DNA of 64,000 nucleotides from Flavobacteriales bacterium (lineage in GTDB: Bacteria; Bacteroidota; Bacteroidia; Flavobacteriales; Flavobacteriaceae). Location of the stretch: positions 2,187 through 66,186 of the forward strand of contig JBBRCJ010000008.1 in the NCBI GenBank assembly GCA_038204955.1, in the 5' to 3' direction. This document shows positions 1-64,000 of this stretch, one piece after another. The stretch's first letter is position 1. The number at the start of each line of letters is the position of its first letter. The notes below the pieces were generated by a model, which did not search any database, was not told the DNA's origin, and saw only the letters and a program-made list of their open reading frames with translations. The position numbers and the translations under genes were made by a program.

Positions 1-330
1 TGAAAATGCACTTGCAGCATCTCCAACTTTTGGACTGAAACCGTTATAACCTAATCCAACTTTAACAGCTAAGTCATCCATAAAAAAATAACCACCTTCT
101 GCACCAAAGCCATAACTAGAACTTCCATCAACGCTCGAAAAACTAATTGCTGTGTTTGCAGGATTAGCGGCACCAAAACCTGTATTGGCTTCAATTAAAA
201 ATTTTCCCTCTGCTGTTTGAGCTGCAGAAGCACTTGTACTTCTTCTAGCTTGGGCTGCTGATTTTGCTTTTTGAGCATTGACACTACCTGCCATTGCTAC
301 TACTGCTAAAAATAAAAAAACTCTTTTCAT
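1..330 (-). CDS. outer-membrane beta-barrel (porin/OmpA-like) protein, N-terminal part; 3' end lies outside the window
   Basis: My reverse-complement translation from the ATG at 330-328 gives MKRVFLFLAVVAMAGSVNAQKAK... This is a signal peptide followed by Gly/aromatic beta-strand-like segments (GFGAANPANT, SSYGFGAEGGYFF, VGLGYNGF). It is not in the ORF track because the window edge truncates it. Confidence 0.55.
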   Translation of the reverse strand, partial: MKRVFLFLAVVAMAGSVNAQKAKSAAQARRSTSASAAQTAEGKFLIEANTGFGAANPANTAISFSSVDGSSSYGFGAEGGYFFMDDLAVKVGLGYNGFSPKVGDAASAFS

Positions 331-475
331 ACTTTGATTGTTTTATATGGTTTATAGATTCAAAATTAAATAATATTAATTATGTTAATGTTAATAAAAT
401 CTAAAAAATTAAAAATTTCTTAATTTGCAGTAGATTGACCTCTAATTTATTATTTTTACAAAAAATGTGAATTGT

Positions 476-892
476 ATGAAAATCATCATTATTAATGGTC
501 CAAACTTGAATTTATTAGGTAAACGTGAGCCCGAAGTTTATGGCAACCAATTATTTGAAGATTATTTTAAAAGTTTACAAATTAAATTTCCAGCCATTGA
601 ATTGTCTTATTATCAAAGTAATATTGAAGGAGAATTAATAAATAAGATTCATCAAGTAGGTTTTACTTTTGACGGCATCATTCTTAATGCTGGTGGATAT
701 ACTCACACCTCTGTGGCCATTGGCGATGCAATAAAATCAATCACAACACCCGTTGTTGAAGTACATATTTCTAACACATTTTCACGTGAGACGTTTCGTC
801 ACCAATCTTTTATTTCACCTAATGCTAAAGGTGTAATTGTTGGTTTTGGATTGCAAAGTTATGAGTTGGGAGTTTTAAGTTTAATAGTTTAA
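476..892 (+). CDS. aroQ: type II 3-dehydroquinate dehydratase
   Basis: ORF 467..892. MKIIIINGPNLNLLGKREPEVYG and the ...GGYTHTSVA... motif are typical of AroQ. Start moved to the second ATG (MKIII). Confidence 0.9.
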   Translation: MKIIIINGPNLNLLGKREPEVYGNQLFEDYFKSLQIKFPAIELSYYQSNIEGELINKIHQVGFTFDGIILNAGGYTHTSVAIGDAIKSITTPVVEVHISNTFSRETFRHQSFISPNAKGVIVGFGLQSYELGVLSLIV

Positions 893-1038
893 TTTGTTTT
901 ATCCTTGTTAGTATAAGTATCTTTTAAATAAATATAATGGGTTTAACAGTAGGTTTGTCATTTTGATATAAAGTTTTAAAAAAAATAAACATACAACCAT
1001 TTCAACAAAATTTTCGTCTATACGTTTAAAAGCCTATT

Positions 1039-3513
1039 ATGAACAAACTACTTACTTCACTCCTACTTATTATATCAACCTTAGGTTTCACACAATTAAA
1101 AGGTACTGTTACCGATTTAAAAGGAAATCCAATACCATTTGCCAACATTTTTGTTAAGGACACTTACATTAGCACCTCAACCAATGATAAAGGTAATTAT
1201 ACTTTGAATATAAAATCAAGTGGTAATTATACAGTTTTATTTCAATATTTGGGTTATAAAACCAATAAACAAGAAGTTACTATAATTTCGCTTCCTCAAT
1301 TGTTAAACGTTTCATTAACCGAAGAAGAAATTCAATTAAGCGAAGTTGTAATTTCAAAAAAAGACAATCCGGCCAATGCCATCATAAAAAATGCCATAGC
1401 AAATAGAAAGGAAAACAGTTTAAAGACTTCAAAATATACTGCTGATTTTTACTCTCGTGGAATTTTTAGAGTGAAAGATTTACCTAAAAAATTTATGGGT
1501 CAAAAAGTTGATGATTTTGATGAAATTATAGATTCTACCCGAAGTGGAATTTTATATTTATCAGAAACCGTTTCAAAAATAACCTTTCAAAAACCTGATA
1601 AATTGAAAGAATTAATTGTAGCATCAAAAGTTAGCGGCAAAGACAACGGATTTAGCTTTAACAATGCTGCCTCGGCTAACTTTGATTTTTATGATAACAC
1701 TATCGAATTCAATAACAAAGTAATTTCGCCAATTGCTGATAATGCTTTTGGGTATTACAAATTCAAATATGAAGGTTCGTTTTTTGATGAAAACAAACAG
1801 CAAATCAATAAAATTAAAGTTATTCCCCGCCGCCAAACCGATCCAGTTATGGAGGGCTATATTTACATTGTTGAAGATTCTTGGGCAATTTACGCAACCG
1901 ATTTGACTATTAAGGGCAATCAAATGCAAAATCCAATTTTAAATACATTAACTTTAAAACAAAACTTTAGTTACAATTCATTATCCAAAACTTGGATTAA
2001 AAATACTCAAACCCTAAATTTTGAAGCTGGGATTTTTGCTTTTAAATTCAACGGAGGTTTTACTTATGTATATTCAAATTTTGACTTTCCGGAACAATTT
2101 GCCAAAAAAACTTTTACTAATGAAATACTTTCATTTCAAGAAAACGCCAATAAAAAAGACGATGATTTTTGGAATAAAACTAGACCTGTTCCTTTAACTG
2201 CCGAAGAAAGTAATGATTATATTAAAAAAGATGCCTTGCAAACCAAAAAAAAATCTCAAAAATATCTAGATTCTATTGACTTAAAAAAGAATAAATTTAG
2301 TTTATCGGATATTTTTATGGGATATGAATACAAAAATTCTTTTAAAAAAAGAACCTTTGCCTATGAAGGACCTTTTTTTGCGACTTCATTTAACACGGTT
2401 CAAGGTTGGAATACGGGAGTTGGATTCTCCTACTCTACTTTTGATAATGACAAGCGAACTTTTAATAAAATAAGCACAAAATTAAATTATGGTTTTGCAG
2501 AAAAAAAAATTCGAGGAACGGCAAGTTATTCTCAAAAATTCAATAATCTAGATAAAAGCACTTTACTAATTTCAGCAGGAAGTACAGTAAATCAATTTAA
2601 TGCTACCAATCCGATTTCAAAAATTGTAAATGAAGTAAGTACCTTGTTTTTTAAAGATAATTATTTAAAATTATACGAGAAAAATTTTGCATCAGTAAAT
2701 TTTAGTCGTGAAATTACCAACGGATTATTTATGCAAGCCAATCTAGAATATTCTGAGCGTAAGTCCTTGTTTAACACTACTGATTATTCTGTAGTAAAAA
2801 AGGATAAAAATTACTCTTCCAACAATCCAATTTTGCCTAATGATTTTACAACTTCAATTTTTGACAGAAACAATATTGTAAAAGCCAATTTATTGGCAAG
2901 AATAAATTTTGGACAAAAATACATTTCGCGTCCCAATGGAAAATTTAATTTGGGTGATAATAAATATCCAACATTAATTATTGCCTACGAAAAAGGTTTT
3001 GCTTCAAGCGATAAAAACTTGAATTACGATAAAATTGCAGCTTCAATTACACAAACCACCGCTTTATCCAACAAAGGCGAATTGACTTATAATTTAAAAG
3101 CAGGTACTTTTTTTAATGCTGACAACATTTCGTTTATTGATTATAAACATTTTAATGGCAATCAAACTCATATTGGACAATCAGAAAATTATACTAACGT
3201 TTTTAATTTACTACCTTATTATATAGCATCCACCAATAAAAGTTATTTTGAAGCTCATTTAGAACACAACGATAAGGGTTTTATTATGAATAAAATTCCG
3301 TTGCTCAATAAATTACAATCGCAATTGGTTTTAGGTTTTCATAATTTGGTTGTTAGTGATAGAAAACCCTATCAAGAATTATCAGTTGGATTGGATAATT
3401 TAGGTTTTGGTAAATTTCGATTATTTCGCTTTGATTATGTTCGCTCCTACCAAAACGGATATCAAGGCGATGGAATTATTTTTGGTTTGAAGTTTTTGAA
3501 TGTTTTAGAATAA
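1039..3513 (+). CDS. CarboxypepD_reg-like domain protein (DUF5686-like), predicted outer-membrane associated
   Basis: 824-aa ORF with a signal peptide and the N-terminal motif LKGTVTDLKGNPIPFANIFVKDT...TDEN-like. The long beta-rich C-terminus resembles the Bacteroidota DUF5686 family. Confidence 0.7.
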   Translation: MNKLLTSLLLIISTLGFTQLKGTVTDLKGNPIPFANIFVKDTYISTSTNDKGNYTLNIKSSGNYTVLFQYLGYKTNKQEVTIISLPQLLNVSLTEEEIQLSEVVISKKDNPANAIIKNAIANRKENSLKTSKYTADFYSRGIFRVKDLPKKFMGQKVDDFDEIIDSTRSGILYLSETVSKITFQKPDKLKELIVASKVSGKDNGFSFNNAASANFDFYDNTIEFNNKVISPIADNAFGYYKFKYEGSFFDENKQQINKIKVIPRRQTDPVMEGYIYIVEDSWAIYATDLTIKGNQMQNPILNTLTLKQNFSYNSLSKTWIKNTQTLNFEAGIFAFKFNGGFTYVYSNFDFPEQFAKKTFTNEILSFQENANKKDDDFWNKTRPVPLTAEESNDYIKKDALQTKKKSQKYLDSIDLKKNKFSLSDIFMGYEYKNSFKKRTFAYEGPFFATSFNTVQGWNTGVGFSYSTFDNDKRTFNKISTKLNYGFAEKKIRGTASYSQKFNNLDKSTLLISAGSTVNQFNATNPISKIVNEVSTLFFKDNYLKLYEKNFASVNFSREITNGLFMQANLEYSERKSLFNTTDYSVVKKDKNYSSNNPILPNDFTTSIFDRNNIVKANLLARINFGQKYISRPNGKFNLGDNKYPTLIIAYEKGFASSDKNLNYDKIAASITQTTALSNKGELTYNLKAGTFFNADNISFIDYKHFNGNQTHIGQSENYTNVFNLLPYYIASTNKSYFEAHLEHNDKGFIMNKIPLLNKLQSQLVLGFHNLVVSDRKPYQELSVGLDNLGFGKFRLFRFDYVRSYQNGYQGDGIIFGLKFLNVLE

Positions 3514-3648
3514 TTAATTTACTTTTTTAATAGTACATTAACTTTTGAGAAAAAAACGTTAAAAAAAAATTAACTACTAAAATTTTACCAATTGTAAATA
3601 CTATTTTTGTTTTTTAAACAAACGTTTAATTAATTTAATTTCTTTAAA

Positions 3649-4713
3649 ATGAAAATAAAACACCTTGTTTACGCATTATTAATTATTGGTTTTGGAGGAT
3701 TTATAGCCTACCGAATTATAGAAAACAAAGCCAAAACCGAAGATTCTAAAGGAAAAGACGGAAAAAATAAACCTATGACTCTTGCTGGAATTATAGCTAA
3801 AACAGAAACTTTTGAAAATAATTTATCACTTTCAGGCTCAATAGAAGCCAATGAACAAATTGAAATTCATAGCGAAGTTTCAGGAATTGTTGAAGCAATT
3901 TATTTTAAAGAAGGAAGTTATGTAAACCGAGGTCAAGTTTTATTTAAAGTGAATGATTCTGAATTACGAGCCCAACTTAGACAGGCGCAAACTAAGCAAA
4001 ATTTAGCGTCAGAAAACCAACGTCGCGCTAAATTATTACTTCAAAAAGAGGCCCTTAGTCAAGAAGAATTTGATGTTTCAAATGCCGATTTTCGATCGGC
4101 ACAAGCACAAAGCCAACTTATTGAAGCCCAAATTGCCAAAACGTTAATAAAAGCACCTTTTGGAGGCAAAATTGGTTTGCGTTATATTTCACCTGGAACT
4201 TATATTTCGCCTGCGGTTTTGGTAGCCAATTTGGTTAATATCGCTAAACTTAAAATAACATTTTCAATTCCTGAAAAATATGCTACTCAGGTAAAATTAA
4301 ATTCGGTATTATCCTTTACCGTTTCAGGATCTGACTCAAAACACTCGGCAGTAATTTATGCAATTGAACCAGGTGTAGATACGAATACCAGAACCTTGCA
4401 GGTTCGTGCCATTGCAGACAATAAAAACGGAGATCTTATACCAGGTAGTTACGCCAATGTTGACTTACCTTTAGATAAAATAAAGGAGGCCATAGTGGTG
4501 CCTACAGAGGCAATTATTCCTGTTCAAAATGGAAAAAAAGTATTTATTACTGAAAATGGAAAAGCCAAAGAAGTGATGATTAAAACCGCTACTAGAACCG
4601 ATGCTTCAATACTAGTTTTATCTGGTTTAAAACAAGGCGATACTATAATTACAGCTGGTGTAATGAGTTTAAAAGCAGACGCGCCAGTTAAAATAATAAT
4701 TAAAAAAGAGTAA
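3649..4713 (+). CDS. efflux RND transporter periplasmic adaptor (MFP) subunit
   Basis: 354 aa with an N-terminal TM, a coiled-coil hairpin region (LRAQLRQAQTKQNLA...) and beta-barrel motifs. It sits directly upstream of the RND pump. Confidence 0.9.
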   Translation: MKIKHLVYALLIIGFGGFIAYRIIENKAKTEDSKGKDGKNKPMTLAGIIAKTETFENNLSLSGSIEANEQIEIHSEVSGIVEAIYFKEGSYVNRGQVLFKVNDSELRAQLRQAQTKQNLASENQRRAKLLLQKEALSQEEFDVSNADFRSAQAQSQLIEAQIAKTLIKAPFGGKIGLRYISPGTYISPAVLVANLVNIAKLKITFSIPEKYATQVKLNSVLSFTVSGSDSKHSAVIYAIEPGVDTNTRTLQVRAIADNKNGDLIPGSYANVDLPLDKIKEAIVVPTEAIIPVQNGKKVFITENGKAKEVMIKTATRTDASILVLSGLKQGDTIITAGVMSLKADAPVKIIIKKE

Positions 4714-4742
4714 TCATTAAACTTTAACATAAAGAATAAATC

Positions 4743-7700
4743 ATGAGTTTATCTACTTTAAGTATCCGAAGACCCATATTTACAATAGTAATTAATTTAT
4801 TAATTGTACTGTTCGGAATTATTGGTTACACCTTTTTAGGAGTTCGAGAATTTCCATCAATCGACCCAGCACAAATTTCGATAAGTACGAGTTATACAGG
4901 GGCAAATTCAGATATTATTGAATCGCAAATAACCGAACCTTTAGAAAAAGCTATAAACTCAATTGACGGAATTAGAAATATAACTTCTTCAAGTAACCAA
5001 GGAAGCAGTAATATTACGGTTGAGTTTAATTTAGATAAAGACTTAGAAACAGCTGCAAATGATGTTAGAGACAAGGTTTCACGAGCAATTCGAAGCCTAC
5101 CACAGGATATTGATGCCCCACCAGTAGTTTCAAAAGCAGATGCAAATGGTGATGCAATAATTTCGATGACTGTACAAAGTGATACAAGAAGTGCTTTACA
5201 GTTAAGTGATTACGCTGAAAATGTAATCGGTCAACGTTTAGAAACAATTCCTGGAGTAAGTGGAGTTCAAATTTGGGGTCAAAAACGGTATGCAATGCGA
5301 CTTTGGATAGACCCAGTAAAATTAAATTCTTACGGCTGCACTGTTTCTGATGTTCGGACTGCTTTAAATAAGCAAAACGTAGAGCTTCCATCAGGAAAAT
5401 TAACTGGCAATAACACTGAATTAACAGTTAAGACCGTTGGTAATTTATCCAAACCAGAAGAATTTAACAACATTATTATACGTTCTGATGCCGATAAAAT
5501 AGTACGTCTTAGTGATATTGGACGTGCGGAACTAAGTGCCGAGAATGTCGAAACTCAGATGACACAATCGGGAACTCCGCTTGTAGGTGTAGCTATTGTG
5601 CCACTTCCTGGTGCAAATTACTTAGATATTTCTAAAAAATTTTATGCAGAGTTTGAAAAATTAAAAAAAGATTTACCTAAAGACATTAAACTAAATATTG
5701 CAATAGATACAACAGTTTTTGTTAAAAAATCAGTTTTAGAAGTTGCTGAAACTTTAGGGATATCAATTTTACTTGTAATATTAATCATCTATTTGTTTTT
5801 TAGAGATTGGGCAATCGCCTTTCGTCCATTAATTGATATTCCCGTTTCACTAATTGCTACTTTTTTCATCATGTGGTTGTTTGGTTTTTCTATAAATGTG
5901 CTTACTTTACTGGCAATCGTATTAGCAACTGGTTTAGTTGTAGATGACGGAATTGTAGTTACCGAAAATATTTTTAAGAAAGTTGAAGAAGGAATGACTC
6001 CCATTGAAGCCGCCATCAAGGGTTCAAACGAGATTTTCTTTGCAGTTATATCTATCTCCATAACACTAGCCGCAGTGTTTTTACCAGTTATTTTCCTAGA
6101 AGGATTTGTAGGTAGATTGTTTAGAGAATTTGGAGTAGTAATTGGCGCTGCAGTTTTAATTTCTGCCTTTGTATCGTTAACCTTAACCCCAATGCTAAAC
6201 GCCTATTTGATGAAAGGTGGCGAACAAAAAAAATCTAAATTTTATTTAAAAACGGAACCCTATTTTGAAAAGTTAAATGCTAGTTATGCTAGTTACTTGA
6301 ATCGTTTTATGAAAAAAAAATGGTTGAGTTTTCCAATTATTATTTTCTGTTTTGGATTAATTTACGTGTTTTTTAATTTACTTCAAAAAGAAACGGCACC
6401 GTACGATGACCGAAGTGGTTTTGTAATGCGAATGTCTACTCCAGAAGGAGCAACTTATGATTATACGGACAAATTTATGCAAGAAATTTCACGTCTTGTC
6501 GATGATTCAGTTTCAGAAAAAAAAGTGAGTTTAGTAATTACTTCACCAGGTTTTGGTGGCTCATCATCAGTAAATAGTGGCTTTATAAGAGTTTCATTAA
6601 AAGAACCTAATGAAAGAAAACGTTCTCAGAAAGAGATTGCGTCTAAACTTACTCAATTAACCAAACAATATCCTGATGCCAAAACAACAGTTATTGAACA
6701 ACCTACAATTGCAGTAAATAGACGTGGAGGTTTACCAATACAATATATCATACAAGCACCTAATTTTGAAAAACTACAAGAAAAAATTCCATTATTTATG
6801 GACGAGGCATCAAAAGATCCAACGTTTGCCATAACTGATGTTAATTTAAAATTCAACAAACCAGAAATAAATGTAAGTATAAATCGTGAAAAAGCCGAAA
6901 GTTTAGGGATTTCAGTAATTGATATTGCACAAACACTACAACTATCGTTAAGCGGACAACGATTTGGATATTTCATCAGAAGTGGGAAACAATACCAAGT
7001 AATAGGACAATTTGATCAAAAAGATCGTTCTAAACCTTTAGATTTGACCTCAATGTTTGTTAAAAATAACAAAGGACAACTTATTCAAATGGATAATGTA
7101 GTTAGTATTGAAGAAAAAAGTAATCCACCACAACTGTATCATAATAATAGATACATGTCGGCAACCGTTTCGGCTGGTTTAGCACCAGGAAAAAGTATAA
7201 GCGACGGAATTGAAGCGATGAATAAAGTAAAAGCTAAGGTGCTTGATGACTCGTTTACAACAGATTTAGGAGGTGAATCAAGAGATTTTGTCGAAAGTAG
7301 TTCGAATACATCATTCGCGTTTGGATTGGCATTATTGTTAATTTTCTTAATACTATCGGCACAATTTGAAAGTTTTATTGATCCTTTTATTATTATTTTG
7401 ACCGTTCCAATGGCTGTGGCCGGAGCCTTATTTTCATTATGGTTATTTGATCAAACTTGGAATATTTTTAGTCAAATTGGAACAGTAATGCTTATCGGAC
7501 TAGTGACAAAAAATGGAATTTTAATAGTAGAATTTGCCAATCAATTGCGAGAGCAAGGCAAACCAAAATTAGAAGCCATACTTGAGGCATCTGAAGCCCG
7601 ATTACGACCTATTTTAATGACTAGTTTGGCAATTTCATTAGGTGCATTACCAATCGCACTTTCATTAGGCGCAGCATCAACTAGCCGAATTGGAATGGGT

Positions 7701-7841
7701 GTTGTTATCGTAGGAGGAACCATTTTTTCATTAGTTCTAACCTTATTTGTAATCCCGGCTTTATACTTAATGTGGTCAAAAGCCAGAAAACATTATGAAG
7801 AATTTGATCACATTGATGAATATGAAAAAGAAAATAAATAA
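4743..7841 (+). CDS. RND (AcrB/HAE1 family) efflux permease
   Basis: 1032 aa. N-terminus MSLSTLSIRRPIFTIVINLLIVLFG, with 12-TM architecture and two large periplasmic loops typical of the AcrB family. Confidence 0.92.
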   Translation: MSLSTLSIRRPIFTIVINLLIVLFGIIGYTFLGVREFPSIDPAQISISTSYTGANSDIIESQITEPLEKAINSIDGIRNITSSSNQGSSNITVEFNLDKDLETAANDVRDKVSRAIRSLPQDIDAPPVVSKADANGDAIISMTVQSDTRSALQLSDYAENVIGQRLETIPGVSGVQIWGQKRYAMRLWIDPVKLNSYGCTVSDVRTALNKQNVELPSGKLTGNNTELTVKTVGNLSKPEEFNNIIIRSDADKIVRLSDIGRAELSAENVETQMTQSGTPLVGVAIVPLPGANYLDISKKFYAEFEKLKKDLPKDIKLNIAIDTTVFVKKSVLEVAETLGISILLVILIIYLFFRDWAIAFRPLIDIPVSLIATFFIMWLFGFSINVLTLLAIVLATGLVVDDGIVVTENIFKKVEEGMTPIEAAIKGSNEIFFAVISISITLAAVFLPVIFLEGFVGRLFREFGVVIGAAVLISAFVSLTLTPMLNAYLMKGGEQKKSKFYLKTEPYFEKLNASYASYLNRFMKKKWLSFPIIIFCFGLIYVFFNLLQKETAPYDDRSGFVMRMSTPEGATYDYTDKFMQEISRLVDDSVSEKKVSLVITSPGFGGSSSVNSGFIRVSLKEPNERKRSQKEIASKLTQLTKQYPDAKTTVIEQPTIAVNRRGGLPIQYIIQAPNFEKLQEKIPLFMDEASKDPTFAITDVNLKFNKPEINVSINREKAESLGISVIDIAQTLQLSLSGQRFGYFIRSGKQYQVIGQFDQKDRSKPLDLTSMFVKNNKGQLIQMDNVVSIEEKSNPPQLYHNNRYMSATVSAGLAPGKSISDGIEAMNKVKAKVLDDSFTTDLGGESRDFVESSSNTSFAFGLALLLIFLILSAQFESFIDPFIIILTVPMAVAGALFSLWLFDQTWNIFSQIGTVMLIGLVTKNGILIVEFANQLREQGKPKLEAILEASEARLRPILMTSLAISLGALPIALSLGAASTSRIGMGVVIVGGTIFSLVLTLFVIPALYLMWSKARKHYEEFDHIDEYEKENK

Positions 7842-7842
7842 A

Positions 7843-9156
7843 ATGAAAACAATAAAAAAAACAGTTTTACTATTGATTTTATTATGCTTTAGCATCTCAA
7901 AATTACAAGCACAAGAAGTTTTAACTTTAGAAGATGCTGTTAAAATTGCTTTAGAAAACAATTATGAAATAAAAATTTCAAAAAATAATTTAACTATTAA
8001 TAAAACTAATGTAGCTACTGGAAATGCTGGGATGTTACCAAAGTTAACAGCAACAATTTTAGATAACAATAGTATCCAAAATACAACTCAAACCCGATCG
8101 GACGGGACGGTAAATAAACTTGATAATGCAAAAAACAATAGCTTAGTTTATGGAGCAGGACTAGACTGGACGATTTTTGATGGATTTAAAATGTTTGCCA
8201 AATTAGACCAATTAAAAGCTTTACAAAAATTAGGCGAAGCAAATTTGAAACTAACAATAACTACAAAAATTAGCGACGTAACCTCAACTTATTATGATTT
8301 AGTTCAACAAAAACAACAACTTGCAGCTTTAGATAGTACTATTGTACTATCAAATCAACGATTAGATTTGGCTAAAAACAGATTTACTATCGGAAAAACA
8401 TCTAAACTAGAGGTTTTAAATGCACAAGTCGATTTGAATACTGATATAACAGCTCATTTACATCAAAAGGAAGTATATATGAATACAAAAACATTATTAA
8501 ACCAAATATTATCTCGTGACCTTACGACTGATTTTAACGTTATAAATATAATTACAGTAGACGAAAAATTAATTTTAAACGAGCTTAATGCGTTAGCTGA
8601 AAAACAAAATCCACAATTAGAAGCACAAATTTTAAATAAAAAAGTAGCCGAATTGCAATTAAAACAAATTAAAGGCGATCGATATCCTGTTGTAAAAGTA
8701 AATTCAGGATACAATTTTACAGAAACAGCAGCAAGTTTAGGATTTGTAACTCAATCATCTGCTAAAGGGTTAAACTATGGTTTTAGTGCTTCATTAAATA
8801 TTTTTGATGGGTTTGCACAACGCCGAAGCGAAAAAATTGCTAAACTTCAAATTGAGAATTCAAATATAGCAATTCAACAACAAAATCAATCATTAAAAGC
8901 TGCTTTAAGCACTTCATTTCAGACCTACTTAACTAATTTAGAACTGTCAAAATTAGAACAAAAAAATGAAATTATAGCTAAACAAAACTTAGCAATAACG
9001 CTTGATAAGTTTAGAATAGGAACGATAACCACATTCGAATTTAGAACAGCACAACTAAATTATACTAATGCTAAAGTACGCAATAGTAACGCCCAATTTC
9101 AAGCTAAATTATCTGAAATTTCTTTAAAGGAACTTGCAGGAAATATTAGTTTTTAA
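7843..9156 (+). CDS. TolC-family outer membrane efflux factor
   Basis: ORF 7795..9156. The probable start is the MKTIKKTV ATG at 7843, just after the pump stop codon. It has a signal peptide and LTLEDAVKIALENNYEIK with repeated coiled-coil halves typical of OEP/TolC. Confidence 0.88.
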   Translation: MKTIKKTVLLLILLCFSISKLQAQEVLTLEDAVKIALENNYEIKISKNNLTINKTNVATGNAGMLPKLTATILDNNSIQNTTQTRSDGTVNKLDNAKNNSLVYGAGLDWTIFDGFKMFAKLDQLKALQKLGEANLKLTITTKISDVTSTYYDLVQQKQQLAALDSTIVLSNQRLDLAKNRFTIGKTSKLEVLNAQVDLNTDITAHLHQKEVYMNTKTLLNQILSRDLTTDFNVINIITVDEKLILNELNALAEKQNPQLEAQILNKKVAELQLKQIKGDRYPVVKVNSGYNFTETAASLGFVTQSSAKGLNYGFSASLNIFDGFAQRRSEKIAKLQIENSNIAIQQQNQSLKAALSTSFQTYLTNLELSKLEQKNEIIAKQNLAITLDKFRIGTITTFEFRTAQLNYTNAKVRNSNAQFQAKLSEISLKELAGNISF

Positions 9157-9217
9157 TTAAAAATTAAGTAATCAAAAAATGATAAAGTAAAAATTAATGT
9201 GTATTTCTATTTTAATG

Positions 9218-9985
9218 TTAATGCAAAAACACATCATATCCAAAACGAATTAAAGCACAAAAGACTACAATTAAAAAGAAAACTCGAATAAATTGATTAC
9301 CTTTTTTAAGGGCTAACTTTGCACCAATCCAGCCACCAAGTGCATTGCAAAACGCCATTGGAAGAGCAAAAATCCAAATAATTTTACCTTTTATTGCAAA
9401 CAAAGTAATTGAACCAAAATTAGTTGCCAAATTTACCATTTTCGCATTTGCTGAAGCGTGTAAAAAGTCGAATCCTAAAATCGAAACAAAACAGACTACA
9501 AAAAAAATACCAGTTCCAGGGCCAATAAACCCATCATAAAAACCAACAACAAAACTAATTATCAAACCATAAACTAATTGTTTTTTTGGCGAAACATTTT
9601 TTTCTTGCACTTGTCCAAAATCTTTTTTAGTAAAAGTATAAATGGCTAAACTTACCAAGACTACTAACAAAACGGGTTTCATAAAATCATTTTTTACCAA
9701 AGTCAACAAATTGGAGCCTAAAAATGAAGCGCAAAAAGCAACAAGTGCCATTAGTAAAAACAATTTCCAATTAAGCTTTACTTTTTTCAAATATTGATAC
9801 GCTGCAAAACTTGTACCGCTAAAAGCAGGTATTTTTAACGAACCCATTATACTAGAAACAGGTAAACTTGGTAATAATATAAGTGCAACAGGGCTTTGAA
9901 TTAAGCCACCACCGCCAACAATTGCATCAACAAGACCAGCAAAAAAAGAGGCTATGCAGAGTAAAACTATTATATAGGTTTCCAT
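9218..9985 (-). CDS. TauE/SafE family sulfite/anion exporter
   Basis: 255-aa polytopic membrane protein with the GGGGLIQSP motif near the N-terminus. Confidence 0.8.
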   Translation of the reverse strand: METYIIVLLCIASFFAGLVDAIVGGGGLIQSPVALILLPSLPVSSIMGSLKIPAFSGTSFAAYQYLKKVKLNWKLFLLMALVAFCASFLGSNLLTLVKNDFMKPVLLVVLVSLAIYTFTKKDFGQVQEKNVSPKKQLVYGLIISFVVGFYDGFIGPGTGIFFVVCFVSILGFDFLHASANAKMVNLATNFGSITLFAIKGKIIWIFALPMAFCNALGGWIGAKLALKKGNQFIRVFFLIVVFCALIRFGYDVFLH

Positions 9986-10117
9986 AGATTTTTATAGTTG
10001 CTAAGTTTAAAGAGGCTAAGTTGCTAAAAGAAAAAAGAAACAAAATTTTTACAGATGCCTCTTTTTAAAATCTATAATTTCTTAATTCATTTTAATTTCC
10101 CCCTTTAGGGATTAAGC

Positions 10118-11428
10118 TTAAACCCTTACAATATTGGCTCCCAAAGCTCTCAAACGCTCATCAATGCGCTCATATCCTCGATCAATTTGTTCTATGTTTT
10201 GAATCGTACTGGTTCCTTTTGCCGAAAGTGCAGCAATTAATAACGAAATTCCAGCACGAATGTCTGGCGAACTCATTGTAGTTGCTTTTAATTGTGAATT
10301 AAAATCGTGCCCCATAATTACTGCTCGGTGCGGATCGCAAAGCATAATTTTGGCTCCCATATCAATCAATTTATCTACAAAAAACAAACGACTTTCAAAC
10401 ATTTTTTGATGAATTAAAACATCACCTTTAGCTTGAGTTGCTGTTACCAAACAAATACTTAACAAATCGGGTGTAAAGCCAGGCCAAGGAGCATCAGCAA
10501 TGGTTAAAATTGAGCCATCAATATCCGTTTTTACTTCGTATCCATCAATATGAGCAGGAATATAAATATCATCGCCACGTTGTTCCAAAGTTATTCCAAG
10601 TTTTCTAAACGTATTTGGAATCACACCTAAATTATCCCAACTTACATTTTTAATTGTAATTTCACTTTTAGTCATTGCAGCCAACCCTATCCAACTTCCA
10701 ATTTCAATCATATCGGGAAGAATTTTATGCTCGCAACCACCCATACTTTCAACACCTTCAATAACTAGTAGGTTCGACCCAATGCCCGAAACTTTCGCTC
10801 CCATTGCATTCATCATTTTACACAATTGCTGTAAATAAGGTTCACAAGCTGCGTTGTAAATTGTAGTTGTTCCTTCGGCTAAAACTGCCGCCATTACTAT
10901 ATTTGCTGTTCCTGTTACCGAGGCTTCGTCTAATAACATATAAGCTCCTTGAAGTTTCCCTTCAATTTCAACACCATAAAAATGGTCTTCACGATTGTAT
11001 CTAAATTTGGCTCCAAGATTTATAAAACCTTCAAAATGTGTATCTAATCGTCTTCTTCCTATTTTGTCACCACCAGGTTTCGGAATATATCCTTTTCCAA
11101 AGCGAGCCAAAAGTGGCCCAACTATCATAATTGAACCTCGTAAACTTCCTCCTTCTTTTTTAAACGCTTCGGTTTCTAAATAGCCAACATTCACATCATC
11201 GGCTTGAAAAGTATAAGCTCCTTGACCAATTTTCTGAATTTTTACACCCAAGTTACCTAAAAGTGTTATTAGTTTATTAACATCAATAATATCTGGAATA
11301 TTAGTAATTGTTACTTTTTCGGGTGTTAACAAAACTGCACATAATATTTGTAATGCTTCATTTTTTGCGCCTTGCGGCGTTACATCGCCTTTAAGTTGTA
11401 TACCACCTTCTATTTTAAAAGTTCCCAT
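10118..11428 (-). CDS. murA: UDP-N-acetylglucosamine 1-carboxyvinyltransferase
   Basis: 436 aa with full-length similarity to the EPSP-synthase-fold MurA (GAKNEALQILCAVLL, RPIDxH-like region, C-terminal DRGYERIDERL). Confidence 0.93.
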   Translation of the reverse strand: MGTFKIEGGIQLKGDVTPQGAKNEALQILCAVLLTPEKVTITNIPDIIDVNKLITLLGNLGVKIQKIGQGAYTFQADDVNVGYLETEAFKKEGGSLRGSIMIVGPLLARFGKGYIPKPGGDKIGRRRLDTHFEGFINLGAKFRYNREDHFYGVEIEGKLQGAYMLLDEASVTGTANIVMAAVLAEGTTTIYNAACEPYLQQLCKMMNAMGAKVSGIGSNLLVIEGVESMGGCEHKILPDMIEIGSWIGLAAMTKSEITIKNVSWDNLGVIPNTFRKLGITLEQRGDDIYIPAHIDGYEVKTDIDGSILTIADAPWPGFTPDLLSICLVTATQAKGDVLIHQKMFESRLFFVDKLIDMGAKIMLCDPHRAVIMGHDFNSQLKATTMSSPDIRAGISLLIAALSAKGTSTIQNIEQIDRGYERIDERLRALGANIVRV

Positions 11429-11519
11429 TTTTTTAAATTTTGTTTAAAAGTTTAAGGTTTAAAATAGTTTAATTTTGTTTCAACTATTAAACAATTTTAA
11501 ACCAAATTAAACCCTTTTT

Positions 11520-12242
11520 CTATTTCGGATTATTGTTTTTTACAAAAGGTTTTTTACCCGTCATTTGTTTTTTTACTGGCTGAATTTTTACATTTTTTTG
11601 CGTATTTAAAAAACTTTTATTGGATACTTTTTTATTGGTCTTGTTAAGTTCGTTGGCATTTAATAATTCTTCGGTAGATTGTTTTAAATTCAATTTCCCA
11701 TCGGACAATTCGTAAAGATGCTCAAAAATAACATAATCATCAACGGCATCTTTATTCCAACTTAAATATGATTTTTTCATATGGTTGGCAATTACCAAAA
11801 CCAAGGCATCTTTCATCTCTCCGTCTTCCCACTTGTTGGCAACATCAATCATATTTTTGATATTATTACCATAAAAACGGTACTTTGGAAACTTTTGTGG
11901 ATAAGGCAATCGTTCGGGTTTAAAATTCACTTCTTCACGAGTCGGAATTGGGTAGGGTGAATCGGCTTTTAATTGAAAATTCGACATTATAAACAATTGA
12001 TCCCACAGTTTGTGTTGAAAATCAAGTACATCACGCAGGTGCGGATTTAAAGTTCCCATAACCTGAATAATGTATTTAGCAGCTTTGTTACGCTCTACAT
12101 CATCCACAATTTCAGTGGCTTGGTCAATTAGTTTTTGTAAATGACGTCCGTACTCCGGAATTATCAAATGCGGTCGCTCGGCGTTGTATTCCAAATTAAA
12201 AACAACATCGTGCGCGTTCTCTTTTATATATTTTGTTACCAT
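11520..12242 (-). CDS. DUF4290 domain protein
   Basis: 240 aa. EYNAERPHLIIPEYGRHLQKLIDQA is characteristic of the Bacteroidota DUF4290 family. It has a Lys-rich tail. Confidence 0.7.
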   Translation of the reverse strand: MVTKYIKENAHDVVFNLEYNAERPHLIIPEYGRHLQKLIDQATEIVDDVERNKAAKYIIQVMGTLNPHLRDVLDFQHKLWDQLFIMSNFQLKADSPYPIPTREEVNFKPERLPYPQKFPKYRFYGNNIKNMIDVANKWEDGEMKDALVLVIANHMKKSYLSWNKDAVDDYVIFEHLYELSDGKLNLKQSTEELLNANELNKTNKKVSNKSFLNTQKNVKIQPVKKQMTGKKPFVKNNNPK

Positions 12243-12244
12243 AA

Positions 12245-12529
12245 TTAAAACGAAATTATTCCTTCGATTGAAGCAACTTGTAAATATTTTTCAATCACTG
12301 TATCTGGGTTTTGCATGGTTACATTAACCGAAACACTTGTGAATTTTGCAGTTTTTGATTGTTTAGTTACAATCACTGCTCCCATATTGTTAAACGTATT
12401 TTCAACAAAATTTATCTTTTCCACATCTGTCGGAACTATAAATTTGTATAAGTATTCAGAGGGCCAAGAAGAAGTATTGCTCAAATTTTCTTTTAGCCGA
12501 ATGTAAAATTCTTCGGTCTTTTTATCCAT
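12245..12529 (-). CDS. DUF493 (YbeD-like) family protein
   Basis: 94 aa with the YKFIVP motif. It lies 2 nt upstream of the DUF4290 gene (operon-like). Confidence 0.6.
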   Translation of the reverse strand: MDKKTEEFYIRLKENLSNTSSWPSEYLYKFIVPTDVEKINFVENTFNNMGAVIVTKQSKTAKFTSVSVNVTMQNPDTVIEKYLQVASIEGIISF

Positions 12530-12655
12530 TTTTAATTTAAAGTAAAAAGCAAATATACAATTTACAATTTAGATATCAGAATTTAGGTTTATACTTTTTT
12601 GCATTTATACCGATGAATTTCAGTAGCAGTAACTTTTAGTTTTTTAATCCACACT

Positions 12656-12718
12656 GTTCCCGCTGTCCACTATATCCTCGCTTGAAAAAAGCGAGGGATG
12701 CCGTTTCCATCGGGGCTG
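12656..12718 (+). ncRNA. 63-nt conserved structured motif, copy A (second copy at 59882..59944 on the opposite strand)
   Basis: GTTCCCGCTGTCCACTATATCCTCGCTTGAAAAAAGCGAGGGATGCCGTTTCCATCGGGGCTG. It has a 7-bp hairpin CCTCGCT/AGCGAGG. Copy B has CTGCGCC/GGCGCAG at the same place, which is three compensatory pair changes. Confidence 0.45.
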
Positions 12719-12827
12719 TTTATGAGCTTTGTTTTTTACTATTGACATTCAAAAATGCAAAATAAACCCAACTAAAATAGCAAAACTTAATTACTTTCAA
12801 TAAATTCGCAACTTATAAAATGAAAAA

Positions 12828-13367
12828 TTGAAAAAAGAAATCATAGTAATTATTGGCGGTCCAGGCACCGGAAAATCAACAGTAATTGATGCCTTGATTG
12901 AAAAAGGATATTGTTGTTACCCCGAAATTTCACGCGAAGTAACTTTAGAAGCAAAAAAACAAGGCATTGACCAATTATTTCTTGAAAAGCCATTACTTTT
13001 TAGCGAAATGCTGTTAAAAGGACGTATTAAACAGTTCGAAAACGCTTTAAACGAACCCCACAAAATTGTATTTATCGACCGTGGCATTCCCGATGTAGTT
13101 GCCTATATGGATTTTATTGGCGACCAATATCCCGAATTATTTGATAAAGCCTGTAAAGAAAATAAATACTCAAAAACATTTATATTACCTCCTTGGCAAG
13201 AAATTTATGTGAGCGATGCCGAGCGGTACGAAAATTTCGAGCAAGCCCAATTAATATACAATTATCTGGTTTTAACCTACAAAAAATATGGGTATAACCT
13301 TATTGAAGTTGAAAAAGACACTGTTGAAAATCGGGTTGATTTCATTTTGAAATCGTTACAACAATAA
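12828..13367 (+). CDS. AAA/P-loop ATPase (AAA_28-like, NadR-kinase-like)
   Basis: 179 aa with Walker A GGPGTGKST. TTG start as given by the ORF track. Confidence 0.7.
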   Translation: MKKEIIVIIGGPGTGKSTVIDALIEKGYCCYPEISREVTLEAKKQGIDQLFLEKPLLFSEMLLKGRIKQFENALNEPHKIVFIDRGIPDVVAYMDFIGDQYPELFDKACKENKYSKTFILPPWQEIYVSDAERYENFEQAQLIYNYLVLTYKKYGYNLIEVEKDTVENRVDFILKSLQQ

Positions 13368-13430
13368 ATGTCAATTAAAAAAGAATTTATTTATATCTTC
13401 AAAACGTCTAACAAATAACAAATAACATTT

Positions 13431-15320
13431 TTGACTCCGTTAGAAATTTTAAAAAAATATTGGAAACACGAAACCTTTCGAGAACCTCAAGAAGAAATAA
13501 TTGAATCGGTTTTAAAAGGCAACGATACCTTTGCTTTAATGCCAACGGGCGGCGGAAAATCTATTTGTTTTCAAATTCCGGCTTTAATTAATGATGGAAT
13601 TTGTTTGGTAATTTCGCCCCTCATAGCCTTGATGAGGGATCAAGTACAGCAATTGCAAAAAATAGATATTAAAGCCATTGCATTAACTGGCGGCATTTCA
13701 ATTGAAGAAACCTCAAATTTATTAGACAACTGCGAATTTGGGAATTACAAGTTTTTATACATTTCGCCCGAAAGGTTGCAAAACGAATGGATTTTAGAGC
13801 GCATTAAAAACCTAAAAATTAATTTAATTGCCATTGACGAAGCACATTGTGTATCGCAATGGGGACACGATTTTCGTCCAGCCTATTTAAAAATTGCAAT
13901 TTTAAAAGTACATTTCACCAAAATCCCTTTTATTGCTTTAACAGCATCGGCAACGCAACGAGTTCAAAATGATTTAATTGAGCACTTAAAATTAAAAAAT
14001 TGTGCCATTTTCACCAAATCGTTCGAGCGTAAAAACTTGAGTTATATGGTTTACGAAATGGAAGATAAAATGCAATTAATAACTCAAATTCTAAAAAAAA
14101 ATCCACTACCTTCAATTATATACGTACGAAATCGAAAATCGTGTAGCGACACCGTAAAGCAATTGCAATCATTAGGCTTTACGGCTACTTTTTATCATGG
14201 TGGACTTTCAACCAAAGATAAAAACAACCAAATGCAACTTTGGATGGACGAAAAAGTGCAAGTAATGGTAGCTACTAATGCCTTTGGAATGGGAATTGAC
14301 AAAGCCAATGTAAAAACAGTTATTCACATTCAACTACCCGAAAATTTAGAAAATTATTACCAAGAAGCAGGTCGAGCGGGTCGAAATGGAGAAAAAGCAT
14401 TTGCACTTTTATTAACTAATGCAACCGATATACTTCATTCTGAAAACATTTTTTCGGCAAATTTAGTAGATAAATCATTTTTGAATTTGGTATTTTTAAA
14501 ACTCTGTAATTATTTTCAAATCCCGTATGGCGAAGGTTTAGATGAGCAATTTAGTTTCAATATTAATCAGTTTTCAACCAAATATAATTTACCAATTTTA
14601 AAAGTTTATAATGCCCTACAATTTTTGGACCGTCAAGGAATTTTAACTTTATCGCAAGAATTTTCAGAAAAAATAATCTTACAATTCATTATTCCATCTA
14701 AAGAAGTTTTAAGATACATTAGTTTAAATCCGAAAAAGGACGAAATTATAACAACAATTTTACGAACCTATTCTGGAATATACGAAATGTTACTTCCAGT
14801 AAATGTAGGTTTGGTTGCCCAAAAAAGTAACGTAAGTGAAAATGAAGTTTTAACTGTTTTGCACCAACTTTATGAAAAACAAATTATTGATTTAAAAGCA
14901 AAAAATAATGATACTTCAATCACTTTTAATGAGATTCGTGAAGATGAACGCACTATAAATCGAATTTCAAAACATTTATTAGCTCAAAATGAATTAAAAA
15001 AAGTGCAATTTGAAGCTGTTCTTCACTACATAAAAGAAGAAAAATGTAAAAATAAAGTACTACTTTCGTATTTTGGCGAAGTAACGAAAAAAGATTGCGG
15101 AATTTGTTCATATTGCATTTCCAAAAAGAAAAAACCAAAATCAGACACTTTATTATCCAATAAAATTATAAAATTGCTACAAATTGAACCTTTAAACTCA
15201 CGTGCTTTACAAATGATGACTAAATGTTCAAAAGATGATTTACTGATTACTTTAAAAGAACTTTTAGAAGAAAATACCGTTTTAATAAATCCAAACAATA
15301 CTTATTCAATTATAAAATAA
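13431..15320 (+). CDS. recQ: RecQ-family ATP-dependent DNA helicase
   Basis: 629 aa with PTGGGKS (motif I), DEAHCVSQWGHDFRP (DEAH plus the RecQ signature) and a Zn-binding CxxC region near the C-terminus. TTG start. Confidence 0.88.
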   Translation: MTPLEILKKYWKHETFREPQEEIIESVLKGNDTFALMPTGGGKSICFQIPALINDGICLVISPLIALMRDQVQQLQKIDIKAIALTGGISIEETSNLLDNCEFGNYKFLYISPERLQNEWILERIKNLKINLIAIDEAHCVSQWGHDFRPAYLKIAILKVHFTKIPFIALTASATQRVQNDLIEHLKLKNCAIFTKSFERKNLSYMVYEMEDKMQLITQILKKNPLPSIIYVRNRKSCSDTVKQLQSLGFTATFYHGGLSTKDKNNQMQLWMDEKVQVMVATNAFGMGIDKANVKTVIHIQLPENLENYYQEAGRAGRNGEKAFALLLTNATDILHSENIFSANLVDKSFLNLVFLKLCNYFQIPYGEGLDEQFSFNINQFSTKYNLPILKVYNALQFLDRQGILTLSQEFSEKIILQFIIPSKEVLRYISLNPKKDEIITTILRTYSGIYEMLLPVNVGLVAQKSNVSENEVLTVLHQLYEKQIIDLKAKNNDTSITFNEIREDERTINRISKHLLAQNELKKVQFEAVLHYIKEEKCKNKVLLSYFGEVTKKDCGICSYCISKKKKPKSDTLLSNKIIKLLQIEPLNSRALQMMTKCSKDDLLITLKELLEENTVLINPNNTYSIIK

Positions 15321-16267
15321 TGAACAATTTACGAATCGTTTTTATGGGAACACCCGATTTTGCAGTTGGTATTTTGAATACAATTATCAAATCAAACTAT
15401 GAGGTTGTTGGTGTAATTACAGCAGCTGATAAACCAGCTGGTCGAGGACAAAAAGTAAAATATTCAGCAGTAAAAGAATATGCTCTAGAAAATAACTTAA
15501 CCCTTTTACAACCAACTAATTTAAAAGACGAAGATTTTTTAGGGAGTTTAAAAAAATTAAAAGCCAATTTGCAAGTTGTGGTGGCTTTTAGAATGTTACC
15601 CGAAGTAGTTTGGCGTATGCCCGAATTAGGAACTTTTAACCTTCACGCGTCATTGTTACCCAATTATCGTGGTGCTGCACCTATAAATTGGGCAATTATT
15701 AATGGGGAAACTAAAACAGGAGTAACTACTTTTTTTATTGATGATAAAATTGATACTGGCGCTATGATTCTAAGTAAAGCGATAGAAATTTTAGAAACCG
15801 AAACAGCAGGAGAATTACACGATAAACTAATGAATTTAGGCAGTACAGCCGTAGTTGAAACCTTGCAGTTAATAAAAAACGATTCGGTAGTAACTAAAAT
15901 TCAAGTAGACTCAACCGAAATTAAAACGGCACATAAACTAAACAAAGACAATTGTAAAATCGATTTTTCAAAATCTGGAGTTGAAATTCAAAATTTAATT
16001 AGAGGTTTATCACCTTATCCGTCCGCTTGGTGTTTCATTAAAGACGAAAAACAAGAATACAATGTAAAAATTTATGAAGCAAAATTTCATTTAGAGTACC
16101 ACTCGATACCTTTTGGTAAAATAATAGCGACCAAAAAAGAATTAAAAATTGCAATTACCAACGGTTTTATTGAAATTTTAAGTCTGCAATTTCCTGGGAA
16201 AAAGAAAATGAAAACGTCTGAAGTACTTAACGGAATGACATTTTCTGAACATTCATTGGCCTTTTAA
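15320..16267 (+). CDS. fmt: methionyl-tRNA formyltransferase
   Basis: 315 aa with MGTPDFAV, HASLLPNYRGAAPINWAI and an Fmt C-terminal domain. Confidence 0.93.
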   Translation: MNNLRIVFMGTPDFAVGILNTIIKSNYEVVGVITAADKPAGRGQKVKYSAVKEYALENNLTLLQPTNLKDEDFLGSLKKLKANLQVVVAFRMLPEVVWRMPELGTFNLHASLLPNYRGAAPINWAIINGETKTGVTTFFIDDKIDTGAMILSKAIEILETETAGELHDKLMNLGSTAVVETLQLIKNDSVVTKIQVDSTEIKTAHKLNKDNCKIDFSKSGVEIQNLIRGLSPYPSAWCFIKDEKQEYNVKIYEAKFHLEYHSIPFGKIIATKKELKIAITNGFIEILSLQFPGKKKMKTSEVLNGMTFSEHSLAF

Positions 16268-16409
16268 AGGTTTTTTAGGGTGTATATATGAACAAAACAA
16301 GTTAGTTATTAACAAATCACCCTGTTTTTAGGGTTTTTGCTTGTTTAATTAAGAAATACTTTTAAATTTGTTTCTTTTAAATTGTTTAACCAACATTAAT
16401 AACAAAATT

Positions 16410-16682
16410 ATGAACAAATCAGAATTAATTGATGCTATTGCTGCCGATGCAGGAATCTCAAAAGTTGCTGCTAAATTAGCATTAGAATCATTTTTAGGAA
16501 ACGTAGGCGGAACTTTGAAAAAAGGTGGAAGAGTATCTTTAGTAGGTTTCGGATCATGGTCAGTTTCTAAAAGAGAAGCAAGAGATGGAAGAAACCCTCA
16601 AACTGGAGCAACAATTAAAATTGCTGCTAAAAATGTAGTGAAATTTAAAGCAGGTGCAGACTTAGAAGGTTCTGTAAACTAA
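16410..16682 (+). CDS. hup: HU-family DNA-binding protein
   Basis: ORF 16368..16682. The conserved start is MNKSELIDAIA, with the ...GFGSWSVSKREARDGRNPQTG arm. Confidence 0.92.
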   Translation: MNKSELIDAIAADAGISKVAAKLALESFLGNVGGTLKKGGRVSLVGFGSWSVSKREARDGRNPQTGATIKIAAKNVVKFKAGADLEGSVN

Positions 16683-16702
16683 CACTTGTTTTTTATTAAT
16701 AT

Positions 16703-16735
16703 AAAACCATTTGCAGCTGCAAATGGTTTTTTTTT
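16703..16735 (+). terminator. rho-independent terminator after the HU gene
   Basis: Perfect palindrome AAAACCATTTGCAG/CTGCAAATGGTTTT followed by a T-run. Confidence 0.8.
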
Positions 16736-16789
16736 GATATTTATTGGAATGTTAAAAAAAAATTGTAATTTTATTAAAAATAAAGTTTT

Positions 16790-17350
16790 ATGATAACCGA
16801 CAAACTTAAAAAAGGAATGTTATTATTAGCTGAACCGTCGACTCTAACCGATATTTCGTTTAACAGAGCAGTAATTTTACTAGCCGACTATAATGATGAA
16901 GGTTCAGTAGGATTTATATTAAATAAGCCTTTAAAACATTCATTAAACGATTTAATACCAGAGATTAACTCTAATTTTGTAATTTACAATGGCGGCCCCG
17001 TTGAGCAAGATAATTTGTATTTTATTCATACCGTACCAGAATTAATTACAGGCAGTATCGAAATATCAAATGGCATTTATTGGGGCGGAAATTTTGAATT
17101 GACCAAAACACTAATCAACGAGGGTAAAATAGACAAAAACTGCGTCCGTTTCTTTTTAGGATACACGGGTTGGAGTTTCAATCAATTAGAAAAAGAACTC
17201 AAAATTAAAACTTGGATAATAACAAACAATGATTTGAAAACCGAAATTCTAAAAAAATCATCTTCACAGTTTTGGAAAGAAAAAATTGAAGAACTTGGTG
17301 GCGAATATATTATTTGGAGTAATGCTCCAGAAAATCCCATTTTAAATTAA
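16790..17350 (+). CDS. YqgE/AlgH family (UPF0301) protein
   Basis: 186 aa with LLLAEPS...F.RAVILL, GFILNKP and GGPV motifs. Confidence 0.85.
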   Translation: MITDKLKKGMLLLAEPSTLTDISFNRAVILLADYNDEGSVGFILNKPLKHSLNDLIPEINSNFVIYNGGPVEQDNLYFIHTVPELITGSIEISNGIYWGGNFELTKTLINEGKIDKNCVRFFLGYTGWSFNQLEKELKIKTWIITNNDLKTEILKKSSSQFWKEKIEELGGEYIIWSNAPENPILN

Positions 17351-18172
17351 TTCATTTAATTTCAATAACAATTCATTTGATACCTTTGAATTAAATTCTT
17401 TTTTACGATATTTAGTAATTGGTTGAATTCCAGTGATAATGTTTGTAATAAATAGTTCATCGGCTTTTTGCAAATCAAATGGAGATATTGATTCTTCTAA
17501 AACTTCTAAGTTTTCTATCTTTTTGGATAAATTTAAAATTTGCTTACGCATAATTCCATTCAAGCATCCGTCGGCTATTGGCGGAGTAATTAATTTATTG
17601 CTCACCACCATAAATAAATTTCCGTTCAAAACCTCAACTACATTTTTTTCATTATTTAACAAAATACAATTCTGAAAACCATTCTCATCTGCAAAAATAC
17701 TTCCAGTAATATTAATCATTTTGTTAGTAGTTTTGATTGTTGACAATAACTGTTTTGAAATAAAAAAATCTTTAAATAAATCAATTTCGTAATCCAAACT
17801 TGATATTTGATACTTTTTATTTTCAAGTTTCGAAGCTTGAATTAAATAGGAAACTTCACGTGTTTTTGGTAAATAAAATCCGCCATCATTTCTAAAAACG
17901 GAAAACCTAACTCGAGCCGAATTTTCAAAACCATTTTGTTTTACTAAAGTTAAAACTTCGTCCTCTAAAAATTCTAGTGTAAAATTTGCAGGAATTTGCA
18001 TTCTCACAATTCGCATCGAAGCCATTAGGCGAAAATAATGGTCTTCTAAAAATAAAATTTTATTGTTTACAATTTTTAAGGTTTCAAAAACGCCATCACC
18101 ATATAAAAAGGCACGATTTGAATTTGAAAGTGTAGTTTCCGAAGTAATTATTTGTCCGTTGTAGTTTATCAT
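17342..18172 (-). CDS. class IV aminotransferase-fold protein (possible aminodeoxychorismate lyase)
   Basis: ORF 17342..18202. I prefer the MINYNGQ ATG at 18172 because the upstream gene's terminator hairpin ends right at it. Contains FLYGDGVFET and a conserved fold IV pattern. Confidence 0.75.
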   Translation of the reverse strand: MINYNGQIITSETTLSNSNRAFLYGDGVFETLKIVNNKILFLEDHYFRLMASMRIVRMQIPANFTLEFLEDEVLTLVKQNGFENSARVRFSVFRNDGGFYLPKTREVSYLIQASKLENKKYQISSLDYEIDLFKDFFISKQLLSTIKTTNKMINITGSIFADENGFQNCILLNNEKNVVEVLNGNLFMVVSNKLITPPIADGCLNGIMRKQILNLSKKIENLEVLEESISPFDLQKADELFITNIITGIQPITKYRKKEFNSKVSNELLLKLNELI

Positions 18173-18200
18173 AAAAAAAGCCACGCTTTTTGGGCGTGAC
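18173..18200 (-). terminator. rho-independent terminator after the START-like gene
   Basis: The minus strand reads GTCACGC-CCAAAAA-GCGTGGC followed by TTTTTTT, ending immediately before the ATG at 18172. Confidence 0.65.
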
Positions 18201-18229
18201 AAAGATAGTTTTAAAAAATTATTTTTTCA

Positions 18230-18622
18230 TTAAACCGAGCCAATGATATGTTTTAAATCTGAAATTTGATTCGCCCAAAGCTGTTTCATTTCATCAATTT
18301 CATCTTCTTCGGCAAAGTCAATCACGTTAATAGAAACATCTTTAGTAATTTCATCTTCTAAAATTTGAATCTCAAAAAAGTAGTCCGTATCTTTTTTATT
18401 GTCGTCAACCCATTTAAATTTTACTCGTTCATCATTTTTTTTCAATGATAAACGTGCGTTTTCCTCACTTCCATTCCATCCAAAAGTAAAAAATTCATCT
18501 CTTGCATTCACGCTGTCGGCAAACCATTCCTGCAACCCTGAAGGTGTTGAAATGTATTGGTAGAGCAATGAAGGCGATGAATTAATTTGAAATTCTATTT
18601 CGTAACGTACTTTTAAAGACAT
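18230..18622 (-). CDS. START-like/SRPBCC domain protein
   Basis: 130 aa with an LYQYISTPSGLQEWFAD motif, typical of Bacteroidota START-like proteins. Confidence 0.65.
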   Translation of the reverse strand: MSLKVRYEIEFQINSSPSLLYQYISTPSGLQEWFADSVNARDEFFTFGWNGSEENARLSLKKNDERVKFKWVDDNKKDTDYFFEIQILEDEITKDVSINVIDFAEEDEIDEMKQLWANQISDLKHIIGSV

Positions 18623-18765
18623 TGTTTAAATTTTTTTGAAATATATATCATTTATTTTGAATTTTAACTAAAAAAATAAAAAAATATTTTTTCAATTTTA
18701 AATTTGCTTAGTATTGAATTAGTATTATATTTGCACCCGCATTGATAAATGCTCAACTTTAGAAT

Positions 18766-18839
18766 GGCGAGGTAGCTCAGTCGGTTAGAGCGTTGGATTC
18801 ATAACCCAAAGGTCACGAGTTCAAATCTCGTTCTCGCTA
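18766..18839 (+). tRNA. tRNA-Met (anticodon CAT); a lysidine-modified tRNA-Ile2 cannot be excluded
   Basis: Manual cloverleaf fold. The acceptor is GGCGAGG/TCTCGCT and the D arm is GCTC-AGTCGGTTA-GAGC. The anticodon loop is TTCATAA and the T arm is ACGAG-TTCAAAT-CTCGT. The discriminator is A and no CCA is encoded. Confidence 0.85.
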
Positions 18840-18840
18840 C

Positions 18841-18870
18841 AAAAAACTGTCAGTAATGACAGTTTTTTTA
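18841..18870 (+). terminator. terminator hairpin after the tRNA
   Basis: AAAAAACTGTCA-GTAA-TGACAGTTTTTT. Confidence 0.75.
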
Positions 18871-18881
18871 TTTTAAAAAAG

Positions 18882-19137
18882 ATGGAGTTTCTAGTTTACA
18901 TTTTATATACCTTATAATTTGATAAAACCTGTGTGGTTTTACAATCAGTTTATTTTAAATCTTTTACATTCCCAATTTTTACGGTAGAAAAGGTTTTACA
19001 ATAAAATTTAGACCTTTGGAAGTTGTTTATATTAAAATTTTTGAAAAAAAAGAAGCATTAATCAAAGAAAAGTGGTTTAAAACTGGTATCGGAATTGATA
19101 AAATTAAAAAAATACTAAAAAATAAAATTTACCTTTA
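18882..19137 (+). pseudogene. degraded GIY-YIG nuclease-family gene
   Basis: MEFLVYILYTL then a stop. A shifted frame gives CGFTISLF*IFYIPNFYGRKGFTIKFRPLEVVYIKIFEKKEALIKEKWFKTGIGIDKIKKILKNKIYL. This matches the GIY-YIG pattern (VYILYS, Y.G.T, HN, KGFT, KW.KSG.GR) but needs at least one frameshift and has two in-frame TAA codons. Confidence 0.7.
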
Positions 19138-19428
19138 GCCAGTATTCATACATGTTGTGGCGGACGAAAGTTCAGTTCGCACGGCGAAATTGCTATAAAA
19201 AAACAGCCAGAAATAGCAGTTTTTATTAAATTTTATCTTCATAAAAATTTAACAAAACCAAAGTTGGTTTTATAGCAATCTACAACTATAACTATTCACC
19301 ATTTTTTTTTTACTTTTGTAAAATAACCTATTTGTAAGCCAACAAAGAAAATTTTAAATTAAACTTTCTTTGATTATAGGTTTTTATACTTTAAATTATA
19401 ATTAACCATTTTTATCACTATTTATCCG

Positions 19429-20556
19429 ATGTCAAAACACAATATCCAAACGCTTGCTGTACACGCTGGTTCACCACACGGAAAAAATAGCGACGTAATA
19501 CAACCTATTCATTTGTCTACCACTTTTGAACGAAATACAGATGGTTCTACAGGTGAATATGTGTACACTCGAACTGAAAATCCAAACCGCTTGGCTGTAG
19601 AAAATAAAATGGCCGCCATTGAAGGGTCTAAAACTGCTATTGCATTCTCATCGGGAATGGCGGCTATAAATGCCTTATTCGAAACTATTTTAGAACCTAA
19701 TTGTCACGTAATAATCCCCGATGATTGCTATCACGGGACACGACAGTTACTTGATAAATTTTTTAAACGCTGGAAAGTTCGTTATGATTTGGTTGATATG
19801 ATTGCAATTAAAAACATTGAAAAGCACCTTCATCAAGATACTAGATTGATTTGGATCGAAACACCATCCAACCCACAATTAAAAATTACAGATATTGCCG
19901 CTGTAGTCACTTTGGCTAAAAATAAAAAAATCACTACCGTTTGCGATAATACTTTTGCTACCTCAATTTTACAAAAAACGCTAGAAATGCAAGTTGATTA
20001 TGTAATGTATTCTTCAACTAAATTTTTCAGCGGTCATTCAGATTTGTTGGGTGGCGTAATAATGACAAACCTTGATAATGAAGTTAGCCAAAACATTAGA
20101 GCGTATCAAAAAATAGCTGGCGCTGTACCGTCGCCTTTTGATTGCTGGTTGTTGAACCGAAGTTTAGCTACTTTTCCGTTGCGATTTAATTTGCAGTGCC
20201 AAAATGCTGCTGCAATCGCCACTTATCTTACTTCGCATCCCAAAATTGAAAAAGTTTTTTATCCTGGTTTAACTTCACATCACAATCATGAAATAGCAAA
20301 ACAGCAAATGAAAAACGGTTTCGGTAGTATTATTTCTGTTTTAGTAAAAGGTGGAATACATGAAACAATGAAATTTGCAAGTCAACTAAAAATTTTTAAA
20401 CACGCCACTAGCTTAGGCGGAGTAGAAAGTCTTGTTGAGCATCGAAGAAGTGTTGAAGGAGATCAACCAATGAGCCCTGAAAACTTACTGCGAATTGCCG
20501 TAGGTATTGAATTTATTGACGATTTAATTGCAGATATTAATCAAGCGTTTGATTAA
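19429..20556 (+). CDS. PLP-dependent trans-sulfuration enzyme (cystathionine gamma-synthase/beta-lyase family)
   Basis: 375 aa with the Cys/Met-metabolism PLP family pattern ([19 protein letters not shown] with the PLP lysine). Confidence 0.85.
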
Positions 20557-21911
20557 GAATTATTTAACTTGCTTATCAAATCATCTTGATTCAATTGTAA
20601 TTGTTCACCTGTAATTAAGTTTTTTAAAGTAAAAATCTCTTCGTTAATTTCTTTCACTACAAATGGAATTGAACGTTTTTCGGCATGTTTGAACTGTTTG
20701 TCAATTTTTACAGCATCCGGATATAGTTCTGATTTTATATTTAACTTTCGTAATTTTTGAATGGCTTGCATCGCAGCAAATGCCTGATTATCATTTTTAT
20801 TTAAAAACAGTACTTTAGAGGAAGAGGAAACAGCTTCTGGAAACAAATTCAATTCTTCCAAAACCAAATAAATTCTATCCAATCCAAATGAAATTCCAAC
20901 GCCACTCATGTTTTTTAAACCAAAAATTCCAGTTAAATCATCATAACGACCGCCACCGCCAATGCTTCCCATTGAAACAGTTTTAGGTGCTGCTACTTCA
21001 AAAATGGCTCCAGTGTAATAATTCAATCCTCTTGCCAAAGTAACATCTAAATCTAAAACTGCGTTTTGTAAGCCTAATTTTGTAACGTTTTCACAAATAA
21101 ACTTAAGTTCGTCAATTCCTTTTTTTCCTTCATCAGATGAAGATAATAAAACCAATAATTTTTCTAATTTTTCGTCAATATTTCCTGTAAAGTTAAATAG
21201 CGATTGTACTTTTTGCAAAGCAATTTCAGAAATTCCTTTTTCAATCATTTCTTTTTTTACGCCATCTTCTCCTATTTTATCCAATTTATCTAAAGCAACT
21301 GTAAAGTCAATTAATTTGTCAGATGCGCCAATAACCTCAGCAATTCCTGATAAAATTTTACGATTATTTATTTTAATAATAACGCCTTGTAATCCTAATG
21401 ATGAAAAAACGGAATCGTACAACTGTACCAATTCGACCTCTTGCCAAAGTGAAGTAGACCCAACAACATCGGCATCGCATTGGTAAAACTCTCTAAAACG
21501 CCCTTTTTGCGGTCGGTCGGCACGCCAAACGGGTTGAATTTGGTAGCGTTTGAACGGAAATTCAATTTCACTTTGGTGTTGTACAACGTATCTTGCGAAA
21601 GGAACTGTTAGGTCGTAACGCAAGGCTTTTTCGGAAATTTTTGGGGTCAGAAGTTTCGAGTTTGCCGTTTGAAGTTCTTCATTAGAAATTTTATCCAAAT
21701 AATCACCCGAATTCAATATTTTAAAAATCAATCGATCACCTTCTTCACCATATTTTCCCATCAACGTTTCCGAATTTTCAAAAGTTGGTGTTTCAATAGG
21801 TTGAAATCCAAAATTTTCAAAATGGTTTTTTATTTTTGAGATAATATAGTTTCGTTTGGCAACCTCGGCTGGCGAAAAATCACGGGTTCCTTTAGGTATT
21901 GAAGGTTTCAT
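20553..21911 (-). CDS. hisS: histidine--tRNA ligase
   Basis: 452 aa with class II motifs ([34 protein letters not shown]) and a C-terminal anticodon-binding domain. Confidence 0.93.
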
Positions 21912-22093
21912 TACAATTTTATATTTTAGATTTCAGATTTCAGATTAAAAAGAGGTTCTTGATTCACACAATCTAAAATCAAAACTCTAAAATCTGAAAT
22001 TCTGTGGCAAATATCGAACTTTTTAAACTATTTAATAAATCTTATACTGAAAAATTGTAACAAAAAAACTAATTTTGAGTCTTATTAAAAACT

Positions 22094-23338
22094 ATGAAAG
22101 GAATTGTTAAAGAAAATATCAAAATTGCCTTTGGCTCAATTCGGACGCAATTGTTGCGAACTTCGTTGACTATATTAATTATTGCTATCGGAATTACTGC
22201 TTTGGTTGGTATTTTAACTGTAGTTTCCGCTTTAGACAATACGTTGAATTCTAATTTTGCTTCAATGGGTTCCAATACGTTTAGCATTGCGCAATACGAA
22301 TTTAAAACCCGAAATCAAGGCGGTGGTGAAATTGAAAAGATAAATCCAATCATTTCTTATCCAGAAGCAAAAGCTTATAAAGAGCGTTATACTTATCCGT
22401 TTACTCAAACATCTTTGTCTTTTACCGCAACAACTGGAGCAGAAGTCAAATTTGAAAATCAAAAAACAGATCCTGAAATTAATGTATTAGGAATTGATGA
22501 ATATTTTACTTCAAACTCGGGTTTAGAAGTAGTTCAAGGACGGACTTTAAACACTTTTGATGTTTCAAATAATGCCTATGTTTGTATAGTTGGAAACGAT
22601 TTTGTATCAAAAGGATTGCTAAAAGATGTAAATCCGTTGGGTAAAATGTTATCGATTCGTGGTGCAAAATTTAAAGTAATTGGCGTTTTAAAAGCTAAAG
22701 GCTCCACGTTTGGAAAAAGCCAAGATTTACGAGTTTTGATACCAATTCAAGTAGCGAGATCTTTATTTTCAGCGCCAAATATAAACTATACTGTGAGCTC
22801 GATGGTTAGCAAAAAAGAATTATTGGATGCTGCAGTTGATAATGCCTTAATAACAATGCGTCAAGTGCGACGCTTAAATCCTGTGGAAGAAAGTAATTTT
22901 GGAGTTTCACGTAGTGACGATTTGGTAAACCGAATTGCAAGTATAACTGGTGTTTTAGGCTTGTCGGCTTGGGTAATTGGAATAATTACCATTTTAGGTT
23001 CGTCAATTGCATTAATGAACATTATGATTGTTTCGGTAACCGAAAGAACACGAGAAATTGGCGTTCGAAAATCGCTTGGAGCAACCCGAAGAACGATTGC
23101 TTGGCAATTTTTTATGGAAACATTAATTATAGGTCAGTTGGGCGGTTTGGTCGGAATTATTTTTGGAGTTTTATTGGGCTATGTAATATCAATAGCATTG
23201 AAATTTGGCTTTGTAATTCCTTGGATGGCAATATTTGCAGCAGTTATAACCAGTTTTATAGTAGCTTTGGTTTCTGGTTCTTATCCTGCAATTAAGGCTT
23301 CAAAGCTGGACCCTATTGAGGCTTTGCGCTATGAATAA
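22094..23338 (+). CDS. ABC transporter permease (MacB/FtsX-like)
   Basis: 414 aa with an N-terminal TM, a large periplasmic MacB_PCD-like domain and a C-terminal FtsX 3-TM domain (REIGVRKSLGA). Confidence 0.85.
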   Translation: MKGIVKENIKIAFGSIRTQLLRTSLTILIIAIGITALVGILTVVSALDNTLNSNFASMGSNTFSIAQYEFKTRNQGGGEIEKINPIISYPEAKAYKERYTYPFTQTSLSFTATTGAEVKFENQKTDPEINVLGIDEYFTSNSGLEVVQGRTLNTFDVSNNAYVCIVGNDFVSKGLLKDVNPLGKMLSIRGAKFKVIGVLKAKGSTFGKSQDLRVLIPIQVARSLFSAPNINYTVSSMVSKKELLDAAVDNALITMRQVRRLNPVEESNFGVSRSDDLVNRIASITGVLGLSAWVIGIITILGSSIALMNIMIVSVTERTREIGVRKSLGATRRTIAWQFFMETLIIGQLGGLVGIIFGVLLGYVISIALKFGFVIPWMAIFAAVITSFIVALVSGSYPAIKASKLDPIEALRYE

Positions 23339-23352
23339 TGTTTTTTAGATTA

Positions 23353-24201
23353 TTATAAATTACAACAAATCATCCTGTCATTTCCATAAATATCTTTGTG
23401 AAGTTGGATGTTTTTGAAGTCTAAATTTTCTAATAATGCAACCGTTTCTTTACCTAAATATTGATTGATTTCAAAAAACAATTGTCCGTTTTGGGTCAGA
23501 TTAATTTTGGCTAATTCGGCAATTTTTCTGTAAAACAAAAGTGCATCGGTATCGTCAACAAAAAGTGCCAAATGCGGTTCGTAATCTAAAACATTTTTAT
23601 TAATCTCACTTTTTTCTAAATTGCGAACATAAGGCGGATTAGAAACTATAAAGTCAAATTGCTGATTCAAGTTAACCGTTTCCAAGATACTTTGATGTAA
23701 AAAAATCACTTTTACAGCATTCAATTTTGCATTTTTTTGAGCCATTTCAATCGCTTTTTCAGAAACATCTAACGCAAAAACTTGGGCTTTAGGAAGATTT
23801 TTTGCTAATGAAATCGCAATACAACCCGAACCTGTTCCAATATCTATTATCTTTAAGTCATTAAATTTTTCTGTATCTGAACCTAAAATTAATGCTACCA
23901 ATTCTTCCGTTTCGGGTCTCGGAATTAAAGTGTTTTCATTTACTTCAAATTTTAAATCGTAAAAATAAGTTTCTCCTAAAATGTATTGAATTGGTTTTTG
24001 GGTTTTTAATTCTTCAATAATAGCATTCCATTTATTCAATTTTTCATCTGACAATTCCAAATCAGGTTGCACCGCCAAATCAATTCTTTTTAAATGATGC
24101 AAATGTTCTAAAATTATATAAAAAAAACTTTCCGCTTCCATTTCGTCAAAAAACGGAGTGATTTCAGATATAAAATAGGATTTGTAGTTTTTGATTTTCA
24201 T
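23353..24201 (-). CDS. prmC: release factor glutamine N5-methyltransferase
   Basis: 282 aa with DIGTGSGCIA (SAM motif) and the VSNPPYV (NPPY) motif. Confidence 0.9.
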   Translation of the reverse strand: MKIKNYKSYFISEITPFFDEMEAESFFYIILEHLHHLKRIDLAVQPDLELSDEKLNKWNAIIEELKTQKPIQYILGETYFYDLKFEVNENTLIPRPETEELVALILGSDTEKFNDLKIIDIGTGSGCIAISLAKNLPKAQVFALDVSEKAIEMAQKNAKLNAVKVIFLHQSILETVNLNQQFDFIVSNPPYVRNLEKSEINKNVLDYEPHLALFVDDTDALLFYRKIAELAKINLTQNGQLFFEINQYLGKETVALLENLDFKNIQLHKDIYGNDRMICCNL

Positions 24202-24225
24202 TTTAAATAGAGTATTTCCCGACTG

Positions 24226-24726
24226 TTAAGCTCCTCCTTCGGAGAGGTTGGTTAGGCTCTTCAACATCCAAATTGGACAAGTTGAATGACCTGTGTTCCC
24301 TTTAGGTTGGTCAAGATATTCAAAACCCACTTTTTTGTATAATTTTTGGGCATCAGTCATTTCGGGTAAAGTCTCTAAATAAATGCTTTCGTAACCGAAT
24401 TCAATGGCTTTTTGCAAACACAATTTCATCATTTTAAATCCCATTCCTAAACCTCGGGCTTCTGGTAAAAAGTACATTTTTTGCAATTCACAAATATTTT
24501 CTGTCGAATTATCTAATTGGGCAATGCCGCAACCACCAATAATTTGACCTTTATTTTCAACCACAAAATAAATCGCTCGTGCTACAGTATAAACTTCAAA
24601 CAGTGCATCTAAATGAATATCTGCGAAAGCAGTTCCTGTTTTGGGCAGTTCATTATCTATAAAAACCTGTCGGATGACTTTAGCAATTTCGGCATTATCG
24701 TTGGGTTGTAGTTCTCGAAGTATCAT
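24226..24726 (-). CDS. GNAT family N-acetyltransferase
   Basis: 166 aa with an acetyl-CoA motif (ARGLGMGFKMM). Confidence 0.8.
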   Translation of the reverse strand: MILRELQPNDNAEIAKVIRQVFIDNELPKTGTAFADIHLDALFEVYTVARAIYFVVENKGQIIGGCGIAQLDNSTENICELQKMYFLPEARGLGMGFKMMKLCLQKAIEFGYESIYLETLPEMTDAQKLYKKVGFEYLDQPKGNTGHSTCPIWMLKSLTNLSEGGA

Positions 24727-24765
24727 AAATTAAAATTGTAAACACAAAAGTAGTATTTTTGTAGT

Positions 24766-25830
24766 ATGAATCAACACGAATTTTATATAAAACGATGTCT
24801 CGAATTGGCTAAAAATGGTTTGCCATTTGCAATGCCAAATCCGTCGGTTGGAGCAGTTGTTGTTGTTGAAGATACCATTATTGGCGAAGGATTTACATCC
24901 TCTTACGGAGGAAATCACGCAGAAGTAAATGCTATAAATTCAATAAAAGATAAATCATTACTTTTAAATTCAACACTTTATGTTAGCTTAGAACCTTGTT
25001 CACATTTCGGAAAAACACCGCCTTGTGCCGATTTAATTGTGAAACATAAAATTCCGAATGTTGTAATTGGAACGCTTGATAGTAACGAAAAAGTATCTGG
25101 TAACGGAGTAAAAAAATTGCAAGAAGCAGGAATAAATGTAACAATAGGGATTTTAGAAAAAGAGTGTTTCAATTTGAACAAACGATTTTTCACCTTTCAC
25201 AATAAAAAGCGACCTTATATAATTTTAAAATGGGCGGAAAGTTTCGACGGATTTATTGCTCCTTTTCGGCAAAATACTAAGGAACAAAAATTTGATGATA
25301 AAAAATCAATTTCAATTTCAAATGAATTTTCAAGACAAGTAGTTCATAAATGGCGCAGTGAAGAGCAAGCCATTTTAGTTGGAACAACAACCGTTTTAAA
25401 TGACAATCCGAAATTGAATGTTAGAGATTGGACCGGTAAAAATCCAATTCGAGTAGTTATAGATAAATCTGGAAAAATTACACCTCAATATTATGTAAAA
25501 GACGAATCGGTAAAAACCATTGTAATTACGGAGCAAGAAAATGTAACTTCGACAAAGAATTTAATTTTCGAAAAAAGTATTTTTGATTTACATCTAGTAA
25601 ATTCTATTTGTGAAATTTTGTACAAGCATGAAATTCAATCGGTTTTAATTGAAGGAGGAACAAAAACACTGCAAAGCTTTATTGACGCCAATTTGTGGGA
25701 CGAAGCACGAATTTTTAAGAGTGATTCGCTTTTAGGTTTCGGGATAAAATCACCTCAAATTGAACCTGAATGCACAACACGAAAGGATATTTTAAATGAC
25801 AAACTACTAACACTTTTCAATTATGATTAA
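24766..25830 (+). CDS. ribD: bifunctional riboflavin biosynthesis deaminase/reductase
   Basis: 354 aa with the CMP/dCMP deaminase zinc motifs HAEVNA and PCSHFGKTPPC, then a RibD_C reductase domain. Confidence 0.9.
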   Translation: MNQHEFYIKRCLELAKNGLPFAMPNPSVGAVVVVEDTIIGEGFTSSYGGNHAEVNAINSIKDKSLLLNSTLYVSLEPCSHFGKTPPCADLIVKHKIPNVVIGTLDSNEKVSGNGVKKLQEAGINVTIGILEKECFNLNKRFFTFHNKKRPYIILKWAESFDGFIAPFRQNTKEQKFDDKKSISISNEFSRQVVHKWRSEEQAILVGTTTVLNDNPKLNVRDWTGKNPIRVVIDKSGKITPQYYVKDESVKTIVITEQENVTSTKNLIFEKSIFDLHLVNSICEILYKHEIQSVLIEGGTKTLQSFIDANLWDEARIFKSDSLLGFGIKSPQIEPECTTRKDILNDKLLTLFNYD

Positions 25831-26419
25831 TACTATTATTTTTGACTTTGGCGATATTTTTATCAATTTAGATAAAGAAAATTCTCGAAATGCTTTTGCT
25901 AAATTAGGTTTGACCGAAATGAAGGAAGACTTGTTATTGCAAAACGATTTGTATGAAAAAGGACAAATTTCTGAAGATGTTTTTTTAAAATCATTTCAAA
26001 AACAAATTCCAAATGCTACACTTTTAGAAATTAAAGAAGCTTGGAATGCAATTATTGGTGACTTTCCATTAGATAGATTGGAATTTTTACAATTACTTTC
26101 TGAAAAATACAAACTTTTTTTATTAACCAATACTGACAAAACGCATATTCAATTTTTTGAAGATAAAGTTGGCGTTTCTTTTTATTCGGCTTTTTATCAA
26201 TGTTTTGAAAAAGTGTACTACTCGTTTGAAATGAGAATGCGAAAACCTGATACTGCTATTTATTCTAAAATAATTTCGAATCATAATTTGAATCCAAAAA
26301 ATACATTATTTGTTGATGATAAGCTAGAAAATACGGAGTCGGCAAAATCACTCGGGCTTCAAGTTTGGAATTTACAAGTTGGTTTAGAAGACATTACACA
26401 ATTGCTTGAAAAAATTTAA
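25823..26419 (+). CDS. HAD-family phosphatase
   Basis: 198 aa with the DFGD(I) motif I variant, LLTNT motif II and a FVDD motif. It overlaps the ribD stop by 8 nt. Confidence 0.75.
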   Translation: MINTIIFDFGDIFINLDKENSRNAFAKLGLTEMKEDLLLQNDLYEKGQISEDVFLKSFQKQIPNATLLEIKEAWNAIIGDFPLDRLEFLQLLSEKYKLFLLTNTDKTHIQFFEDKVGVSFYSAFYQCFEKVYYSFEMRMRKPDTAIYSKIISNHNLNPKNTLFVDDKLENTESAKSLGLQVWNLQVGLEDITQLLEKI

Positions 26420-26538
26420 GATTACTTTGCCGTTGCAATAAATTTCTAAAGAGCTAACAAAGAATCTTTTATTTTTACAACATTAAACTTTTAAAAATCG
26501 ACTCCTATAAAACCATAGCATTTCAAACCGAAGAAATT

Positions 26539-27099
26539 TTGTTTAAAGAAAAGAACAGTAAGTTTTTCGCTACTGCTATTCCAGTAACATCAGAAGAGGA
26601 AATAAAACAAAATTTAGAAACGTTACGAAAAAAACATTTTGGAGCGGGACATTTTTGTTATGGATACCAAATTGGGACTGAAAAAATCACTTTTCGAGCA
26701 AATGATGATGGCGAGCCAAACAACTCGGCTGGCACCCCAATTTATGGACAAATACAATCGTTTGGGTTAACTAATGTTTTGGTAGTAGTAATTCGCTATT
26801 TTGGTGGAACAAAGCTTGGTGTAGGTGGATTAATTGCTGCTTATAAAACTTCGGCACAACTTGCATTAGAAACTGCCCAAATTATTGAAAAAACAATAAA
26901 CATAAATTTTGCTTTAACTTTTGATTATAAAAATATGAATAAAGTGATGCGAATTATCAAAGAAAAAAACATCGAAATTGAATCTCAAAAATTAGATTTA
27001 AATTGCGAAATTGAAATTACAATTCGAAAAAAAAATGCCGAAATAATTTTCGACATTTTCAATGGTTTTTTTGAAGTAGAAATTAAAAAAATCAACTAA
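26539..27099 (+). CDS. YigZ/IMPACT family protein
   Basis: 186 aa from a TTG start, with SKF.A and GEPxxSAG motifs. The frame is open back to 26458, and the upstream residues KIDSYKTIAFQTEEI look like genuine N-terminus without an ATG. Confidence 0.75.
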   Translation: MFKEKNSKFFATAIPVTSEEEIKQNLETLRKKHFGAGHFCYGYQIGTEKITFRANDDGEPNNSAGTPIYGQIQSFGLTNVLVVVIRYFGGTKLGVGGLIAAYKTSAQLALETAQIIEKTININFALTFDYKNMNKVMRIIKEKNIEIESQKLDLNCEIEITIRKKNAEIIFDIFNGFFEVEIKKIN

Positions 27100-27509
27100 C
27101 TATTTTGCTCCATAATTTTTAAAATATAATCGGGTGGAGAAATTGGTTTTCCCGTATTTGCATCTACAAAAACCAATATAAAACTGGCATTTGTTAATAA
27201 CTCTTCATTTTGATTTCGTATTTCACATTCAAATTCTATTTTTACACCACTATGACTTTTAAGTTTTGTGTTAACAATTAATTCATCATCATACCGTGCA
27301 GGTTTTTTATAATTGATGTTCATATTTACTATGGGTAAGGCAATTCCATTATCTTCTAATGATTTGTACGAAATACCCTTGCTACGAAGCCATTCTACCC
27401 TACTTATCTCAAAATAAGGAATATAACTTCCATGATAAACCACCCGCATTTGGTCAGTTTCTGAATAACGTACTCGTAAATGAACATCGTGTCCTTTTAA
27501 ATCTTTCAT
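27096..27509 (-). CDS. acyl-CoA thioesterase, 4HBT/YbgC family
   Basis: 137 aa with the VRYSETDQMRVVYHGSY hotdog-fold signature. Confidence 0.85.
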   Translation of the reverse strand: MKDLKGHDVHLRVRYSETDQMRVVYHGSYIPYFEISRVEWLRSKGISYKSLEDNGIALPIVNMNINYKKPARYDDELIVNTKLKSHSGVKIEFECEIRNQNEELLTNASFILVFVDANTGKPISPPDYILKIMEQNS

Positions 27510-27715
27510 TAAATTAGTTTTATTAAATTGTTATTTTATCAATAGTATTTATTAAATTTGTGTTAGCACTTACAACAAAATTTATTAAAATTCAATAGTA
27601 AAATACTTTTTTTATTGAAAATTTGTTCACATATTTGTAATCTCGAATTGAATGAGAATTATCCCTCGTTTTTTTGGTCTAAAAATAATAATAATTCAAA
27701 AATTTTAAAGCATCT

Positions 27716-29143
27716 ATGTCTAAAACTGCGCAATCAGTCTGGGAAAATTGTCTCTCATTTATTAAAGACAATATTCAAGATCAAGCCTACAAAACTTGGT
27801 TCGAACCTATCAAATCGGTAGAATTAACAGACAATGCGTTATACATTCAAGTGCCAAGTAAATTTTTTTACGAATGGCTTGAAGAACATTATGTTAAATT
27901 ATTAAAATCGGCATTAACTAAAGAACTTGGTGATTCGGCAAAGTTACTCTATAAAATTAAAATGGAGAACACCTATGGGAATAAACTTCCTTTTACTGAA
28001 CAATTACCTAGCAACAACCGAAGCCCTATTAAATCGCAAGAAGTTGATGCGCCTTATAAAAACCTAAACCCTGAATTAAAAAATCCATTTGTAATACCTG
28101 GAATTCGAAATTTAAAAATCGAATCACAATTAAATCCAAATTACAGTTTTGATAATTTTTTAGAGGGCGATTCCAATCGCTTGGCACGTTCTGCAGGAAT
28201 GGCAGTTGCCAATAAACCAGGTGGAACTTCATTTAATCCGTTATTAATATTTGGTGGCGTTGGTTTAGGAAAAACCCATTTAGCGCACTCCATTGGTGTT
28301 GAAATTAAAGATAAATATCCAGAAAAAACCGTATTGTACATTTCTGCTGAAATTTTTACACAACAATATATAGATTCTGTAAAACAAAATAATCGAAATG
28401 ATTTTATACATTTTTATCAATTAATTGATGTTTTAATTATTGATGATGTACAGTTTTTTTCAGGAAAAACTGGGACTCAAGATGTATTTTTTCATATTTT
28501 TAATTACTTACACCAAAATGGTAAACAAGTAATTTTAACATCAGATAAAGCTCCTGTTGATATGCAAGATATCGAACAACGCTTATTATCTCGTTTCAAA
28601 TGGGGTTTGTCTGCCGAATTGCATCAGCCAGATTATGAAACTCGAATTGCTATTTTAAAAAATATTCTTTATCGTGATGGTGTTGAAATGCCAGATGACA
28701 TTATTGAATATGTAGCTCAAAACATAAAGTCAAATGTTCGTGAATTAATGGGAGCCATTATTTCATTAATCGCTCAATCTTCATTTAATAAAAAGGAAGT
28801 TACCATTGATTTGGCGAAAAGCGTGGTTGAAAAATTTGTAAAAAATGTAAAACGTGAAGTTTCAATTGAATACATTCAAAAAGTAGTTTCTGATTATTTT
28901 CAAGTTGATTTAGATGTTTTACAGTCCAAAACTAGAAAACGTCACATTGTTCAAGCGCGACAATTGGCTATGTTTTTTGCTAAGAAATTTACCAAGGCTT
29001 CGTTGGCAAATATTGGTTCGCAAATTGGCGACAGGGATCACGCAACAGTACTTCATGCTTGCAAAACAGTTGATAACCTAGTAGCTACCGACAAGCAATT
29101 TAAGAAATATGTAGAAGATATTCACAAGAAGTTGTCTTTGTAA
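27716..29143 (+). CDS. dnaA: chromosomal replication initiator protein
   Basis: 475 aa with Walker A GGVGLGKTHL, a DDVQF Walker B, sensor motifs and a C-terminal DNA-binding domain (DHATVLHA). Confidence 0.96.
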   Translation: MSKTAQSVWENCLSFIKDNIQDQAYKTWFEPIKSVELTDNALYIQVPSKFFYEWLEEHYVKLLKSALTKELGDSAKLLYKIKMENTYGNKLPFTEQLPSNNRSPIKSQEVDAPYKNLNPELKNPFVIPGIRNLKIESQLNPNYSFDNFLEGDSNRLARSAGMAVANKPGGTSFNPLLIFGGVGLGKTHLAHSIGVEIKDKYPEKTVLYISAEIFTQQYIDSVKQNNRNDFIHFYQLIDVLIIDDVQFFSGKTGTQDVFFHIFNYLHQNGKQVILTSDKAPVDMQDIEQRLLSRFKWGLSAELHQPDYETRIAILKNILYRDGVEMPDDIIEYVAQNIKSNVRELMGAIISLIAQSSFNKKEVTIDLAKSVVEKFVKNVKREVSIEYIQKVVSDYFQVDLDVLQSKTRKRHIVQARQLAMFFAKKFTKASLANIGSQIGDRDHATVLHACKTVDNLVATDKQFKKYVEDIHKKLSL

Positions 29144-29153
29144 TACTTAAATT

Positions 29154-29621
29154 ATGCCTGTTAACATTTTAATGGTTTGTTTAGGAAACATCTGCCGATC
29201 TCCCTTAGCAGAAGGAATTTTAACAGCCAAACTTCCAAAAGATTCCTTTTTTGTAGATTCTGCCGGAACTGGTAATTGGCACATTGGTAGTCAACCAGAT
29301 GAACGATCCATTATAGTTGCAAAAAATAATGGAATAGATATTTCAAACCAAAAATGCCGTCAATTTACCACTTCCGATTTTGAAAATTTTGATTACATTT
29401 TTGTAATGGATGAATCTAATTATAACGATGTGACTTTTTTATCAAAAAATGAAAATCAGAAAAGTAAAGTACACTTTATTTTAAACGACTTGTTCCCAAA
29501 TAAAAAAGTTGCAGTTCCTGATCCCTATTTTGGAGTACAAAATGGATTTGAAATAGTGTTTAAAATGCTTGATGAATCTTGCACTATTTTAGCCGAAAAA
29601 TTAATTAAACAACATGTCTAA
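29154..29621 (+). CDS. low-molecular-weight protein tyrosine phosphatase
   Basis: 155 aa with a CLGNICRSP (CX5R-S) P-loop and a downstream DPY motif. Confidence 0.9.
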   Translation: MPVNILMVCLGNICRSPLAEGILTAKLPKDSFFVDSAGTGNWHIGSQPDERSIIVAKNNGIDISNQKCRQFTTSDFENFDYIFVMDESNYNDVTFLSKNENQKSKVHFILNDLFPNKKVAVPDPYFGVQNGFEIVFKMLDESCTILAEKLIKQHV

Positions 29622-29624
29622 TTT

Positions 29625-30341
29625 ATGAAACCTAAAGGAAAGCTATATTTGATTCCCGTAACTATGGGCGAATGCGAACCTATGGATGTTTTGGCACAAA
29701 CGATTCCAAGGGCAATCGAATTGATTCAAAATTACATAGTAGAAAATGAAAAAACGGCTCGAAAATTTATTAAAAGTGTTGTTCCAAACAAAATTCAGGC
29801 CGATTTAATTTTAAGTTCGTTGAATAAACATACCGAGGTTAATGAACACAACAAAATGATACAGCCTTGTTTAGAAGGAATAAATGTTGGACTAATGAGT
29901 GAAGCAGGTTGCCCAGGAGTGGCTGATCCTGGAGCAGTAATAGTAAAATTGGCACATGAAAAAGGAATTCAAGTAGTTCCGTTAGTAGGTCCAAGTTCTA
30001 TTTTAATGGCAATGATGGCGAGTGGAATGAACGGACAAAGTTTTGCTTTTAATGGCTATCTTCCGATAGATAAATTGGATAAAAAAATAGCTTTGAAAAA
30101 CTATGAGAAATTATCGCAGGATAAGAATCAATCACAATTGTTTATTGAAACACCTTATCGAAACAATAAGTTAGTAGAAGATTTGCTTCAAACTTTGCAA
30201 CCAAATACACATTTATGTATTGCAACTGATATTTCATTACCTACTGAATTTATAAAAACTATGCGTATTACGGAATGGAAAAAGAACAGTATTGATCTTC
30301 ACAATCGACCTACTATTTTTATTGTACACAAATTTTCGTAG
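29625..30341 (+). CDS. SAM-dependent methyltransferase, tetrapyrrole-methylase fold (RsmI-like)
   Basis: 238 aa with the SEAGCPGVADPG motif typical of TP_methylase/RsmI-like proteins. Confidence 0.7.
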   Translation: MKPKGKLYLIPVTMGECEPMDVLAQTIPRAIELIQNYIVENEKTARKFIKSVVPNKIQADLILSSLNKHTEVNEHNKMIQPCLEGINVGLMSEAGCPGVADPGAVIVKLAHEKGIQVVPLVGPSSILMAMMASGMNGQSFAFNGYLPIDKLDKKIALKNYEKLSQDKNQSQLFIETPYRNNKLVEDLLQTLQPNTHLCIATDISLPTEFIKTMRITEWKKNSIDLHNRPTIFIVHKFS

Positions 30342-30346
30342 TAAAT

Positions 30347-30979
30347 TTAAACTCGGGCGTTGCTTTTAGCCACAATATTTTGTGTTTCATAACCTCCAAA
30401 ATCTTTTAAATAAGTTTTTACAGAGCATCCATAAGCATCTTTAATTTTTCTGGTCCCGTTTGATTTTAAATATTTACGGATAGAACCTGCACCACCTAAA
30501 TGAGCAGCTGCCAAAATACCTGATTCAGTTACTCGAACTCCATCAATTATTTTACCACGAAATTCTTTAATTTCATCACGAAGTTCCCATTTATTTCTTG
30601 ATAATAAAGCAATAAAAGCTCTTTCTTGTAATTTTGGGCTGTTCATAAAAATTAAAGTATCTTTAATTCCTAATGCTTTTAAAGCCGATTTTCCAAATTG
30701 GTATTTTCCCATATATCCTAATGAGTTTACCAACTTGTACTGCCCTTGCGATTCTTTAAATCCAACGGCTTCTTTAAATCCTATAAAAAATTTAGCTGTA
30801 AAAGGTAGTTTTATGTTAACATAGTCGTCAGGTTTTTCTGAGGGAAATTGATAGACATATTCGGATTTTTCATCTAAATAAAACCAAGGATGATTCTCGG
30901 AGTTCAAAGGTTTAAAAGCAGTACTTACAAACCCTACTATCAATACAATACCTGTGTAAAACGACCATTTTTTTAACAT
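30347..30979 (-). CDS. conserved hypothetical membrane-anchored protein (possibly cell-wall associated)
   Basis: 210 aa with an N-terminal TM and the motifs GYMGKYQFGKSAL and ESGILAAAHLGGAG. The function is not established. Confidence 0.5.
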   Translation of the reverse strand: MLKKWSFYTGIVLIVGFVSTAFKPLNSENHPWFYLDEKSEYVYQFPSEKPDDYVNIKLPFTAKFFIGFKEAVGFKESQGQYKLVNSLGYMGKYQFGKSALKALGIKDTLIFMNSPKLQERAFIALLSRNKWELRDEIKEFRGKIIDGVRVTESGILAAAHLGGAGSIRKYLKSNGTRKIKDAYGCSVKTYLKDFGGYETQNIVAKSNARV

Positions 30980-31077
30980 AAAAATTTATTTCTCAAGCCC
31001 TGTCACCATCTTGAAGTTAGTGGTGCAAAGATACGACACAAATCGATTTAACCTGAAAATCAATACGTTAAAATTAT

Positions 31078-32028
31078 CTAAAAATAAATAATATGAAATT
31101 TGGCTGCTCCTCGACCATTGATTTCAAAGGTTGGAGCAGGAATTTTTAAAGTATTAAAAATTGAAAAAATAGTTTTTAAAGTGTTATTTTTTGTAGGAAT
31201 TTTTCTTAAATCAACATCAAAACTAAAATAAAATTGGCTTGTTCTTTGCTTTTCAGGGAAGAAAGTGGTGTTTACTAATTCGTCATTTGGCGTTATCATT
31301 CCTTCGGCTCCATAACCAACTGCAACATTCAACCATTTAGGGATTTTTGATTGCTTAAAAAAAGAAAACAAGTTGCCTGATAGCCAGTAAGTTTGCCCGT
31401 TATAATCTTTAAAAATTTGATTTGGATAAGAACTTCCTAAAACACTTGGATTTAAAGTAGCGTATGGCGAAGCGTGAAATGAAAATTTTGGAACAATTCG
31501 TTGCTCTTTCCACAATAACTCTTGCGATACATAAAGAGCTGTTCCGCCAGCATTAGCAGCAATATCGCCCCACGAAAAACCATTTTGAGAATTATATCCG
31601 TCAAATAAATCAACTGTTGACAAAAAAGCAAAACCTAAAGTGGATCCATAAATCAATTGACTTTTTTTACTTACACCCGACCAGTTTAGCACTTCTGCGC
31701 CAGCACGACCAATTTGATATGATGAAAATAAGTGTGCAACTTTGTCCATTTGCAACCACTCGGCATTGTTGTTAACAATTCTAAAATTTGATTTTGGATA
31801 ATTACCATTCCAAAACTGATTCAATCCAATAAACGAAACAGTTGCCAATACCGATTCAGAGATAATTAAAGCTACTCTTCTGTCTTTATTTAAAGTATCG
31901 GCTGGTTTTAAAAAAGCATTAAAACTAGACTGAGAAAATCCAACGTTTAGAATAAAACAAAAAAAGAATATGATTTTTAGATTTTTCAATATTTGTAATT
32001 TTAAATTATCTATTTGTACCACGTGCAT
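31078..32028 (-). CDS. DUF2279 (YfiM-like) outer-membrane lipoprotein family
   Basis: 316 aa with DKVAHLFSSYQIG and WGDIAANAGG motifs. The start is uncertain because it overlaps the mltG 3' end. Confidence 0.65.
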   Translation of the reverse strand: MHVVQIDNLKLQILKNLKIIFFFCFILNVGFSQSSFNAFLKPADTLNKDRRVALIISESVLATVSFIGLNQFWNGNYPKSNFRIVNNNAEWLQMDKVAHLFSSYQIGRAGAEVLNWSGVSKKSQLIYGSTLGFAFLSTVDLFDGYNSQNGFSWGDIAANAGGTALYVSQELLWKEQRIVPKFSFHASPYATLNPSVLGSSYPNQIFKDYNGQTYWLSGNLFSFFKQSKIPKWLNVAVGYGAEGMITPNDELVNTTFFPEKQRTSQFYFSFDVDLRKIPTKNNTLKTIFSIFNTLKIPAPTFEINGRGAAKFHIIYF

Positions 32029-33040
32029 TTAGCCAATCAACATATTTTTTTCTGTTCACATCGTGTTGTAATAATGTTGAAGCAAATTCATGATACCCAA
32101 ATTTAGTTACACTAGCACAAAAGAAAACATAATCATTATCATCAGGATTTAAAACTGCATCAATAGCAGATATATCTGGCATTGCTATGGGTCCTGGTGG
32201 CAAACCTGATACTTTGTAGGTATTGTAAGGAGATGCAATTAATAAGTCATCGTACAATACTCGTTTTATAATTTGGTCAAAATTATTATCTCGCAACTTT
32301 AATGAATAAATCACGGTTGGGTCGGCTTGTAAAGGCATTCCCATTGCCAATCGGTTTAAATATACTTTTGCCACAACTGGCCGTTCGTCCACTTTAACGG
32401 TTTCTTTATGTACAATTGATGCTAATGTGATAACTTCAACAGGGGAAAGATTTAATTTTTTAGCTTTTGCTTTTCGCTCCTCCGTCCAAAATTTATTATA
32501 TTCAGCAATCATTTTATCGCGAAATTTATCAGCAGTAATATTCCAGTAAAACTGATATGAATTAGGAATAAACATAGCAATTACATTGTTTTTAGTGAAA
32601 TTATTTTGCTTTAAAAAGGCTTCATTTCTAAAAGCTGCCAATAATTTAGTAGTATCGGGTTCTATTTGTGAACTAATTCGAACGCATAAATTTTCCAATC
32701 GCTCTTGATTATTAAAGGCCAAATTTACGGGAACATTTCTTCGTAAAGTTGCCACCAATGCATAACTGCTCATTCCTTTTTTAAATAAAAAACGACCCGA
32801 TTTTACATTTTCAGGATAGGAACGTTTGTTGGCAATAAATTCAAAATTAGAGAAATTTTGAATGTAAGGTGAAATTATTTTTTTTACGTCTTCGTAATTT
32901 GAACCCGTTGGTATGTTTACGAAAAATTCTTTTTTAGAAAAAGTAGTATTGTCCGTAAAATATTTTATAAACAGTATTCCTGTAGTTATTATTACGATTG
33001 TAACAACGGATAATAAAGCGATTTTAAATTTTTTATTCAA
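32006..33040 (-). CDS. mltG: endolytic murein transglycosylase
   Basis: 344 aa with an N-terminal TM and the YceG domain (LASIVHKET, PLQADPTVIY, SPYNTY). Confidence 0.9.
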   Translation of the reverse strand: MNKKFKIALLSVVTIVIITTGILFIKYFTDNTTFSKKEFFVNIPTGSNYEDVKKIISPYIQNFSNFEFIANKRSYPENVKSGRFLFKKGMSSYALVATLRRNVPVNLAFNNQERLENLCVRISSQIEPDTTKLLAAFRNEAFLKQNNFTKNNVIAMFIPNSYQFYWNITADKFRDKMIAEYNKFWTEERKAKAKKLNLSPVEVITLASIVHKETVKVDERPVVAKVYLNRLAMGMPLQADPTVIYSLKLRDNNFDQIIKRVLYDDLLIASPYNTYKVSGLPPGPIAMPDISAIDAVLNPDDNDYVFFCASVTKFGYHEFASTLLQHDVNRKKYVDWLNARGTNR

Positions 33041-33052
33041 AATAAAAATGAT

Positions 33053-33586
33053 TTAATGATTGGGATTGATTAATTGAAAAACGGCTTCATCGTGAAAAGA
33101 ATTGTTATAATAAATCCAATCTTTTTTAGTTCCTATTTTTTCAAAATCAAATTTAGAAAAAAGTTTTAAACTTTCATTGTTATTGGTTCCAATATTTGCA
33201 TAAAGTTGGTGCAATTGCAATTGTTTAAAACTATAAGATAGTAAAAGTTCTAATGCTTCATAACCGTACCCTACATTTCGATTTTGATGATTTGAAATAA
33301 CAATTCCAATTCCTGCTCGTTTATGGTTTGGATCAAAATCAAACAAATCAATTAAACCAATGGCTTCAAAAGAATTATTTATGCAAATGGCTAGTCGTAA
33401 CTGCTTGGCTTCAAAAATATCTTGATGTGCATTTTCAAGGTATTGTTTGATTAAAAATTTGCTATAAGGTCTATTGGTGTTGCTAACATGCCAAATCTCT
33501 TCGTTATTTTCAATGGCGTAAACAAATTCTAAATCTTCGGGTTCTAAAGCTCGTAAATAAATTGAATTGCCTTTTAGTGTTATCAT
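33053..33586 (-). CDS. GNAT family N-acetyltransferase (RimJ/RimL-like)
   Basis: ORF 33053..33625. I prefer the MITLKGNSIYLRALEPEDLEF start at 33586, because the longer version would translate the REP-like hairpin. Confidence 0.8.
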   Translation of the reverse strand: MITLKGNSIYLRALEPEDLEFVYAIENNEEIWHVSNTNRPYSKFLIKQYLENAHQDIFEAKQLRLAICINNSFEAIGLIDLFDFDPNHKRAGIGIVISNHQNRNVGYGYEALELLLSYSFKQLQLHQLYANIGTNNNESLKLFSKFDFEKIGTKKDWIYYNNSFHDEAVFQLINPNH

Positions 33587-33603
33587 TTGAGGTTGGAAGT
33601 TAA

Positions 33604-33640
33604 GCCTCACCCCTACCCTCTCCAAAGGAGAGGGAGACGA
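33604..33640. repeat. REP-like hairpin element, copy 1
   Basis: CCTCACCCCTACCCTCTCCAAAGGAGAGGGAGACGAG, with stem CCCTCTCC/GGAGAGGG. It matches 59711..59747 at 35 of 37 positions. Confidence 0.8.
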
Positions 33641-33744
33641 GACGATGACATTTTTATAAATAGTTTTTACTTTTAATATTATTTGGAAGTTAGAAGTTCT
33701 GCAATCTGAAAACTGATAACTGAAAACTGAAAACTTCCTCTTTT

Positions 33745-34521
33745 TTAAAATTCAATTTCTCCTTCAAAAACTAATTGTGCAGGACCTTCAAGAAGAACGC
33801 TAGTATATTTATTATTTTCAACTTCGAATGCTACTTTTAATTGTCCGCCTTGAACGCTGATATTTATTTCGGTTTTGTTGGTTTTATTTGTTGCGTGCAT
33901 TGCAATTGCAGTGGCAGTTGCTCCTGTTCCGCACGAAAGAGTTTCGTTTTCAACGCCACGTTCGTAGGTGCGAATTGCGAAATGATTCTCAGAAATTTGG
34001 TGTACAAAGTTTATGTTACTTCCTTCTTTACCATATAAATCGCTGTTGCGAATTTGGCGTCCGATGGTTGTTACGTCAAAATTTTGCAAATCATTAACCA
34101 TCATTACGTGATGTGGCGAACCTGTGTTTAAAAAAACATAATCGTTTTCGATTTTAATTTCGTCAACGTTTTTCATTTGTAATGATATGTTTTGGTTGTC
34201 GAGAATGGTGGCGTGATGCAACCCATCGATGGCGTTGAATGTTGCTTTATTCGTAATTATATTGAGTTGTTTTGCAAAAGCTACCAAACAACGTCCGCCA
34301 TTGCCACACATTGTGCTTTGGTTGCCGTCGGAGTTGTAATAAACCATTTTGAAATCGACATTGTGTTCGTTTTCTAATAAAATAAGTCCATCGGCACCAA
34401 TGCCAAAACGTCGGTCGCACAGCTGCTTGATTAATTTTGTGTTGGCTTTTGGAAATGATAAATTTCGGTTGTCAATTAGTACAAAATCGTTTCCGGTGCC
34501 TTGGTATTTATAAAATTTCAC
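33745..34521 (-). CDS. dapF: diaminopimelate epimerase
   Basis: 258 aa with both catalytic Cys motifs (NSDGNQSTMCGNG and ETLSCGTGATA). Confidence 0.93.
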   Translation of the reverse strand: MKFYKYQGTGNDFVLIDNRNLSFPKANTKLIKQLCDRRFGIGADGLILLENEHNVDFKMVYYNSDGNQSTMCGNGGRCLVAFAKQLNIITNKATFNAIDGLHHATILDNQNISLQMKNVDEIKIENDYVFLNTGSPHHVMMVNDLQNFDVTTIGRQIRNSDLYGKEGSNINFVHQISENHFAIRTYERGVENETLSCGTGATATAIAMHATNKTNKTEINISVQGGQLKVAFEVENNKYTSVLLEGPAQLVFEGEIEF

Positions 34522-34541
34522 TTTTTTTTTGTAAAAATAGC

Positions 34542-34579
34542 AAAAAAAATGCCTTTGAAAAACTTCAAAAGCATTTTTT
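34542..34579 (-). terminator. hairpin terminator after paralog 1
   Basis: AAAAAAAATGCCTTTGAA-AAAC-TTCAAAAGCATTTTTT. The same hairpin recurs after each paralog. Confidence 0.6.
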
Positions 34580-34590
34580 GTAATTACTTT

Positions 34591-35082
34591 TTACTGAAAA
34601 ACAATTGGTTTGGTACTTTTTGGAATTCTAACAATATGGTAAGGTTGGCTAGTTGTAAGAGCAAGACCACCAATAAAGTGCGCTAGGGAAATATTGATGG
34701 TGTTTTGATTTTCATTTATACCTACTATAGTAATTTCATTTCCACCAGAACTTTCTCTCACCACATCTATACAAACGATTACATTGTAATTGGCAAAATC
34801 AATGGTAGTAGTGGTAAAAGTACTGATAACATTGTAGCACCCTGGACAATTTGTATCTACAAGACTGTTTAAAAAAGCAGTCCAAGTAGCTTGATTAGTA
34901 ATTACCGTATTTTGCTGAGTAATACCCAAACCTGCACCTATTTTCTCTCCTTTACCAATTAAAAAAGGGTTAATAACAATAGGATAGGCAATCACTGCAG
35001 ATGAGGTTACTACTGGATCTATTGCGTTGTTGGAACAACTAAAGCAAATCAAGGAAACGAAAACTATAATAATTTTTTTCAT
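34591..35082 (-). CDS. lipoprotein, tandem paralog 1 (tentatively PrcB_C-like protease-complex subunit family)
   Basis: 163 aa with lipobox ...CFSCSNN. The C-terminal pattern IDF.NYNVIVCIDVVR..(S/T)GGNEITIVGI...SQPYHIVRIPKSTKPIVF resembles PrcB C-terminal domain proteins, from memory of that family. Confidence 0.5.
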   Translation of the reverse strand: MKKIIIVFVSLICFSCSNNAIDPVVTSSAVIAYPIVINPFLIGKGEKIGAGLGITQQNTVITNQATWTAFLNSLVDTNCPGCYNVISTFTTTTIDFANYNVIVCIDVVRESSGGNEITIVGINENQNTINISLAHFIGGLALTTSQPYHIVRIPKSTKPIVFQ

Positions 35083-35102
35083 AATTTCTATTTTTTAACT
35101 AG

Positions 35103-35140
35103 AAAAAAATGCCTTTGAAAAAACTTCAAAAGCATTTTTT
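35103..35140 (-). terminator. hairpin terminator after paralog 2
   Basis: Near-identical copy of the 34542..34579 hairpin. Confidence 0.6.
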
Positions 35141-35151
35141 ATAATTGCTTT

Positions 35152-35643
35152 TTACTGAAAAACAATTGGTTTGGTACTTTTTGGAATTCTAACAATATGG
35201 TAAGGTTGACTAAGACTTGGAATAAGTCCACCAATAACGTGCGTTAAAGATACATTGATGCTGTTTTGATTTTCATTTATCCCTACTATAGTAATTTCAT
35301 TTCCGTTGGCATTATATCGCACCACATCTATACAAACGATTACATTGTAGTTCGCAAAATCAATTGTAGTAGTGGAAAAAGTACTGATTATATTATCACA
35401 ACCTGGACAAGGAGCCCAGATTAGTCCATTCAAAAAAGAAGTCCAAGCCGATTGGGTAGTAATCACAGTATTTTGCTGTGGCAACCCTAATACAACGCCC
35501 ACATTTTCCCCTTTACCAATTAAAAAAGGGGTGATAACAATTGGATAAGCAATCACTGCAGGCGTCGCTACTACTGGATCTATTGCATTGTTGGAACAAC
35601 CAAAGTAAATGAAGGAAACTAAAACTAAAATATTTTTTTTCAT
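35152..35643 (-). CDS. lipoprotein, tandem paralog 2 (PrcB_C-like, tentative)
   Basis: 163 aa with lipobox YFGCSNN. It is collinear with paralogs 1 and 3. Confidence 0.5.
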   Translation of the reverse strand: MKKNILVLVSFIYFGCSNNAIDPVVATPAVIAYPIVITPFLIGKGENVGVVLGLPQQNTVITTQSAWTSFLNGLIWAPCPGCDNIISTFSTTTIDFANYNVIVCIDVVRYNANGNEITIVGINENQNSINVSLTHVIGGLIPSLSQPYHIVRIPKSTKPIVFQ

Positions 35644-35663
35644 AATTTCTATTTTTTAACTAG

Positions 35664-35700
35664 AAAAAAATGACCTTGAAAAACTTCAAAAGCATTTTTT
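35664..35700 (-). terminator. hairpin terminator after paralog 3
   Basis: Copy of the same hairpin (TGACCTTGAA...TTCAAAAGCA). Confidence 0.55.
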
Positions 35701-35711
35701 ATAATTGCTTT

Positions 35712-36203
35712 TTACTGAAAAACAATTGGTTTGGTACTTTTTGGAATTCTAACAATATGGTAAGGTTGACTGTCAAGAAGAAAAAAGCCACCAATAACAT
35801 GCGTTAAAGATACATTGATGGTATTTTGATTTTCATTTATACCTACTATAGTAATTTCATTTCCACCTGTAGTTCCTCTCACCACATCTATACAAACGAT
35901 TACATTGTAATTCGTAAAATCAATTGTAGTAGTGGAAAAAGTACTAATTACGTTGTTGCATCCCGGACAATTTGTGTCTACAAGACTGTTTAAAAAAGCA
36001 GTCCAAGTAGCTTGATTAGTAATTACCGTATTTTGCTGAGTAATACCCAAACCTGCACCTATTTTCTCTCCTTTACCAATTAAAAAAGGGTTAATAACAA
36101 TTGGATAGGCAATCACTGCAGGCGAGGCTACTACTGGATCTATTGCATTGTTAGAACAACCAAAGTAAATGAAGGAAACTAAAACTAAAATAATTTTTTT
36201 CAT
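35712..36203 (-). CDS. lipoprotein, tandem paralog 3 (PrcB_C-like, tentative)
   Basis: 163 aa with lipobox YFGCSNN. It starts 12 nt downstream of the S8 protease stop. Confidence 0.5.
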   Translation of the reverse strand: MKKIILVLVSFIYFGCSNNAIDPVVASPAVIAYPIVINPFLIGKGEKIGAGLGITQQNTVITNQATWTAFLNSLVDTNCPGCNNVISTFSTTTIDFTNYNVIVCIDVVRGTTGGNEITIVGINENQNTINVSLTHVIGGFFLLDSQPYHIVRIPKSTKPIVFQ

Positions 36204-36215
36204 AATTTCTATTTT

Positions 36216-39200
36216 TTAATTTTTAATTAATGTTTTTACAGCTACAATTTGCCCGTTGCAAACCAAGGCTACCGTATATAAGCCAGCTGCATAATTGGTA
36301 GTATTAATGTTTATTTCTGACGCTTCCACATTCAATGAATATGTATTTAAAGCATTTGTGGTGCCATAACTCCCTACTACCATTAAATTGGCAGTGGTTG
36401 CTGTATTTATTTTATAGTTTACTTTGATGGTATCACTAGCAGGATTGGGTATTATGGTAGAAAGGGTGTCTGGCTTAAAGGTTACTTGTACCTCATCATA
36501 ATCTTTAAAACCGTCGGCAGTTGCAATAACTTCTAGCTTGTACTTTTTGGCAGCATCGGCTGTAACGGTAAGGTCTTTACCAGTAAAAACCAGTGTATTT
36601 TGTTCATTGTACCAATTGTAAACTGCAGCTTCATTGATTTGAACTGCTGAAAGGGTAACCGCTTCATTGCGATTAACCACAACATCGGCGCCCGCAGCAG
36701 CATCAAAAGCAACCCGCGCTTGGTTGTTAATTTCGAACGTTTCGCCCCCTATAACCTTGTTGGTCAAGGCGTCTTTTTGAATTACTCGATACAGGTACTT
36801 TGTTTTTGGAGTCAACTGGTCGGTTAAAAAGTTGAATTTTAAATTTAATATCCCTACTTCATTGGCTTCAAAAGCAATGTTGTTAACCAGTACATGATTC
36901 CCTTCTACAATTTTTTGCTTTTCGCTGGCAGTTGGTTGCAGTAACTGTCCTTGTTTTCCGCCTCTTTGCCACGCATTGAACAATGTTTCGTCCATTTTTA
37001 ATGTTATTTCTGCCGCATCATAAATGGGTTTACCAGGTTCTAAAAGGTCTTTTTCAATTTCAAGATAAAAGGCTCTTGGGGTATTAAACGGGTTGGCAAT
37101 GGCTACTGATGCATTAAAACTTGGTGCTTCGCCCGGTACCACATTGGTTTCATTATTAACAATAGTAATGTTTTTCCAAGCTACATTATTGCTGTTTTGT
37201 ACATACTCTACAATACCAATTGGGTCGGGTGAAGAGGGTAGTTCAGGCACAAGGCCTTCAATACGTGACAACAAACAAAAATGCCAAGGTTCAGGGATGT
37301 TTGAATAAACGTTAGGGTCAGGCACAGCCCAAGGAAATTTTATAATGACCGTTTCCCCTGAATTTACAACTGGAATTGGTAGGCTTCCAATGACATTGCC
37401 CAAAAGTTGGTTGCTGTTGTTGTTGAAAAAAACGCCTCCGTTCCACGGATTTGGATAATCTAAACCTGTAGACGCTTTGGCCCAATAGGTTTTTAAAACA
37501 AAGTTGGGAGTTGACGGACTACAGCCTCTGTTGTCTACTTTTACATACAAATAATTTGGAGTACCATCACTATGATAGTTCGGATTTTGATGCGTTGTTC
37601 CGTTATCATCAGTATTGCGGATCCACATGGCTTGGCTTTCCCAAAAAGCAGTGGTTATGGTATTGGGTTCCTCCCCAATATCGGCTGGCGAATCTTTAAC
37701 AAACAAATCAATATTGGCATTTTGGGTTTGTTGTGCCATTTGTACTGCCGCTAAAGCATCTACAATACCGTAACCCATCTCTACATTCCAAGTACCATTA
37801 GTACGGTTCGTTGTAGTGCTATAATTATAGGGATTGCCCTGCAGAGGTGTTATGTTTTTTCGAGCTGTAGATTCAATAATGTTTCTTACTTGCGCTCCTG
37901 TAAAACAAGGATTTAATGCTAGAATTAAGGCAGCGACACCAGCAACATGTGGCGCTGCAGCAGAAGTACCACTATCTTTTAAAAATCCATTATTAGGTGT
38001 GGTAGAATATATATCTTCCCCTGGAGCTACTATATCAAGTTGCGAACCGTAACTTGATGATGCTCTTCTGTTGTTGTTTGAGGATACTGCACCAACTGCT
38101 AATACATTTGGGTTTTCGTTAGCTGGATAAAAAACAGAACTGCCATTGTTGCCAGAGGCAAAAACTACTACACAGCCCAATCGATGTCTTCCTGAATTTA
38201 AAGCATCGGCTATAGCATTATTTAGTAAATCGCTGTAAAAAAAACCATAATTAGAAGTGTTTTGAGTACTTACTCCCCACGAGTTGTTAATAACTTCGGC
38301 ATTACCCACTTGCCAAGACCAACTAATACCATTGGCTAGTTGCTCAGACAAACTTGGAGTAATCGCCAACTTGGTACTTACACTTATCAACTTACATTGT
38401 GGCGCCACCCCAGTTATTTGTATGCCATTGTTGCGTGCAGCACCAATAATACCTCCAACGTGTGTTCCGTGTTGAAAAAATGGTGAGGTGGAATCTATAA
38501 TGCTAGGTTGTGGGTTGGTCAAAGACGACTCGGTATCATAACTTAACGGGGCAATGTTAGCAGCCAGGTCTATGTGGTCTAGTTGTAAACCAGTATCAAT
38601 AACAGCAACTTTAACGCCAGTGCCTTGTGAAATTGCAAAGGCTTCGCATGCTTTAATTTTGGGCAAGTTCCATTGTTGCCCTAACAAAGGGTCATTACTA
38701 CAAGGCACTACGGGAGGTATTGTACTAACTGGGTTTTGATTTGACGTATCACTTACAGGATCAAAAGTGTAGTCTAACATAAATGCTGGGTCAATACTTT
38801 CAAACAAATTTGTTTCAAAAAAAATATTGGTCAATTCAACAGTAGTTTCAATAGTATTGCTTTTTCTATACAAAGCAAACCAAAGCGGCATAAACTTGTT
38901 TTGATAAAGTACGGTCACATTTTTTTCAAGAGCCAACTGTTTTAATTTGGTGGTGTCACTTAAGGTGGACAATTTTATATAAAACAAATTTGATGTACCT
39001 ACTGATTTAGTATCTGATGTTTTGTAAAATTTTGCAACACCAGTAACCCCATTCGTATTTTTTAAAGCATTTACCTTTTGTAAATATTCAATATCATTGG
39101 GTTCGTTTACAAATTCAAGTCGCGCAAATTTTTCATTTGCTTTTAATTTGGTATCCAATAATTTAAACTCTTTTACATTCAAATTAGTTATTGAAGCTGC

Positions 39201-39356
39201 ATTGAAAGTATTATCAACAAACAAGTTGACATATTTTTTTTCTTCTACTAATTTTTGCTGTTTCCCTTTGTAATAGTAGTAATTACTTTGACTAAAGATT
39301 GCTGTACTGCACAAAAACAACACTACAAATTTAATTTTTTTTAATTTCTGTTTCAT
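36216..39356 (-). CDS. S8 family (subtilisin-like) serine peptidase with a T9SS C-terminal sorting domain
   Basis: 1046 aa with a signal peptide. The catalytic triad motifs are AVIDTGL (Asp), HGTHVGGIIGA (His) and SGTSAAAPHVAGVAALI (Ser). The C-terminal IIPNPASDTIKVNY...LYTVALVCNGQIVAVKTLIKN is typical of the type A T9SS sorting signal. Confidence 0.9.
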   Translation of the reverse strand: MKQKLKKIKFVVLFLCSTAIFSQSNYYYYKGKQQKLVEEKKYVNLFVDNTFNAASITNLNVKEFKLLDTKLKANEKFARLEFVNEPNDIEYLQKVNALKNTNGVTGVAKFYKTSDTKSVGTSNLFYIKLSTLSDTTKLKQLALEKNVTVLYQNKFMPLWFALYRKSNTIETTVELTNIFFETNLFESIDPAFMLDYTFDPVSDTSNQNPVSTIPPVVPCSNDPLLGQQWNLPKIKACEAFAISQGTGVKVAVIDTGLQLDHIDLAANIAPLSYDTESSLTNPQPSIIDSTSPFFQHGTHVGGIIGAARNNGIQITGVAPQCKLISVSTKLAITPSLSEQLANGISWSWQVGNAEVINNSWGVSTQNTSNYGFFYSDLLNNAIADALNSGRHRLGCVVVFASGNNGSSVFYPANENPNVLAVGAVSSNNNRRASSSYGSQLDIVAPGEDIYSTTPNNGFLKDSGTSAAAPHVAGVAALILALNPCFTGAQVRNIIESTARKNITPLQGNPYNYSTTTNRTNGTWNVEMGYGIVDALAAVQMAQQTQNANIDLFVKDSPADIGEEPNTITTAFWESQAMWIRNTDDNGTTHQNPNYHSDGTPNYLYVKVDNRGCSPSTPNFVLKTYWAKASTGLDYPNPWNGGVFFNNNSNQLLGNVIGSLPIPVVNSGETVIIKFPWAVPDPNVYSNIPEPWHFCLLSRIEGLVPELPSSPDPIGIVEYVQNSNNVAWKNITIVNNETNVVPGEAPSFNASVAIANPFNTPRAFYLEIEKDLLEPGKPIYDAAEITLKMDETLFNAWQRGGKQGQLLQPTASEKQKIVEGNHVLVNNIAFEANEVGILNLKFNFLTDQLTPKTKYLYRVIQKDALTNKVIGGETFEINNQARVAFDAAAGADVVVNRNEAVTLSAVQINEAAVYNWYNEQNTLVFTGKDLTVTADAAKKYKLEVIATADGFKDYDEVQVTFKPDTLSTIIPNPASDTIKVNYKINTATTANLMVVGSYGTTNALNTYSLNVEASEININTTNYAAGLYTVALVCNGQIVAVKTLIKN

Positions 39357-39657
39357 AGATAATAAGTTGATTTACTAAACCAACTTTTAATTAAAGTTTA
39401 AAATTATCAATTCTTCAATTTAAAATTACAAGTTCACATAAAAATGTTTGTTGGTTCTAATCAACAAAAACATTAAAAACTACCAAAAGCCTTAGATAAA
39501 ACTTATAAAAGAATTATACTAAATTAAAGGTTAGGTGAAAATTAAATTTAAAAATAGACAATTTACTTACTTAAATTAAGAGCTGATTAACAATTTTTTA
39601 TGCTAAATTAACAAAAAAATCAAATGAAAAAACATTAAAAAAATTAATTACTTAAAA

Positions 39658-40026
39658 TTAATATTGGTTGGTTGCCAAAAGTACCAAAGTACAAGCGATT
39701 TCATACTTAATTTTATTTAATTCTAACAATTGATAGAACTCTGGATTTTCGGTTCCTGGGTTAAAAATTACTCGTTTTGGTTTGGTTTCAATAATGTAAT
39801 TGTAATATTCTCGTTGGCGCGCTGGGTTTAAATAGAGCGTTACTGTATTAATTTTAGACAGTGGAATGGCTTTGGTACGAATTTTTACACCTGCCACTTC
39901 ACCTGTATTTTGCCCAATAGCTATAACCGAATGTCCTTTTTCAACAAGTGATTCGATGGCTTTGTAGGCATATTTTTCTGGTTTAGTGCTTGCTCCGAGT
40001 AGCACAGTTTTTTTATTTTTTATCAT
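39658..40026 (-). CDS. CoA-binding domain protein (YccU-like)
   Basis: 122 aa. The pattern GAS.KPEKYAYKA...GH.V..IG fits the CoA_binding_2 family. Confidence 0.75.
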   Translation of the reverse strand: MIKNKKTVLLGASTKPEKYAYKAIESLVEKGHSVIAIGQNTGEVAGVKIRTKAIPLSKINTVTLYLNPARQREYYNYIIETKPKRVIFNPGTENPEFYQLLELNKIKYEIACTLVLLATNQY

Positions 40027-40043
40027 TTTTTTAATTTTTTTTT

Positions 40044-40083
40044 CTCACTCCGACTTTCTACCAAGGAGAGAGACGGGACTTGA
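40044..40083. repeat. degenerate REP-like hairpin element, copy 3
   Basis: CTCACTCCGACTTTCTACCAAGGAGAGAGACGGGAC is a diverged relative of the 33604 and 59711 elements. It sits about 18 nt 5' of the CoA-binding gene start. Confidence 0.45.
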
Positions 40084-40181
40084 AAAGTTTACTTGTTTTT
40101 TACTTTAATTATTATCTAATTATTAATTGACACGAATTTGTTTGATGGTGTAAATTTAGTAACTATTTTTGCAAAAAAAAG

Positions 40182-40808
40182 ATGGAACTATTTATTTATT
40201 TGTTTGCTTCGTTATTTTCGGTTTTAAACCCGATTGGAGCGGTTCCGATTTTTGTTGGAATGACTTCGCATTTTGAAAAACCAGAGCGTTTGCGAGTGTC
40301 ACTTTGGACTTCGATTAACGTACTTTTAATTTTAATAATTTCTTATTTTGTGGGGCAATATGTACTTTCGTTTTTCGGAATTACTATAAATGCTTTGCGA
40401 ATTGCTGGGGGAATTATTATTTCTAATTCGGGTTTTGCTTTACTTAACACCAATTTTAATAAAACACGAGGTATTAATAAAAAGGTAGAAATAGCCTCGC
40501 AAAACAGAAGTGATATTTCGTTGACTCCCTTAGCGATTCCTCTATTGGCAGGACCTGGTTCTATTTCACTTTTAATTGCTTTTTATCAAGAGCATCACGC
40601 AAAGGTAACCGATATAATTTCCTCAGTAGCAGCAATTGTAATGGTTTCGGCGGTAATTTATTTAATTTTAAGAAGCGCGCATTACTTGGCGAAAGCATTG
40701 GGCCCATCGGGAATTATTGCTATTTCACGAATTGTGGGTTTTTTAACCATTGCTATCGGAGTTCAATACATTATTAGTTCGGTTTTAAGTATCATTCGTG
40801 GTATTTAA
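40182..40808 (+). CDS. MarC/NAAT family membrane protein
   Basis: 208-aa polytopic protein with VLNPIGAVPIF and PLAIPLLAGPG motifs. Confidence 0.85.
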   Translation: MELFIYLFASLFSVLNPIGAVPIFVGMTSHFEKPERLRVSLWTSINVLLILIISYFVGQYVLSFFGITINALRIAGGIIISNSGFALLNTNFNKTRGINKKVEIASQNRSDISLTPLAIPLLAGPGSISLLIAFYQEHHAKVTDIISSVAAIVMVSAVIYLILRSAHYLAKALGPSGIIAISRIVGFLTIAIGVQYIISSVLSIIRGI

Positions 40809-41369
40809 AATTTTAAATTCGCTTTCTACTTTATTTTTCAAACTTAAAATTTGTTGGTGTACCTTGGTTGTGGCTTGTAGTGCTGCTTCAATTTTAATTT
40901 GATGGTGCAATCCGTAACGCTCCAATCCTGCATCAGCTTCATAGGCTATTACTTGCAACCAAAGTGCTTCTATTTTATTTTTCGGGGTTGGTTCGTTATG
41001 GGTTATTTTGGTTTGATTTAGATGATTAGCCAAATGCATTAAATTTAGTTTTTGGTTGTATTTTTTTTGAAACTTGGCTAGTTTGTTTTTTAAAATTTGT
41101 TGGTTCAACTCTTGCAATTTTGCCTCCGATTCTAAAAACGAGGTTGCTTTTTCAAGTTGAAGTGCTTCGTGGTTTAAAATTGGTTTGTTTTTGGTTTTTA
41201 ATTTTTCTAAAAAGGCTACTATAGGTGCTAATTTTTCTATCGATTCTGCTGGCAGTTCTCGCTTGCCCGTTTCGTACATTGCTAGTTGGCTTAACGGAAT
41301 TACTAGATATTGTGCCAACAAGTCTTGCGATATTCCGAGTTGGTCTCTGAGTTCGGTTGTAAATTTCAT
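40785..41369 (-). CDS. XRE-type helix-turn-helix protein with a long coiled-coil C-terminal part
   Basis: ORF 40785..41405, with probable start MKFTTELRDQLGISQDLLAQYL....LAMYETGKRELP (HTH_3-like). It is divergent from the accessory array. Confidence 0.65.
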   Translation of the reverse strand: MKFTTELRDQLGISQDLLAQYLVIPLSQLAMYETGKRELPAESIEKLAPIVAFLEKLKTKNKPILNHEALQLEKATSFLESEAKLQELNQQILKNKLAKFQKKYNQKLNLMHLANHLNQTKITHNEPTPKNKIEALWLQVIAYEADAGLERYGLHHQIKIEAALQATTKVHQQILSLKNKVESEFKILNTTNDT

Positions 41370-41647
41370 TGTGATATTTTTTTGATAAATATACAATAGT
41401 ATCACGATAGGGTAATAATTATTTTTTAAAATAAAAAATTATCACGAACTTGTGAGTGAATGTCTTTTTAATTCTATTTTATCTCGAGTTTTGAAAATGA
41501 ATTATAAAGAATATTTTATTATATTTGAAAATGAAAAAAGCGAAAGAAGGCTTTGTTAATGTAACTAATAGTGGGTTGCAATACGATGGTTTGTTTCGGG
41601 TTTATATAAGTTAATGATATTTTGCCTAAAAAACGAATAAAATAATT

Positions 41648-42310
41648 ATGAATGAAATTATTAATTATTATGATAATCTTGCAAAATCATACGATGAGGA
41701 CAGATTTAACAATGCTTATGGAAAGTTTATAGACAAGCAAGAACGAATTTTATTAGATAAAATATTGACTGATAAAAATGAATTGATTTTAGATTTAGCT
41801 TGCGGAAGCGGAAGACTATTAAATTATGCAAATGTTGGTATCGATGCAAGCGCTAATATGGTAGAAATGGCAAAACTTAAATTCAAAAATAAAAAATTAT
41901 TTGTTAACGATGCAGAAAAAACTGTTTTGGAACCAAATTCAATTGATACAATTATTTGTTTTCATTTTTTTATGCATTTAGATAAAAATAAAATTAATAG
42001 AATTTTATTAGAATGCAACAGAGTTTTGAAAGAAAATGGCAGAATTATTTTTGACATCCCGTCAAAAAAAAGAAGAGAAATATTTAATTTTAAACCAAAT
42101 AATTGGCACGGAGGATTTAGCACTTCAATTGCAGAATTAAATCTAAATCCTAATTTCGATATAAAAAGATCTTTTGGAATCCTATTTTTTCCTATCCATC
42201 GATTTCCAAAATTTACTAGAAAATTTCTAATAAAAATTGATTTGCTAATGGCAAACTCATTTCTAAAAGAATACAGTTCATACATAGTAGTTGAATTTAA
42301 GAAAAAATGA
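41648..42310 (+). CDS. class I SAM-dependent methyltransferase
   Basis: 220 aa with SAM motif I (ILDLACGSGRL). Confidence 0.8.
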   Translation: MNEIINYYDNLAKSYDEDRFNNAYGKFIDKQERILLDKILTDKNELILDLACGSGRLLNYANVGIDASANMVEMAKLKFKNKKLFVNDAEKTVLEPNSIDTIICFHFFMHLDKNKINRILLECNRVLKENGRIIFDIPSKKRREIFNFKPNNWHGGFSTSIAELNLNPNFDIKRSFGILFFPIHRFPKFTRKFLIKIDLLMANSFLKEYSSYIVVEFKKK

Positions 42311-43029
42311 GAATTGTTAAAAAAATTAAAATATTCATAAAATTCAAAATTATATTTATTAATGACTTAATAAATGGCAATTTATTTAAGTTTGCAACAA
42401 ATCGACAAACTAACTTTCGTTATAATTCGACGATTGCAATTAAACAAGAAATTAAACCTAGTGAAACATTCGAAAATAAAATTTTTAATCTTTTGAAGGC
42501 TTCAAAAAAAATAAATGAATATGAAATTATGCCAGGCGAATTATTCTCATTTTGGAAAATAGTAGGTAATCCAAATTATGAATTTAAAAAAGGACGAACT
42601 TTATTAAATGGAAAAATTAAAGAAGAAATTGGCGGTGGAATTTGTCAAGTTTCCGGAATAGTATATTATGTAAGTCTGATTGCAGGTTTACAAATCATAG
42701 AAAGATACAATCATTCAGTTGACATTTATACAGATGAAACTAGATTTTCACCATTAGGTTTAGATGCTACTGTTGTTTATGGATATAAAGATTTAAGAAT
42801 AAAAAATAATTACAATTTCCCAATAAAATTTGAAATTCAAGTTCTTAAAAATCAAATAAAAATTGAATTGTTAAGTACAAATGAAATCAAAGAAAACAAG
42901 CTCTTTTTTGAAAAAGAGTTGCTAGAGGAAGAAATAATTGTAAAGATAAAGAATGAAAATAATGAATTAGTGAACATATCGAAATACAAAAAAAACCCAG
43001 CTATTCGAAGTGTTAATAAATACTTTTAA
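42307..43029 (+). CDS. VanW family protein
   Basis: 240 aa with GGGICQVSGIVYYVSL...ERYNHS, typical of the VanW domain. It has an ATGA overlap with the methyltransferase. Its last 11 codons lie inside repeat unit U1. Confidence 0.75.
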   Translation: MRIVKKIKIFIKFKIIFINDLINGNLFKFATNRQTNFRYNSTIAIKQEIKPSETFENKIFNLLKASKKINEYEIMPGELFSFWKIVGNPNYEFKKGRTLLNGKIKEEIGGGICQVSGIVYYVSLIAGLQIIERYNHSVDIYTDETRFSPLGLDATVVYGYKDLRIKNNYNFPIKFEIQVLKNQIKIELLSTNEIKENKLFFEKELLEEEIIVKIKNENNELVNISKYKKNPAIRSVNKYF

Positions 43030-43152
43030 AGCTCTGCGATTGACTAACAACCTCGTAGCATAATATTAAAATATCCAGCACCAAAAGTCTTCTTAAATAC
43101 TACTTTGCTCTGCGATGGTCTACTGACCTAGAAGCAAAATATTAAAAATATA
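42997..43152. repeat. tandem duplication of a ~78-bp unit U (U1 42997..43074, U2 43075..43152); a third copy is at 44912..44990
   Basis: The units start CCAGC(T/A).. and end ..AATATTAAAA(AT)ATA. Each contains an imperfect palindrome, best preserved in U3: AATACTTTGCTCTGCGA-13 nt-TCGCAGCACAATATT. Confidence 0.8.
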
Positions 43153-43364
43153 CTGTGCAAAGATCCAAACCGCTCATATAGGTAAGCAAACAATGTCAAC
43201 ACTAAATAGCTCCGAGCGGACACACAAGACTAGCTACTTGTAACTGATTACGGGAAATTCTTTGAATGTGTTGCATTATTAAAAACACAACTATTTGGTG
43301 TTTCTTACATGTTTATTGGTATATTTGTTTGTGGCTTGTGAAAGTTTTTTCACAGTCAGACGTT
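43075..43364. repeat. array junction J1 (type A left part plus 140-bp R module 43225..43364)
   Basis: Aligns with 44912..45204 along its length. The R module ends ...CACAGTCAGACGTT. It carries a -7-like TATATTTG at 43320..43327 (+). The minus strand encodes MQHIQRISRNQLQVASL, then diverges. Confidence 0.85.
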
Positions 43365-43374
43365 GTGTGACATT

Positions 43375-43701
43375 ATGAAAAACGAAATGCTAAAAGAAAT
43401 ATTCCATAACTATCCGAATCAAATTCAATTTGATGATATCATTGATTTTGAAAATTTTAATGAACGTTTATCTGTAGTTGATTGCATAGTTGTTAATATA
43501 ATCGGAGTCGAAGAAGGGTTTATTGAATTTATTTCAGATAATAATCCACCTTTAGACGATGAAATATTTTGTTGGATTTGGACAATCAGACCTGACTTAA
43601 CAAATGAAATTCTAGAAAAAACTGAAAATGAAGACTTAAAGTTTGCTCTGAAATCACATCTAAAGAACTCAATGGATAAATTTTGGGATTATATCAGTTA
43701 A
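43375..43701 (+). CDS. hypothetical small acidic protein (cassette 1, gene a)
   Basis: ORF 43363..43701, with an ATG at 43375 (MKNEMLKEIF...). I recognise no family. Confidence 0.6.
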   Translation: MKNEMLKEIFHNYPNQIQFDDIIDFENFNERLSVVDCIVVNIIGVEEGFIEFISDNNPPLDDEIFCWIWTIRPDLTNEILEKTENEDLKFALKSHLKNSMDKFWDYIS

Positions 43702-43704
43702 TTT

Positions 43705-44001
43705 ATGAGCGAAAATTATATTCAATACGCTGGAGGATACAATAAAGACAACATTAATTTTGCTGATATTGAAAATGCTATTCTCAAAATTCAGAAAATC
43801 GATGACGAACATGGTGCGTTTTGGGTTTCAATCATTACTGACGACGAAAATGTAATTGAAACAGACAAATATCTAAATTTATCGATTGTGTTTGATGGGA
43901 ATCAAATAAATTATAAAGCAAAAGATTGGCTAAAAGTTAAAGAATTTTACAAACTACTTTTAGACGAAAATTTTAACGAAATAAAACAAAAAATAAAATA
44001 A
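43705..44001 (+). CDS. hypothetical small protein (cassette 1, gene b)
   Basis: 98-aa ORF 3 nt after gene a. I recognise no family. Confidence 0.6.
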   Translation: MSENYIQYAGGYNKDNINFADIENAILKIQKIDDEHGAFWVSIITDDENVIETDKYLNLSIVFDGNQINYKAKDWLKVKEFYKLLLDENFNEIKQKIK

Positions 44002-44005
44002 CGAT

Positions 44006-44401
44006 CGCCCAGCGGCTGTTCCTATGTAAAGAACCATAAAGTTATTCACAACTTTGAGTAAGGGTTAAATGTTGGTTTTTTCGAGTATTATATTCCAAAA
44101 TAAGGCTTGTTGGAAAAGCTGGCTGCTGTTGTCCGCTCTGGATTTAGTGCCATCAATGGCGATGGTTTGCCCTGAAATTAAATCGGCGTCTTTTAGAAAA
44201 CTAACATACAGTTTGAAGGATTGTTTGAGTGCTTTGGGATTGTCAGCTACGGTGGTGCCTTCAAGACTAGTTACTTGTAACTGATTACGGGAAATTCTTT
44301 GAATGTGTAGCATCACTAAAAATACAACTATTAGGTGTTTTATCACGTTTATTGGTATATTTGTTTGATGGAATGTGCAAGTTTTTTCACAGTCTGATGT
44401 T
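44006..44401 (-). mobile_element. array junction J2 (type B): internally deleted IS1182-like transposase relic plus R module 44262..44401
   Basis: The minus-strand ORF from 44313 reads MLHIQRISRNQLQVTSLEGTTVADNP...LYVSFLKDADLISGQTIAIDGTKSRADNS. This joins an IS1182-type N-terminus (NR.Q..F.SLE..I..DNP) directly to the AIDGTK.RA.NS segment. TATATTTG is at 44356..44363 (+). Confidence 0.75.
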
Positions 44402-44431
44402 GGCAGTTATTTTACTTGAACGACACGAAAT

Positions 44432-44899
44432 ATGAGAAAATCAACTAAAATATTTCTAATAATTCTACTTATTTTTATAATTGGAATTTTTATACATCCT
44501 TCAAAAGTTATTTATGTCCCAAAAATTACGGGTAAAATAATTGGCGAAGATGGTAAACCAATAAGTGATGCAATTATTTCGAGAATCGAAGAGTTAGAAA
44601 CTGTAAATAAAAAATATGGATATTTTGATTACAAAAAATATAAATCCCAAACCACAAAAACTGATGAAAATGGAAACTTTCAACTTACTGAAAAGTCAAG
44701 AATTGAATGGTTGCATACTCCATTAGATTTGCCTTTTGCATATTGCTATGGAAATTTTGAAATTGAAAAAAATCACTACAAAACTTACATAACGAAATTT
44801 GGCGAATTTGAACAATTTCATAAATCAAATTGCTATGCTTGCGAAGAAATTGAATTTAAACCAATTATAACTCTGAAAAAAAACGGAATTAAAAAATAA
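44432..44899 (+). CDS. hypothetical membrane-anchored protein with a CarboxypepD_reg-like segment (cassette 2)
   Basis: 155 aa with an N-terminal TM and ITGKIIGEDGKPISDAII...TDENGNFQL. Confidence 0.6.
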   Translation: MRKSTKIFLIILLIFIIGIFIHPSKVIYVPKITGKIIGEDGKPISDAIISRIEELETVNKKYGYFDYKKYKSQTTKTDENGNFQLTEKSRIEWLHTPLDLPFAYCYGNFEIEKNHYKTYITKFGEFEQFHKSNCYACEEIEFKPIITLKKNGIKK

Positions 44900-44911
44900 A
44901 AAACAAAGGCT

Positions 44912-45204
44912 CCAGCTATTCAAAGTCTTCTTAAATAATACTTTGCTCTGCGATGGTCTACTGACCTCGCAGCACAATATTAAAAATATACTGTGCAAAG
45001 ATCCAGACCGCTCATATAGGTAAGCAAACAATGTCAACGGCTAAATAGCTACGAACGGTCATTCAAGACTAGTTACTTGTAACTGATTACGGGAAATTCC
45101 TTGAATGTGTTGCATCACTAAAAACACAACTATTGGGTGTTTCTTAGAAGTTTATTGGTATATTTGTTTGATGGAATGTGCAAGTTTTTTCAAAGTCTTA
45201 CGTT
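44912..45204. repeat. array junction J3 (type A: U3 plus A-left plus R module 45064..45204)
   Basis: Collinear with J1. The minus strand encodes MQHIQGISRNQLQVTSLE then a stop. TATATTTG is at 45159..45166 (+). It ends ...AAAGTCTTACGTT. Confidence 0.85.
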
Positions 45205-45234
45205 AGTAGCTATTTTCAGAAAAATCGGAATAAA

Positions 45235-45605
45235 ATGAATAATATCACAAAATTTTATAAAGAAATAAAAGAAAATTTTCCAAAAATAAATCAAAAAGCA
45301 TTTTGGAATGAATACGATTGGAATGAAGAAGGTTATGAAAATTCATTTATAATGACCGAAATCGCTCGTGAAATATGTCGCTGGAACATAAAAACAGAAT
45401 ATTGGGAACTCGATAATTTATTCAAAATTATTGAAATTGGGTTAACTGAATATGATGAAAAAACGTGTTCATTTTTAGCTACAGATTTCCTTGTAACTTT
45501 AATGGAAAAGAAAATAAAATTGTTAGAGATGAAATTAAAAAACTAATGAGAAAAAAAACTCAAGAAACTTATCGAGAAATGCTTAAGTTTTACAGAGAAG
45601 CGTAA
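45235..45605 (+). pseudogene. hypothetical small protein (cassette 3), apparently frameshifted near its 3' end
   Basis: The ORF runs from the ATG at 45235 to the TAA at 45546. The other frame, from about 45505 to 45605, reads NGKENKIVRDEIKKLMRKKTQETYREMLKFYREA* and looks like the natural C-terminus. The switch lies in the A-rich run GAAAAGAAAATAAAA. Confidence 0.45.
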
Positions 45606-45620
45606 AAACAGCTATTAACA

Positions 45621-46009
45621 GCCGTTCCTATTTAAAGCACCATAAAGTTATTCACAACTTTGAGTAAGGGTTATATGTTGGTTTTTTTCGAGTATTATAT
45701 TCCAAAATAAGGCTTGTTGGTAAAGTTGGCTGCTGTTGTCCGCTCCGGATTTGGTGCCATCAATGGCGATGGTTTGCCCTGAAATTAAATCGGCATCTTT
45801 TAAAAAACTAACATACAGTTTGAAGAGTTGTTTGAGCGCTTTGGTATTGTCAGCTACGGTGGTGCCTTCAAGACTAGATACTTGTAACTGATTACGGGAA
45901 ATTCTTTGAATGTGTTGCATCATTAAAAATACAACTATTAGGTGTTTCTTACAGGTTTATTGGTATATTTGTTTGATGGAATGTGCAAGTTTTTTCATAG
46001 TCTGACGTT
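45621..46009 (-). mobile_element. array junction J4 (type B): a second copy of the same deleted IS1182-like relic plus R module 45869..46009
   Basis: The minus ORF 45648..45923 reads MMQHIQRISRNQLQVSSLEGTTVADNTKALKQLFKLYVSFLKDADLISGQTIAIDGTKSGADNS. It has the same deletion junction as J2. TATATTTG is at 45964..45971 (+). Confidence 0.75.
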
Positions 46010-46048
46010 GTGTGAAATATTAAAAAAACTGAATTAAAGATATACAAA

Positions 46049-46600
46049 ATGAAGAAACTAATAATCTTTTTTTGCTTAACTGTATTTACTAGTTGCTCTA
46101 TTAAGTATTTTACAACTAACAAAGACTACTGGAGACCTATTGACAATAATGTATTCACCTATAAAAAAAATAACTTCAGGCTTAATAATTCAATAATAGA
46201 CACAACAAAAATATATTGTAAGGCAGTTCCAGAGGAAAATCCAAAATATTTTGAATGTTACAGATTTTTTTCAACAGGACAAGTACTATCATACAGTTTC
46301 CGCACAAAAATTGATACCACTGCTTTTTCTAATATAAATATCGGTGGAGTTGGATATTATCACATTAAAAAAAATATTATTCGAATTCAACAATTTACAG
46401 TTTATGCTGAACATTTCACAAAAGGTGGCGGCGGAGCGTTAATTCATAATTATGCAACTATTAAAAATGATAGTATTATAATGGATCACGAACACATTGG
46501 AAAAAATTATTACGCAAATAGAAACATACTTGAAGGTGGATATAAACTTATTTACAAAAAAACAAAAATAGAAGCACCAAAATTAAAACCAATTTGGTAA
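46049..46600 (+). CDS. hypothetical lipoprotein (cassette 4)
   Basis: 183 aa with signal peptide and lipobox FTSCS. I recognise no family. Confidence 0.6.
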   Translation: MKKLIIFFCLTVFTSCSIKYFTTNKDYWRPIDNNVFTYKKNNFRLNNSIIDTTKIYCKAVPEENPKYFECYRFFSTGQVLSYSFRTKIDTTAFSNINIGGVGYYHIKKNIIRIQQFTVYAEHFTKGGGGALIHNYATIKNDSIIMDHEHIGKNYYANRNILEGGYKLIYKKTKIEAPKLKPIW

Positions 46601-46624
46601 CAAAAACAAATACTGCACGCAATA

Positions 46625-46870
46625 GCCGTTCCTATTTAAAGCGCCACAAAGTTATTCAAAACTTTGAGTAAGGGTTATATTTGGTTTTTTTCGAGTATTA
46701 TTTCAGCAATAAGGCTTGTTGGTAAAGTTGGCTGCTGTTGTCCGCTCTGGATTTGGTGCCATCAATGGCGATGGTTTGCCCTGAAATTAAATCGGCGTCT
46801 TTTAGAAAACTAACATACAGTTTGAAGAGTTGTTTGTGCCATTGTGCAAGTTTTTTCAAAGTCTGACGTT
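46625..46870 (-). mobile_element. array junction J5 (type B with an additional internal deletion)
   Basis: It matches J2/J4 up to ...GTTTGAAGAGTTGTTTG, then jumps to TGCCATTGTGCAAGTTTTTTCAAAGTCTGACGTT. TTGTTTGA occurs at both parental positions in J4. The transposase start and the TATATTTG motif are lost. Confidence 0.75.
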
Positions 46871-46946
46871 AGGCGACAGCAGTTCAGAAAACTGCAAAAA
46901 AGAAAATTGAATTGAAAAAAAACTTATCTTTGAAAAAAATGTAGAA

Positions 46947-47195
46947 ATGGCAAAAACAATTTCAATAGAATACCCAAATTTCCTTGCAAATTCGATGAGG
47001 ATGAACAAGAGTGATTTTGAAAACGAGATAAAAGTAAGCGGTCTTGTAAAATTATTTGAACTTGGAAAAATATCGACAGGAATCGCATCAAAAGCATTGG
47101 GAATTTCCAGAATAGCGTTTTTAGAATTATTAGGAAAGTACAAAGTAGGTTTTCTGAACTTTGACGATTTAGACTCTGACTACGAAAATGCGTAA
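46947..47195 (+). CDS. UPF0175-family antitoxin-like protein (cassette 5)
   Basis: 82 aa. The ...LFELGKISTGIASKALGISRIAFLELLGKY... pattern fits UPF0175. Its own -7-like TATCTTTG is at 46925..46932. Confidence 0.7.
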   Translation: MAKTISIEYPNFLANSMRMNKSDFENEIKVSGLVKLFELGKISTGIASKALGISRIAFLELLGKYKVGFLNFDDLDSDYENA

Positions 47196-47670
47196 AGTAG
47201 TTTCAAATACAACGCCAATTATTTCTCTTTTAAAAGTTGGGAAACTAGAAATATTGAAGGAACTTTATCAAGAAATATTTATTCCTTATGAAGTTTATCT
47301 TGAAATCGAAGCGGGAAAGAACAAGGAATATTATATAGACTTAACAAAAGAAAAATGGATTCGAATTGTAAAAATACAAAGCGAAAAATCACTTTTATTT
47401 TTCTTAGATTTAGACAAAGGTGAAGCTGAAGCAATAGTTTTAGCCAACGAAACAAATGCAGATTTAATAATTTTAGATGAAACTTTGGGAAGATTCCACG
47501 CAAAACATATAGGATTAAATGTAACGGGGACAATTGGAATACTTTTGAAAGCAAAAGAAAACGGAATAATCGACAAAATAAAACCAATACTAAACGAACT
47601 TTCACAAAAAGGCATTTGGTTAAGTGAAACATTGATAAAACAAACCTTGACAAAAGCATCTGAAACTTAA
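47188..47670 (+). CDS. DUF3368 (PIN-like) toxin-type protein (cassette 5)
   Basis: 160 aa. It overlaps the antitoxin by 8 nt. The pattern SNTTPIISL..(I)G.L.LL.......I...V..E, LDKGEAEAI.LA, ILDE..GR fits the DUF3368/PIN-like family. Confidence 0.7.
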   Translation: MRKVVSNTTPIISLLKVGKLEILKELYQEIFIPYEVYLEIEAGKNKEYYIDLTKEKWIRIVKIQSEKSLLFFLDLDKGEAEAIVLANETNADLIILDETLGRFHAKHIGLNVTGTIGILLKAKENGIIDKIKPILNELSQKGIWLSETLIKQTLTKASET

Positions 47671-47688
47671 ATTAAGTATTCTGCCGCT

Positions 47689-47719
47689 CGCCCAGCAGAT
47701 GTTCCTATATAAAGCACCA
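47689..47719. repeat. 31-bp stub of the type B junction left end (array terminus)
   Basis: CGCCCAGCAGATGTTCCTATATAAAGCACCA matches the first ~31 nt of J2 (44006..). Similarity then stops. Confidence 0.7.
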
Positions 47720-47747
47720 GATGGCGCGGATATAGGTCAACGGTTGG

Positions 47748-47882
47748 ATAGCGCGGATTTACAATCCGTGCCCACAAACAAAGGCAAAAAAGGATATAGT
47801 TTTAATAAGGTTTAAGATTTTTAAAAAAAATAAAGATTATTATTGAAAGTGTTAGCGTGCACGGATTGCAAATCTGCGCTAT
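47748..47882. repeat. 24-bp inverted repeats flanking an 87-bp AT-rich spacer
   Basis: Left arm ATAGCGCGGATTTACAATCCGTGC (47748..47771). The right arm GCACGGATTGCAAATCTGCGCTAT (47859..47882) is its reverse complement at 22 of 24 positions. Confidence 0.8.
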
Positions 47883-48140
47883 CGGGGTTACAATTTATTT
47901 TTTGGATATGTATTTTTTTGAAATTGTCTAATTTATTTTAAAGTCTTTGCAGTTTAAAGTTTGAGTATCGTCGGCTAAGAATTTTTATTTATGCTATTTT
48001 ATTCAGATATAAAATAATAAATCGATCATTTGGTTTCAATTTTTAGTAGATCCGTAATTTTGTATTAGGTAGTTAAGCTGTAAACAAATACCTTAGCCAA
48101 CCTATTTTTAATTAATTAAAAACTCAGAAATTTATTTATT

Positions 48141-49337
48141 ATGGAAAACAAAAACGAAAACAATAAAATTCTTAAAAATAAATATATTCCAACTGCTGAG
48201 TTTTATAGCCAAATAATTGACAGCTTACAAGATTATTCGATTTTTACAATTGACAATGACTTTATAATTAATAGTTGGAGTTCAGGTTCAACCAAAATAT
48301 TTGGTTATGAAACCGAAGAAGTTATTGGGCAATCCTTCGACATCATATTTACTGAAGAGGATTTAAAAAACAACATTCCGAAAAAAGAAATTGAAACATC
48401 ATTAAAAGAAGGCAGAGCAACTGATAACAGATGGCATATTGCAAAAGACAAGAGCTTATTTTATGCATACGGATTGGTTTTTCCATTAACTGGTTTAGAA
48501 GGTGAAATGTTGGGCTATGTTAAAATTTTACGTGACTTAACCTATAGAAAGCAATCGGAAGATGCTATTAAAAATTATGTTAAAGAACTAGAAGAGCTTA
48601 ATACTCATAAAGAAAGCGTTTTAGCTATAGTATCACACGATTTACGAAGCCCGTTATCGGCAATAATTGGAACTACAAAATATTTAAAAGAAAATTTTCA
48701 CAAAATGAAACCTCAAGCGGTTCAAGAAATGCTTGACCTACTCTATAAATCTTCAATTGACGAGCTAGAAATGCTAGATTATCTTGTTGAATGGGCTAGA
48801 ATTAAATATGCGTCAGATGCTTTTTCACCAACAAAAATTAAATTAACCGAGTATATTGATAAAGTATTTGAAAATTTAAACGAAACCGCCGCAATAAAAA
48901 CGATCAACCTGCATCATGAAATTGCTGCCAATACAACAGTATTTGCGGACAGTAAAATGCTAATTTCAATTGTGCAAAATATTATTTCCAATGCAATAAA
49001 ACATACTAACCAAGGAGGAACTATTTCAATTTCGGCAAAAAGCAATGAGGACAAAATTATTGTGGCTGTAAAAGATACAGGAGTTGGAATGTCAAAAGAA
49101 ATAATCGAACAGCTTTTTACACCCCAAATGAAAACCCTTTCAGAAGCAAGAAAAAAAAATAAAGGTGCTGGAATTGGATTATTATTAGTTAAAGGATTTT
49201 TAGAAAAAAATGGCGGTGAAATTTGGGTTGAAAGCACTGAAGGCGAAGGTTCTTCATTTTATTTTACATTACCTATTGAGCAGCCTTTATATAAAATAGG
49301 CAGTTCAGACGAAATTATGTTTGATGAAAGTGCTTAA
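48141..49337 (+). CDS. PAS domain-containing sensor histidine kinase (cytoplasmic, orphan)
   Basis: 398 aa with an N-terminal PAS domain, the H-box SHDLRSPLSAI, an N box (NAIKHT) and G boxes (DTGVGM, GAGIGL). Confidence 0.88.
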   Translation: MENKNENNKILKNKYIPTAEFYSQIIDSLQDYSIFTIDNDFIINSWSSGSTKIFGYETEEVIGQSFDIIFTEEDLKNNIPKKEIETSLKEGRATDNRWHIAKDKSLFYAYGLVFPLTGLEGEMLGYVKILRDLTYRKQSEDAIKNYVKELEELNTHKESVLAIVSHDLRSPLSAIIGTTKYLKENFHKMKPQAVQEMLDLLYKSSIDELEMLDYLVEWARIKYASDAFSPTKIKLTEYIDKVFENLNETAAIKTINLHHEIAANTTVFADSKMLISIVQNIISNAIKHTNQGGTISISAKSNEDKIIVAVKDTGVGMSKEIIEQLFTPQMKTLSEARKKNKGAGIGLLLVKGFLEKNGGEIWVESTEGEGSSFYFTLPIEQPLYKIGSSDEIMFDESA

Positions 49338-49464
49338 AATTTTTACTATATAATTATTTTTCCCCATTTAAATCTTTAACCCTAACATTACTATTACATC
49401 AATTAATAAAGCTATCAAATACCAATTCGTTTTTATTTTATAACTTTATAAAAACAAATAAATT

Positions 49465-51882
49465 ATGAAACCGATTGCTCTTTTATCCGCATTAATTTTT
49501 GTATTAGCAAGCCAAGCCCAAACCATAACTAACCAAAAAATTACGTTACCTAACGGCTGGTCACTTTCGCCAGCAGGTCATTCGTTACCATTGGGCGATT
49601 TACCATTAAATATTGTAGTTTCTCCATCTAAAAAATACATTGCAGTTACCAATAATGGTCAGAGTATACAGAACATTCAACTAATAAATGTAAAAACCGA
49701 AAAAGAAATTGATAAAATAACCATACCTAAATCGTGGCTAGGATTACAATTTAGTAAAAATGAAAAAAATCTTTATGCGTCGGGAGGTTATGACAATTGC
49801 ATTAGAATATACGAAATTAAAAATAATACACTTATAAAGAGTGATTCTATTGCGCTTGGAAAACCTTATCCTATCGAGAATATTTGTCCTACTGGTCTAA
49901 CAATCGATTCCAAGCGTAATAAATTATATTGCGTTACTAAAGAAAATAATGCGCTATATATTTTAGACCTTAAAACAAAATTAGTACTAAAACAAATTTC
50001 CTTAAATGCGGAGGCCTATCAATGTGTGCTATCGCCAGACGGAAACCAACTTTACATTAGCCTTTGGGGAGCCAATCAAGTTGCGGTATTTGACATTCCT
50101 TCCGAAAAAATAATCACCGTAATAAATGTAGGCAGTAATCCTAACGATTTGTGTCTTACCAAAAACGGAAAAACACTTTATGTAAGCAACGGAAACGACA
50201 ACACTGTCTCCGTAATTGACACCAAAAAACTACTTGTAATTGAAACTATTCAAACCAGTCTTTATCCCGATGCACCTACAGGTAGTAACCCAAACGCTAT
50301 TGCATTATCTGATGACGAAAAAACAATATTTGTTGCTAATGCCGATAATAACTGTGTAGTAGTTTTTGATGTTTCAAAAGCTGGCAGTACCAAAACGAAA
50401 GGTTTTATTCCTGTAGGTTGGTACCCAACTGCACTAAAAGTTATTGGTGAAAAATTATATGTTGCCAATGCAAAAGGATTTAGCTCTTTACCTAATCCCG
50501 ATGGACCAAAACCAAAAAATAGTGCCGAAAAAAATGGAGTGAATCAACAAGGTAAAAATGAAAAAGAAATTCAATACATTGGAGGATTGTTTAAAGGAAC
50601 ACTATCAATAATTGATATTCCAAACGAGGCGACCTTAAATCAATATTCTAAAACAGTTTATCAAAATACTCCTTACACTAAAGAGCGAGAAATGTTAACG
50701 ATAGGCGAAGAAGGAAATCCAATTCCGCAAAAAGTAGGAGATAGTTCACCAATTAAATACGTTTTTTATGTAGTTAAAGAAAACCGAACCTATGACCAAG
50801 TATTGGGTGATATTAAAGAGGGAAATGGCGATGCATCACTTTGTTTATTTCCTGAAAAAGTTACTCCAAATCAACATGCTTTGGTTAAAAATTTCGTGCT
50901 ATTAGACAATTTTTATGTTGATGCAGAAGTTAGTGCCGATGGTCACAATTGGTCAATGGCTGCTTATGCCAACGATTATGTCGAAAAAACTTGGCCTACA
51001 AGTTATGGCAGTCGCGGTGGAAAATACGAATATGAAGGTACTAGAAAAATTGCCTTTCCTAAAGATGGTTTTATTTGGGATCATTGCAAGCGTGCTGGTA
51101 TTACCTATCGCACTTATGGCGAATTTGCCGATGATGGAAAAGCTAATATCCCTGCATTAGAGAAACATTATTGTAAAAATTATTCTGGTTATAATTTAGA
51201 TGTGACTGACAATACTAGATTAGAAGCTTTTAAAAAAGATTTAGATTCATTAATCGCAATTAATGCCGTGCCAAAATTTAATTCAATGCGATTTAGTAAT
51301 GATCATACCTATGGTGCAAGAATAGGTAAAATGACTCCAACAGCTATGATTGCAGAGAATGATTTGGCAGTTGGAAAATTTATTGAATATTTATCTAAAA
51401 GTAAAATTTGGAACGAAACGGCTATTTTTATTTTAGAAGATGATGCTCAAAACGGTTCCGATCATATTGATGCCCACCGTTCAACAGCCTATGTTGTGAG
51501 TCCGTTTACCAAAAGAAAAGCTGTGATTCACGATATGTATAGCACATCATCAATGTTACGAACTATTGAACTAATTTTAGGTTTAAAACCAATGAGCCAA
51601 TACGATGCAGCGGCGCCATCAATGTGGAATTGTTTTACTAAAACACCAGATTTTACTATTTTTGAGCATAAAGACGCACAGGTTGATATTACAGAAAAAA
51701 ATACTGTTTTTAACAATTCTGCAAAACAATCAGCTAAATTAAATTTAGCCGAAGCCGATGCTGCCCCAGATTTAGAGTTCAATCGGATAATCTGGAAAAC
51801 AGTTCGAGGAGAAAATACTGAAATGCCAGCGCCACGACACAGTGCTTTTTTAAGTCTTACTAAAAGCGAAGATAAAGATTGA
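49465..51882 (+). CDS. secreted beta-propeller (YncE/YVTN-repeat) protein fused to a phosphoesterase (PLC/acid phosphatase family) domain
   Basis: 805 aa with a signal peptide, repeated ...LY(V/A)(S/A)N...N.V.V(I/F)D motifs, then a C-terminal ENRTYDQVLGD...DDAQNGSDHIDAHR phosphoesterase pattern. Confidence 0.8.
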   Translation: MKPIALLSALIFVLASQAQTITNQKITLPNGWSLSPAGHSLPLGDLPLNIVVSPSKKYIAVTNNGQSIQNIQLINVKTEKEIDKITIPKSWLGLQFSKNEKNLYASGGYDNCIRIYEIKNNTLIKSDSIALGKPYPIENICPTGLTIDSKRNKLYCVTKENNALYILDLKTKLVLKQISLNAEAYQCVLSPDGNQLYISLWGANQVAVFDIPSEKIITVINVGSNPNDLCLTKNGKTLYVSNGNDNTVSVIDTKKLLVIETIQTSLYPDAPTGSNPNAIALSDDEKTIFVANADNNCVVVFDVSKAGSTKTKGFIPVGWYPTALKVIGEKLYVANAKGFSSLPNPDGPKPKNSAEKNGVNQQGKNEKEIQYIGGLFKGTLSIIDIPNEATLNQYSKTVYQNTPYTKEREMLTIGEEGNPIPQKVGDSSPIKYVFYVVKENRTYDQVLGDIKEGNGDASLCLFPEKVTPNQHALVKNFVLLDNFYVDAEVSADGHNWSMAAYANDYVEKTWPTSYGSRGGKYEYEGTRKIAFPKDGFIWDHCKRAGITYRTYGEFADDGKANIPALEKHYCKNYSGYNLDVTDNTRLEAFKKDLDSLIAINAVPKFNSMRFSNDHTYGARIGKMTPTAMIAENDLAVGKFIEYLSKSKIWNETAIFILEDDAQNGSDHIDAHRSTAYVVSPFTKRKAVIHDMYSTSSMLRTIELILGLKPMSQYDAAAPSMWNCFTKTPDFTIFEHKDAQVDITEKNTVFNNSAKQSAKLNLAEADAAPDLEFNRIIWKTVRGENTEMPAPRHSAFLSLTKSEDKD

Positions 51883-52072
51883 TTAAAATTATTTCATAAT
51901 TATTAAAATAATTAATTATTTGCCTGAAATTTTAAAAGTACTCCACTCGATCAAAGAATGATTGCTTAATAAATTTACATAATTATTTAAATTGATCTTA
52001 ATCAAATATTGTAAATAATTACAAGACGTTTTGTCATTTGATATTTTCTTTTTTTGTACTTTTAAATAAAAA

Positions 52073-53509
52073 ATGCGAATTTTACTTACAGGAGCCAACG
52101 GCTATGTTGGTCGCAGGTTGTTACCCGAGTTATTAAGTCAAGGCCACAAAGTAACTTGTTGCGTTCGTGACAAAAATCGATTGGGGTTGGACAAAACCAC
52201 TTTGGATGCTGTTTCAGTTTGGGAAGTTGATTTTTTAGACGAACCATCGTTTGAAAATTTACCTAAAAATATTGATGTTGCTTACTATTTAATCCATTCA
52301 ATGACCAGTTCTACCACTGATTTTGACACTATGGAAGCCAAATCGGCAGTACATTTTAATATTTTAATGAATCACATTGGTATTAAACAAGTTGTCTACT
52401 TAAGCGGTATAATCAACGAAGCCAATTTATCAAAACATTTACAATCACGCAGCGACGTTGAAGATATATTGTATAAAGGAAACTTTAATACAACAGTTTT
52501 ACGTGCCGGAATCATCGTTGGCTCTGGCAGTTCGTCATTTGAAATTATTCGTGATTTGGTCGAAAAACTACCTGTAATGATTACCCCAAAATGGGTTTTA
52601 ACACGTTGTCAACCTGTTGCTATTCGCGATGTAATTCAGTATTTAATAGGTGTTTTATTGCGTGAGGAATGCTTTAATCAATCGTTTGATATTGGTGGAC
52701 CAAATATTATTACTTATAAAGAAATGATGCTTTTATACGCTAAAACTCGTGGCATCAAGCTTTGGATTTATACATTACCGGTTTTTTCGCCAAGAATATC
52801 TTCGTACTGGTTGTATTTTGTAACTTCTACCTCATATAAATTGGCACTGAATTTAGTAGATAGTATGAAAATGGAAGTGGTTTGTAAAGACAATCGATTG
52901 CAGCGTATGCTAGCAATTAAACCGATAACTTATGTTGAAGCCATAAAGCTAGCCTTTAAAAAAATTGAGCAAAATTTAGTGATTTCAAGCTGGAAAGACA
53001 GCCGAGCTAGTGGACGCTTTAAATACAATTTATCAGAATTTATACAAGTTCCTACTTTTGGATGCATGAAAGACCACAAGACTCGAAAATTAACTTCCGA
53101 TCAAAATGTGGAGATTTCGTTAAATAAAATTTGGAGCATTGGTGGCGAAATGGGTTGGTATTATGGTGATTGGATGTGGAGAATGCGAGGTTTTATTGAT
53201 AAACTTTTTGGTGGTGTTGGTATTCGACGAGGGAGAACTCACCCAACCCATTTAGATAATGGCGACGCCTTAGATTTTTGGCGGGTTTTGCTTGCTAGTA
53301 GAGATGAAAAAAGATTGTTATTATTTGCAGAAATGCGAGTTCCTGGTGAAGCTTGGCTAGAATTTAGAATTGATGAAGAAAACGTTTTACATCAAATTGC
53401 TACCTTTCGACCAATTGGATTGTTTGGTCGCTTGTATTGGATAAGTATGTTGCCTTTTCATTTTTTTATTTTTAACGGAATGATTAATCATATTGTAAGT
53501 GAAAAATAA
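52073..53509 (+). CDS. NAD(P)-binding SDR-like protein fused to a DUF2867-like C-terminal domain
   Basis: 478 aa with an ILLTGANGYVGRRL Rossmann motif. The C-terminal half resembles DUF2867. Confidence 0.75.
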   Translation: MRILLTGANGYVGRRLLPELLSQGHKVTCCVRDKNRLGLDKTTLDAVSVWEVDFLDEPSFENLPKNIDVAYYLIHSMTSSTTDFDTMEAKSAVHFNILMNHIGIKQVVYLSGIINEANLSKHLQSRSDVEDILYKGNFNTTVLRAGIIVGSGSSSFEIIRDLVEKLPVMITPKWVLTRCQPVAIRDVIQYLIGVLLREECFNQSFDIGGPNIITYKEMMLLYAKTRGIKLWIYTLPVFSPRISSYWLYFVTSTSYKLALNLVDSMKMEVVCKDNRLQRMLAIKPITYVEAIKLAFKKIEQNLVISSWKDSRASGRFKYNLSEFIQVPTFGCMKDHKTRKLTSDQNVEISLNKIWSIGGEMGWYYGDWMWRMRGFIDKLFGGVGIRRGRTHPTHLDNGDALDFWRVLLASRDEKRLLLFAEMRVPGEAWLEFRIDEENVLHQIATFRPIGLFGRLYWISMLPFHFFIFNGMINHIVSEK

Positions 53510-53512
53510 ATT

Positions 53513-56185
53513 TTAAAGCTTGTAACTAATGGAGAGTAATAGTACTCTTGGTAAAATGTAAGTTGTATTTTGATTAATTAAATAATCCGAAAAAGAATAA
53601 TTATTTTTAATTTTAGTGTCTAATATATTGTTTCCTGATAGCTCAAACTCAAACGGGCTGTCTTTTTTTTGATATCGTAACGAAACATTTGCAATATCAA
53701 AATAATTAGTTTGATTAAAATTATTGGTATTTTTTAAATTTTGGTATTCTAATTTTAAAATGAAATATTTTTTAAAAGTAGTTTCAAAATCGGCATTAAT
53801 TTCGTCCGATTGAAAATTGGTATTTGTAATTCCTTTAAACTGACTTAATCCTTTACGGTATTCTACGTTTACATCTGCCCATTTTTTATAGGATGTTTTA
53901 ACTGAAATTCCTAAATCTTGCGTATTCCGTTCGTTTACTGTATTTATTGTATTTAGGGTTTGCGTATAGTTCAACCAATTCAAGTTTGCATTAAATTTTG
54001 CAATAAAACGGTATATCTTTTTACTTATAGACGAATTAAACCTCCAATTAGTTTCGGGGTTTGGGTTTAAAACGGAAGTAGTAAATTGATTAATTCCTTG
54101 AATGTTAATTTCGTTTCGCAGTTTATTTATTTTTTTACTAAAATTTAAATTGGCATCATAAATTAAACCCCTAAAAAAACTACTTTTTCTGTATCGTAAA
54201 CTTGCGGAGTGAAAGGTTTGATTTTCTAAAAGGGCATTGCCTTTAAAAACTAAATTATAATTTTGTAACGTGAACCGATTGGCATATTGACCAATTTCTG
54301 GAAATTCATTGGTCAACTTATAATTAAAATTCAATGTTTCAGCCTTGCTAAACTCTAATTCGCTCAACCATTCGGGCTGAAATAAAACTTTACTAACCGT
54401 ATTAATTTCGTTAAATTGATTGGTTTTTAAATTGTAATTGTGAATTGAAAAAGTAAGCTTGTTGGTCCAGATTCCAATTTTAAATTTATATTCTAAATTT
54501 ATATAACTATCGTTTAATTTATAAGAGATGTCATTTCCAAAACCCGCAGTAGTAAAATCATTTACATTTCCGTTGCTTAAAACTTGCTTTTCGGAAGTTA
54601 ATAAACTAGAAGTGCCAAAATTATTTCCTATAGAAGTGTAAACAAGATTAAAATCGTTTACAATATAATAATGCTTTAACAAAACATCAACCGATGAATT
54701 GGTTATTTTTTTTGCTTGATTTAAATTGTAATTCGAATCGGTTTGTAACGGTATTAAACCAGATAAAAAAAGTTGATTGCTGTTCCATGTTTTGTTCGGC
54801 GTATTTTTTTCAAATGCTTGGTTGATTACAAATGTTGCCGTATTTTTTTTACCAAAACTTTTATGCCATTCTACATATTGTTTTACAGAAGCGTTATCGG
54901 CTTTGTTCAACGTTTCAAAAACGCTCGAATTCAATGTAGAAACCGAATTTAAAGTAGTTTTTAAATCGTTATTACTGGCTTGATATTGTGCGTTGTAAAA
55001 CCATTTCTCCAATTTATTGGGTGAATAATCTAGTTTTAAGTTGGCAATTCCTAGTGTGTTTTGATTATTCCCTTTTATAGATTGCTTTTCAAAATTTGAT
55101 AAATTATTTTGCAAATAAGTAATACTGTTTTCAACTTGAGTTGCGGTTATCGTTTTCGAAAAAATACCGTAACCGCTAATGTTTACTTTATTTGAAACAT
55201 CATTACTAAAATTTAAGGCTGCAAAATTTGACTTATTACTAACAATATCGGTATTATCATCGGTTAAAGCATATAAATTGGTAAACGATTTTCTGCCCGA
55301 TAAAAAACTACTTACACCTCCATCAAACCGAATTAAATCGTCAAAAGTAAAAGTACTTTTACCAACATTATTTAAATCGCCAATAAAACTAATACTCGTT
55401 TTGGGACTGTAATAAAACAAACCTGTGTGTGCCAAGTAAAACCCATTGTTGCCATTTCCTGCTTCCACGCCCGAGGTTACATCGCCAAAAACAAACTTCT
55501 TTTTATTGGCTTTTAACTTTACATTCATTGCCAAATCATCGCTGTCCGACACTTTTTTCATAAAGTTGACTTCGTTAAAATGGTCAATAACTTCAATTTT
55601 ATCCAAGGCATCGGCAGGAATGTTTTCAACCGCCAATTTAGACCCGCCACCAAAAAACGATTTTCCTTCGACCAACATTTTGGTTACTTTTTTTCCTTGA
55701 ACAAAAACATTGCCTTTTTTATCAACTTCAACACCGGGCAGTTTTAAAAGGGCATCTTTCATTTTACGCTCGTTGCCGTTTACAAAGCTTTTTAAATCGA
55801 AAGTTAAGGTGTCTTTTTTAACTTCAATGGGTTTAAAGTCATTTTTAATAATGATTTCTTTTAAATTTTCGCCCGTAGCTTTTAATTTAAAATTGTGTAA
55901 CACTATGTCGTTGTTGGGTTCAACTTGTAAAACTTCATCCTTAAACCCAATGTACGACGCTGTAATTTCGTACTCAACATTGTTTTCAAGGTCAAGTTTA
56001 AAACGTCCTTTTTTATCGGTAATACTAAATTTAAGTTGGGCAGTTGGGTTATTTTTGGGTAATGCAATTAAATTGGCCGACTCTAAAGGAGCGTTAAGAG
56101 AATCGGAGACTACACCCGTAATGGTTTTGCTTTGAGAGAATGAAAGTAAAGGGAAAAGTAAAAACAGAAAAATAATTCGGTTCAT
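53513..56185 (-). CDS. outer-membrane beta-barrel protein with an N-terminal CarboxypepD_reg domain (TonB-dependent-receptor-like)
   Basis: 890 aa with a signal peptide, ITGVVSDSLNAPLESANLIAL, a plug-like segment and a long beta-barrel ending ...LLLSISYKL. Confidence 0.8.
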   Translation of the reverse strand: MNRIIFLFLLFPLLSFSQSKTITGVVSDSLNAPLESANLIALPKNNPTAQLKFSITDKKGRFKLDLENNVEYEITASYIGFKDEVLQVEPNNDIVLHNFKLKATGENLKEIIIKNDFKPIEVKKDTLTFDLKSFVNGNERKMKDALLKLPGVEVDKKGNVFVQGKKVTKMLVEGKSFFGGGSKLAVENIPADALDKIEVIDHFNEVNFMKKVSDSDDLAMNVKLKANKKKFVFGDVTSGVEAGNGNNGFYLAHTGLFYYSPKTSISFIGDLNNVGKSTFTFDDLIRFDGGVSSFLSGRKSFTNLYALTDDNTDIVSNKSNFAALNFSNDVSNKVNISGYGIFSKTITATQVENSITYLQNNLSNFEKQSIKGNNQNTLGIANLKLDYSPNKLEKWFYNAQYQASNNDLKTTLNSVSTLNSSVFETLNKADNASVKQYVEWHKSFGKKNTATFVINQAFEKNTPNKTWNSNQLFLSGLIPLQTDSNYNLNQAKKITNSSVDVLLKHYYIVNDFNLVYTSIGNNFGTSSLLTSEKQVLSNGNVNDFTTAGFGNDISYKLNDSYINLEYKFKIGIWTNKLTFSIHNYNLKTNQFNEINTVSKVLFQPEWLSELEFSKAETLNFNYKLTNEFPEIGQYANRFTLQNYNLVFKGNALLENQTFHSASLRYRKSSFFRGLIYDANLNFSKKINKLRNEINIQGINQFTTSVLNPNPETNWRFNSSISKKIYRFIAKFNANLNWLNYTQTLNTINTVNERNTQDLGISVKTSYKKWADVNVEYRKGLSQFKGITNTNFQSDEINADFETTFKKYFILKLEYQNLKNTNNFNQTNYFDIANVSLRYQKKDSPFEFELSGNNILDTKIKNNYSFSDYLINQNTTYILPRVLLLSISYKL

Positions 56186-56339
56186 TTTAAATTTCTGTTT
56201 TTATTTAATGTATTAAATAGTTGACTGTTAGAAAATTTTAATATTTCAAATTTAAAAAATTTACTCAATTTCATCTTAAATAAAATATTTTATATTGACT
56301 TTAATTAAAATATTATTGAGTAAAATAGTTGTAATAAAT

Positions 56340-57080
56340 TTATTTTAACCCAAACATTGAAACCCTGTCAGCTACCTTTTTATCATATTCCTCTACCGTA
56401 AGATGAGGTATTTTATCAATTTTAGAAAAATCAATTGGCTCAGTAGCATCATAATTAATAGATTTAATTAAAAAAGTAAACTTGTTATCTTGTAATTCTA
56501 AAATTAGTCCGGGTAAACCACCGTATCCTTTAGGTCCAAATTTAGATGCGATTTTTGGGCAATACCAAGCAGTTATAGTATAATTTGGTTTGTTATCATT
56601 CAATGAAAGTAATGCTCTCCAAGGTACTTCACACGTGGCTTTAAAACATTTGTAGCCATCAATAATTTTATATTCGTTTAACAAAGTCCAATTTTTAGCA
56701 AATGATGAGGTAATAATTATATTTTCTCCACTAAAATTTGTTTGCCTAAAAGTTGTACTTTGATTACAATACAAAATATCTTTTTCAGCAGAACTTATTG
56801 CAATTTGATTTAATTTAAATTCGGGAGTGCTTTTTGTGATAAGCGAAAATAAACTGTTGTTGTTGTTTACCAATAATTGGTATTCTAATATTTTTAAAGT
56901 TTTGTCTGCATCTTTAAACAATGAAAGTATTGTTGTACGAAGCTCTTTTGTGTCATCTTCTAAAAAACTAATATCTTCAATAGTACCTTTTGTTGCAACA
57001 ACAGTGTACTTTGCAGTGTACTGTTGTTGCGAAAACAAAAGGTTTGAAAATAAAAGAATTACAATTATTTTATTTTTCAT
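56340..57080 (-). CDS. GLPGLI family protein
   Basis: 246 aa with a signal peptide and the diagnostic GYGGLPGLILE motif. Confidence 0.85.
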   Translation of the reverse strand: MKNKIIVILLFSNLLFSQQQYTAKYTVVATKGTIEDISFLEDDTKELRTTILSLFKDADKTLKILEYQLLVNNNNSLFSLITKSTPEFKLNQIAISSAEKDILYCNQSTTFRQTNFSGENIIITSSFAKNWTLLNEYKIIDGYKCFKATCEVPWRALLSLNDNKPNYTITAWYCPKIASKFGPKGYGGLPGLILELQDNKFTFLIKSINYDATEPIDFSKIDKIPHLTVEEYDKKVADRVSMFGLK

Positions 57081-57090
57081 GCGTGTTATT

Positions 57091-57324
57091 TTAGTTGCTC
57101 ATGCAAGCCCAGTAACCAGATTCGGCTATTCCAAATGCAGTGTCGCTAGAATAACCAGAATTAACAAGCGCTTTATAAACATTTTTAGCTCCAGATAAAC
57201 AATCTTGCTTAAAATAAAATATTTTAGAAATTTTCGATTTCTTCACTTTAACTTCTCTTGTTTTCGCCATTGAAACTGATGAAAATGCAACAATCATCAA
57301 AGCACTTAATACTAATTTTTTCAT
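57091..57324 (-). CDS. small secreted two-cysteine protein, unknown function
   Basis: 77 aa with a signal peptide (...SVSMA) and a ~57-aa mature part containing C..C. It lies 10 nt upstream of the GLPGLI gene. Confidence 0.5.
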   Translation of the reverse strand: MKKLVLSALMIVAFSSVSMAKTREVKVKKSKISKIFYFKQDCLSGAKNVYKALVNSGYSSDTAFGIAESGYWACMSN

Positions 57325-57462
57325 AAATGTATTATTTATTTTTTATTTGCAAACTATTTTGCGGTACAAAATTGAAAAAAAGTATATTTGTAACCAATTC
57401 ACTATTTAATAATCGCTATTCAATAGTGAATAATAGTTTCAAAATCATTTAACTAAAAAGGT

Positions 57463-57840
57463 ATGACAATAGGTTTTAAAATAAAAAAACTGCGCGAAGA
57501 CAAAAAACTTTCGCAACCCAAATTGGCTAATTTGCTTCATATTTCGCAAGCCAAATTATCAAATATCGAAAACGGTAAAACCGAAAGTATCGATTTTATT
57601 TTAATGGACAACGTATGTAAAGTATTTGATAAAGATTTTGAATTTTTTACTGAAAATACCACTCAAATCAATAGAGTAAAACACAATAATAATGGTGCAG
57701 TTGTGAACAACCACGGCACCATAAACCTGTTCCCCGAAAACATTATTGATGAAATTAAAAAGTTAATTGAGCAAAATAAACAGCAAGAAACCTTAATTGT
57801 AGCATTGACCGTTGAAAATGAAAAATTAAAAAAGAGTTAA
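57463..57840 (+). CDS. XRE-family helix-turn-helix transcriptional regulator
   Basis: 125 aa with IKKLREDKKLSQPKLANLLHISQAKLSNIENGK (HTH_3). Confidence 0.85.
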   Translation: MTIGFKIKKLREDKKLSQPKLANLLHISQAKLSNIENGKTESIDFILMDNVCKVFDKDFEFFTENTTQINRVKHNNNGAVVNNHGTINLFPENIIDEIKKLIEQNKQQETLIVALTVENEKLKKS

Positions 57841-57919
57841 CAAAAGTATTAGTATTGATTTTAACTAAAATTAGTTTTATTAAAGGAAATACTCTTGTAA
57901 ATCTCAATTGCAAGTACTA

Positions 57920-58513
57920 TCAAATTTTAAAAACCTTTTTGGTAGCAAATTTTAATTTTTCAAATGTTGGGCTTTGCAACATTGTATCAAACGAGGCTGG
58001 TTTTATTCCAATATATTTATCCTCTCGCAAAACGTAAATATAAACTACCTTTTCGCTTGGGTCAACAATCCAGTATTCTTTAACCAAATTTTCTTCGTAC
58101 AAATCAAATTTTAAATCCATTTCTTTTTTTGAATTCCCTGATGATAAAATTTCAATAATTAAATCGGGTGAACCCAAACAACCTTTAATATCAATTTTTG
58201 ATACATCGCAAATTACACACAAGTCGGGTTGCACCACCGAAATTATTTTATTTTCGGGCGTGCTTTCTTTATAATTTATCAACCGAACATCAAACGGAGC
58301 CACATACATTTTACACCTTGAATTTCTGAATACTTTACTCAATAGCAAAGTCAAATTCAATAAATAATCTTGATGTTAAGAGTTTGACACAGGACTCATT
58401 TTAAAAATTTTACCTTTTATCAATTCCACACGTTCTTTAAATTCCCATAATAAATAATCAGCGTAACTGTAACTGCCTTTTAAGTCCAGTTGATTAAATT
58501 TCGTAATTGCCAT
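57920..58513 (-). pseudogene. Uma2 (DUF820) family endonuclease gene interrupted by an in-frame TAA
   Basis: From the ATG at 58513 the frame reads MAITKFNQLDLKGSYSYADYLLWEFKERVELIKGKIFKMSPVSNS, then a TAA at 58378..58376. The same frame continues HQDYLLNLTLLLSKVFRNSRCKMYVAPFDVRL... to 57920. The whole reading frame follows the Uma2 pattern. Confidence 0.75.
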
Positions 58514-58553
58514 AACAGAATTTCTATTTTAACAAAGTTAGTAAAAAAGCAAT

Positions 58554-59654
58554 TTACTTTTTAAAATTGGCAACAAACTCGTCAAACAAATAACTGGAAT
58601 CGTGTGGTCCCGGGCTGGCTTCTGGATGGTATTGAACAGAAAAACAATTTTTCGATTTCATTCGCATTCCTGCAACGGTTTCGTCGTTAATATGTAAATG
58701 AGTTATTTCTAAATCGGGATGATTAAGTAATTCTTCTTTGTTAACCGCAAAACCGTGATTTTGAGAAGTTATTTCACCTTTACCAGTTAATAAATTCTTT
58801 ACAGGATGATTGATTCCACGGTGACCATTGAACATTTTATATGTTGAAACACCGTTGGCAAGAGCAATTATTTGATGCCCCAAACAAATACCAAAAAGAG
58901 GTAAATTTTTATCAATTATTTGTTTTGCAACATTAATTGCTGCTTCTAAAGGATCTGGATCGCCTGGCCCGTTGGATAAAAAATAACCGTCTGGATTAAA
59001 GGATTGCAAATCGGAAAAAGTAGCGTTGTAGGGAAATACTTTTATGTAACAATCACGTTTTGATAAGTTGCGAAGTATGTTTTTCTTGATTCCCAAGTCT
59101 AAAGCTGCAATTTTATATTTGGCATTTTGGTTACCAAAAAAATAAGGTTCCGTAGTCGAAACTTTTGATGCCAATTCCAAACCTTTCATATCGGCAACGT
59201 TGGCAAGTTGTATTTTTAATTCTTCGATTGAAGTTCCATCGGTGCATATTACTGCGTTTTGTGCGCCATTGTCACGAATATAACTTACTAATGCACGGGT
59301 GTCAACATCGGAAATGCAAATTAAGTTTTGTTTTTGAAAATAGTCAAATAAATTACTTTCGGAATCGACACGGGAATGATTGAAACTAAAATTTTTGCAT
59401 ACCAAACCCGAAATCATTATTTTATCCGATTCGGTTTCGTTTTCATTAACTCCATAATTACCAATATGCGGGTTAGTAGTAACCATTATTTGTCCAAAAT
59501 ACGATGGGTCGGTAAAAATTTCTTGATAACCAGTCATTCCAGTATTGAAACAAACTTCACCAAAGGTTGTTCCTGAAATTCCAATTGATTTTCCGTGAAA
59601 AATGGTGCCGTCGTTTAGTAAAAGAAATGCAGGTTGTTTTGTTGTGTATTTCAT
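58554..59654 (-). CDS. carA: carbamoyl-phosphate synthase small (glutamine amidotransferase) subunit
   Basis: ORF 58554..59693, with probable start MKYTTKQPAFLLL at 59654. It has the GATase triad region (FGICLGHQ) and HGFAV. Confidence 0.92.
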   Translation of the reverse strand: MKYTTKQPAFLLLNDGTIFHGKSIGISGTTFGEVCFNTGMTGYQEIFTDPSYFGQIMVTTNPHIGNYGVNENETESDKIMISGLVCKNFSFNHSRVDSESNLFDYFQKQNLICISDVDTRALVSYIRDNGAQNAVICTDGTSIEELKIQLANVADMKGLELASKVSTTEPYFFGNQNAKYKIAALDLGIKKNILRNLSKRDCYIKVFPYNATFSDLQSFNPDGYFLSNGPGDPDPLEAAINVAKQIIDKNLPLFGICLGHQIIALANGVSTYKMFNGHRGINHPVKNLLTGKGEITSQNHGFAVNKEELLNHPDLEITHLHINDETVAGMRMKSKNCFSVQYHPEASPGPHDSSYLFDEFVANFKK

Positions 59655-59710
59655 TTTTGTACTTGTAGTTGTTGTTGTTGTAGTTGTTTGCAAAATTAGA
59701 ATTTATTTTT

Positions 59711-59747
59711 CCTCACCCAGACCCTCTCCAAAGGAGAGGGAGACGAG
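59711..59747. repeat. REP-like hairpin element, copy 2
   Basis: CCTCACCCAGACCCTCTCCAAAGGAGAGGGAGACGAG, located 5' of carA. Confidence 0.8.
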
Positions 59748-59881
59748 ATGGTTATAACATGTAACCAATGATGCTTATTTACTATTTGCAAAATTAGAAT
59801 TTATTTTTTGATTTTGAAACAATTGATTTTATTAATGAACATGGGTAACTTTCAAAATTGACAATCACTATCTTGGTCAAT

Positions 59882-59944
59882 CAGCCCCGAGTGCAGTGGC
59901 ATCCTGCGCCTTTTTTAGGCGCAGATATAACGGAAAGCGGGAAC
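59882..59944 (-). ncRNA. 63-nt conserved structured motif, copy B
   Basis: The minus strand reads GTTCCCGCTTTCCGTTATATCTGCGCCTAAAAAAGGCGCAGGATGCCACTGCACTCGGGGCTG. It is collinear with 12656..12718, with compensatory stem changes. Confidence 0.45.
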
Positions 59945-59980
59945 GATGTTTGATGATTGACCTTGACTGTTGCTTTAAAT

Positions 59981-60015
59981 AAAAAAAAGGATAAACTAGT
60001 GAAAGTTTATCCTTT
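59981..60015 (-). terminator. rho-independent terminator after rplQ
   Basis: Stem GGATAAACT/AGTTTATCC with flanking A/T runs. On the minus strand the hairpin is followed by a T-run. Confidence 0.75.
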
Positions 60016-60036
60016 AATTTTATGAATGTGAATTCA

Positions 60037-60525
60037 TTATTCTGCAGTTTCAGTGGTTTCATCAGTTGCAGCGGCTGGAGCATCAGTTTCAGTAGTTTCG
60101 GCTTTCGCTTTACCACCACGACGGCTTTTTGCTTTTTTAACTTCTTTTTTACCACCGTTGTAAATTTCGTTGAAATCTACCAACTCGATCATTGCCATAT
60201 CAGCGTTATCACCTAAACGATTTCCAACTTTGATAATTCGGGTGTAACCACCTGGACGGTCACCTACTTTTGCAGCAACTTCTCTAAACAATTCGGTTAC
60301 TCCGTATTTGTTTCTTAAATAAGAAAAAACGGTACGACGATTGTGAGTTGTATCTTCTTTTGATTTTGTAATTAAAGGCTCAACGAATTGTTTAAGCGCT
60401 TTTGCTTTAGCAACTGTAGTGTTAATACGCTTGTGTTCAATTAATGAACATGCCATATTTGCTAACATTGATTTACGGTGACCCGTTTGTCTGCTAAGGT
60501 GATTGAATTTTTTTCCGTGTCTCAT
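60037..60525 (-). CDS. rplQ: 50S ribosomal protein L17
   Basis: [25 protein letters not shown]... with an acidic/Lys-rich C-terminal extension. Confidence 0.95.
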
Positions 60526-60553
60526 TTTAAATGCTTTTTAACTTAATTAAGAA

Positions 60554-61546
60554 CTAGTCTTTATCTAATTTATATTTTGATAAATCCATTCCGAAGGTTA
60601 AATTTTTGATGGCTACTAATTCGTCTAACTCTGTTAGCGATTTTTTACCGAAGTTACGGAACTTCATTAAATCGTGTTTGTTAAATGATACTAAGTCTCC
60701 TAGAGTATCAACTTCTGCTGCTTTAAGGCAATTTAATGCTCTTACAGATAAATCCATATCAACAAGCTTAGTTTTTAATAACTGACGCATGTGTAAAGAT
60801 TCTTCATCATAAGAGTCTGTTTGAGCAATTTCGTCTGCTTCAAGTGTAATTCTCTCATCTGAGAACAACATAAAGTGATGAATTAATACTTTCGCAGCTT
60901 CAGTTAAAGCATCTTTTGGATTAATAGAACCATCAGTTTTAATTTCAAAAACTAATTTTTCATAATCTGTTTTTTGTTCTACACGAAAATTTTCAATAGC
61001 ATATTTCACATTTTTAACTGGTGTAAAAATAGAATCGGTAAAAATAGTACCAATTTGTGCATTTTGCTTCTTATTTTCTTCTGCTGGAACGTAACCTCTA
61101 CCTTTTTCAATTGTTAATTCCATATTGAAATTAACTTTTGTTTCTAGGTTACAAATTACTAGTTCAGGATTTAACACCTGAAATCCAGAGATGAATTTTT
61201 GAAAATCACCTGCTGTTATTTGAGTCTTCCCGGTTAAAGAAATAGTTACAGCTTCATTATCTATATCTTCAATTTGACGTTTAAAACGTACTTGTTTAAG
61301 ATTTAATATGATTTCAGTAACATCTTCTACAACACCAGAAATGGTTGAAAACTCATGTTCAACACCTTCTAATCTTATTGATGTAATTGCGTAACCCTCA
61401 AGCGCAGAAAGTAAAACTCTACGAAGTGCGTTACCTACTGTCAATCCATAACCTGGTTCTAAAGGTCTAAATTCGAATTTACCTTCAAAATCGGTAGAAT
61501 CGATCATTATCACTTTATCGGGTTTTTGAAAATTAAATATTGCCAT
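60554..61546 (-). CDS. rpoA: DNA-directed RNA polymerase alpha subunit
   Basis: ORF 60554..61564, with probable start [12 protein letters not shown]. It has [10 protein letters not shown] and a C-terminal domain ([10 protein letters not shown]). Confidence 0.95.
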
Positions 61547-61567
61547 AATTTCGACTGGTGTCAATTG

Positions 61568-62173
61568 TTATTTATTGTACAACTCGACTATAAGTTGTTC
61601 CTTGATATTTTCTGTGATTTGAATTCTTGCAGGAACTGAAACAAAAGTACCTTCTTTGGTATCGTTATTCCAAGTCATCCACTCATAATTATGAGAAGAT
61701 GCTGCTAATGAATGAGCAATTGACTCTAAAGATTTAGATTTTTCACGAACTGCTACTTTATCACCTGGTTTAAGGTGGTAAGAAGGAATATTTACTAACT
61801 CTCCGTTAACAGTAACGTGACGGTGAGATACAATTTGTCTTGCAGCTCTACGAGTTGAAGCAATTCCCATTCTGTAAACTACGTTGTCTAAACGAGCTTC
61901 ACATAACTGCAACAAAATTTCACCTGTTACACCTTTTGATGCTGCTGCTTTTTCAAATAAGTTTCTAAATTGTTTTTCTAGAATACCGTAAGTGTACTTC
62001 GCTTTTTGCTTTTCCATTAACTGTACTGCATATTCTGATTTTTTACCTCTTTTTTTGGACATACCATGTTGCCCAGGAGGATAATTTCTTTTTTCGAATG
62101 CTTTATCAGCTCCGAAGATTGCTTCGCCAAATTTACGAGCAATTTTAGTACTAGGACCAGTATATCTTGCCAT
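61568..62173 (-). CDS. rpsD: 30S ribosomal protein S4
   Basis: [17 protein letters not shown]..., 201 aa. Confidence 0.96.
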
Positions 62174-62336
62174 TTTAAATTGTTTTAGATAGTGATTATG
62201 AATTCAGGTCTAAATCCTTCGATAATCGTACTACTATCTTGTGTTATACTTAATTAATTTATATTAGATATTGAAATACATTTAGTGGATATTGTAAAAT
62301 AAATTCAACAGACACTGAAGTAAATTCAGTAAAAAA

Positions 62337-62720
62337 TTATACTCTACGTCTTTTAGGAGGACGACATCCATTGTGAGGCATTGGTGTAACATCAATAATT
62401 TCAGTTACTTCAATTCCTGAGTTATGTAAGGAACGAATGGCAGACTCACGTCCGTTTCCTGGTCCTTTTACATATACTTTTACTTTCTTTAAACCAGCTT
62501 CTAAAGCTACTTTACCACAATCTTCTGCTGCCATCTGAGCTGCATACGGAGTATTCTTTTTTGAACCTCTGAAACCCATTTTACCTGCTGAAGACCAAGA
62601 AATAACTTCTCCTTTTTTGTTAGTCAAAGAAATAATGATATTATTGAAGGTAGCACTGATGTGTGCTTCTCCTGTTGATTCAATAATAACCTTACGTTTT
62701 TTTGCTGCTACTTTAGCCAT
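62337..62720 (-). CDS. rpsK: 30S ribosomal protein S11
   Basis: 127 aa with ...[14 protein letters not shown]... and a C-terminal [13 protein letters not shown]. Confidence 0.96.
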
Positions 62721-62728
62721 ACTATTTA

Positions 62729-63103
62729 TTATTTAGTTGCTTTTTTCTTGTTTGCAACAGTTTTTCTTTTCCCTTTTCTAGTTCTAGAATTGTTTTTAGT
62801 TCTTTGTCCACGTAATGGCAACCCAGATCTATGACGAATTCCTCTATAGCAACCAATATCCATTAAACGTTTGATGTTTAATGAAGTCTCGGAACGTAAT
62901 TCACCTTCAATTTTGTAAAATGACATTGCATCACGAATTCCCGCGATTTGGTCGTCATTCCAATCTTGAACTTTAATGTCTTGGCTAACTTGAGCTTTTT
63001 CTAAAACCTCAATTGCTCTACTTTTTCCTACTCCGAAGATATAGGTAAGTGCTATAACACCTCTCTTGTTTTTAGGTATATCTACCCCAGCTATTCTTGC
63101 CAT
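62729..63103 (-). CDS. rpsM: 30S ribosomal protein S13
   Basis: [14 protein letters not shown]..., 124 aa. Confidence 0.96.
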
Positions 63104-63105
63104 AA

Positions 63106-63222
63106 TTACCCTTGTCTTTGTTTAAATCTAGGATTCTTTTTGTTGATTACGTATAATCTTCCTTTTCTACGAACGATTTTGCACTCGGCACTTCGCTTCT
63201 TTACTGATGTTCTTACTTTCAT
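63106..63222 (-). CDS. rpmJ: 50S ribosomal protein L36
   Basis: Not in the ORF track because it is too short. My minus-strand translation is [38 protein letters not shown]. Confidence 0.9.
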
Positions 63223-63233
63223 TTTGAATATCT

Positions 63234-63449
63234 TTAATATCTATAAGTAATTCTTGCTTTTGACAAATCGTAAGGGCTCATTTCTAGTTTTACTTTATCA
63301 CCAGGTAATAATTTAATGTAATGCATACGCATTTTTCCAGATATGTGTGCGATGACGATATGTCCGTTTTCTAACTCGACACGAAACATAGCATTTGATA
63401 ATGCTTCAATAATCGCTCCGTCTTGTTCTATTGCTGATTGTTTTGCCAT
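63234..63449 (-). CDS. infA: translation initiation factor IF-1
   Basis: [30 protein letters not shown]...ISGKMR, 71 aa. Confidence 0.96.
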
Positions 63450-63452
63450 ATA

Positions 63453-64000
63453 TTAAGCTACTGCTTTTCTATTTTTACCTGTTTTCATTAACCCATCATA
63501 TTCTCTGTTCAAAATATAAGTGTTAATTTGTTGAATGGTATCAATTGCTACCCCAACCATAATGATTAATGAAGTGCCTCCGTAAAACATTGCCCAAGAT
63601 TGTTGCACATCTAGAGCTACAACAACTGCAGGAAATATAGCAATTAATGCTAAAAATAATGCACCTGGAAATGTAATCAATGACATTATTCTATCTAAAA
63701 AATCAGCAGTTTCAATTCCTGGTTTTACACCTGGAATAAATCCACCACTACGTTTTAAATCATCTGCCATTTTACTCGTAGGAATAGTGATTGCAGTATA
63801 GAAAAAAGTAAATACAATAATTAAAGTTGCAAATACAAAATTATACCAAAAACCAAACATATTAGTAAATGCCCCAGCAATAGATTTTGAAGCATCAGAC
63901 TGAGATAAACCAGCTAATGCAGCAGGAATAAACATGATAGCTTGTGCAAAAATAATTGGCATAACACCCGAAGCGTTTAATTTCAACGGAATATATTGTC
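63453..64000 (-). CDS. secY: preprotein translocase SecY, C-terminal part (5' end outside the window)
   Basis: The open frame runs to the window edge. ...GVMPIIFAQAIMFIP..., RSGGFIPGVKPG and the C-terminal ...YDGLMKTGKNRK are typical of SecY. Confidence 0.93.
   Translation of the reverse strand, partial: QYIPLKLNASGVMPIIFAQAIMFIPAALAGLSQSDASKSIAGAFTNMFGFWYNFVFATLIIVFTFFYTAITIPTSKMADDLKRSGGFIPGVKPGIETADFLDRIMSLITFPGALFLALIAIFPAVVVALDVQQSWAMFYGGTSLIIMVGVAIDTIQQINTYILNREYDGLMKTGKNRKAVA

Follow-up and report, generated by a model that had tools for sequence, protein, structure and literature searches.

A probable type IX-secreted subtilase gene followed by three mosaic PrcB-like lipoprotein genes in a Flavobacteriales-like bacterium

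What do three nearly alike small lipoproteins do when their genes lie directly behind a subtilase gene? A sequence-only reading of the window (the whole 64,000-nt stretch of DNA analysed here) had described such a locus, with three 163-aa lipoprotein paralogs following an S8 gene on the same strand after a 12-nt gap and repeating with a period of 560-561 bp, and this layout was borne out by the ORFs and the repeat analysis. All four genes are on the minus strand in the ORF list. At the DNA level the copies are spaced 561 and 560 nt apart, and the three proteins are 81-88% identical. The S8 gene and the three small genes are the only ones between dapF (34521..33745), which begins right after the array ends at hairpin 3, and a gene for a 122-aa protein (40026..39658). 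The setting is a chromosomal operon of a low-GC Flavobacteriales-like bacterium. The features are collected in Table 1.

Table 1. Features of the S8 gene and the PrcB-like array, in window coordinates
Feature	Position	Strand	Basis
S8 gene, 1046-aa pro-subtilisin	39356..36216	-	ORF
Signal peptide, aa 1-24	39285..39356	-	Hydrophobic N-terminus MKQKLKKIKFVVLFLCSTAIFSQ; single helix, residues 2-24, in model
N-terminal pro-region, aa 26-190, two beta-alpha-beta modules	38787..39281	-	Model secondary structure
Subtilisin catalytic domain, aa 245-530, D254/H296/N403/S465	37767..38624	-	Pfam, invariant columns, fold search
Beta-sandwich domains, aa 575-960, last Ig-like	36477..37634	-	All-beta in model; weak Ig_7 match, 891-961
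Probable T9SS C-terminal sorting domain, aa 964-1046	36219..36467	-	Sub-threshold Por_Secre_tail; model
12-nt spacer, S8 stop to lipoprotein 1 start	36204..36215	-	Sequence AAAATAGAAATT; repeat families D5, D8, D16
PrcB-like lipoprotein paralog 1, 163 aa	35712..36203	-	ORF, family links, AF2 pLDDT 83
Hairpin 1 and U-tract, 36 nt, AU-rich, weak	35665..35700	-	-10.3 kcal/mol, z = -1.6; palindrome I1
PrcB-like lipoprotein paralog 2, 163 aa	35152..35643	-	ORF; most divergent copy, dS, tract aa 37-83
Hairpin 2 and U-tract, 36 nt, AU-rich	35105..35140	-	-17.3 kcal/mol, z = -3.9
PrcB-like lipoprotein paralog 3, 163 aa	34591..35082	-	ORF; ~140 nt identical to paralog 1
Hairpin 3 and U-tract, 36 nt, AU-rich, array end	34544..34579	-	-18.3 kcal/mol, z = -4.6

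The catalytic domain of the protease was matched by Pfam Peptidase_S8 with E 2e-52, and the intact Asp/His/Ser triad that had been claimed for it was confirmed: the three residues and the oxyanion asparagine are invariant or nearly so among 47 homologues. The AF2 model of the whole protein has a pLDDT of 86.7, and in the fold search unprocessed pro-subtilisin E (3whi) and mirolase (8ehe_A) were among its top hits, mirolase being the third-best structural match. Foldseek comparison with Bacillus subtilisins gave E values of about 1e-22, TMt of 0.85-0.89 and identities of 34-37%. The model aligns to unautoprocessed pro-subtilisins across both propeptide and catalytic domain (429-480 columns), and a dip in pLDDT at about aa 200-222 marks a disordered linker after the pro-region. 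Judged from sequence and model, the S8 protein is a subtilisin in intact form that carries a propeptide of its own, and so it has no obvious need for an external stabiliser.

The protein is probably also cargo for type IX secretion. The T9SS sorting domain assigned to it earlier falls short on its own score, since the Por_Secre_tail match (residues 968-1042) reaches 22.1 bits, under the Pfam cut-off of 27, but a terminal sub-threshold match recurs in all four orthologues scanned, PF18962 is on record for many homologues, and the C-terminal end of the model is a confident beta-sandwich. No T9SS component was found among the 10 other window ORFs scanned. The closest relatives are from Flavobacterium and related Flavobacteriales, and these genera possess a T9SS.

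The small proteins are, on sequence comparison, clear members of a family of predicted lipoproteins homologous to PrcB of Treponema denticola. Their resemblance to the PrcB C-terminal domain had been proposed from motifs (IDF.NYNVIVCIDVVR..., SQPYHIVRIPKSTKPIVF) that are found in the paralogs, with an HMM search against PF14343 (PrcB_C) as the suggested check. That search was run and gave no match at E <= 1 for any of the three window proteins; NF033596 (denti_PrcB) likewise gave none. The resemblance stands instead at the level of the family. PF14343 was matched by 24 of 32 aligned members and the NCBIfam denti_PrcB model, built for the T. denticola protein, by 21 of the 32 (best E 9.9e-11). 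Window protein W1 aligns at 42% identity and 100% coverage with P0006, for which PF14343 is on record (E 9e-24). Family profile matches run from 26.5 to 87.7 bits against a cut-off of 24, the long members exceeding the Pfam curated cut-off; the family holds 3,810 clusters, and its Chryseobacterium homologues are already named 'protease complex subunit PrcB family protein' by NCBI. In each of the three ORFs the signal peptide ends FGC or FSC at Cys16, a residue at least 90% conserved in the family alignment (A1), and a lipobox-like Cys is present in 92 of 96 family ORFs. The window copies have no acidic surface-export signal of the kind found in most relatives, so that their topology is uncertain. 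The AF2 model (pLDDT 83) is an alpha/beta fold of two helices and seven strands, for which a PDB fold search returned no match (best E 1.5, TMq <= 0.28).

In T. denticola, PrcB is an equimolar subunit of active dentilisin that binds PrtP, and PrtP protein does not accumulate without it, so it is not an inhibitor there. The window resembles the dentilisin locus (prcB-prcA-prtP) in having a small PrcB-family lipoprotein in one operon with a subtilisin-family protease, the PrcB homology being supported at family level. The differences are considerable. The host is a member of the Bacteroidota rather than of the Treponema phylum; the protease has a probable T9SS C-terminal domain, whereas that of Treponema is acylated; the protease gene comes first, reversing the order; no PrcA gene lies between dapF and the 122-aa gene; there are three mosaic copies rather than one; and neither PrcB model's curated threshold is reached by the window proteins. 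Nor is the protease an orthologue of PrtP, as it scored 91.5 bits with NF033595 (denti_PrtP) against a cut-off of 300 and a generic mycosin model scores higher.

Linkage of the two genes was surveyed in both directions. An S8 gene of this type lies directly upstream in 6 of 79 Bacteroidota PrcB-like genome loci, the spacing ranging from an overlap to +11 nt. In the reverse test, a PrcB-like gene lies directly downstream in 18 of 68 evaluable metagenomic S8 loci (gaps of -29 to +56 nt), and it is single-copy in every one of these 18. The S8-then-PrcB-like order with small gaps is thus found at 24 loci besides the window; Flavobacterium fontis DSM 25660 (L011) is a cultured carrier. All have one copy, except one locus with two, and the triplication in the window is the largest S8-linked array seen. 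The distances of the partners correlate over 24 pairs (Mantel r = 0.47, p <= 2e-4). Of some 27 S8 orthologues that are near full length, about 15 have no PrcB-like gene, and in six of these 15 the slot is filled by an unrelated T9SS-secreted partner. The sequence-only reading had counted small genes without an adjacent protease against its proposal, and such genes turned out to be the rule: no adjoining S8 was detected at 73 of the 79 genome loci, and about 28 Chryseobacterium loci have no protease among the neighbours scanned. The Chryseobacterium genes belong to the same family as the window copies (36-39% identical, of similar length, with the lipobox Cys), but they sit in a conserved block of their own and mostly carry the acidic signal. 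The scanned neighbours in that block (a PspC-domain protein, an acyltransferase, a thioesterase, an unknown lipoprotein, an ECF-sigma fusion and an outer-membrane barrel) contain no peptidase domain. The protease link is conserved but optional.

An optional link could mean no dedicated functional link, the small proteins being general envelope lipoproteins that tend to multiply in tandem and were inherited by synteny behind S8 in one Flavobacterium-centred lineage. Most family members are away from any protease, tandem copies occur without S8 (five in L021, two in many Chryseobacterium loci), some family polypeptides hold 2-4 copies of the PrcB-like domain, and at L033 the gene stands immediately behind that of another T9SS cargo, a DUF5122 propeller. 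We nevertheless think this account unlikely. Adjacency has been kept although the linked pairs are only 34-59% (S8, C-terminal 300 aa) and 30-46% (lipoprotein) identical to the window's pair, the gaps are at most 56 nt with some overlaps, the chance of two specific families adjoining in 24 loci is negligible, and the homologous Treponema proteins interact physically.

The reading that we favour, with a probability of about one half, is that a dentilisin-like protease-lipoprotein partnership has been moved into a T9SS setting, with the lipoprotein as a lipid-anchored partner that would stabilise or retain the S8 protein. By analogy with PrcB and PrtP, the lipoprotein would bind the neighbouring protease at the outer membrane, and the three variants would offer alternative binding surfaces. 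Copy 1 would be translated from the protease transcript, and copies 2 and 3 would be expressed by read-through of weak AU-rich hairpins or from promoters not recognised here. In favour of this reading are the family membership, the adjacency kept in both directions of the survey, the co-inheritance seen in the correlated partner distances, the maintenance of all three copies and the placing of their variable positions in loops. Against it count the missing direct PrcB_C and denti_PrcB matches, the many family members and S8 orthologues that lack the other partner, the propeptide that the protease already has, and the uncertain topology of the window copies.

The likeness of the S8 model to mirolase raises another role. 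In Tannerella forsythia, potempins are outer-membrane lipoproteins co-transcribed with T9SS KLIKK-peptidases, including the related S8 enzyme of the PotC-mirolase pair (PDB 8ehe), and they inhibit through surface loops, the reactive loop of PotC being held by a disulfide (PMC9890683). The window lipoproteins might similarly be cognate inhibitors or immunity proteins that shield the cell's own envelope from its secreted subtilase or from competitors' variant subtilases, the copies, with stand-alone arrays elsewhere, forming a specificity repertoire. These pairs are, like the window's, from Bacteroidota; variation among the paralogs is concentrated in three predicted loops, one with a clade-specific CPGC insertion; the lipoprotein has the higher rate of evolution of the two partners; and copies and arrays without a protease, such as the five in L021, recall orphan immunity genes. 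We regard this role as improbable, however. The sole PrcB that has been studied belongs to an active enzyme. Potempins are OB-folds or eight-stranded up-and-down barrels, folds that the AF2 model of the window lipoproteins does not have, and that model found no PDB match although the PDB includes potempin-peptidase complexes such as 8ehe. Further, potempin genes lie upstream of the peptidase gene, not downstream as here, and dN/dS exceeds 1 nowhere along the paralogs.

The three copies are mosaics. Over about 140 nt (aa 30-76) unit 3 matches unit 1 without a difference, and there unit 2 departs from them by up to 40%. Over the first ~100 nt it is units 1 and 2 that nearly coincide, and the 3' end is identical in all three. 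Paralog 2 has a dS of 0.47-0.52 to the other two, its divergent tract spanning aa 37-83. A fourth variant from another sample, P0003, combines loops 1 and 2 of its own with a copy-1-like loop 3. The sequence comparisons thus trace the copies to tandem duplication of one unit (leader, coding sequence and terminator), and the mosaic pattern shows later segment exchange between them by gene conversion. With dN/dS at 0.25-0.28 overall and 0.16-0.19 outside the loops, all three copies are under purifying selection except in the three loops, where the variable positions cluster.

The leader of copies 2 and 3 is the same sequence as the spacer between S8 and copy 1, which is in frame and for which RNA folding predicts no structure; paralog 1 is probably co-transcribed with S8. 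The hairpin terminators ascribed to each paralog held up in part, since a hairpin with a U-tract follows every copy but the first is weak and the terminator scan picked up the third alone. A strong hairpin follows the PrcB-like gene in 8 of the 24 linked loci, and so the hairpin is plausibly the ancestral end of the operon. Mosaicism and a hairpin behind each copy would also suit a variation system, in which copy 1 alone is efficiently expressed with the protease while copies 2 and 3 serve mainly as gene-conversion donors for the loops. The loop mixture in P0003 is consistent with this, as is the lack of an exact Bacteroidota -7 motif in the inter-copy gaps, though the motif is uninformative in the window (140 matches against about 125 expected). 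Such a system is very unlikely: both supposed donors are whole genes, each with a start codon, an intact signal peptide and the common leader, purifying selection acts on them, and the hairpins are AU-rich, the first of them being weak.

The sequence-only reading had gone further and proposed exchangeable accessory, inhibitor or specificity subunits, which remains conjecture. In its boldest form, the mosaic, recombining PrcB-like set would supply one T9SS subtilase with exchangeable modules, either partners or immunity proteins, and stand-alone arrays would be orphan repertoires. This proposal is more doubtful than either inhibition or mere synteny, if not as remote as the donor array. Were it true, the specificity that varies (the choice of protected target, or the place where the enzyme is kept) would sit in the small subunit and not in the enzyme, and the stand-alone arrays elsewhere would resemble polymorphic toxin-immunity loci.

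In sum, the lipoprotein may be an anchor, a stabiliser or an inhibitor of the protease. Most relatives of the small protein are encoded far from any protease, but the locus suggests that the pairing of a protease with PrcB extends well beyond spirochetes.

An intact Asp/His/Ser triad in the 1046-aa subtilase (S8) had been proposed from the sequence alone, as had three 163-aa lipoprotein paralogs (W1, W2 and W3, with W1 nearest S8) following it on the same strand with a 12-nt gap and a period of 560-561 bp. All of these features were found, on the minus strand. The DNA repeat across W1-W3 has spacings of 561 and 560 nt and an identity of 81-88%, and each of the three proteins begins with a signal peptide whose last residue is Cys16. 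D254, H296 and S465 of S8, together with N403 of the oxyanion hole, are invariant or nearly so in 5 orthologues and in 47 homologues. In the AF2 model of S8 (pLDDT 86.7), the signal peptide leads into two beta-alpha-beta modules (aa 26-190), which a disordered linker (about aa 200-222) connects to the catalytic domain; several beta-sandwich domains follow, and the C-terminal one is the probable sorting domain. In a Foldseek search, the model aligned with unautoprocessed pro-subtilisin E and pro-Tk-subtilisin across propeptide and catalytic domain; ranked third was Tannerella forsythia mirolase (8ehe_A, 31% identity). S8 is therefore a true pro-subtilisin, equipped with a propeptide of its own. 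S8 was ruled out as a PrtP orthologue: the denti_PrtP cut-off is 300 bits, and S8 scored 91.5. The T9SS sorting domain claimed earlier for S8 is there as a terminal match, but a sub-threshold one (22.1 bits versus 27). The same match occurs in the orthologues scanned, PF18962 is on record for many homologues, and the C-terminus of the model is a confident beta-sandwich. The closest S8 relatives are just 49% identical and generically named; the named ones come from Flavobacterium, Myroides, Flavobacteriaceae and Bacteroidales. Five paralogs of the S8 family (P0270, P0274, P0275, P0285 and P0286), 38-41% identical to the window protein, probably lie on one shared 2.4-Mb contig and suggest that the family can be strongly expanded in some genomes.

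Coordinates of the protease-lipoprotein array and of the alternative partner genes (L numbers are comparison loci)
Feature	Position	Strand	Remark
S8 ORF, 1046 aa	39356..36216	minus	Peptidase_S8 match at residues 245-530, E 2e-52
Spacer S8-W1		minus	12 nt, in frame
W1, 163 aa	36203..35712	minus	ORF
W2, 163 aa	35643..35152	minus	ORF
W3, 163 aa	35082..34591	minus	ORF
CPGC insertion loop	35955-35987 (W1 aa 73-83) and equivalents in W2, W3		first of three hypervariable loops
Alternative partner	L086:7180-7827		
Alternative partner	L090:7081-7713		
Alternative partner	L101:3731-4381		
Alternative partner	L104:7074-7709		
Alternative partner	L107:3665-4303		
Alternative partner	L116:7048-7713		

Flanked by dapF and a small gene of 122 aa, the locus belongs to the core chromosome and is 5-10 kb away from dnaA; no sharp compositional break was seen at the locus, and no mobile-element genes were found among the window ORFs scanned. 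The array and dnaA (27716-29143) are about 5.5 kb apart, which puts the locus near the probable chromosomal origin of replication. Elsewhere the window encodes an RND efflux pump (4743-9156) and a RecQ-type helicase (13431-15320).

The sequence-only reading had likened the small proteins to PrcB, the lipoprotein subunit of Treponema denticola dentilisin (prcB-prcA-prtP). The likeness held at the family level, but not as a direct PrcB_C match: in Pfam and NCBIfam scans of W1, W2 and W3, neither PrcB_C (PF14343) nor denti_PrcB was matched directly, and weak matches below threshold to SP_0198, PorP, DUF3025 and DUF1459 were disregarded. W1 aligned over its full length, at 42% identity, with PF14343-bearing proteins (E 9e-24), and also matched proteins carrying the NCBI name "protease complex subunit PrcB family protein" (E ~1e-17). 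PF14343 was matched by 24 of 32 aligned relatives and the T. denticola PrcB model by 21 of the 32 (best E 9.9e-11). To judge from these alignments, the homology of W1-W3 to PrcB at the family level is clear. An exhaustive profile search put the PrcB-like family at 3,810 clusters at 50% identity, with the long members above the Pfam curated cut-off. The family is already established in Pfam and NCBI, so the locus is not categorically new. PrcB and Flavobacterium were found together in no paper of the library searched, and a search by Pfam family names gave only a passing annotation in one Thermus paper.

To ask which PrcB-like genes adjoin an S8, 79 Bacteroidota loci encoding family members were surveyed. 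An S8 of the window type was directly upstream in only six (L001, L007, L011, L029, L038 and L076), with gaps from overlapping to +11 nt. Initial phmmer assignments of an S8 in L003, L033, L006 and L055 were withdrawn, the tblastn match covering the last 44-102 residues only; these pieces resemble leftovers of the 3' end of an S8 gene. In the reverse survey, 68 of 80 metagenomic loci encoding S8 relatives were evaluable, and a PrcB-like gene, always single copy, was directly downstream in 18 (gap -29 to +56 nt). The linkage noted in the sequence-only reading recurs, but the usual state of a PrcB-like gene is to have no adjacent protease. Since the family is large and mostly unlinked to protease, its annotation as a protease complex subunit over-reads the function of most members. 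Distances among the S8 proteins correlated with those among the lipoproteins (Mantel r = 0.47, p <= 2e-4) for 24 pairs, made up of 23 linked loci and the S8-W1 pair of the window, and the lipoprotein evolves faster than S8. By the counts from both surveys and this correlation, the pairing is conserved and co-inherited within one lineage, yet optional, and it does not hold for the family at large. A coincidental, non-functional adjacency would fit the family-wide distribution, but we consider it unlikely, given that tight linkage persists in pairs whose identity to the window's pair is only 34-59% for the C-terminal region of S8 and 30-46% for the lipoprotein.

About 27 of the S8 orthologues were near full length. 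Some 12 were followed by a PrcB-like gene and nine by nothing comparable; in the other six, an unrelated protein of about 210-220 aa occupied the PrcB-like slot, 5-17 nt downstream. This alternative partner has a signal peptide and a T9SS sorting domain of its own (Por_Secre_tail E 5e-16), and its N-terminal ~130 aa matched no family. It is not a divergent PrcB: only the signal peptides align, and the T9SS domain is its own. Short ORFs without signal peptides (L003:5742-5990, L003:6479-6814, L007:4425-4634 and L033:113-451) sit between PrcB-like genes and a T9SS cargo of the DUF5122 beta-propeller type. Apart from L003:5742-5990, a weaker piece, they match the final 66-102 residues of the window S8 at 53-59% identity. 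All appear to be left over from S8 3' ends, which suggests recombination at the junction of PrcB-like gene and cargo. In about 28 loci (L010, L013-L018, L024-L051; e.g., L044:6511-7572), the PrcB-like gene (1-2 copies) was part of a Chryseobacterium block that consists of PspC-domain protein, acyltransferase, 4HBT thioesterase, PrcB-like gene, lipoprotein, ECF-sigma fusion and outer-membrane barrel. The lipoprotein of the block (330-385 aa, 1-3 copies) has YWKNG-type repeats and no family match. None of the scanned neighbours had a peptidase domain; a 353-aa neighbour considered as a protease had no Pfam, NCBIfam or PDB match.

Three copies were the most seen behind any S8; L076 has two, and every other linked locus has one. 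Overall dN/dS among W1-W3 is 0.25-0.28, so all three copies are maintained. Along a stretch of about 140 nt, unit 3 has the sequence of unit 1 without a difference and unit 2 departs by up to 40%; across the first 100 nt it is unit 2 that nearly matches unit 1, and the 3' end is identical in all three. This mosaic indicates that the copies have exchanged sequence by gene conversion, the loop regions staying distinct. The duplicated unit takes in a 13-nt leader and a hairpin. Each paralog had been credited with its own terminator, and a 36-nt AU-rich hairpin with a U-tract does lie 3' of each copy (-10.3, -17.3 and -18.3 kcal/mol; z-scores -1.6, -3.9 and -4.6); the first, however, is weak, and a generic terminator scan passed only the third. 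A strong hairpin also follows the PrcB-like gene in 8 of 24 single-copy loci, so the hairpin is plausibly an ancestral operon terminator copied at each duplication. Matches in a sigma-70-type promoter scan were no higher than in shuffles, and an Rfam scan of the locus gave none. The Bacteroidota -7 motif was absent from the gaps between copies, which is uninformative because the motif is not enriched in the window. Five tandem PrcB-like genes (A-B-A-B-C) occur in Flavobacterium aureirubrum (L021:3783-6447) with no S8 within 3.7 kb upstream, so tandem amplification recurs in the family independently of the protease. Predicted polypeptides with 2-4 whole PrcB-like domains in series, among them P0061 (570 aa), P0063 (430 aa) and P0062 (274 aa), may be true fusions or merged gene calls.

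Differences among W1-W3 cluster at residues 73-83, 109-113 and 139-145, which are loops in the model and are variable or gapped across the wider family too. Synonymous sites in the loops are near saturation (pS 0.5-0.9 versus 0.15-0.34 elsewhere). No positive selection was detected: dN/dS was below 1 wherever computable, and two of three loop comparisons, saturated at synonymous sites, gave no ratio. A five-residue insertion with CPGC was found only in W1-W3 and one close metagenomic relative (P0003, CPRC), and may form either a loop held by a disulfide or a metal site. A role as inhibitors or immunity proteins, of which the potempin/KLIKK pairs in another Bacteroidota species are an example (PMC9890683), would fit the concentration of variation in loops, the small protein evolving faster than its protease, and the existence of orphan arrays. 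That role seems doubtful for W1-W3, since in T. denticola PrcB belongs to the active complex and the lipoprotein fold differs from that of potempins. The AF2 model of the lipoprotein (pLDDT 83) is an alpha/beta domain to which Foldseek matched no PDB entry (best E 1.5), evidence against the fold of potempins or of other known inhibitors; a PDB sequence search with the family profile gave nothing meaningful, and no experimental structure represents the fold.

To our knowledge, studies of PrcB are confined to oral treponemes, T. denticola being the only experimental reference. In that species PrcB, a lipoprotein, binds PrtP, is needed for PrtP protein but not transcript to accumulate, and stays lipid-anchored in the active complex (PMC8167434). 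By homology to PrcB and conserved operon structure, the best reading, to which we give about an even chance (roughly 0.5), is that W1-W3 would be envelope-anchored partners of the neighbouring subtilase. At least two Asp/Glu residues stand just after the lipid Cys in 69 of 92 relatives (in S8-linked ones, e.g., CNDDDVEP and CNDNDDQPE), and the acidic stretch of most relatives resembles the Bacteroidota lipoprotein export signal SDDFE/SDDDD (PMC5080379). W1-W3 are without the acidic run (C-SNNAIDP; 36156-36135 for W1, equivalent positions in W2 and W3); their topology is uncertain, and their surface exposure may differ from that of their relatives.

In sum, the window locus and 24 relatives represent a conserved pairing of subtilase and PrcB-family lipoprotein in Flavobacteriales. 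Dentilisin likewise pairs a subtilase with a PrcB lipoprotein, but the window locus and its 24 relatives are without PrcA, and their protease is a probable T9SS cargo. The pairing is a simpler system, partly in culturable strains, in which to study PrcB as anchor, chaperone or inhibitor, and would give T9SS proteases a second kind of lipoprotein partner besides the potempins.

Follow-up and report, generated by a model that had tools for sequence, protein, structure and literature searches.

The rAID-1 arrays, which are recombinase-associated orphan-immunity gene arrays, are defined by a co-oriented XerD-like recombinase at the 5' end (10.1101/471110, PMC12247911), and relatives of this recombinase have been reported from Bacteroidales only (10.1101/471110). 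A second system is carried by the Chryseobacterium plasmid NZ_CP041688, where a Xer/IntI-like tyrosine recombinase (named "site-specific tyrosine recombinase/integron integrase" by PGAP) stands at the head of the array and is co-oriented with cassettes that are separated by attC sites.

The locus described here lies on a Flavobacteriia chromosome, in a 64-kb window (the whole stretch of DNA analysed), with a VanW-family gene on one side and a PAS histidine-kinase gene on the other. Region 42997-47749 is probably a short, CALIN-like array of integron-type cassettes that has no integrase close by. The cassettes probably come from the pool of an integron-like system of Flavobacteriales whose complete form is found on NZ_CP041688. 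The attC sites of the array appear to have been overwritten by an attC-targeting, promoter-carrying insertion sequence (IS). Taken as a whole, this explanation is considered the probable one.

Layout of the array and its junction repeats

The array holds five ORF blocks, all on the + strand, and its features are collected in Table 1. The cassette genes are co-oriented and short (82-183 aa), with a G+C content of 26-29% vs 31-41% in the flanks. The blocks lie where the original prediction had placed them, except that 45235-45605 is an inactivated pseudogene and not a single ORF, its frame being shifted by the loss of 1 nt after 45505. The divergent HTH_3 gene at 40785-41369, named as the array's neighbour, exists, but a methyltransferase-VanW operon (41648-43029) intervenes.

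Table 1. Cassettes, junction modules and terminal site of the array (window coordinates)
Feature	Position	Strand	Description
A0	42997..43074	+	Partial type-A left module; BLASTN 77-80% to A1/A2; no IS relic attached
A1	43075..43224	+	Type-A left module; 93% identical to A2
R1	43225..43364	-	IS1182-family left-end relic: IRL AACGTCTGACTGTGAAAAAAC, 5'UTR, transposase codons 1-17; TAnnTTTG box on + strand 43320-43327
c1	43362..44013	+	ORFs 43375-43701 (108 aa) and 43705-44001 (98 aa); 5' end GTTGTGTGAC, 3' R''-like box CGCCCAGC
B1	44014..44261	-	attC-like left half, ~80 nt, IS transposase relic
R2	44262..44401	-	IS1182 left-end relic; TAnnTTTG box on + strand 44356-44363
c2	44399..44916	+	ORF 44432-44899, 155 aa
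A2	44917..45063	+	Type-A left module (BLASTN)
R3	45064..45204	-	IS1182 left-end relic; TAnnTTTG box on + strand 45159-45166
c3	45202..45619	+	DUF7674-family gene 45235-45605; 5' end GTTAGTAGCTATTTT, 3' R'' box AAAACAGCTATTAAC
B2	45620..45868	-	attC-like left half and IS relic; internal deletion as in B1
R4	45869..46009	-	IS1182 left-end relic; TAnnTTTG box on + strand 45964-45971
c4	46007..46623	+	ORF 46049-46600, 183-aa lipoprotein; 5' end GTTGTGTGAAATATT, 3' R'' box AATACTGCACGCAAT
B3 and R tail	46624..46870	-	Same relic as B1/B2, further deletion
c5	46868..47696	+	Toxin-antitoxin pair; 5' end is the canonical R' sequence GTTAGGC
Terminal site	47690..47749	+	Complete attC-like site: R'' GCCCAGC, L'' GTTCCTATAT, loop, L' ATATAGGtcAAC, R' GTTGGAT

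Module coordinates were checked in two ways, by BLASTN against the whole window and by repeat finding. The four R copies were recovered at their predicted positions (pairwise identity 88.7-93.6%), and every copy terminates in ...GTC(A/T)(G/T)A(C/T)GTT as had been described. A tail of R near 46870 is present but is 41 nt long (46830-46870, 86-88% identity to R), not 28 nt. The two predicted type-A copies (43075-43224 and 44912-45063) are 93% identical over 137 nt; the third, partial copy A0 had been missed. A0 overlaps the final 33 nt of the VanW-family ORF (42307-43029) and starts with an R''-like box, ACCCAGC. BLASTN likewise returned the three type-B copies (44006-44261, 45621-45868 and 46625-46842; 92-95% identity) and the stub at 47689-47719, which is 87% identical to the first 31 nt of B1. 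Copies of R, A and B are confined to 42997-47719 when each module is searched against the whole 64 kb, a clustering far beyond chance.

The array had been described as lacking a recombinase, and the searches agree: tblastn of an array recombinase from Flavobacteriia against the window gave no match at E<=10, and a Pfam scan of 22 ORFs outside the array returned housekeeping-type families or none, with no recombinase among them.

IS1182-family relics in the junctions

The R module is recognisable from its sequence as the left end of a minus-strand IS1182-family IS, comprising the IRL, the 5'UTR and transposase codons 1-17. NZ_CP041688 carries the one full-length relative of this element. The end of this relative matches the R IRL at 19-20 of 21 positions (19 for R1), the order and spacing of IRL, 5'UTR and ATG are conserved between the two, and its transposase shares 34-38% identity with those annotated as IS1182. 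On the + strand, each R copy has an outward TAnnTTTG box.

The B module adds codons 18-26 and ~110-151, together with ~30 nt of an attC-like left half. In B1, this left half (44014-44036, + strand sense) is followed by ~80 nt of uncertain origin (44037-44118) and then by the transposase relic (44119-44244), from which codons ~27-109 are deleted in frame. The relic that had been noticed in the junctions is real: tblastn gives 71-83% amino acid identity (E 1e-15 to 1e-19), and B1 also matches NCBIfam transpos_IS1182, at a weak score far under the cutoff (E 2.4e-4, 20 bits). In B3, a further deletion fuses codon ~116 to the 41-nt R tail, and the promoter box of R is gone. Type A is harder to place; its similarity to the transposase is weak and mutually conflicting (E 0.013-0.09, opposite strands), and A1 contains two short hairpins. 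A search of the relics for an IRR identified none, with nothing recognisable in B and, in A only, a doubtful degenerate core (ACTGTGCAAAGA at ~43155 in A1).

A reading of the junction repeats as the attC-like recombination modules of the system is rejected; the repeats are relics of one IS1182-family element lying at, and largely replacing, real attC sites. An ordinary variable gene island, in which one IS or MITE inserted repeatedly and decayed and the cassette likeness is coincidental, would also account for IS relics in the junctions, since IS copies commonly pile up in variable regions. It is nevertheless very improbable and largely refuted. No R, A or B copies occur elsewhere in the 64-kb window, so the relic is not a dispersed repeat there. 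Database searches were nearly empty: an exact 21-mer had a single match, due to chance, in contigs of ~185,000 species genomes, and the relic ORF, searched against 5.8e9 proteins, returned beyond the window's own copy only three short fragments (74-81% identity across about half of the query). Moreover, the three B relics lack a recognisable IRR and share identical internal deletions, so that neither transposition nor independent decay is possible. With repeat copies 88-95% identical, these shared deletions indicate that the relics were copied from junction to junction, through recombination or gene conversion; how they spread is uncertain, because gene conversion of a relic without IRR could draw on only ~30 nt of left-hand homology and on practically none at the right.

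Cassette boundaries and related arrays

Judged from the sequence, each cassette extends from the left G|TT crossover to the right R'' box (...AAC or ...AGC). A canonical attC array, L017, contains a cassette that is 95.5% identical (401/420 nt) to c3. Homology runs from exactly ACG|TT to the R'' box (...TAAC plus a few nt), beyond which the two loci are unrelated (left flank 27% identical, right flank 42%); on the left, the IRL of the window takes the place of an attC right end (..CGCCAAGCGGCGGAAC|GTT) in L017. The non-coding ends of c4 are conserved in two further attC arrays, L015 and L007; the junctions of both resemble attC, being imperfect palindromes of the layout R''-N5-L''...L'-N5-R', and the motif ATCGCCCAGC..CCTATGT is found again 3' of a cassette in L012. 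Because c3 and c4 share their non-coding ends with homologues in bona fide attC arrays, the proposal of integron-like mobile cassettes without a nearby recombinase holds. Homologues of the cassette genes occupy different arrays with different neighbours, rather than the same genes in the same order. In a gene island, the exact coincidence of the c3 and c4 homology breakpoints with attC boundaries in four other arrays would not be expected.

Complementarity between a cassette's own ends, present in every cassette of L007, also counts against that reading, being significant for c3 (13/15, background tail p ~3e-5) and c4 (11/15, p ~5e-4). It is weak in c1 (7/15) and c2 (8/15); c5 scores 8/15 ungapped (p 0.036) and 13/16 with one gap in a hand alignment. 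In the anchored own-end test, the cognate end pair has the top score in its row for c3 and c4 and the joint top for c5.

The terminal site is the only complete attC-like site in the window and one of only two matches to a relaxed attC skeleton in 128 kb (both strands counted). The type-B junctions open with 31 nt equal to the left half of this site. Its hairpin forms but is no more stable than shuffled sequence (z ~0), so the site is an attC candidate only. In the junctions, no L' partner for L'' was found.

The last block is a toxin-antitoxin pair, as had been proposed: UPF0175 (46947-47195) and DUF3368/PIN-like (47188-47670), both above the Pfam cutoff, form the PADLOC candidate PDC-S70 (9e-53). 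This cassette carries its own TAnnTTTG box, read from the sequence at ~46925-46932 (TATCTTTG). The c1 ORFs have no Pfam, NCBIfam, PADLOC or PHROG family at the libraries' usual significance; the c2 protein has an N-terminal membrane anchor and a weak DUF6795 match (Pfam); the structure model of c4 is beta-rich, at low-to-moderate confidence.

These products bear on a likeness to rAID-type arrays, which had also been raised: the genes would encode immunity proteins against contact-dependent toxins, with the recombinase lost or located elsewhere. Co-oriented, short, low-G+C genes, repetitive intergenic sequences, products that are small helical cytoplasmic proteins and lipoproteins, and a plasmid prototype with a co-oriented Xer-like recombinase as in rAID-1 all fit. 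However, the window lacks the 5' XerD-like recombinase that defines rAID-1, Pfam and NCBIfam assign none of the cassette proteins to an immunity family, PADLOC reports nothing beyond the c5 pair, and fold searches with c3 and c4 gave no significant match. No toxin genes or fragments are seen, a c4 homologue also occurs within a conserved sigma70-DUF6452-DUF6048 operon, and the known rAID-1 recombinase relatives are from Bacteroidales only (10.1101/471110). The likeness is not upheld, and this explanation is improbable.

Insertion at attC and the proposed history of the array

On NZ_CP041688, one side of the IS directly adjoins an attC (...GGGTAGCCGCAA|AACGTT...) and the other the cassette that follows (..ACGTT|ATCGGCAATTAT), whose two ends match each other at 13/15. 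L019, an independent array of three cassettes, is flanked by GH97 and mfd genes; none of the genes called in the 10 kb to either side has a recombinase Pfam family. One of its junctions ends with the same IRL, directly abutting the cassette's GTT, with a TAnnTTTG box at the same distance as in the window relics. By sequence comparison, three independent loci thus have the IS at an attC crossover, which suggests target specificity for AAC|GTT; since ACGTT is also present in the IS ends, the exact insertion point and target duplication are ambiguous.

All five cassettes start at the identical position after the IRL. This might indicate an array that is still active, in which the end of the relic (…GAC G|TT) stands in for a recombination site or, like attI, supplies a promoter and an insertion point, the retained attC left half is possibly also used, and a recombinase encoded elsewhere in the genome still allows cassettes to be gained and lost. 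Integron integrases use secondary GTT sites, the IS tip GTCTGAC|GTT resembles an attC 2R-1R end (e.g. GGTCAACgGTT), and c5 starts with the canonical GTTAGGC. The c3 cassette differs by 4.5% from its L017 copy vs 6-12% among R copies, which fits arrival after the relics formed, but the gap could also reflect selection on c3 vs neutral decay of the relics. Without an L' partner for L'', the junctions cannot form the folded attC structure, and no recombinase is seen in the window; an active array is therefore rather unlikely.

The history favoured here is that an IS1182-family element invaded the attC sites of an integrase-less array, probably inserting at the AAC|GTT crossover so that its IRL points towards the next cassette downstream. 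The copies would then have decayed through deletions that took the attC right half, apparently the IRR, and most of the transposase gene. What was left would be R (IRL, codons 1-17 and, between them, a 5'UTR bearing a Bacteroidota -7 box, TAnnTTTG, that faces outward); B, which is R with codons 18-26 and ~110-151 and ~30 nt of attC left half; and A, a second variant. These relics may have spread among junctions by recombination or gene conversion.

As a consequence of such a history, the cassettes would no longer be movable by canonical attC x attC recombination; the 290-400-bp direct repeats might still allow their loss or rearrangement through homologous recombination. In four of the five cassettes, an IS-borne promoter would lie 38-45 nt 5' of the left boundary, where the consensus box in R suggests promoter activity. 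That these relics occupy the point at which cassettes recombine suggests a new type of IS, one that targets cassette sites and carries a predicted outward promoter.

Array anatomy and the transposase relic in its junctions

Seven co-oriented ORFs make up the array, whose cassettes are low in G+C (26-29% versus 31-41% in the flanks); the remainder of the window is chromosomal housekeeping DNA. The five + strand cassettes (c1 to c5) are separated by junctions built from the repeat modules R, A and B. The modules listed in the original prediction were recovered where it had placed them: R in four copies (88.7-93.6% identity), A in two (93%) and B in three (92-95%), together with the 31-nt stub at 47689-47719 (87% identity to the start of B1). 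Some details needed correction. The R tail is present, but it covers 41 nt (46830-46870) rather than 28. Besides its two listed copies, type A has a third, partial one (42997-43074) that had been missed and that overlaps the end of the VanW-family ORF. At 45235-45605 the block reads as a frameshifted pseudogene, not as one ORF. The 64-kb window contains no further copies of R, A or B. The original observation is confirmed, and the integron-like interpretation offered for it is supported in part.

Matches to Flavo-1 RNA and to the S4-Flavobacteria leader place the host within Flavobacteriia. Exact-protein look-ups returned only fragmentary Logan contigs of SRR19962011, broken at the repeats. 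The Rfam scan of the window, with a database that holds no attC model, gave only one tRNA, two Flavo-1 RNAs and one S4 leader; sigma-70 promoter and terminator scans gave nothing informative for Bacteroidota.

R and B encode, on their minus strand, remnants of an IS1182-family transposase, and in the window a gene of this type exists in relic form only. The identification follows from tblastn with a plasmid transposase, which aligned at 70-83% identity to relic codons 1-26 and about 110-151, rather than from the weak match to the NCBIfam model transpos_IS1182 (E 2.4e-4, 20 bits, cutoff 270). The query belongs to the single full-length IS relative found (n=1), on plasmid NZ_CP041688 of Chryseobacterium sp. 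SNU WT5, and shares 34-38% identity with annotated IS1182 transposases. Every R copy has at its right-hand end a sequence (..GTTTTTTCACAGTCTGACGTT) that matches the end of the plasmid IS (AACGTCAGTCTGTGAAAAAAC) and represents the left terminal inverted repeat (IRL) of the IS; an ATG lies 88-89 nt inside IRL both in the window relic and in the plasmid IS. Aligned codons, IRL match and ATG spacing together give the module breakdown in the table, which accounts for the junction anatomy outside type A and a stretch of about 80 nt in B.

Features of the window and of the related plasmid element
Feature	Coordinates	Strand	Content and basis
Integron-like element, L020 (plasmid NZ_CP041688)	1687-17075		Co-oriented Xer/IntI-like recombinase
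R		-	IRL, 5'UTR and codons 1-17; comparison with plasmid IS
B		-	In addition to R, codons 18-26 and about 110-151, with an in-frame deletion between two DNP motifs; tblastn
B3			Further deletion beyond that common to B copies
Candidate complete small attC-like site, array end	47690-47749		R'' GCCCAGC, L'' GTTCCTATAT, L' ATATAGGtcAAC, R' GTTGGAT
Flavo-1 sRNA match	12652-12721	-	Rfam
Flavo-1 sRNA match	59879-59948	+	Rfam
S4-Flavobacteria ribosomal leader match	62194-62227	-	Rfam

Two other assignments were set aside. R as a bridge-RNA or other small-RNA module found no support, Rfam being blank there and the region being explained as the IS 5' end. Type A as transposase codons 54-72 is unproven: its match (E 0.013) crosses a tandem-duplication boundary, and a competing weak match on the opposite strand also counts against it. 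Type A contains at most a doubtful, degenerate core of the right terminal inverted repeat (IRR).

No IRR is recognisable in B, and a repeat search of the window found no inverted-repeat partner of IRL; of the two terminal inverted repeats on which IS mobility depends, IRL alone is present. The deletions are common to all three B copies. Because they share these deletions and have no IRR, the B copies can neither have transposed in their present form nor have decayed independently, and must go back to copying of one from another. The same shared deletions in IRR-less relics contradict an ordinary genomic island scattered with IS copies, as do the sharp cassette breakpoints described below, which makes such an island highly improbable. 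The junction repeat was likewise rejected as a MITE, since it lacks the pair of terminal inverted repeats, target-site duplications and a dispersed multi-copy distribution. An exact R 21-mer occurs once in genome_contigs (about 185,000 species genomes), as a chance match in a cyanobacterial coding sequence, and a search of 5.8e9 proteins turned up almost no relatives of the relic ORF. Plasmid DNA and protein searches for the IS returned only the Chryseobacterium copy, all else being IS1182 transposases below 60% identity.

One complete attC-like candidate is retained, at the array end (see table). Its left half recurs as the opening 31 nt of every B junction; the remaining junctions keep R'' and L'' only, about 30 nt. 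The R''/L'' motif ATCGCCCAGC..CCTATGT also lies 3' of a cassette in L012, one of the comparison loci. The hairpin of the complete site shows no statistical excess (z about 0), and folding of the B-left segments and of the junctions of another comparison locus, L007, gave z near 0, so thermodynamics alone does not pick out attC sites here.

Further features lie around the array. Just past it (47747-47883), two 34-nt arms, 85% complementary and separated by 69 nt, form an inverted repeat that might be MITE-like or REP-like. Each arm includes a small hairpin (GCGCGGATTTACAATCCGTGC), which the window contains nowhere else. On the other side, the methyltransferase-VanW pair was tried as a cassette and rejected: it has a 3' R''-like ACCCAGC, yet a matching 5' end was not found. 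The divergent promoter region between this low-G+C operon (41648-43029) and an HTH_3 gene (40785-41369, minus strand) contains an operator-like direct repeat, TATCACGA...TATCACGA, at 41400-41450. At 34591-36203, on the minus strand and just downstream of an S8 peptidase gene, stand three tandem paralogous 163-aa ORFs (34591-35082, 35152-35643 and 35712-36203); the one searched against Pfam has no family.

Cassettes recurring in canonical attC arrays

The c3 cassette (DUF7674 family) has a copy in L017, a canonical array of another organism, with 95.5% identity over 420 nt, from ACGTT to ...CTAAC. Identity in the flanks is 27% on the left and 42% on the right. Immediately left of the cassette stands an attC right end in L017 (..CGCCAAGCGGCGGAAC|GTT) versus IRL in the window (..TTTTCAAAGTCTTAC|GTT). 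A c3 homologue is also present in L019. Compared with the intact L017 copy, the window c3 has a 1-nt deletion in an A-run (45505-45506), which is either a pseudogene mutation or a homopolymer sequencing error.

This c3 copy bears on whether the array is still active, with the relic end used as a surrogate recombination site. The 4.5% divergence of c3 from its L017 copy, against 6-12% among R copies, hints that cassette exchange may postdate relic formation. The L' partner, however, is absent from the junctions, and continued activity of this kind seems unlikely.

The c4 cassette encodes a 183-aa lipoprotein, and its homologues occur in several contexts. In L005 (6195-8552) and L006, a homologue with 63% identity belongs to a conserved sigma70(ECF)-DUF6452-DUF6048-c4 operon; the c4 family is therefore not exclusively cassette-borne, and it may work with the DUF6452 and DUF6048 proteins. 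In L010 and L011, homologues lie in islands without repeats. Three other unidirectional arrays (L007-L009, L012/L013 and L015) carry homologues between conserved junctions of quite different sequences. L007 junctions read R'' ...AAC, N5, L'' GCAAGC ... L' GCTTGC, N5, R' GTT..., and L015 junctions are imperfect 125-nt palindromes (fold z about -2); both have the canonical attC layout. The non-coding ends of c4 are common to the window, L015 and L007 (5' cGTT(R)nG(K)G(M)AATATT; 3' AATAC(W)GC...AA(Y)|AGC), and homology stops at these ends. By their sequence limits, c3 and c4 are thus seen as discrete units recurring in other attC arrays. A metagenome scan with the c4 profile added 3 loci only, 2 of them on contigs already known. 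L012 (1-4723; also L013) represents a fourth type of unidirectional small-ORF array, around a homologue 70% identical to c4; its junctions carry a hairpin, CACATCnTAAnnGTGTG, and after it TTTTTTGTTAGATTTGTTTTTAAG, a promoter-like TAnnTTTG box.

Cassette ends provide a second line of evidence. In every L007 cassette the 5' end is complementary to its own R'' (e.g. GTTATGCCC/GGGCATAAC and GTTAGGTGCAATATTGCC/GGGCAATACAGCACCTAAC). For the window, the first 15 nt from GTT were compared in fixed register with the 15 nt ending at the R''-like box. Complementarity was 13/15 for c3, 11/15 for c4, 8/15 for c5 and c2, and 7/15 for c1, where background frequencies are 3e-5 for at least 13/15 and 5e-4 for at least 11/15. 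The ends of c5 pair at 13/16 with one gap in a hand alignment, and complementarity in c1 and c2 is weak.

The c5 cassette comprises a UPF0175 antitoxin-like gene and a DUF3368/PIN-like toxin gene that overlap by 8 nt. Pfam scores of 61.2 and 63.0 bits, both above cutoffs, and a PADLOC match to PDC-S70 (9e-53) fit a type II toxin-antitoxin pair.

Position of the IS at the crossover and a predicted outward promoter box

The original prediction saw no recombinase in view, and within the window this holds. The recombinase of the plasmid array gave no tblastn match in the window at E<=10, and Pfam assigned the 22 scanned window ORFs outside the array to housekeeping-type families or to none, with no integron integrase found.

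On the Chryseobacterium plasmid (L020), a 347-aa recombinase of the tyrosine type, named 'site-specific tyrosine recombinase/integron integrase' by PGAP, is followed downstream by about ten genes that all share its orientation. Its NCBIfam scores are 221.5 bits for recomb_XerA_Arch (just above cutoff), 194.8 for XerD and 206.7 for integrase_gron (TIGR02249), the last below the cutoff of 265. At the junctions read, attC sites and own-end complementarity (e.g. 14/15) were verified, and one attC family is common to L017. The plasmid carries a complete element of the integron-like system to which the window cassettes belong. The array has also been invaded, on the strand opposite to its cassettes, by an IS110-family IS, a group II intron and the IS1182-family element. 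An 'empty cassette' (GTTGGGAAAAATCGCCCTTTGGGACGATTTTTCCCAAC) followed by a 150-nt palindromic attC occurs three times. In L019, GH97 and mfd genes flank three cassettes, and the genes called nearby include no recombinase-family member; arrays of this kind, small and without such a neighbour, therefore exist elsewhere.

The position of the IS is the same in three independent loci. The plasmid copy lies exactly between an attC right end (...CGCCACCTTCGGGTAGCCGCAA|AACGTTGGGCTGTG...) and the next cassette (...CACAGACTGACGTT|ATCGGCAATTATAT), whose own ends match at 13/15. One L019 junction ends ...CTATTTTTGTAGGAAAGATTGTTAGGTTTTTTCACAGTCTGACGTT|GGTGGC, the same IRL directly against the cassette GTT, and in the window IRL immediately precedes all five cassettes. 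IRL faces the downstream cassette in all three. Because the IS ends read ACGTT, the exact point of insertion is ambiguous, as is the length of the target duplication (ACGT or ACGTT). TAnnTTTG is the Bacteroidetes -7 promoter consensus. In all three loci the outward strand has such a box (TATATTTG or TATTTTTG), at a distance of about 38-45 nt from the tip of the IS. In the window the IS-derived box is found upstream of four cassettes (c5 has lost the R box and has its own, TATCTTTG), and it is predicted to serve these four. Full-text literature searches found no IS1182-family element associated with attC sites, which is not proof of novelty.

The region is probably an integron-type cassette array without a nearby integrase, in which attC sites were invaded by an element of the IS1182 family whose target is the AAC|GTT crossover. 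After such an invasion, the right half of attC, most of the transposase gene and, apparently, IRR would have been lost through deletions. The relic would then have been homogenised among the junctions, a step that sits badly with the missing IRR and the little flanking homology. The cassettes would probably be immobile by the canonical mechanism, and could still recombine through the 290-400-bp direct repeats.

A broader reading is less likely: a lineage of IS1182-family (DDE) elements in Flavobacteriales would be a dedicated attC invader, and its relic possibly both a promoter and a surrogate insertion point. The element may insert in one orientation at AAC|GTT, with an outward promoter, and in this genome its relic, with no identifiable IRR, would have been propagated to every junction. 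It may then form a third attC-targeting class, after IS1111-attC and group IIC-attC introns. The 95.5%-identical c3 copy in a canonical array fits the idea of continued cassette exchange at the relic. If true, an IS fragment would have become the domesticated scaffold on which a cassette array is built.

Relation to known systems and implications

A classical integron has an adjacent IntI, a tyrosine recombinase with an IntI-specific insertion; IntegronFinder defines a CALIN as at least two attC sites by covariance model without an integrase. The window array resembles CALINs and sedentary chromosomal integrons in its unidirectional, unrelated small ORFs, cassette boundaries at G|TT and R'', complementary 5'/3' cassette ends, embedded toxin-antitoxin cassette and homologous cassettes in canonical attC arrays. 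As in CALINs, no integrase lies beside it. It differs from both in retaining one complete attC-like site only, the other junctions being 290-400-bp IS relics without the attC right half. Unlike integrons, it places a promoter box of its own upstream of four of the five cassettes instead of a single Pc, and its relatives have a co-oriented partner recombinase whose score falls short of the IntI model cutoff. Integrons in Bacteroidota are reported at phylum level (PMC8618304); IntegronFinder 2.0 recorded one complete Bacteroidota integron, in Salinibacter, and integrons are rare in complete genomes of the phylum (PMC9024848).

The rAID-1 orphan-immunity arrays are defined by a 5' XerD-like recombinase >44% identical to BF9343_RS08045 and by homologues of T6SS or polymorphic-toxin immunity proteins (10.1101/471110; PMC12247911). 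Their architecture is alike: a Bacteroidota host, co-oriented short low-G+C genes (at least two of them downstream, also in this window) and repetitive intergenic sequences described as reminiscent of integrons (10.1101/471110; PMC12247911). The Xer-like recombinase of the plasmid prototype is also co-oriented with its array. Against a rAID-type origin, the defining recombinase was not found in the window, Pfam, NCBIfam and PADLOC recognised no immunity family, the host is a member of Flavobacteriia rather than Bacteroidales, and the junction repeats are IS relics. Fold searches with c3 and c4 gave nothing significant: the c4 model is beta-rich (mean pLDDT 66.8), its best, non-significant matches being calycin-type barrels, and for c3, whose family is a small helical protein, no PDB match reached significance. 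PDB sequence searches with c3 and c4 gave no matches. A rAID-type array is accordingly quite improbable.

For an integron-type array invaded by an IS, the nearest parallels are IS1111-attC elements (IS110 family) and group IIC-attC introns, mobile elements that occupy attC specifically and in a single orientation; the plasmid array, too, holds an IS110-family IS and a group II intron. The introns carry outward promoters able to express downstream cassettes (PMC3001079). In contrast to both, the window element is of the DDE type, an IS1182-family IS that has terminal inverted repeats. It is positioned at the AAC|GTT crossover itself with IRL towards the downstream cassette, and present as multiple relics without an identifiable IRR that replace part of attC.

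In Bacteroides, IS-borne outward promoters activate downstream genes such as cfiA, cepA and erm. The window relic similarly has a TAnnTTTG -7 box near the IS end, directed outward to the adjacent gene. Unlike those promoters, it is a predicted box only, repeated in tandem before four unrelated cassettes and tied to a recombination site.

To our knowledge, functional study in Bacteroidota has so far been confined to the rAID-1 arrays of gut Bacteroidales. The present loci indicate that environmental Flavobacteriales share an integron-type cassette pool, including small integrase-less arrays among housekeeping genes. In the plasmid, L019 and the window, an IS1182-family element lies exactly at the cassette crossover, with a promoter box towards the next cassette; if targeting and promoter activity are true, this would be a new route to the expression of silent cassettes and to the freezing of arrays. 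The relic is also a natural marker for the copying of junction sequences between cassettes, and so bears on how homogeneous attC arrays arise. The main interest lies in what would be a promoter-bearing IS that targets the attC crossover and in the fossilised array it may have produced.

Follow-up and report, generated by a model that had tools for sequence, protein, structure and literature searches.

The DNA analysed here, referred to as the window, is a stretch of 64,000 nucleotides from a Flavobacteriales bacterium, with a G+C content of ~31%. Between 42990 and 47760 it contains an array of five co-oriented small-ORF units with repeats between them; VanW-like, methyltransferase and HTH genes lie upstream. 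The units are called cassettes (c1 to c5) and the repeats junctions (J1 to J5, each preceding the cassette of the same number), and a last site, J6, closes the array.

The five junctions all terminate in ...CAnAGTCTGACGTT. The 25-mer GCAAGTTTTTTCAnAGTCTGACGTT was found in 5 copies, all on the plus strand, with ends at 43364, 44401, 45204, 46009 and 46870 (chance expectation 0), and was absent from the minus strand and from the rest of the 64 kb. No inverted copy of the junction end was detected in the window either, with up to 3 mismatches allowed. Alignment of the junctions revealed two types that have the right-hand ~150 nt in common: type A (J1 and J3), and type B (J2, J4 and J5), whose left part starts with GTTCCTATnTAAAG. 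A partial sixth copy of the type-B left end is present at 47701-47719, after the last unit.

On the plus strand, the array starts with a box, AAAAAACCCAGC (42990-43001), placed inside the final codons of the VanW-like gene. J1 (43002-43364) follows, with a TATT spacer, two copies of a 76-nt unit, and from ~43226 the remnant of an insertion sequence (IS), made of a 5′UTR, the ATG of a transposase gene (tnp) at 43276 on the minus strand, and the left inverted repeat (IRL); its terminal ACGTT ends at 43364. Cassette c1 (43365-44013) has small ORFs at 43375-43701 and 43705-44001, a 5′ box GTTGTGTGACAT (43362-43373) and a 3′ box CGATCGCCCAGC (44002-44013). J2 (44014-44401) is made of a GGCT spacer, an attC-like 5′ part (GTTCCTATGTAAAG...) extending to 44096, and an IS remnant (44097-44401), the fusion point reading ...TATTCC|AAAATAAGG. 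A transposase remnant ORF lies on its minus strand (44065-44346; NCBIfam NF033551, IS1182, E 2.4e-4; homologues P0002-P0004), in which 18 N-terminal codons have been fused to the region of the first catalytic D (IAIDGTK). In cassette c2 (44402-44916) the ORF at 44432-44899 has a weak DUF6795 match, and the 5′ box, GTTGGCAGTTAT, and the 3′ box region, AAAGGCTCCAGC, are poorly complementary.

J3 (44917-45204) has the same TATT spacer, a single copy of the 76-nt unit, and an IS remnant from ~45065 with its tnp ATG at 45115 on the minus strand; its GTT (45202-45204) opens the interval flagged in the initial annotation, as well as the R′-type 5′ box of c3, GTTAGTAGCTAT (45202-45213). Cassette c3 (45205-45619) carries an ORF at 45235-45546, with an apparent frameshift after which reading continues to 45603, and finishes with an R″-type 3′ box, ACAGCTATTAAC (45608-45619; reverse complement GTTAATAGCTGT). 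J4 (45620-46009) consists of an AGCC spacer, an attC-like 5′ part up to 45703 and an IS remnant (45704-46009) with the breakpoints of J2, and holds a transposase remnant ORF of 91 aa (45648-45923, minus strand). A lipoprotein-like ORF (46049-46600) occupies c4 (46010-46623), bounded by GTTGTGTGAAAT at its 5′ end and ACTGCACGCAAT (46612-46623) at its 3′ end. J5 (46624-46870) has undergone an extra internal deletion, and its transposase remnant spans 46698-46859 on the minus strand. Cassette c5 (46871-47696) encodes a toxin-antitoxin-like pair, a UPF0175 protein (46947-47195) and a DUF3368 protein (47188-47670), between the boxes GTTAGGCGACAG and CGCTCGCCCAGC (47685-47696). The terminal site J6 (47697-47760), AGAT-GTTCCTATAT...ATATAGGTCAAC-G-GTTGGAT, is free of IS and has the look of a short attC. 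Putative tRNA fragments at 47747-47883, considered as marks of an integration site, were rejected, as ARAGORN found no tRNA and Rfam gave no match over 38000-52000.

The initial annotation treated each junction as a single element and overlooked that a decayed insertion sequence of the IS1182 family makes up most of it. On the minus strand, the junctions show AACGTCAGAC..., a short leader, an ATG, and MQHIQRISRNQLQVSSLE fused to ...DNTKALKQLFKLYVSFLKDADLISGQTIAIDGTKS... The only profile matched by the remnant ORF was that of IS1182-family transposases (NCBIfam NF033551, profile positions 112-153, E 1.7e-4). Protein searches returned fragments 74-81% identical over the shared segment, one of them with PF05598. 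By tblastn, near-full transposase copies, with ~81% identity across that segment, were located next to the same end in more than 20 loci. Because the minus-strand remnants match this transposase, we concluded that the junctions are internally deleted IS1182-family elements, antisense to the ORFs, whose IRL forms the conserved ...GTCTGACGTT end. Each is therefore composite, the 5′ part of an attC-like site being fused to an IS remnant. Every window copy retains the left end only, without a second terminal inverted repeat: these are relics, not intact IS1182 members. The deletion breakpoints of J2, J4 and J5 are identical, e.g. ...TATTCC|AAAATAAGGCTTGTTGG at 44096/44097 and 45703/45704, which makes these junctions copies of one ancestral wreck rather than independent events.

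This composition modifies the earlier statement that conservation stops exactly at GTT. The five copies do end there, and the decamers following GTT are as first quoted, but all five cassettes fit GTT-NNNN-G-NN-A. Among relatives, the flank after GTT has R at +1 in 36/37 cases, G at +5 in 29/37, A at +8 in 37/37 and T at +9 in 26/37. Conservation appears to stop at GTT because the IS end, ACGT and a T are found there, after which the sequence is cassette-specific. What marks the boundary is thus the terminus of an IS, with ACGT, next to the R′ box, and not in itself the limit of a recombination site.

Relatives were collected with AAGTTTTTTCANAGTCNNAYGTT, which gave 108 loci in JGI/ENA metagenomes and 72 in the GTDB genome set, i.e. 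~180 Bacteroidota loci (numbered with the prefix L below). A genome scan with a 21-mer from the junction interior gave nothing, where the IS-end pattern succeeded, and exact-protein look-ups returned the same organism only (L001, 100% identical). Hosts were mostly Flavobacterium (F. cheonanense, F. chungnamense, F. aureirubrum J3, F. solisilvae), Chitinophagales and other Bacteroidota, and the host of the window looks like a Flavobacterium-like genome. Arrays resembling that of the window were found in L073, L049 (= the L172 array), L100, L103, L083, L090, L007, L117 and L167; many related arrays have only 1-4 cassettes, scattered among housekeeping genes. In many of the retrieved loci, longer or complete transposase genes were present beside the motif.

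Full-length relatives of the IS are 1720-1760 bp long, with inverted repeats of ~20 nt and termini AACGTCAGRCTGTG...CACAGYCTGACGTT, and show no conventional target duplication. The right arm of a site is directly followed, in L017, L018, L074 and L079, by the right end of the IS, ...GG(A)ACGT|CAGGCTGTG, and the next cassette adjoins the left end, CAGTCTG|ACGT-T-R′. The empty L015 and L041 and the occupied L017 are homologous, align over ~130 nt and diverge exactly after ...GGAACGT, and in silico removal of the IS from L017 restored a hairpin (z = −6.7). Since 8/12 empty sites read ACGTT at the insertion point, the target is the palindromic ACGT that overlaps the R′ box and is flanks the IS on either side. 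For 21 distinct full-length copies, RNNNGNNA was matched by the flank of the IRL (the transposase-start end) in 14, and by that of the right inverted repeat (IRR) in 1, IRR-side flanks otherwise resembling L′ (right) arms. The IS is inserted in a hairpin, between L′ and R′, with only ACGT on both sides and no conventional duplication. In the relatives, IRL always faces the next cassette, in the same spot and the same orientation. IS1272 and TnSha1, two members of the IS1182 family, insert into hairpins without duplicating their target, and can remove a portion of the stem-loop (PMC5678879, PMC4923244), and this habit of the family would explain the preference for attC.

Sites devoid of IS were present at downstream junctions of many loci, in the order R″ (...AAC), short spacer, left arm, 60-150 nt, right arm, (A/G)AC-GTT-R′, an attC-like anatomy that can be written R″-L″...L′-ACGTT-R′. 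Pairing of the arms (40 nt after R″ against 40 nt before R′, shuffled sequence as control) was better than in shuffles for 12 of 16 IS-free sites (z < −2), nine of which had z < −4; the long imperfect hairpins of L033 and L099 gave z = −2.5 and −4.0, respectively. Folding, which the initial annotation had advocated as a search for attC-like extrahelical bases, revealed hairpins in IS-free relatives but not in the five window junctions, where no L″/L′ arm pairing was detected (z from −1.9 to +1.1). J6, whose long form is present at the end of a homologous array in L036, folded in the expected shape, yet no better than shuffles, and was rejected on this ground as a working attC. In L182, the sites are near-identical within the array and the cassettes differ, as in chromosomal integrons; these homogeneous sites, of ~200 nt, are unlike those of the window. 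A homologue of the c4 protein, P0013 (58% identical), is a cassette of this IS-free array, with boxes GTTAGGTGCAAT / ACAGCACCTAAC matching at 10/12, unrelated neighbours, and attC-like repeats different from those of the window. The same gene is found as a cassette in another array, with its own boxes and other neighbours, in favour of mobile cassettes. The c4 homologues of L185 and L186 have no recognisable boxes; separately, another c4 homologue was seen in an ordinary operon.

We next consider the proposal of the initial annotation that complementarity runs across a cassette rather than across a junction, as the R″/R′ logic of attC with a crossover at G|TT would have it. Window boxes were set without regard to complementarity, each being the 12-mer that lies 4 nt upstream of the conserved body of a junction. 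Matches between the two ends of the same cassette were 6, 4, 10, 8 and 8 of 12 for c1 to c5, the value for c2 being approximate (box taken at 44906-44917, one base off 44905-44916), and matches across junctions were 6, 5, 5 and 4 of 12. The own-cassette assignment gave the top total among the 120 permutations; as 3/120 tie, support from the window is only nominal (~0.025). The signal comes from c3, c4 and c5, for which complementarity of own ends had been claimed, and pairing is at chance level in c1 and c2, for which the caveat attached to that claim had given a weak match.

Pairing across the cassette, weak in the window, is strong in related arrays. In L073 and L049, own-cassette matches were 11, 10, 11, 11 and 11 of 12, versus 7-8/12 with the start of the next cassette. 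Junctions in these loci consist of a variable 12-mer ACTnnnnnnYAAC, four variable bases and a conserved body ending ...GACGTT, followed by RGYRRYAAT. The statistical comparison that had been called for was done on 102 non-redundant ends, a partner for the 12-mer GTT+9 being sought from 30 nt to 3 kb downstream, with flanks swapped between loci as control. A reverse-complement partner at ≥11/12 (ACTnnnnnnAAC) was found at the far end of the own cassette in 23/102, versus 1.2% with swapped flanks, and direct-repeat partners were found for 2 of the 102 ends. Boundary variants thus covary cassette-wise, and poorly across the junction. The cassettes are bounded by an inverse-core ...AAC and a core GTT..., with complementarity of their own ends. 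The two boxes differ systematically at one position, AAT closing the 5′ box and ACT opening the 3′ box; the mispair is A·C for the top strand, G·T for the bottom strand. Boxes of 12 bp with such a fixed mismatch fit RYYYAAC/GTTRRRY only loosely, and R″ is degraded in several window copies (...CAGC or ...AAT).

No integrase was found in the window (tblastn, with an IntI1 sequence serving as a probe only), and no integron integrase in the ~180 related loci. At the head of the arrays of the window, L049 and L073, housekeeping genes abut and there is no recombinase gene. Tyrosine recombinases are present beside some IS ends (L063, L047, L089, L030 and L171); they match TIGR02249 in two pieces and below its cutoff, and were rejected as integron evidence, those of L089 and L171 adjoining IS91-family transposase genes. 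The recombinase serving these cassettes could be an integron integrase located elsewhere in the genome, or a Xer-like enzyme as in rAID-1. Integrons have been reported in Bacteroidota (PMC8618304).

The reading that we favour, with a probability of roughly 75%, is that of an integron-type cassette array with no integrase in view, similar to a CALIN, i.e. a cluster of attC sites lacking an integrase (Cury et al. 2016, PMC4889954), in which the junctions were invaded by an IS1182-family IS; membership of the sites in attC is judged here by their features. A cassette would begin right after GTT, with R′ (GTT-RNNNGNNAT), and end with its own reverse complement, R″ (ACTnnnnnnAAC). In the circular form, R″ and R′ would flank a single hairpin site, opened at G|TT for insertion, and the cassettes were probably moved by a site-specific recombinase that uses folded single strands as substrate. 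In relatives the IS inserts at ACGT, just before the T of the R′ GTT, so that the conserved block ends ...CAGTCTG + ACGT + T. The junctions, of ~250-400 nt, are no longer intact attC sites, and consist of a spacer and the attC-like 5′ part, fused to the internally deleted antisense IS. The window copies that share breakpoints may have spread by gene conversion, or by MITE-like transposition replacing the stem-loop. The halves of type-A junctions fall outside this account. The attC logic and an inserted mobile element, set against each other in the initial annotation, are both true at once.

Were the junctions ordinary MITEs or IS fragments, with terminal inverted repeats and short target duplications, inserted independently between the genes of a normal row, the pairing would be due to chance and to the palindromic TAGCTA. 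IS-derived DNA is indeed present in the junctions, c1 and c2 do not pair beyond chance, and the octamer (C/T)AGCTATT recurs at four boundaries (42998, 44913, 45207 and 45609), as first described, where it had left a target duplication conceivable. This last explanation fails, however: two AGCTATT copies correspond to box plus spacer (CCAGC|TATT) of J1 and J3, and the other two to R′ and R″ of c3 around the palindromic TAGCTA. Direct duplications of 7-9 bp, the alternative signature named at the outset, do not flank the junctions, which have neither direct repeats nor good inverted repeats on their sides. Each junction has one IS end with no inverted counterpart within 3 mismatches, full-length relatives make no conventional duplication, and plain insertion into hairpins predicts junction-wise pairing, which is not seen, whereas relatives pair cassette-wise at 11/12 against 1.2% in controls. 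Independent insertion is therefore largely refuted, and we regard it as very improbable. A more elaborate role for the IS is that its transposase itself built and moves the units, without any integrase: hybrid elements, formed of a T2 or type-B right end, a deleted body and IRL, would replace hairpins and carry adjacent genes, and recombination between copies would enlarge the arrays. There are precedents in IS1272 for the replacement and in TnSha1 for the carriage of genes (PMC5678879, PMC4923244), and several observations go in the same direction, namely the identical breakpoints on cassettes with different R″ (J2/J4/J5; L073/L049), the IS-bearing junctions that lack an attC hairpin yet have R″/R′ at 11/12, and an integrase seen nowhere. 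The T2-type left end likewise follows R″ + 4 nt in many contigs, and abuts the transposase C-terminus in L017. A sub-lineage (L073, L049, L098, L071 and, in L017, the second copy) has no right arm left, its body beginning four bases after R″ with GTAGCTGTTGCGCAACC and a terminator-like hairpin; this piece is either a diverged IS right end, which would imply stem-loop replacement, or a captured attC half. Against the transposase as builder, type-B and T2 left ends resemble the IS inverted repeat only weakly (GTTCCTATTTAAAGCACC or GTAGCTGTTGCGCAACC versus the IS end, 8-10/18 by eye), and here also junction-wise arms are predicted for insertion into a hairpin. R″/R′ cassettes with full hairpins and no IS exist in L182, L033, L099 and L167; as cassettes with the same logic exist IS-free, the cassette system is independent of the IS. 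We consider both the general proposal and its hybrid elements unlikely.

Better placed, although still doubtful to us, is the proposal that these are not classical integrons but an integron-like system of Bacteroidota devoid of IntI and dependent on a Xer-like tyrosine recombinase, along the lines suggested for rAID-1, whose repetitive intergenic sequences were described as 'reminiscent of integrons' (Ross et al. 2019, bioRxiv 10.1101/471110). The 12-bp boxes with their fixed mismatch, compared to 7-bp R boxes, point to it, as do the absence of IntI from the loci examined, the Xer-like recombinases beside some IS ends, and cassettes made of small unknown proteins and a toxin-antitoxin pair. 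The lack of a recombinase gene heading the arrays of the window, L049 and L073, the association with IS91 of the recombinases found, and the proper integrons reported in Bacteroidota (PMC8618304) count against it. The array further shares with rAID-1, known from Bacteroidales, the phylum, small co-oriented genes of low G+C and repetitive intergenic sequences, but a XerD-like recombinase gene defines the 5′ end of rAID-1 and none is found in the window, nor was any window cassette protein recognised as an immunity protein. One may also imagine, as an outside chance, a distinct Bacteroidota integron-like system with a dedicated IS1182 partner, in which the DDE transposase, not an integrase, does the reshuffling. 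The same features could speak for such a system, i.e. the 12-bp covarying boxes whose A·C / G·T mismatch is fixed, hairpin sites of 110-200 nt and no IntI nearby, but we think it improbable that they do. That the IS would replace the hairpin, donate an outward promoter and leave hybrid junctions still copied from cassette to cassette is a part of this scenario to which we give just as little credit.

Comparison with known systems brings us back to the integron-type array invaded by an IS. With integron cassettes and CALINs it shares co-oriented small ORFs including a toxin-antitoxin cassette, ...AAC / GTT... boundaries and the absence of an integrase nearby; with integron attC sites, a 3′ box that complements the start of the cassette it closes, imperfect hairpins between boxes in IS-free relatives, and homogeneity of sites within an array. 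It departs from attC by boxes whose covariation extends to 12 bp, one mismatch being fixed, and by sites of 110-200 nt, and from integrons by the lack of IntI in any locus and the destruction of the window hairpins by IS remnants. Two kinds of mobile elements are known to specifically invade attC sites, the IS1111-attC insertion sequences and the group IIC-attC introns (PMC11187229, PMC3001079). Insertion in a cassette recombination site in one orientation is common to these and to the present IS, which differs in being an IS1182-family element with a DDE transposase, rather than a DEDD transposase or a retro-element, in its target, ACGT at the R′ boundary, and in its Bacteroidota hosts. The staphylococcal IS1272 and TnSha1 are close by their family, hairpin target, lack of conventional duplication, possible replacement of part of the stem-loop, and variants with alternative or duplicated ends. 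However, IS1272 has no preference for primary sequence or orientation and uses terminators generally, whereas the lineage described here uses one position and one orientation in attC-like sites.

Full-text literature searches returned no report of an IS1182-family lineage specialised on attC. The attC-targeting lineage is apparently undescribed; the cassette logic itself is of the known integron kind. To IS1111-attC and group IIC-attC introns it would add a third kind of mobile element, unrelated to them, that specialises on cassette sites, and the tie between attC specialisation and the hairpin habit of IS1182 may help to explain target recognition in that family. A practical reading rule follows for these Bacteroidota loci, GTT-RNNNGNNAT ... 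ACTnnnnnnAAC bracketing a cassette. Where the sites hold IS wreckage, such cassettes would probably escape gene callers and integron finders. Identical wrecked junctions on unrelated cassettes also bear on how sites become uniform within an array.

The junction ends also carry, on the cassette strand, the motif TAnnTTTG, the Bacteroidetes −7 consensus. Its start is 45-46 nt before the GTT end in 72 of the 92 ends having such a box. Window boxes are located at 43320, 44356, 45159 and 45964, that of J4 being TATATTTG (45964-45971, plus strand, start 46 nt before the GTT end), and J5 has none. The box, conserved and directed outward, would drive the downstream cassette, which suggests a route of expression for cassettes far from any array promoter. 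Group IIC-attC introns similarly possess a promoter-like element facing outward, from which the following cassette could be expressed (PMC3001079). As for its present state, the window array looks largely frozen, fossil-like, because of the absence of arm pairing, the degraded R″ boxes, the apparent frameshift in c3 and the loss of the box in J5.

In the window and in the related loci, the stretch that separates the start codon of the IS1182-family transposase from the end of the IS shows no promoter of the Bacteroidetes type on the transposase strand (for instance at window 45924-46009, minus strand). The sole promoter-like box conserved at the left IS ends of the window and its relatives, TAnnTTTG, faces outward.

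The left halves of the two type-A junctions (J1, window 43006-43225, and J3, 44921-45064) are made of a 76-nt unit, which is found twice in tandem in J1 (43031-43071 and 43107-43147) and contains two short hairpins per unit. No relative turned up among all the retrieved loci.

Junction repeats of a different sort are present in L117, a Flavobacterium aureirubrum J3 locus with an array of the window's kind, at positions 2703-3002, 4570-4869 and 5675-5897. An R''-like box, resembling the 3' end box of a cassette, is followed directly by CGAGTAGACGGCTCCGCCAG as the start of the repeat, and the repeats include the final ~40 codons of a tyrosine recombinase. This recombinase-tail repeat, which is present in the related loci L054 and L075 too, looks either like another invader, distinct from the first, or like a remnant of the recombinase that belonged to the array. 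At two further loci, L089 (2583-4696) and L171 (4041-5199), an Xer-like tyrosine recombinase gene adjoins IS91-family transposase genes near IS1182-type ends. These Xer-like recombinases are easily confused with integron integrases.

Among the cassettes themselves, the ORF of c3 (window 45235-45603) appears to be frameshifted near 45500-45546; a different frame runs on as ...ENKIVRDEIKKLMRKKTQETYREMLKFYREA, with its stop codon immediately before the R'' box. A homologue of cassette c4 (P0010, 63% identity), on a contig of ERZ27296333, lies in a tight row, DUF6452-DUF6048-c4, amid housekeeping genes. The cassette gene may have come from a native locus of this sort.

Elsewhere in the window, three ORFs in tandem, all exactly 163 aa long (34591-36203, minus strand), look like a set of paralogous lipoproteins; they adjoin a 1046-aa ORF that we take, from the look of its sequence, to be a putative subtilisin (S8)-like protein. 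Just past the array lies a 34-nt inverted repeat (47747-47780 and 47850-47883), 85% complementary, with arms 69 nt apart; it is built around a small hairpin, GCGGATTTAnAATCCG. Its motif also adjoins the array ends in the related loci L036 and L184.
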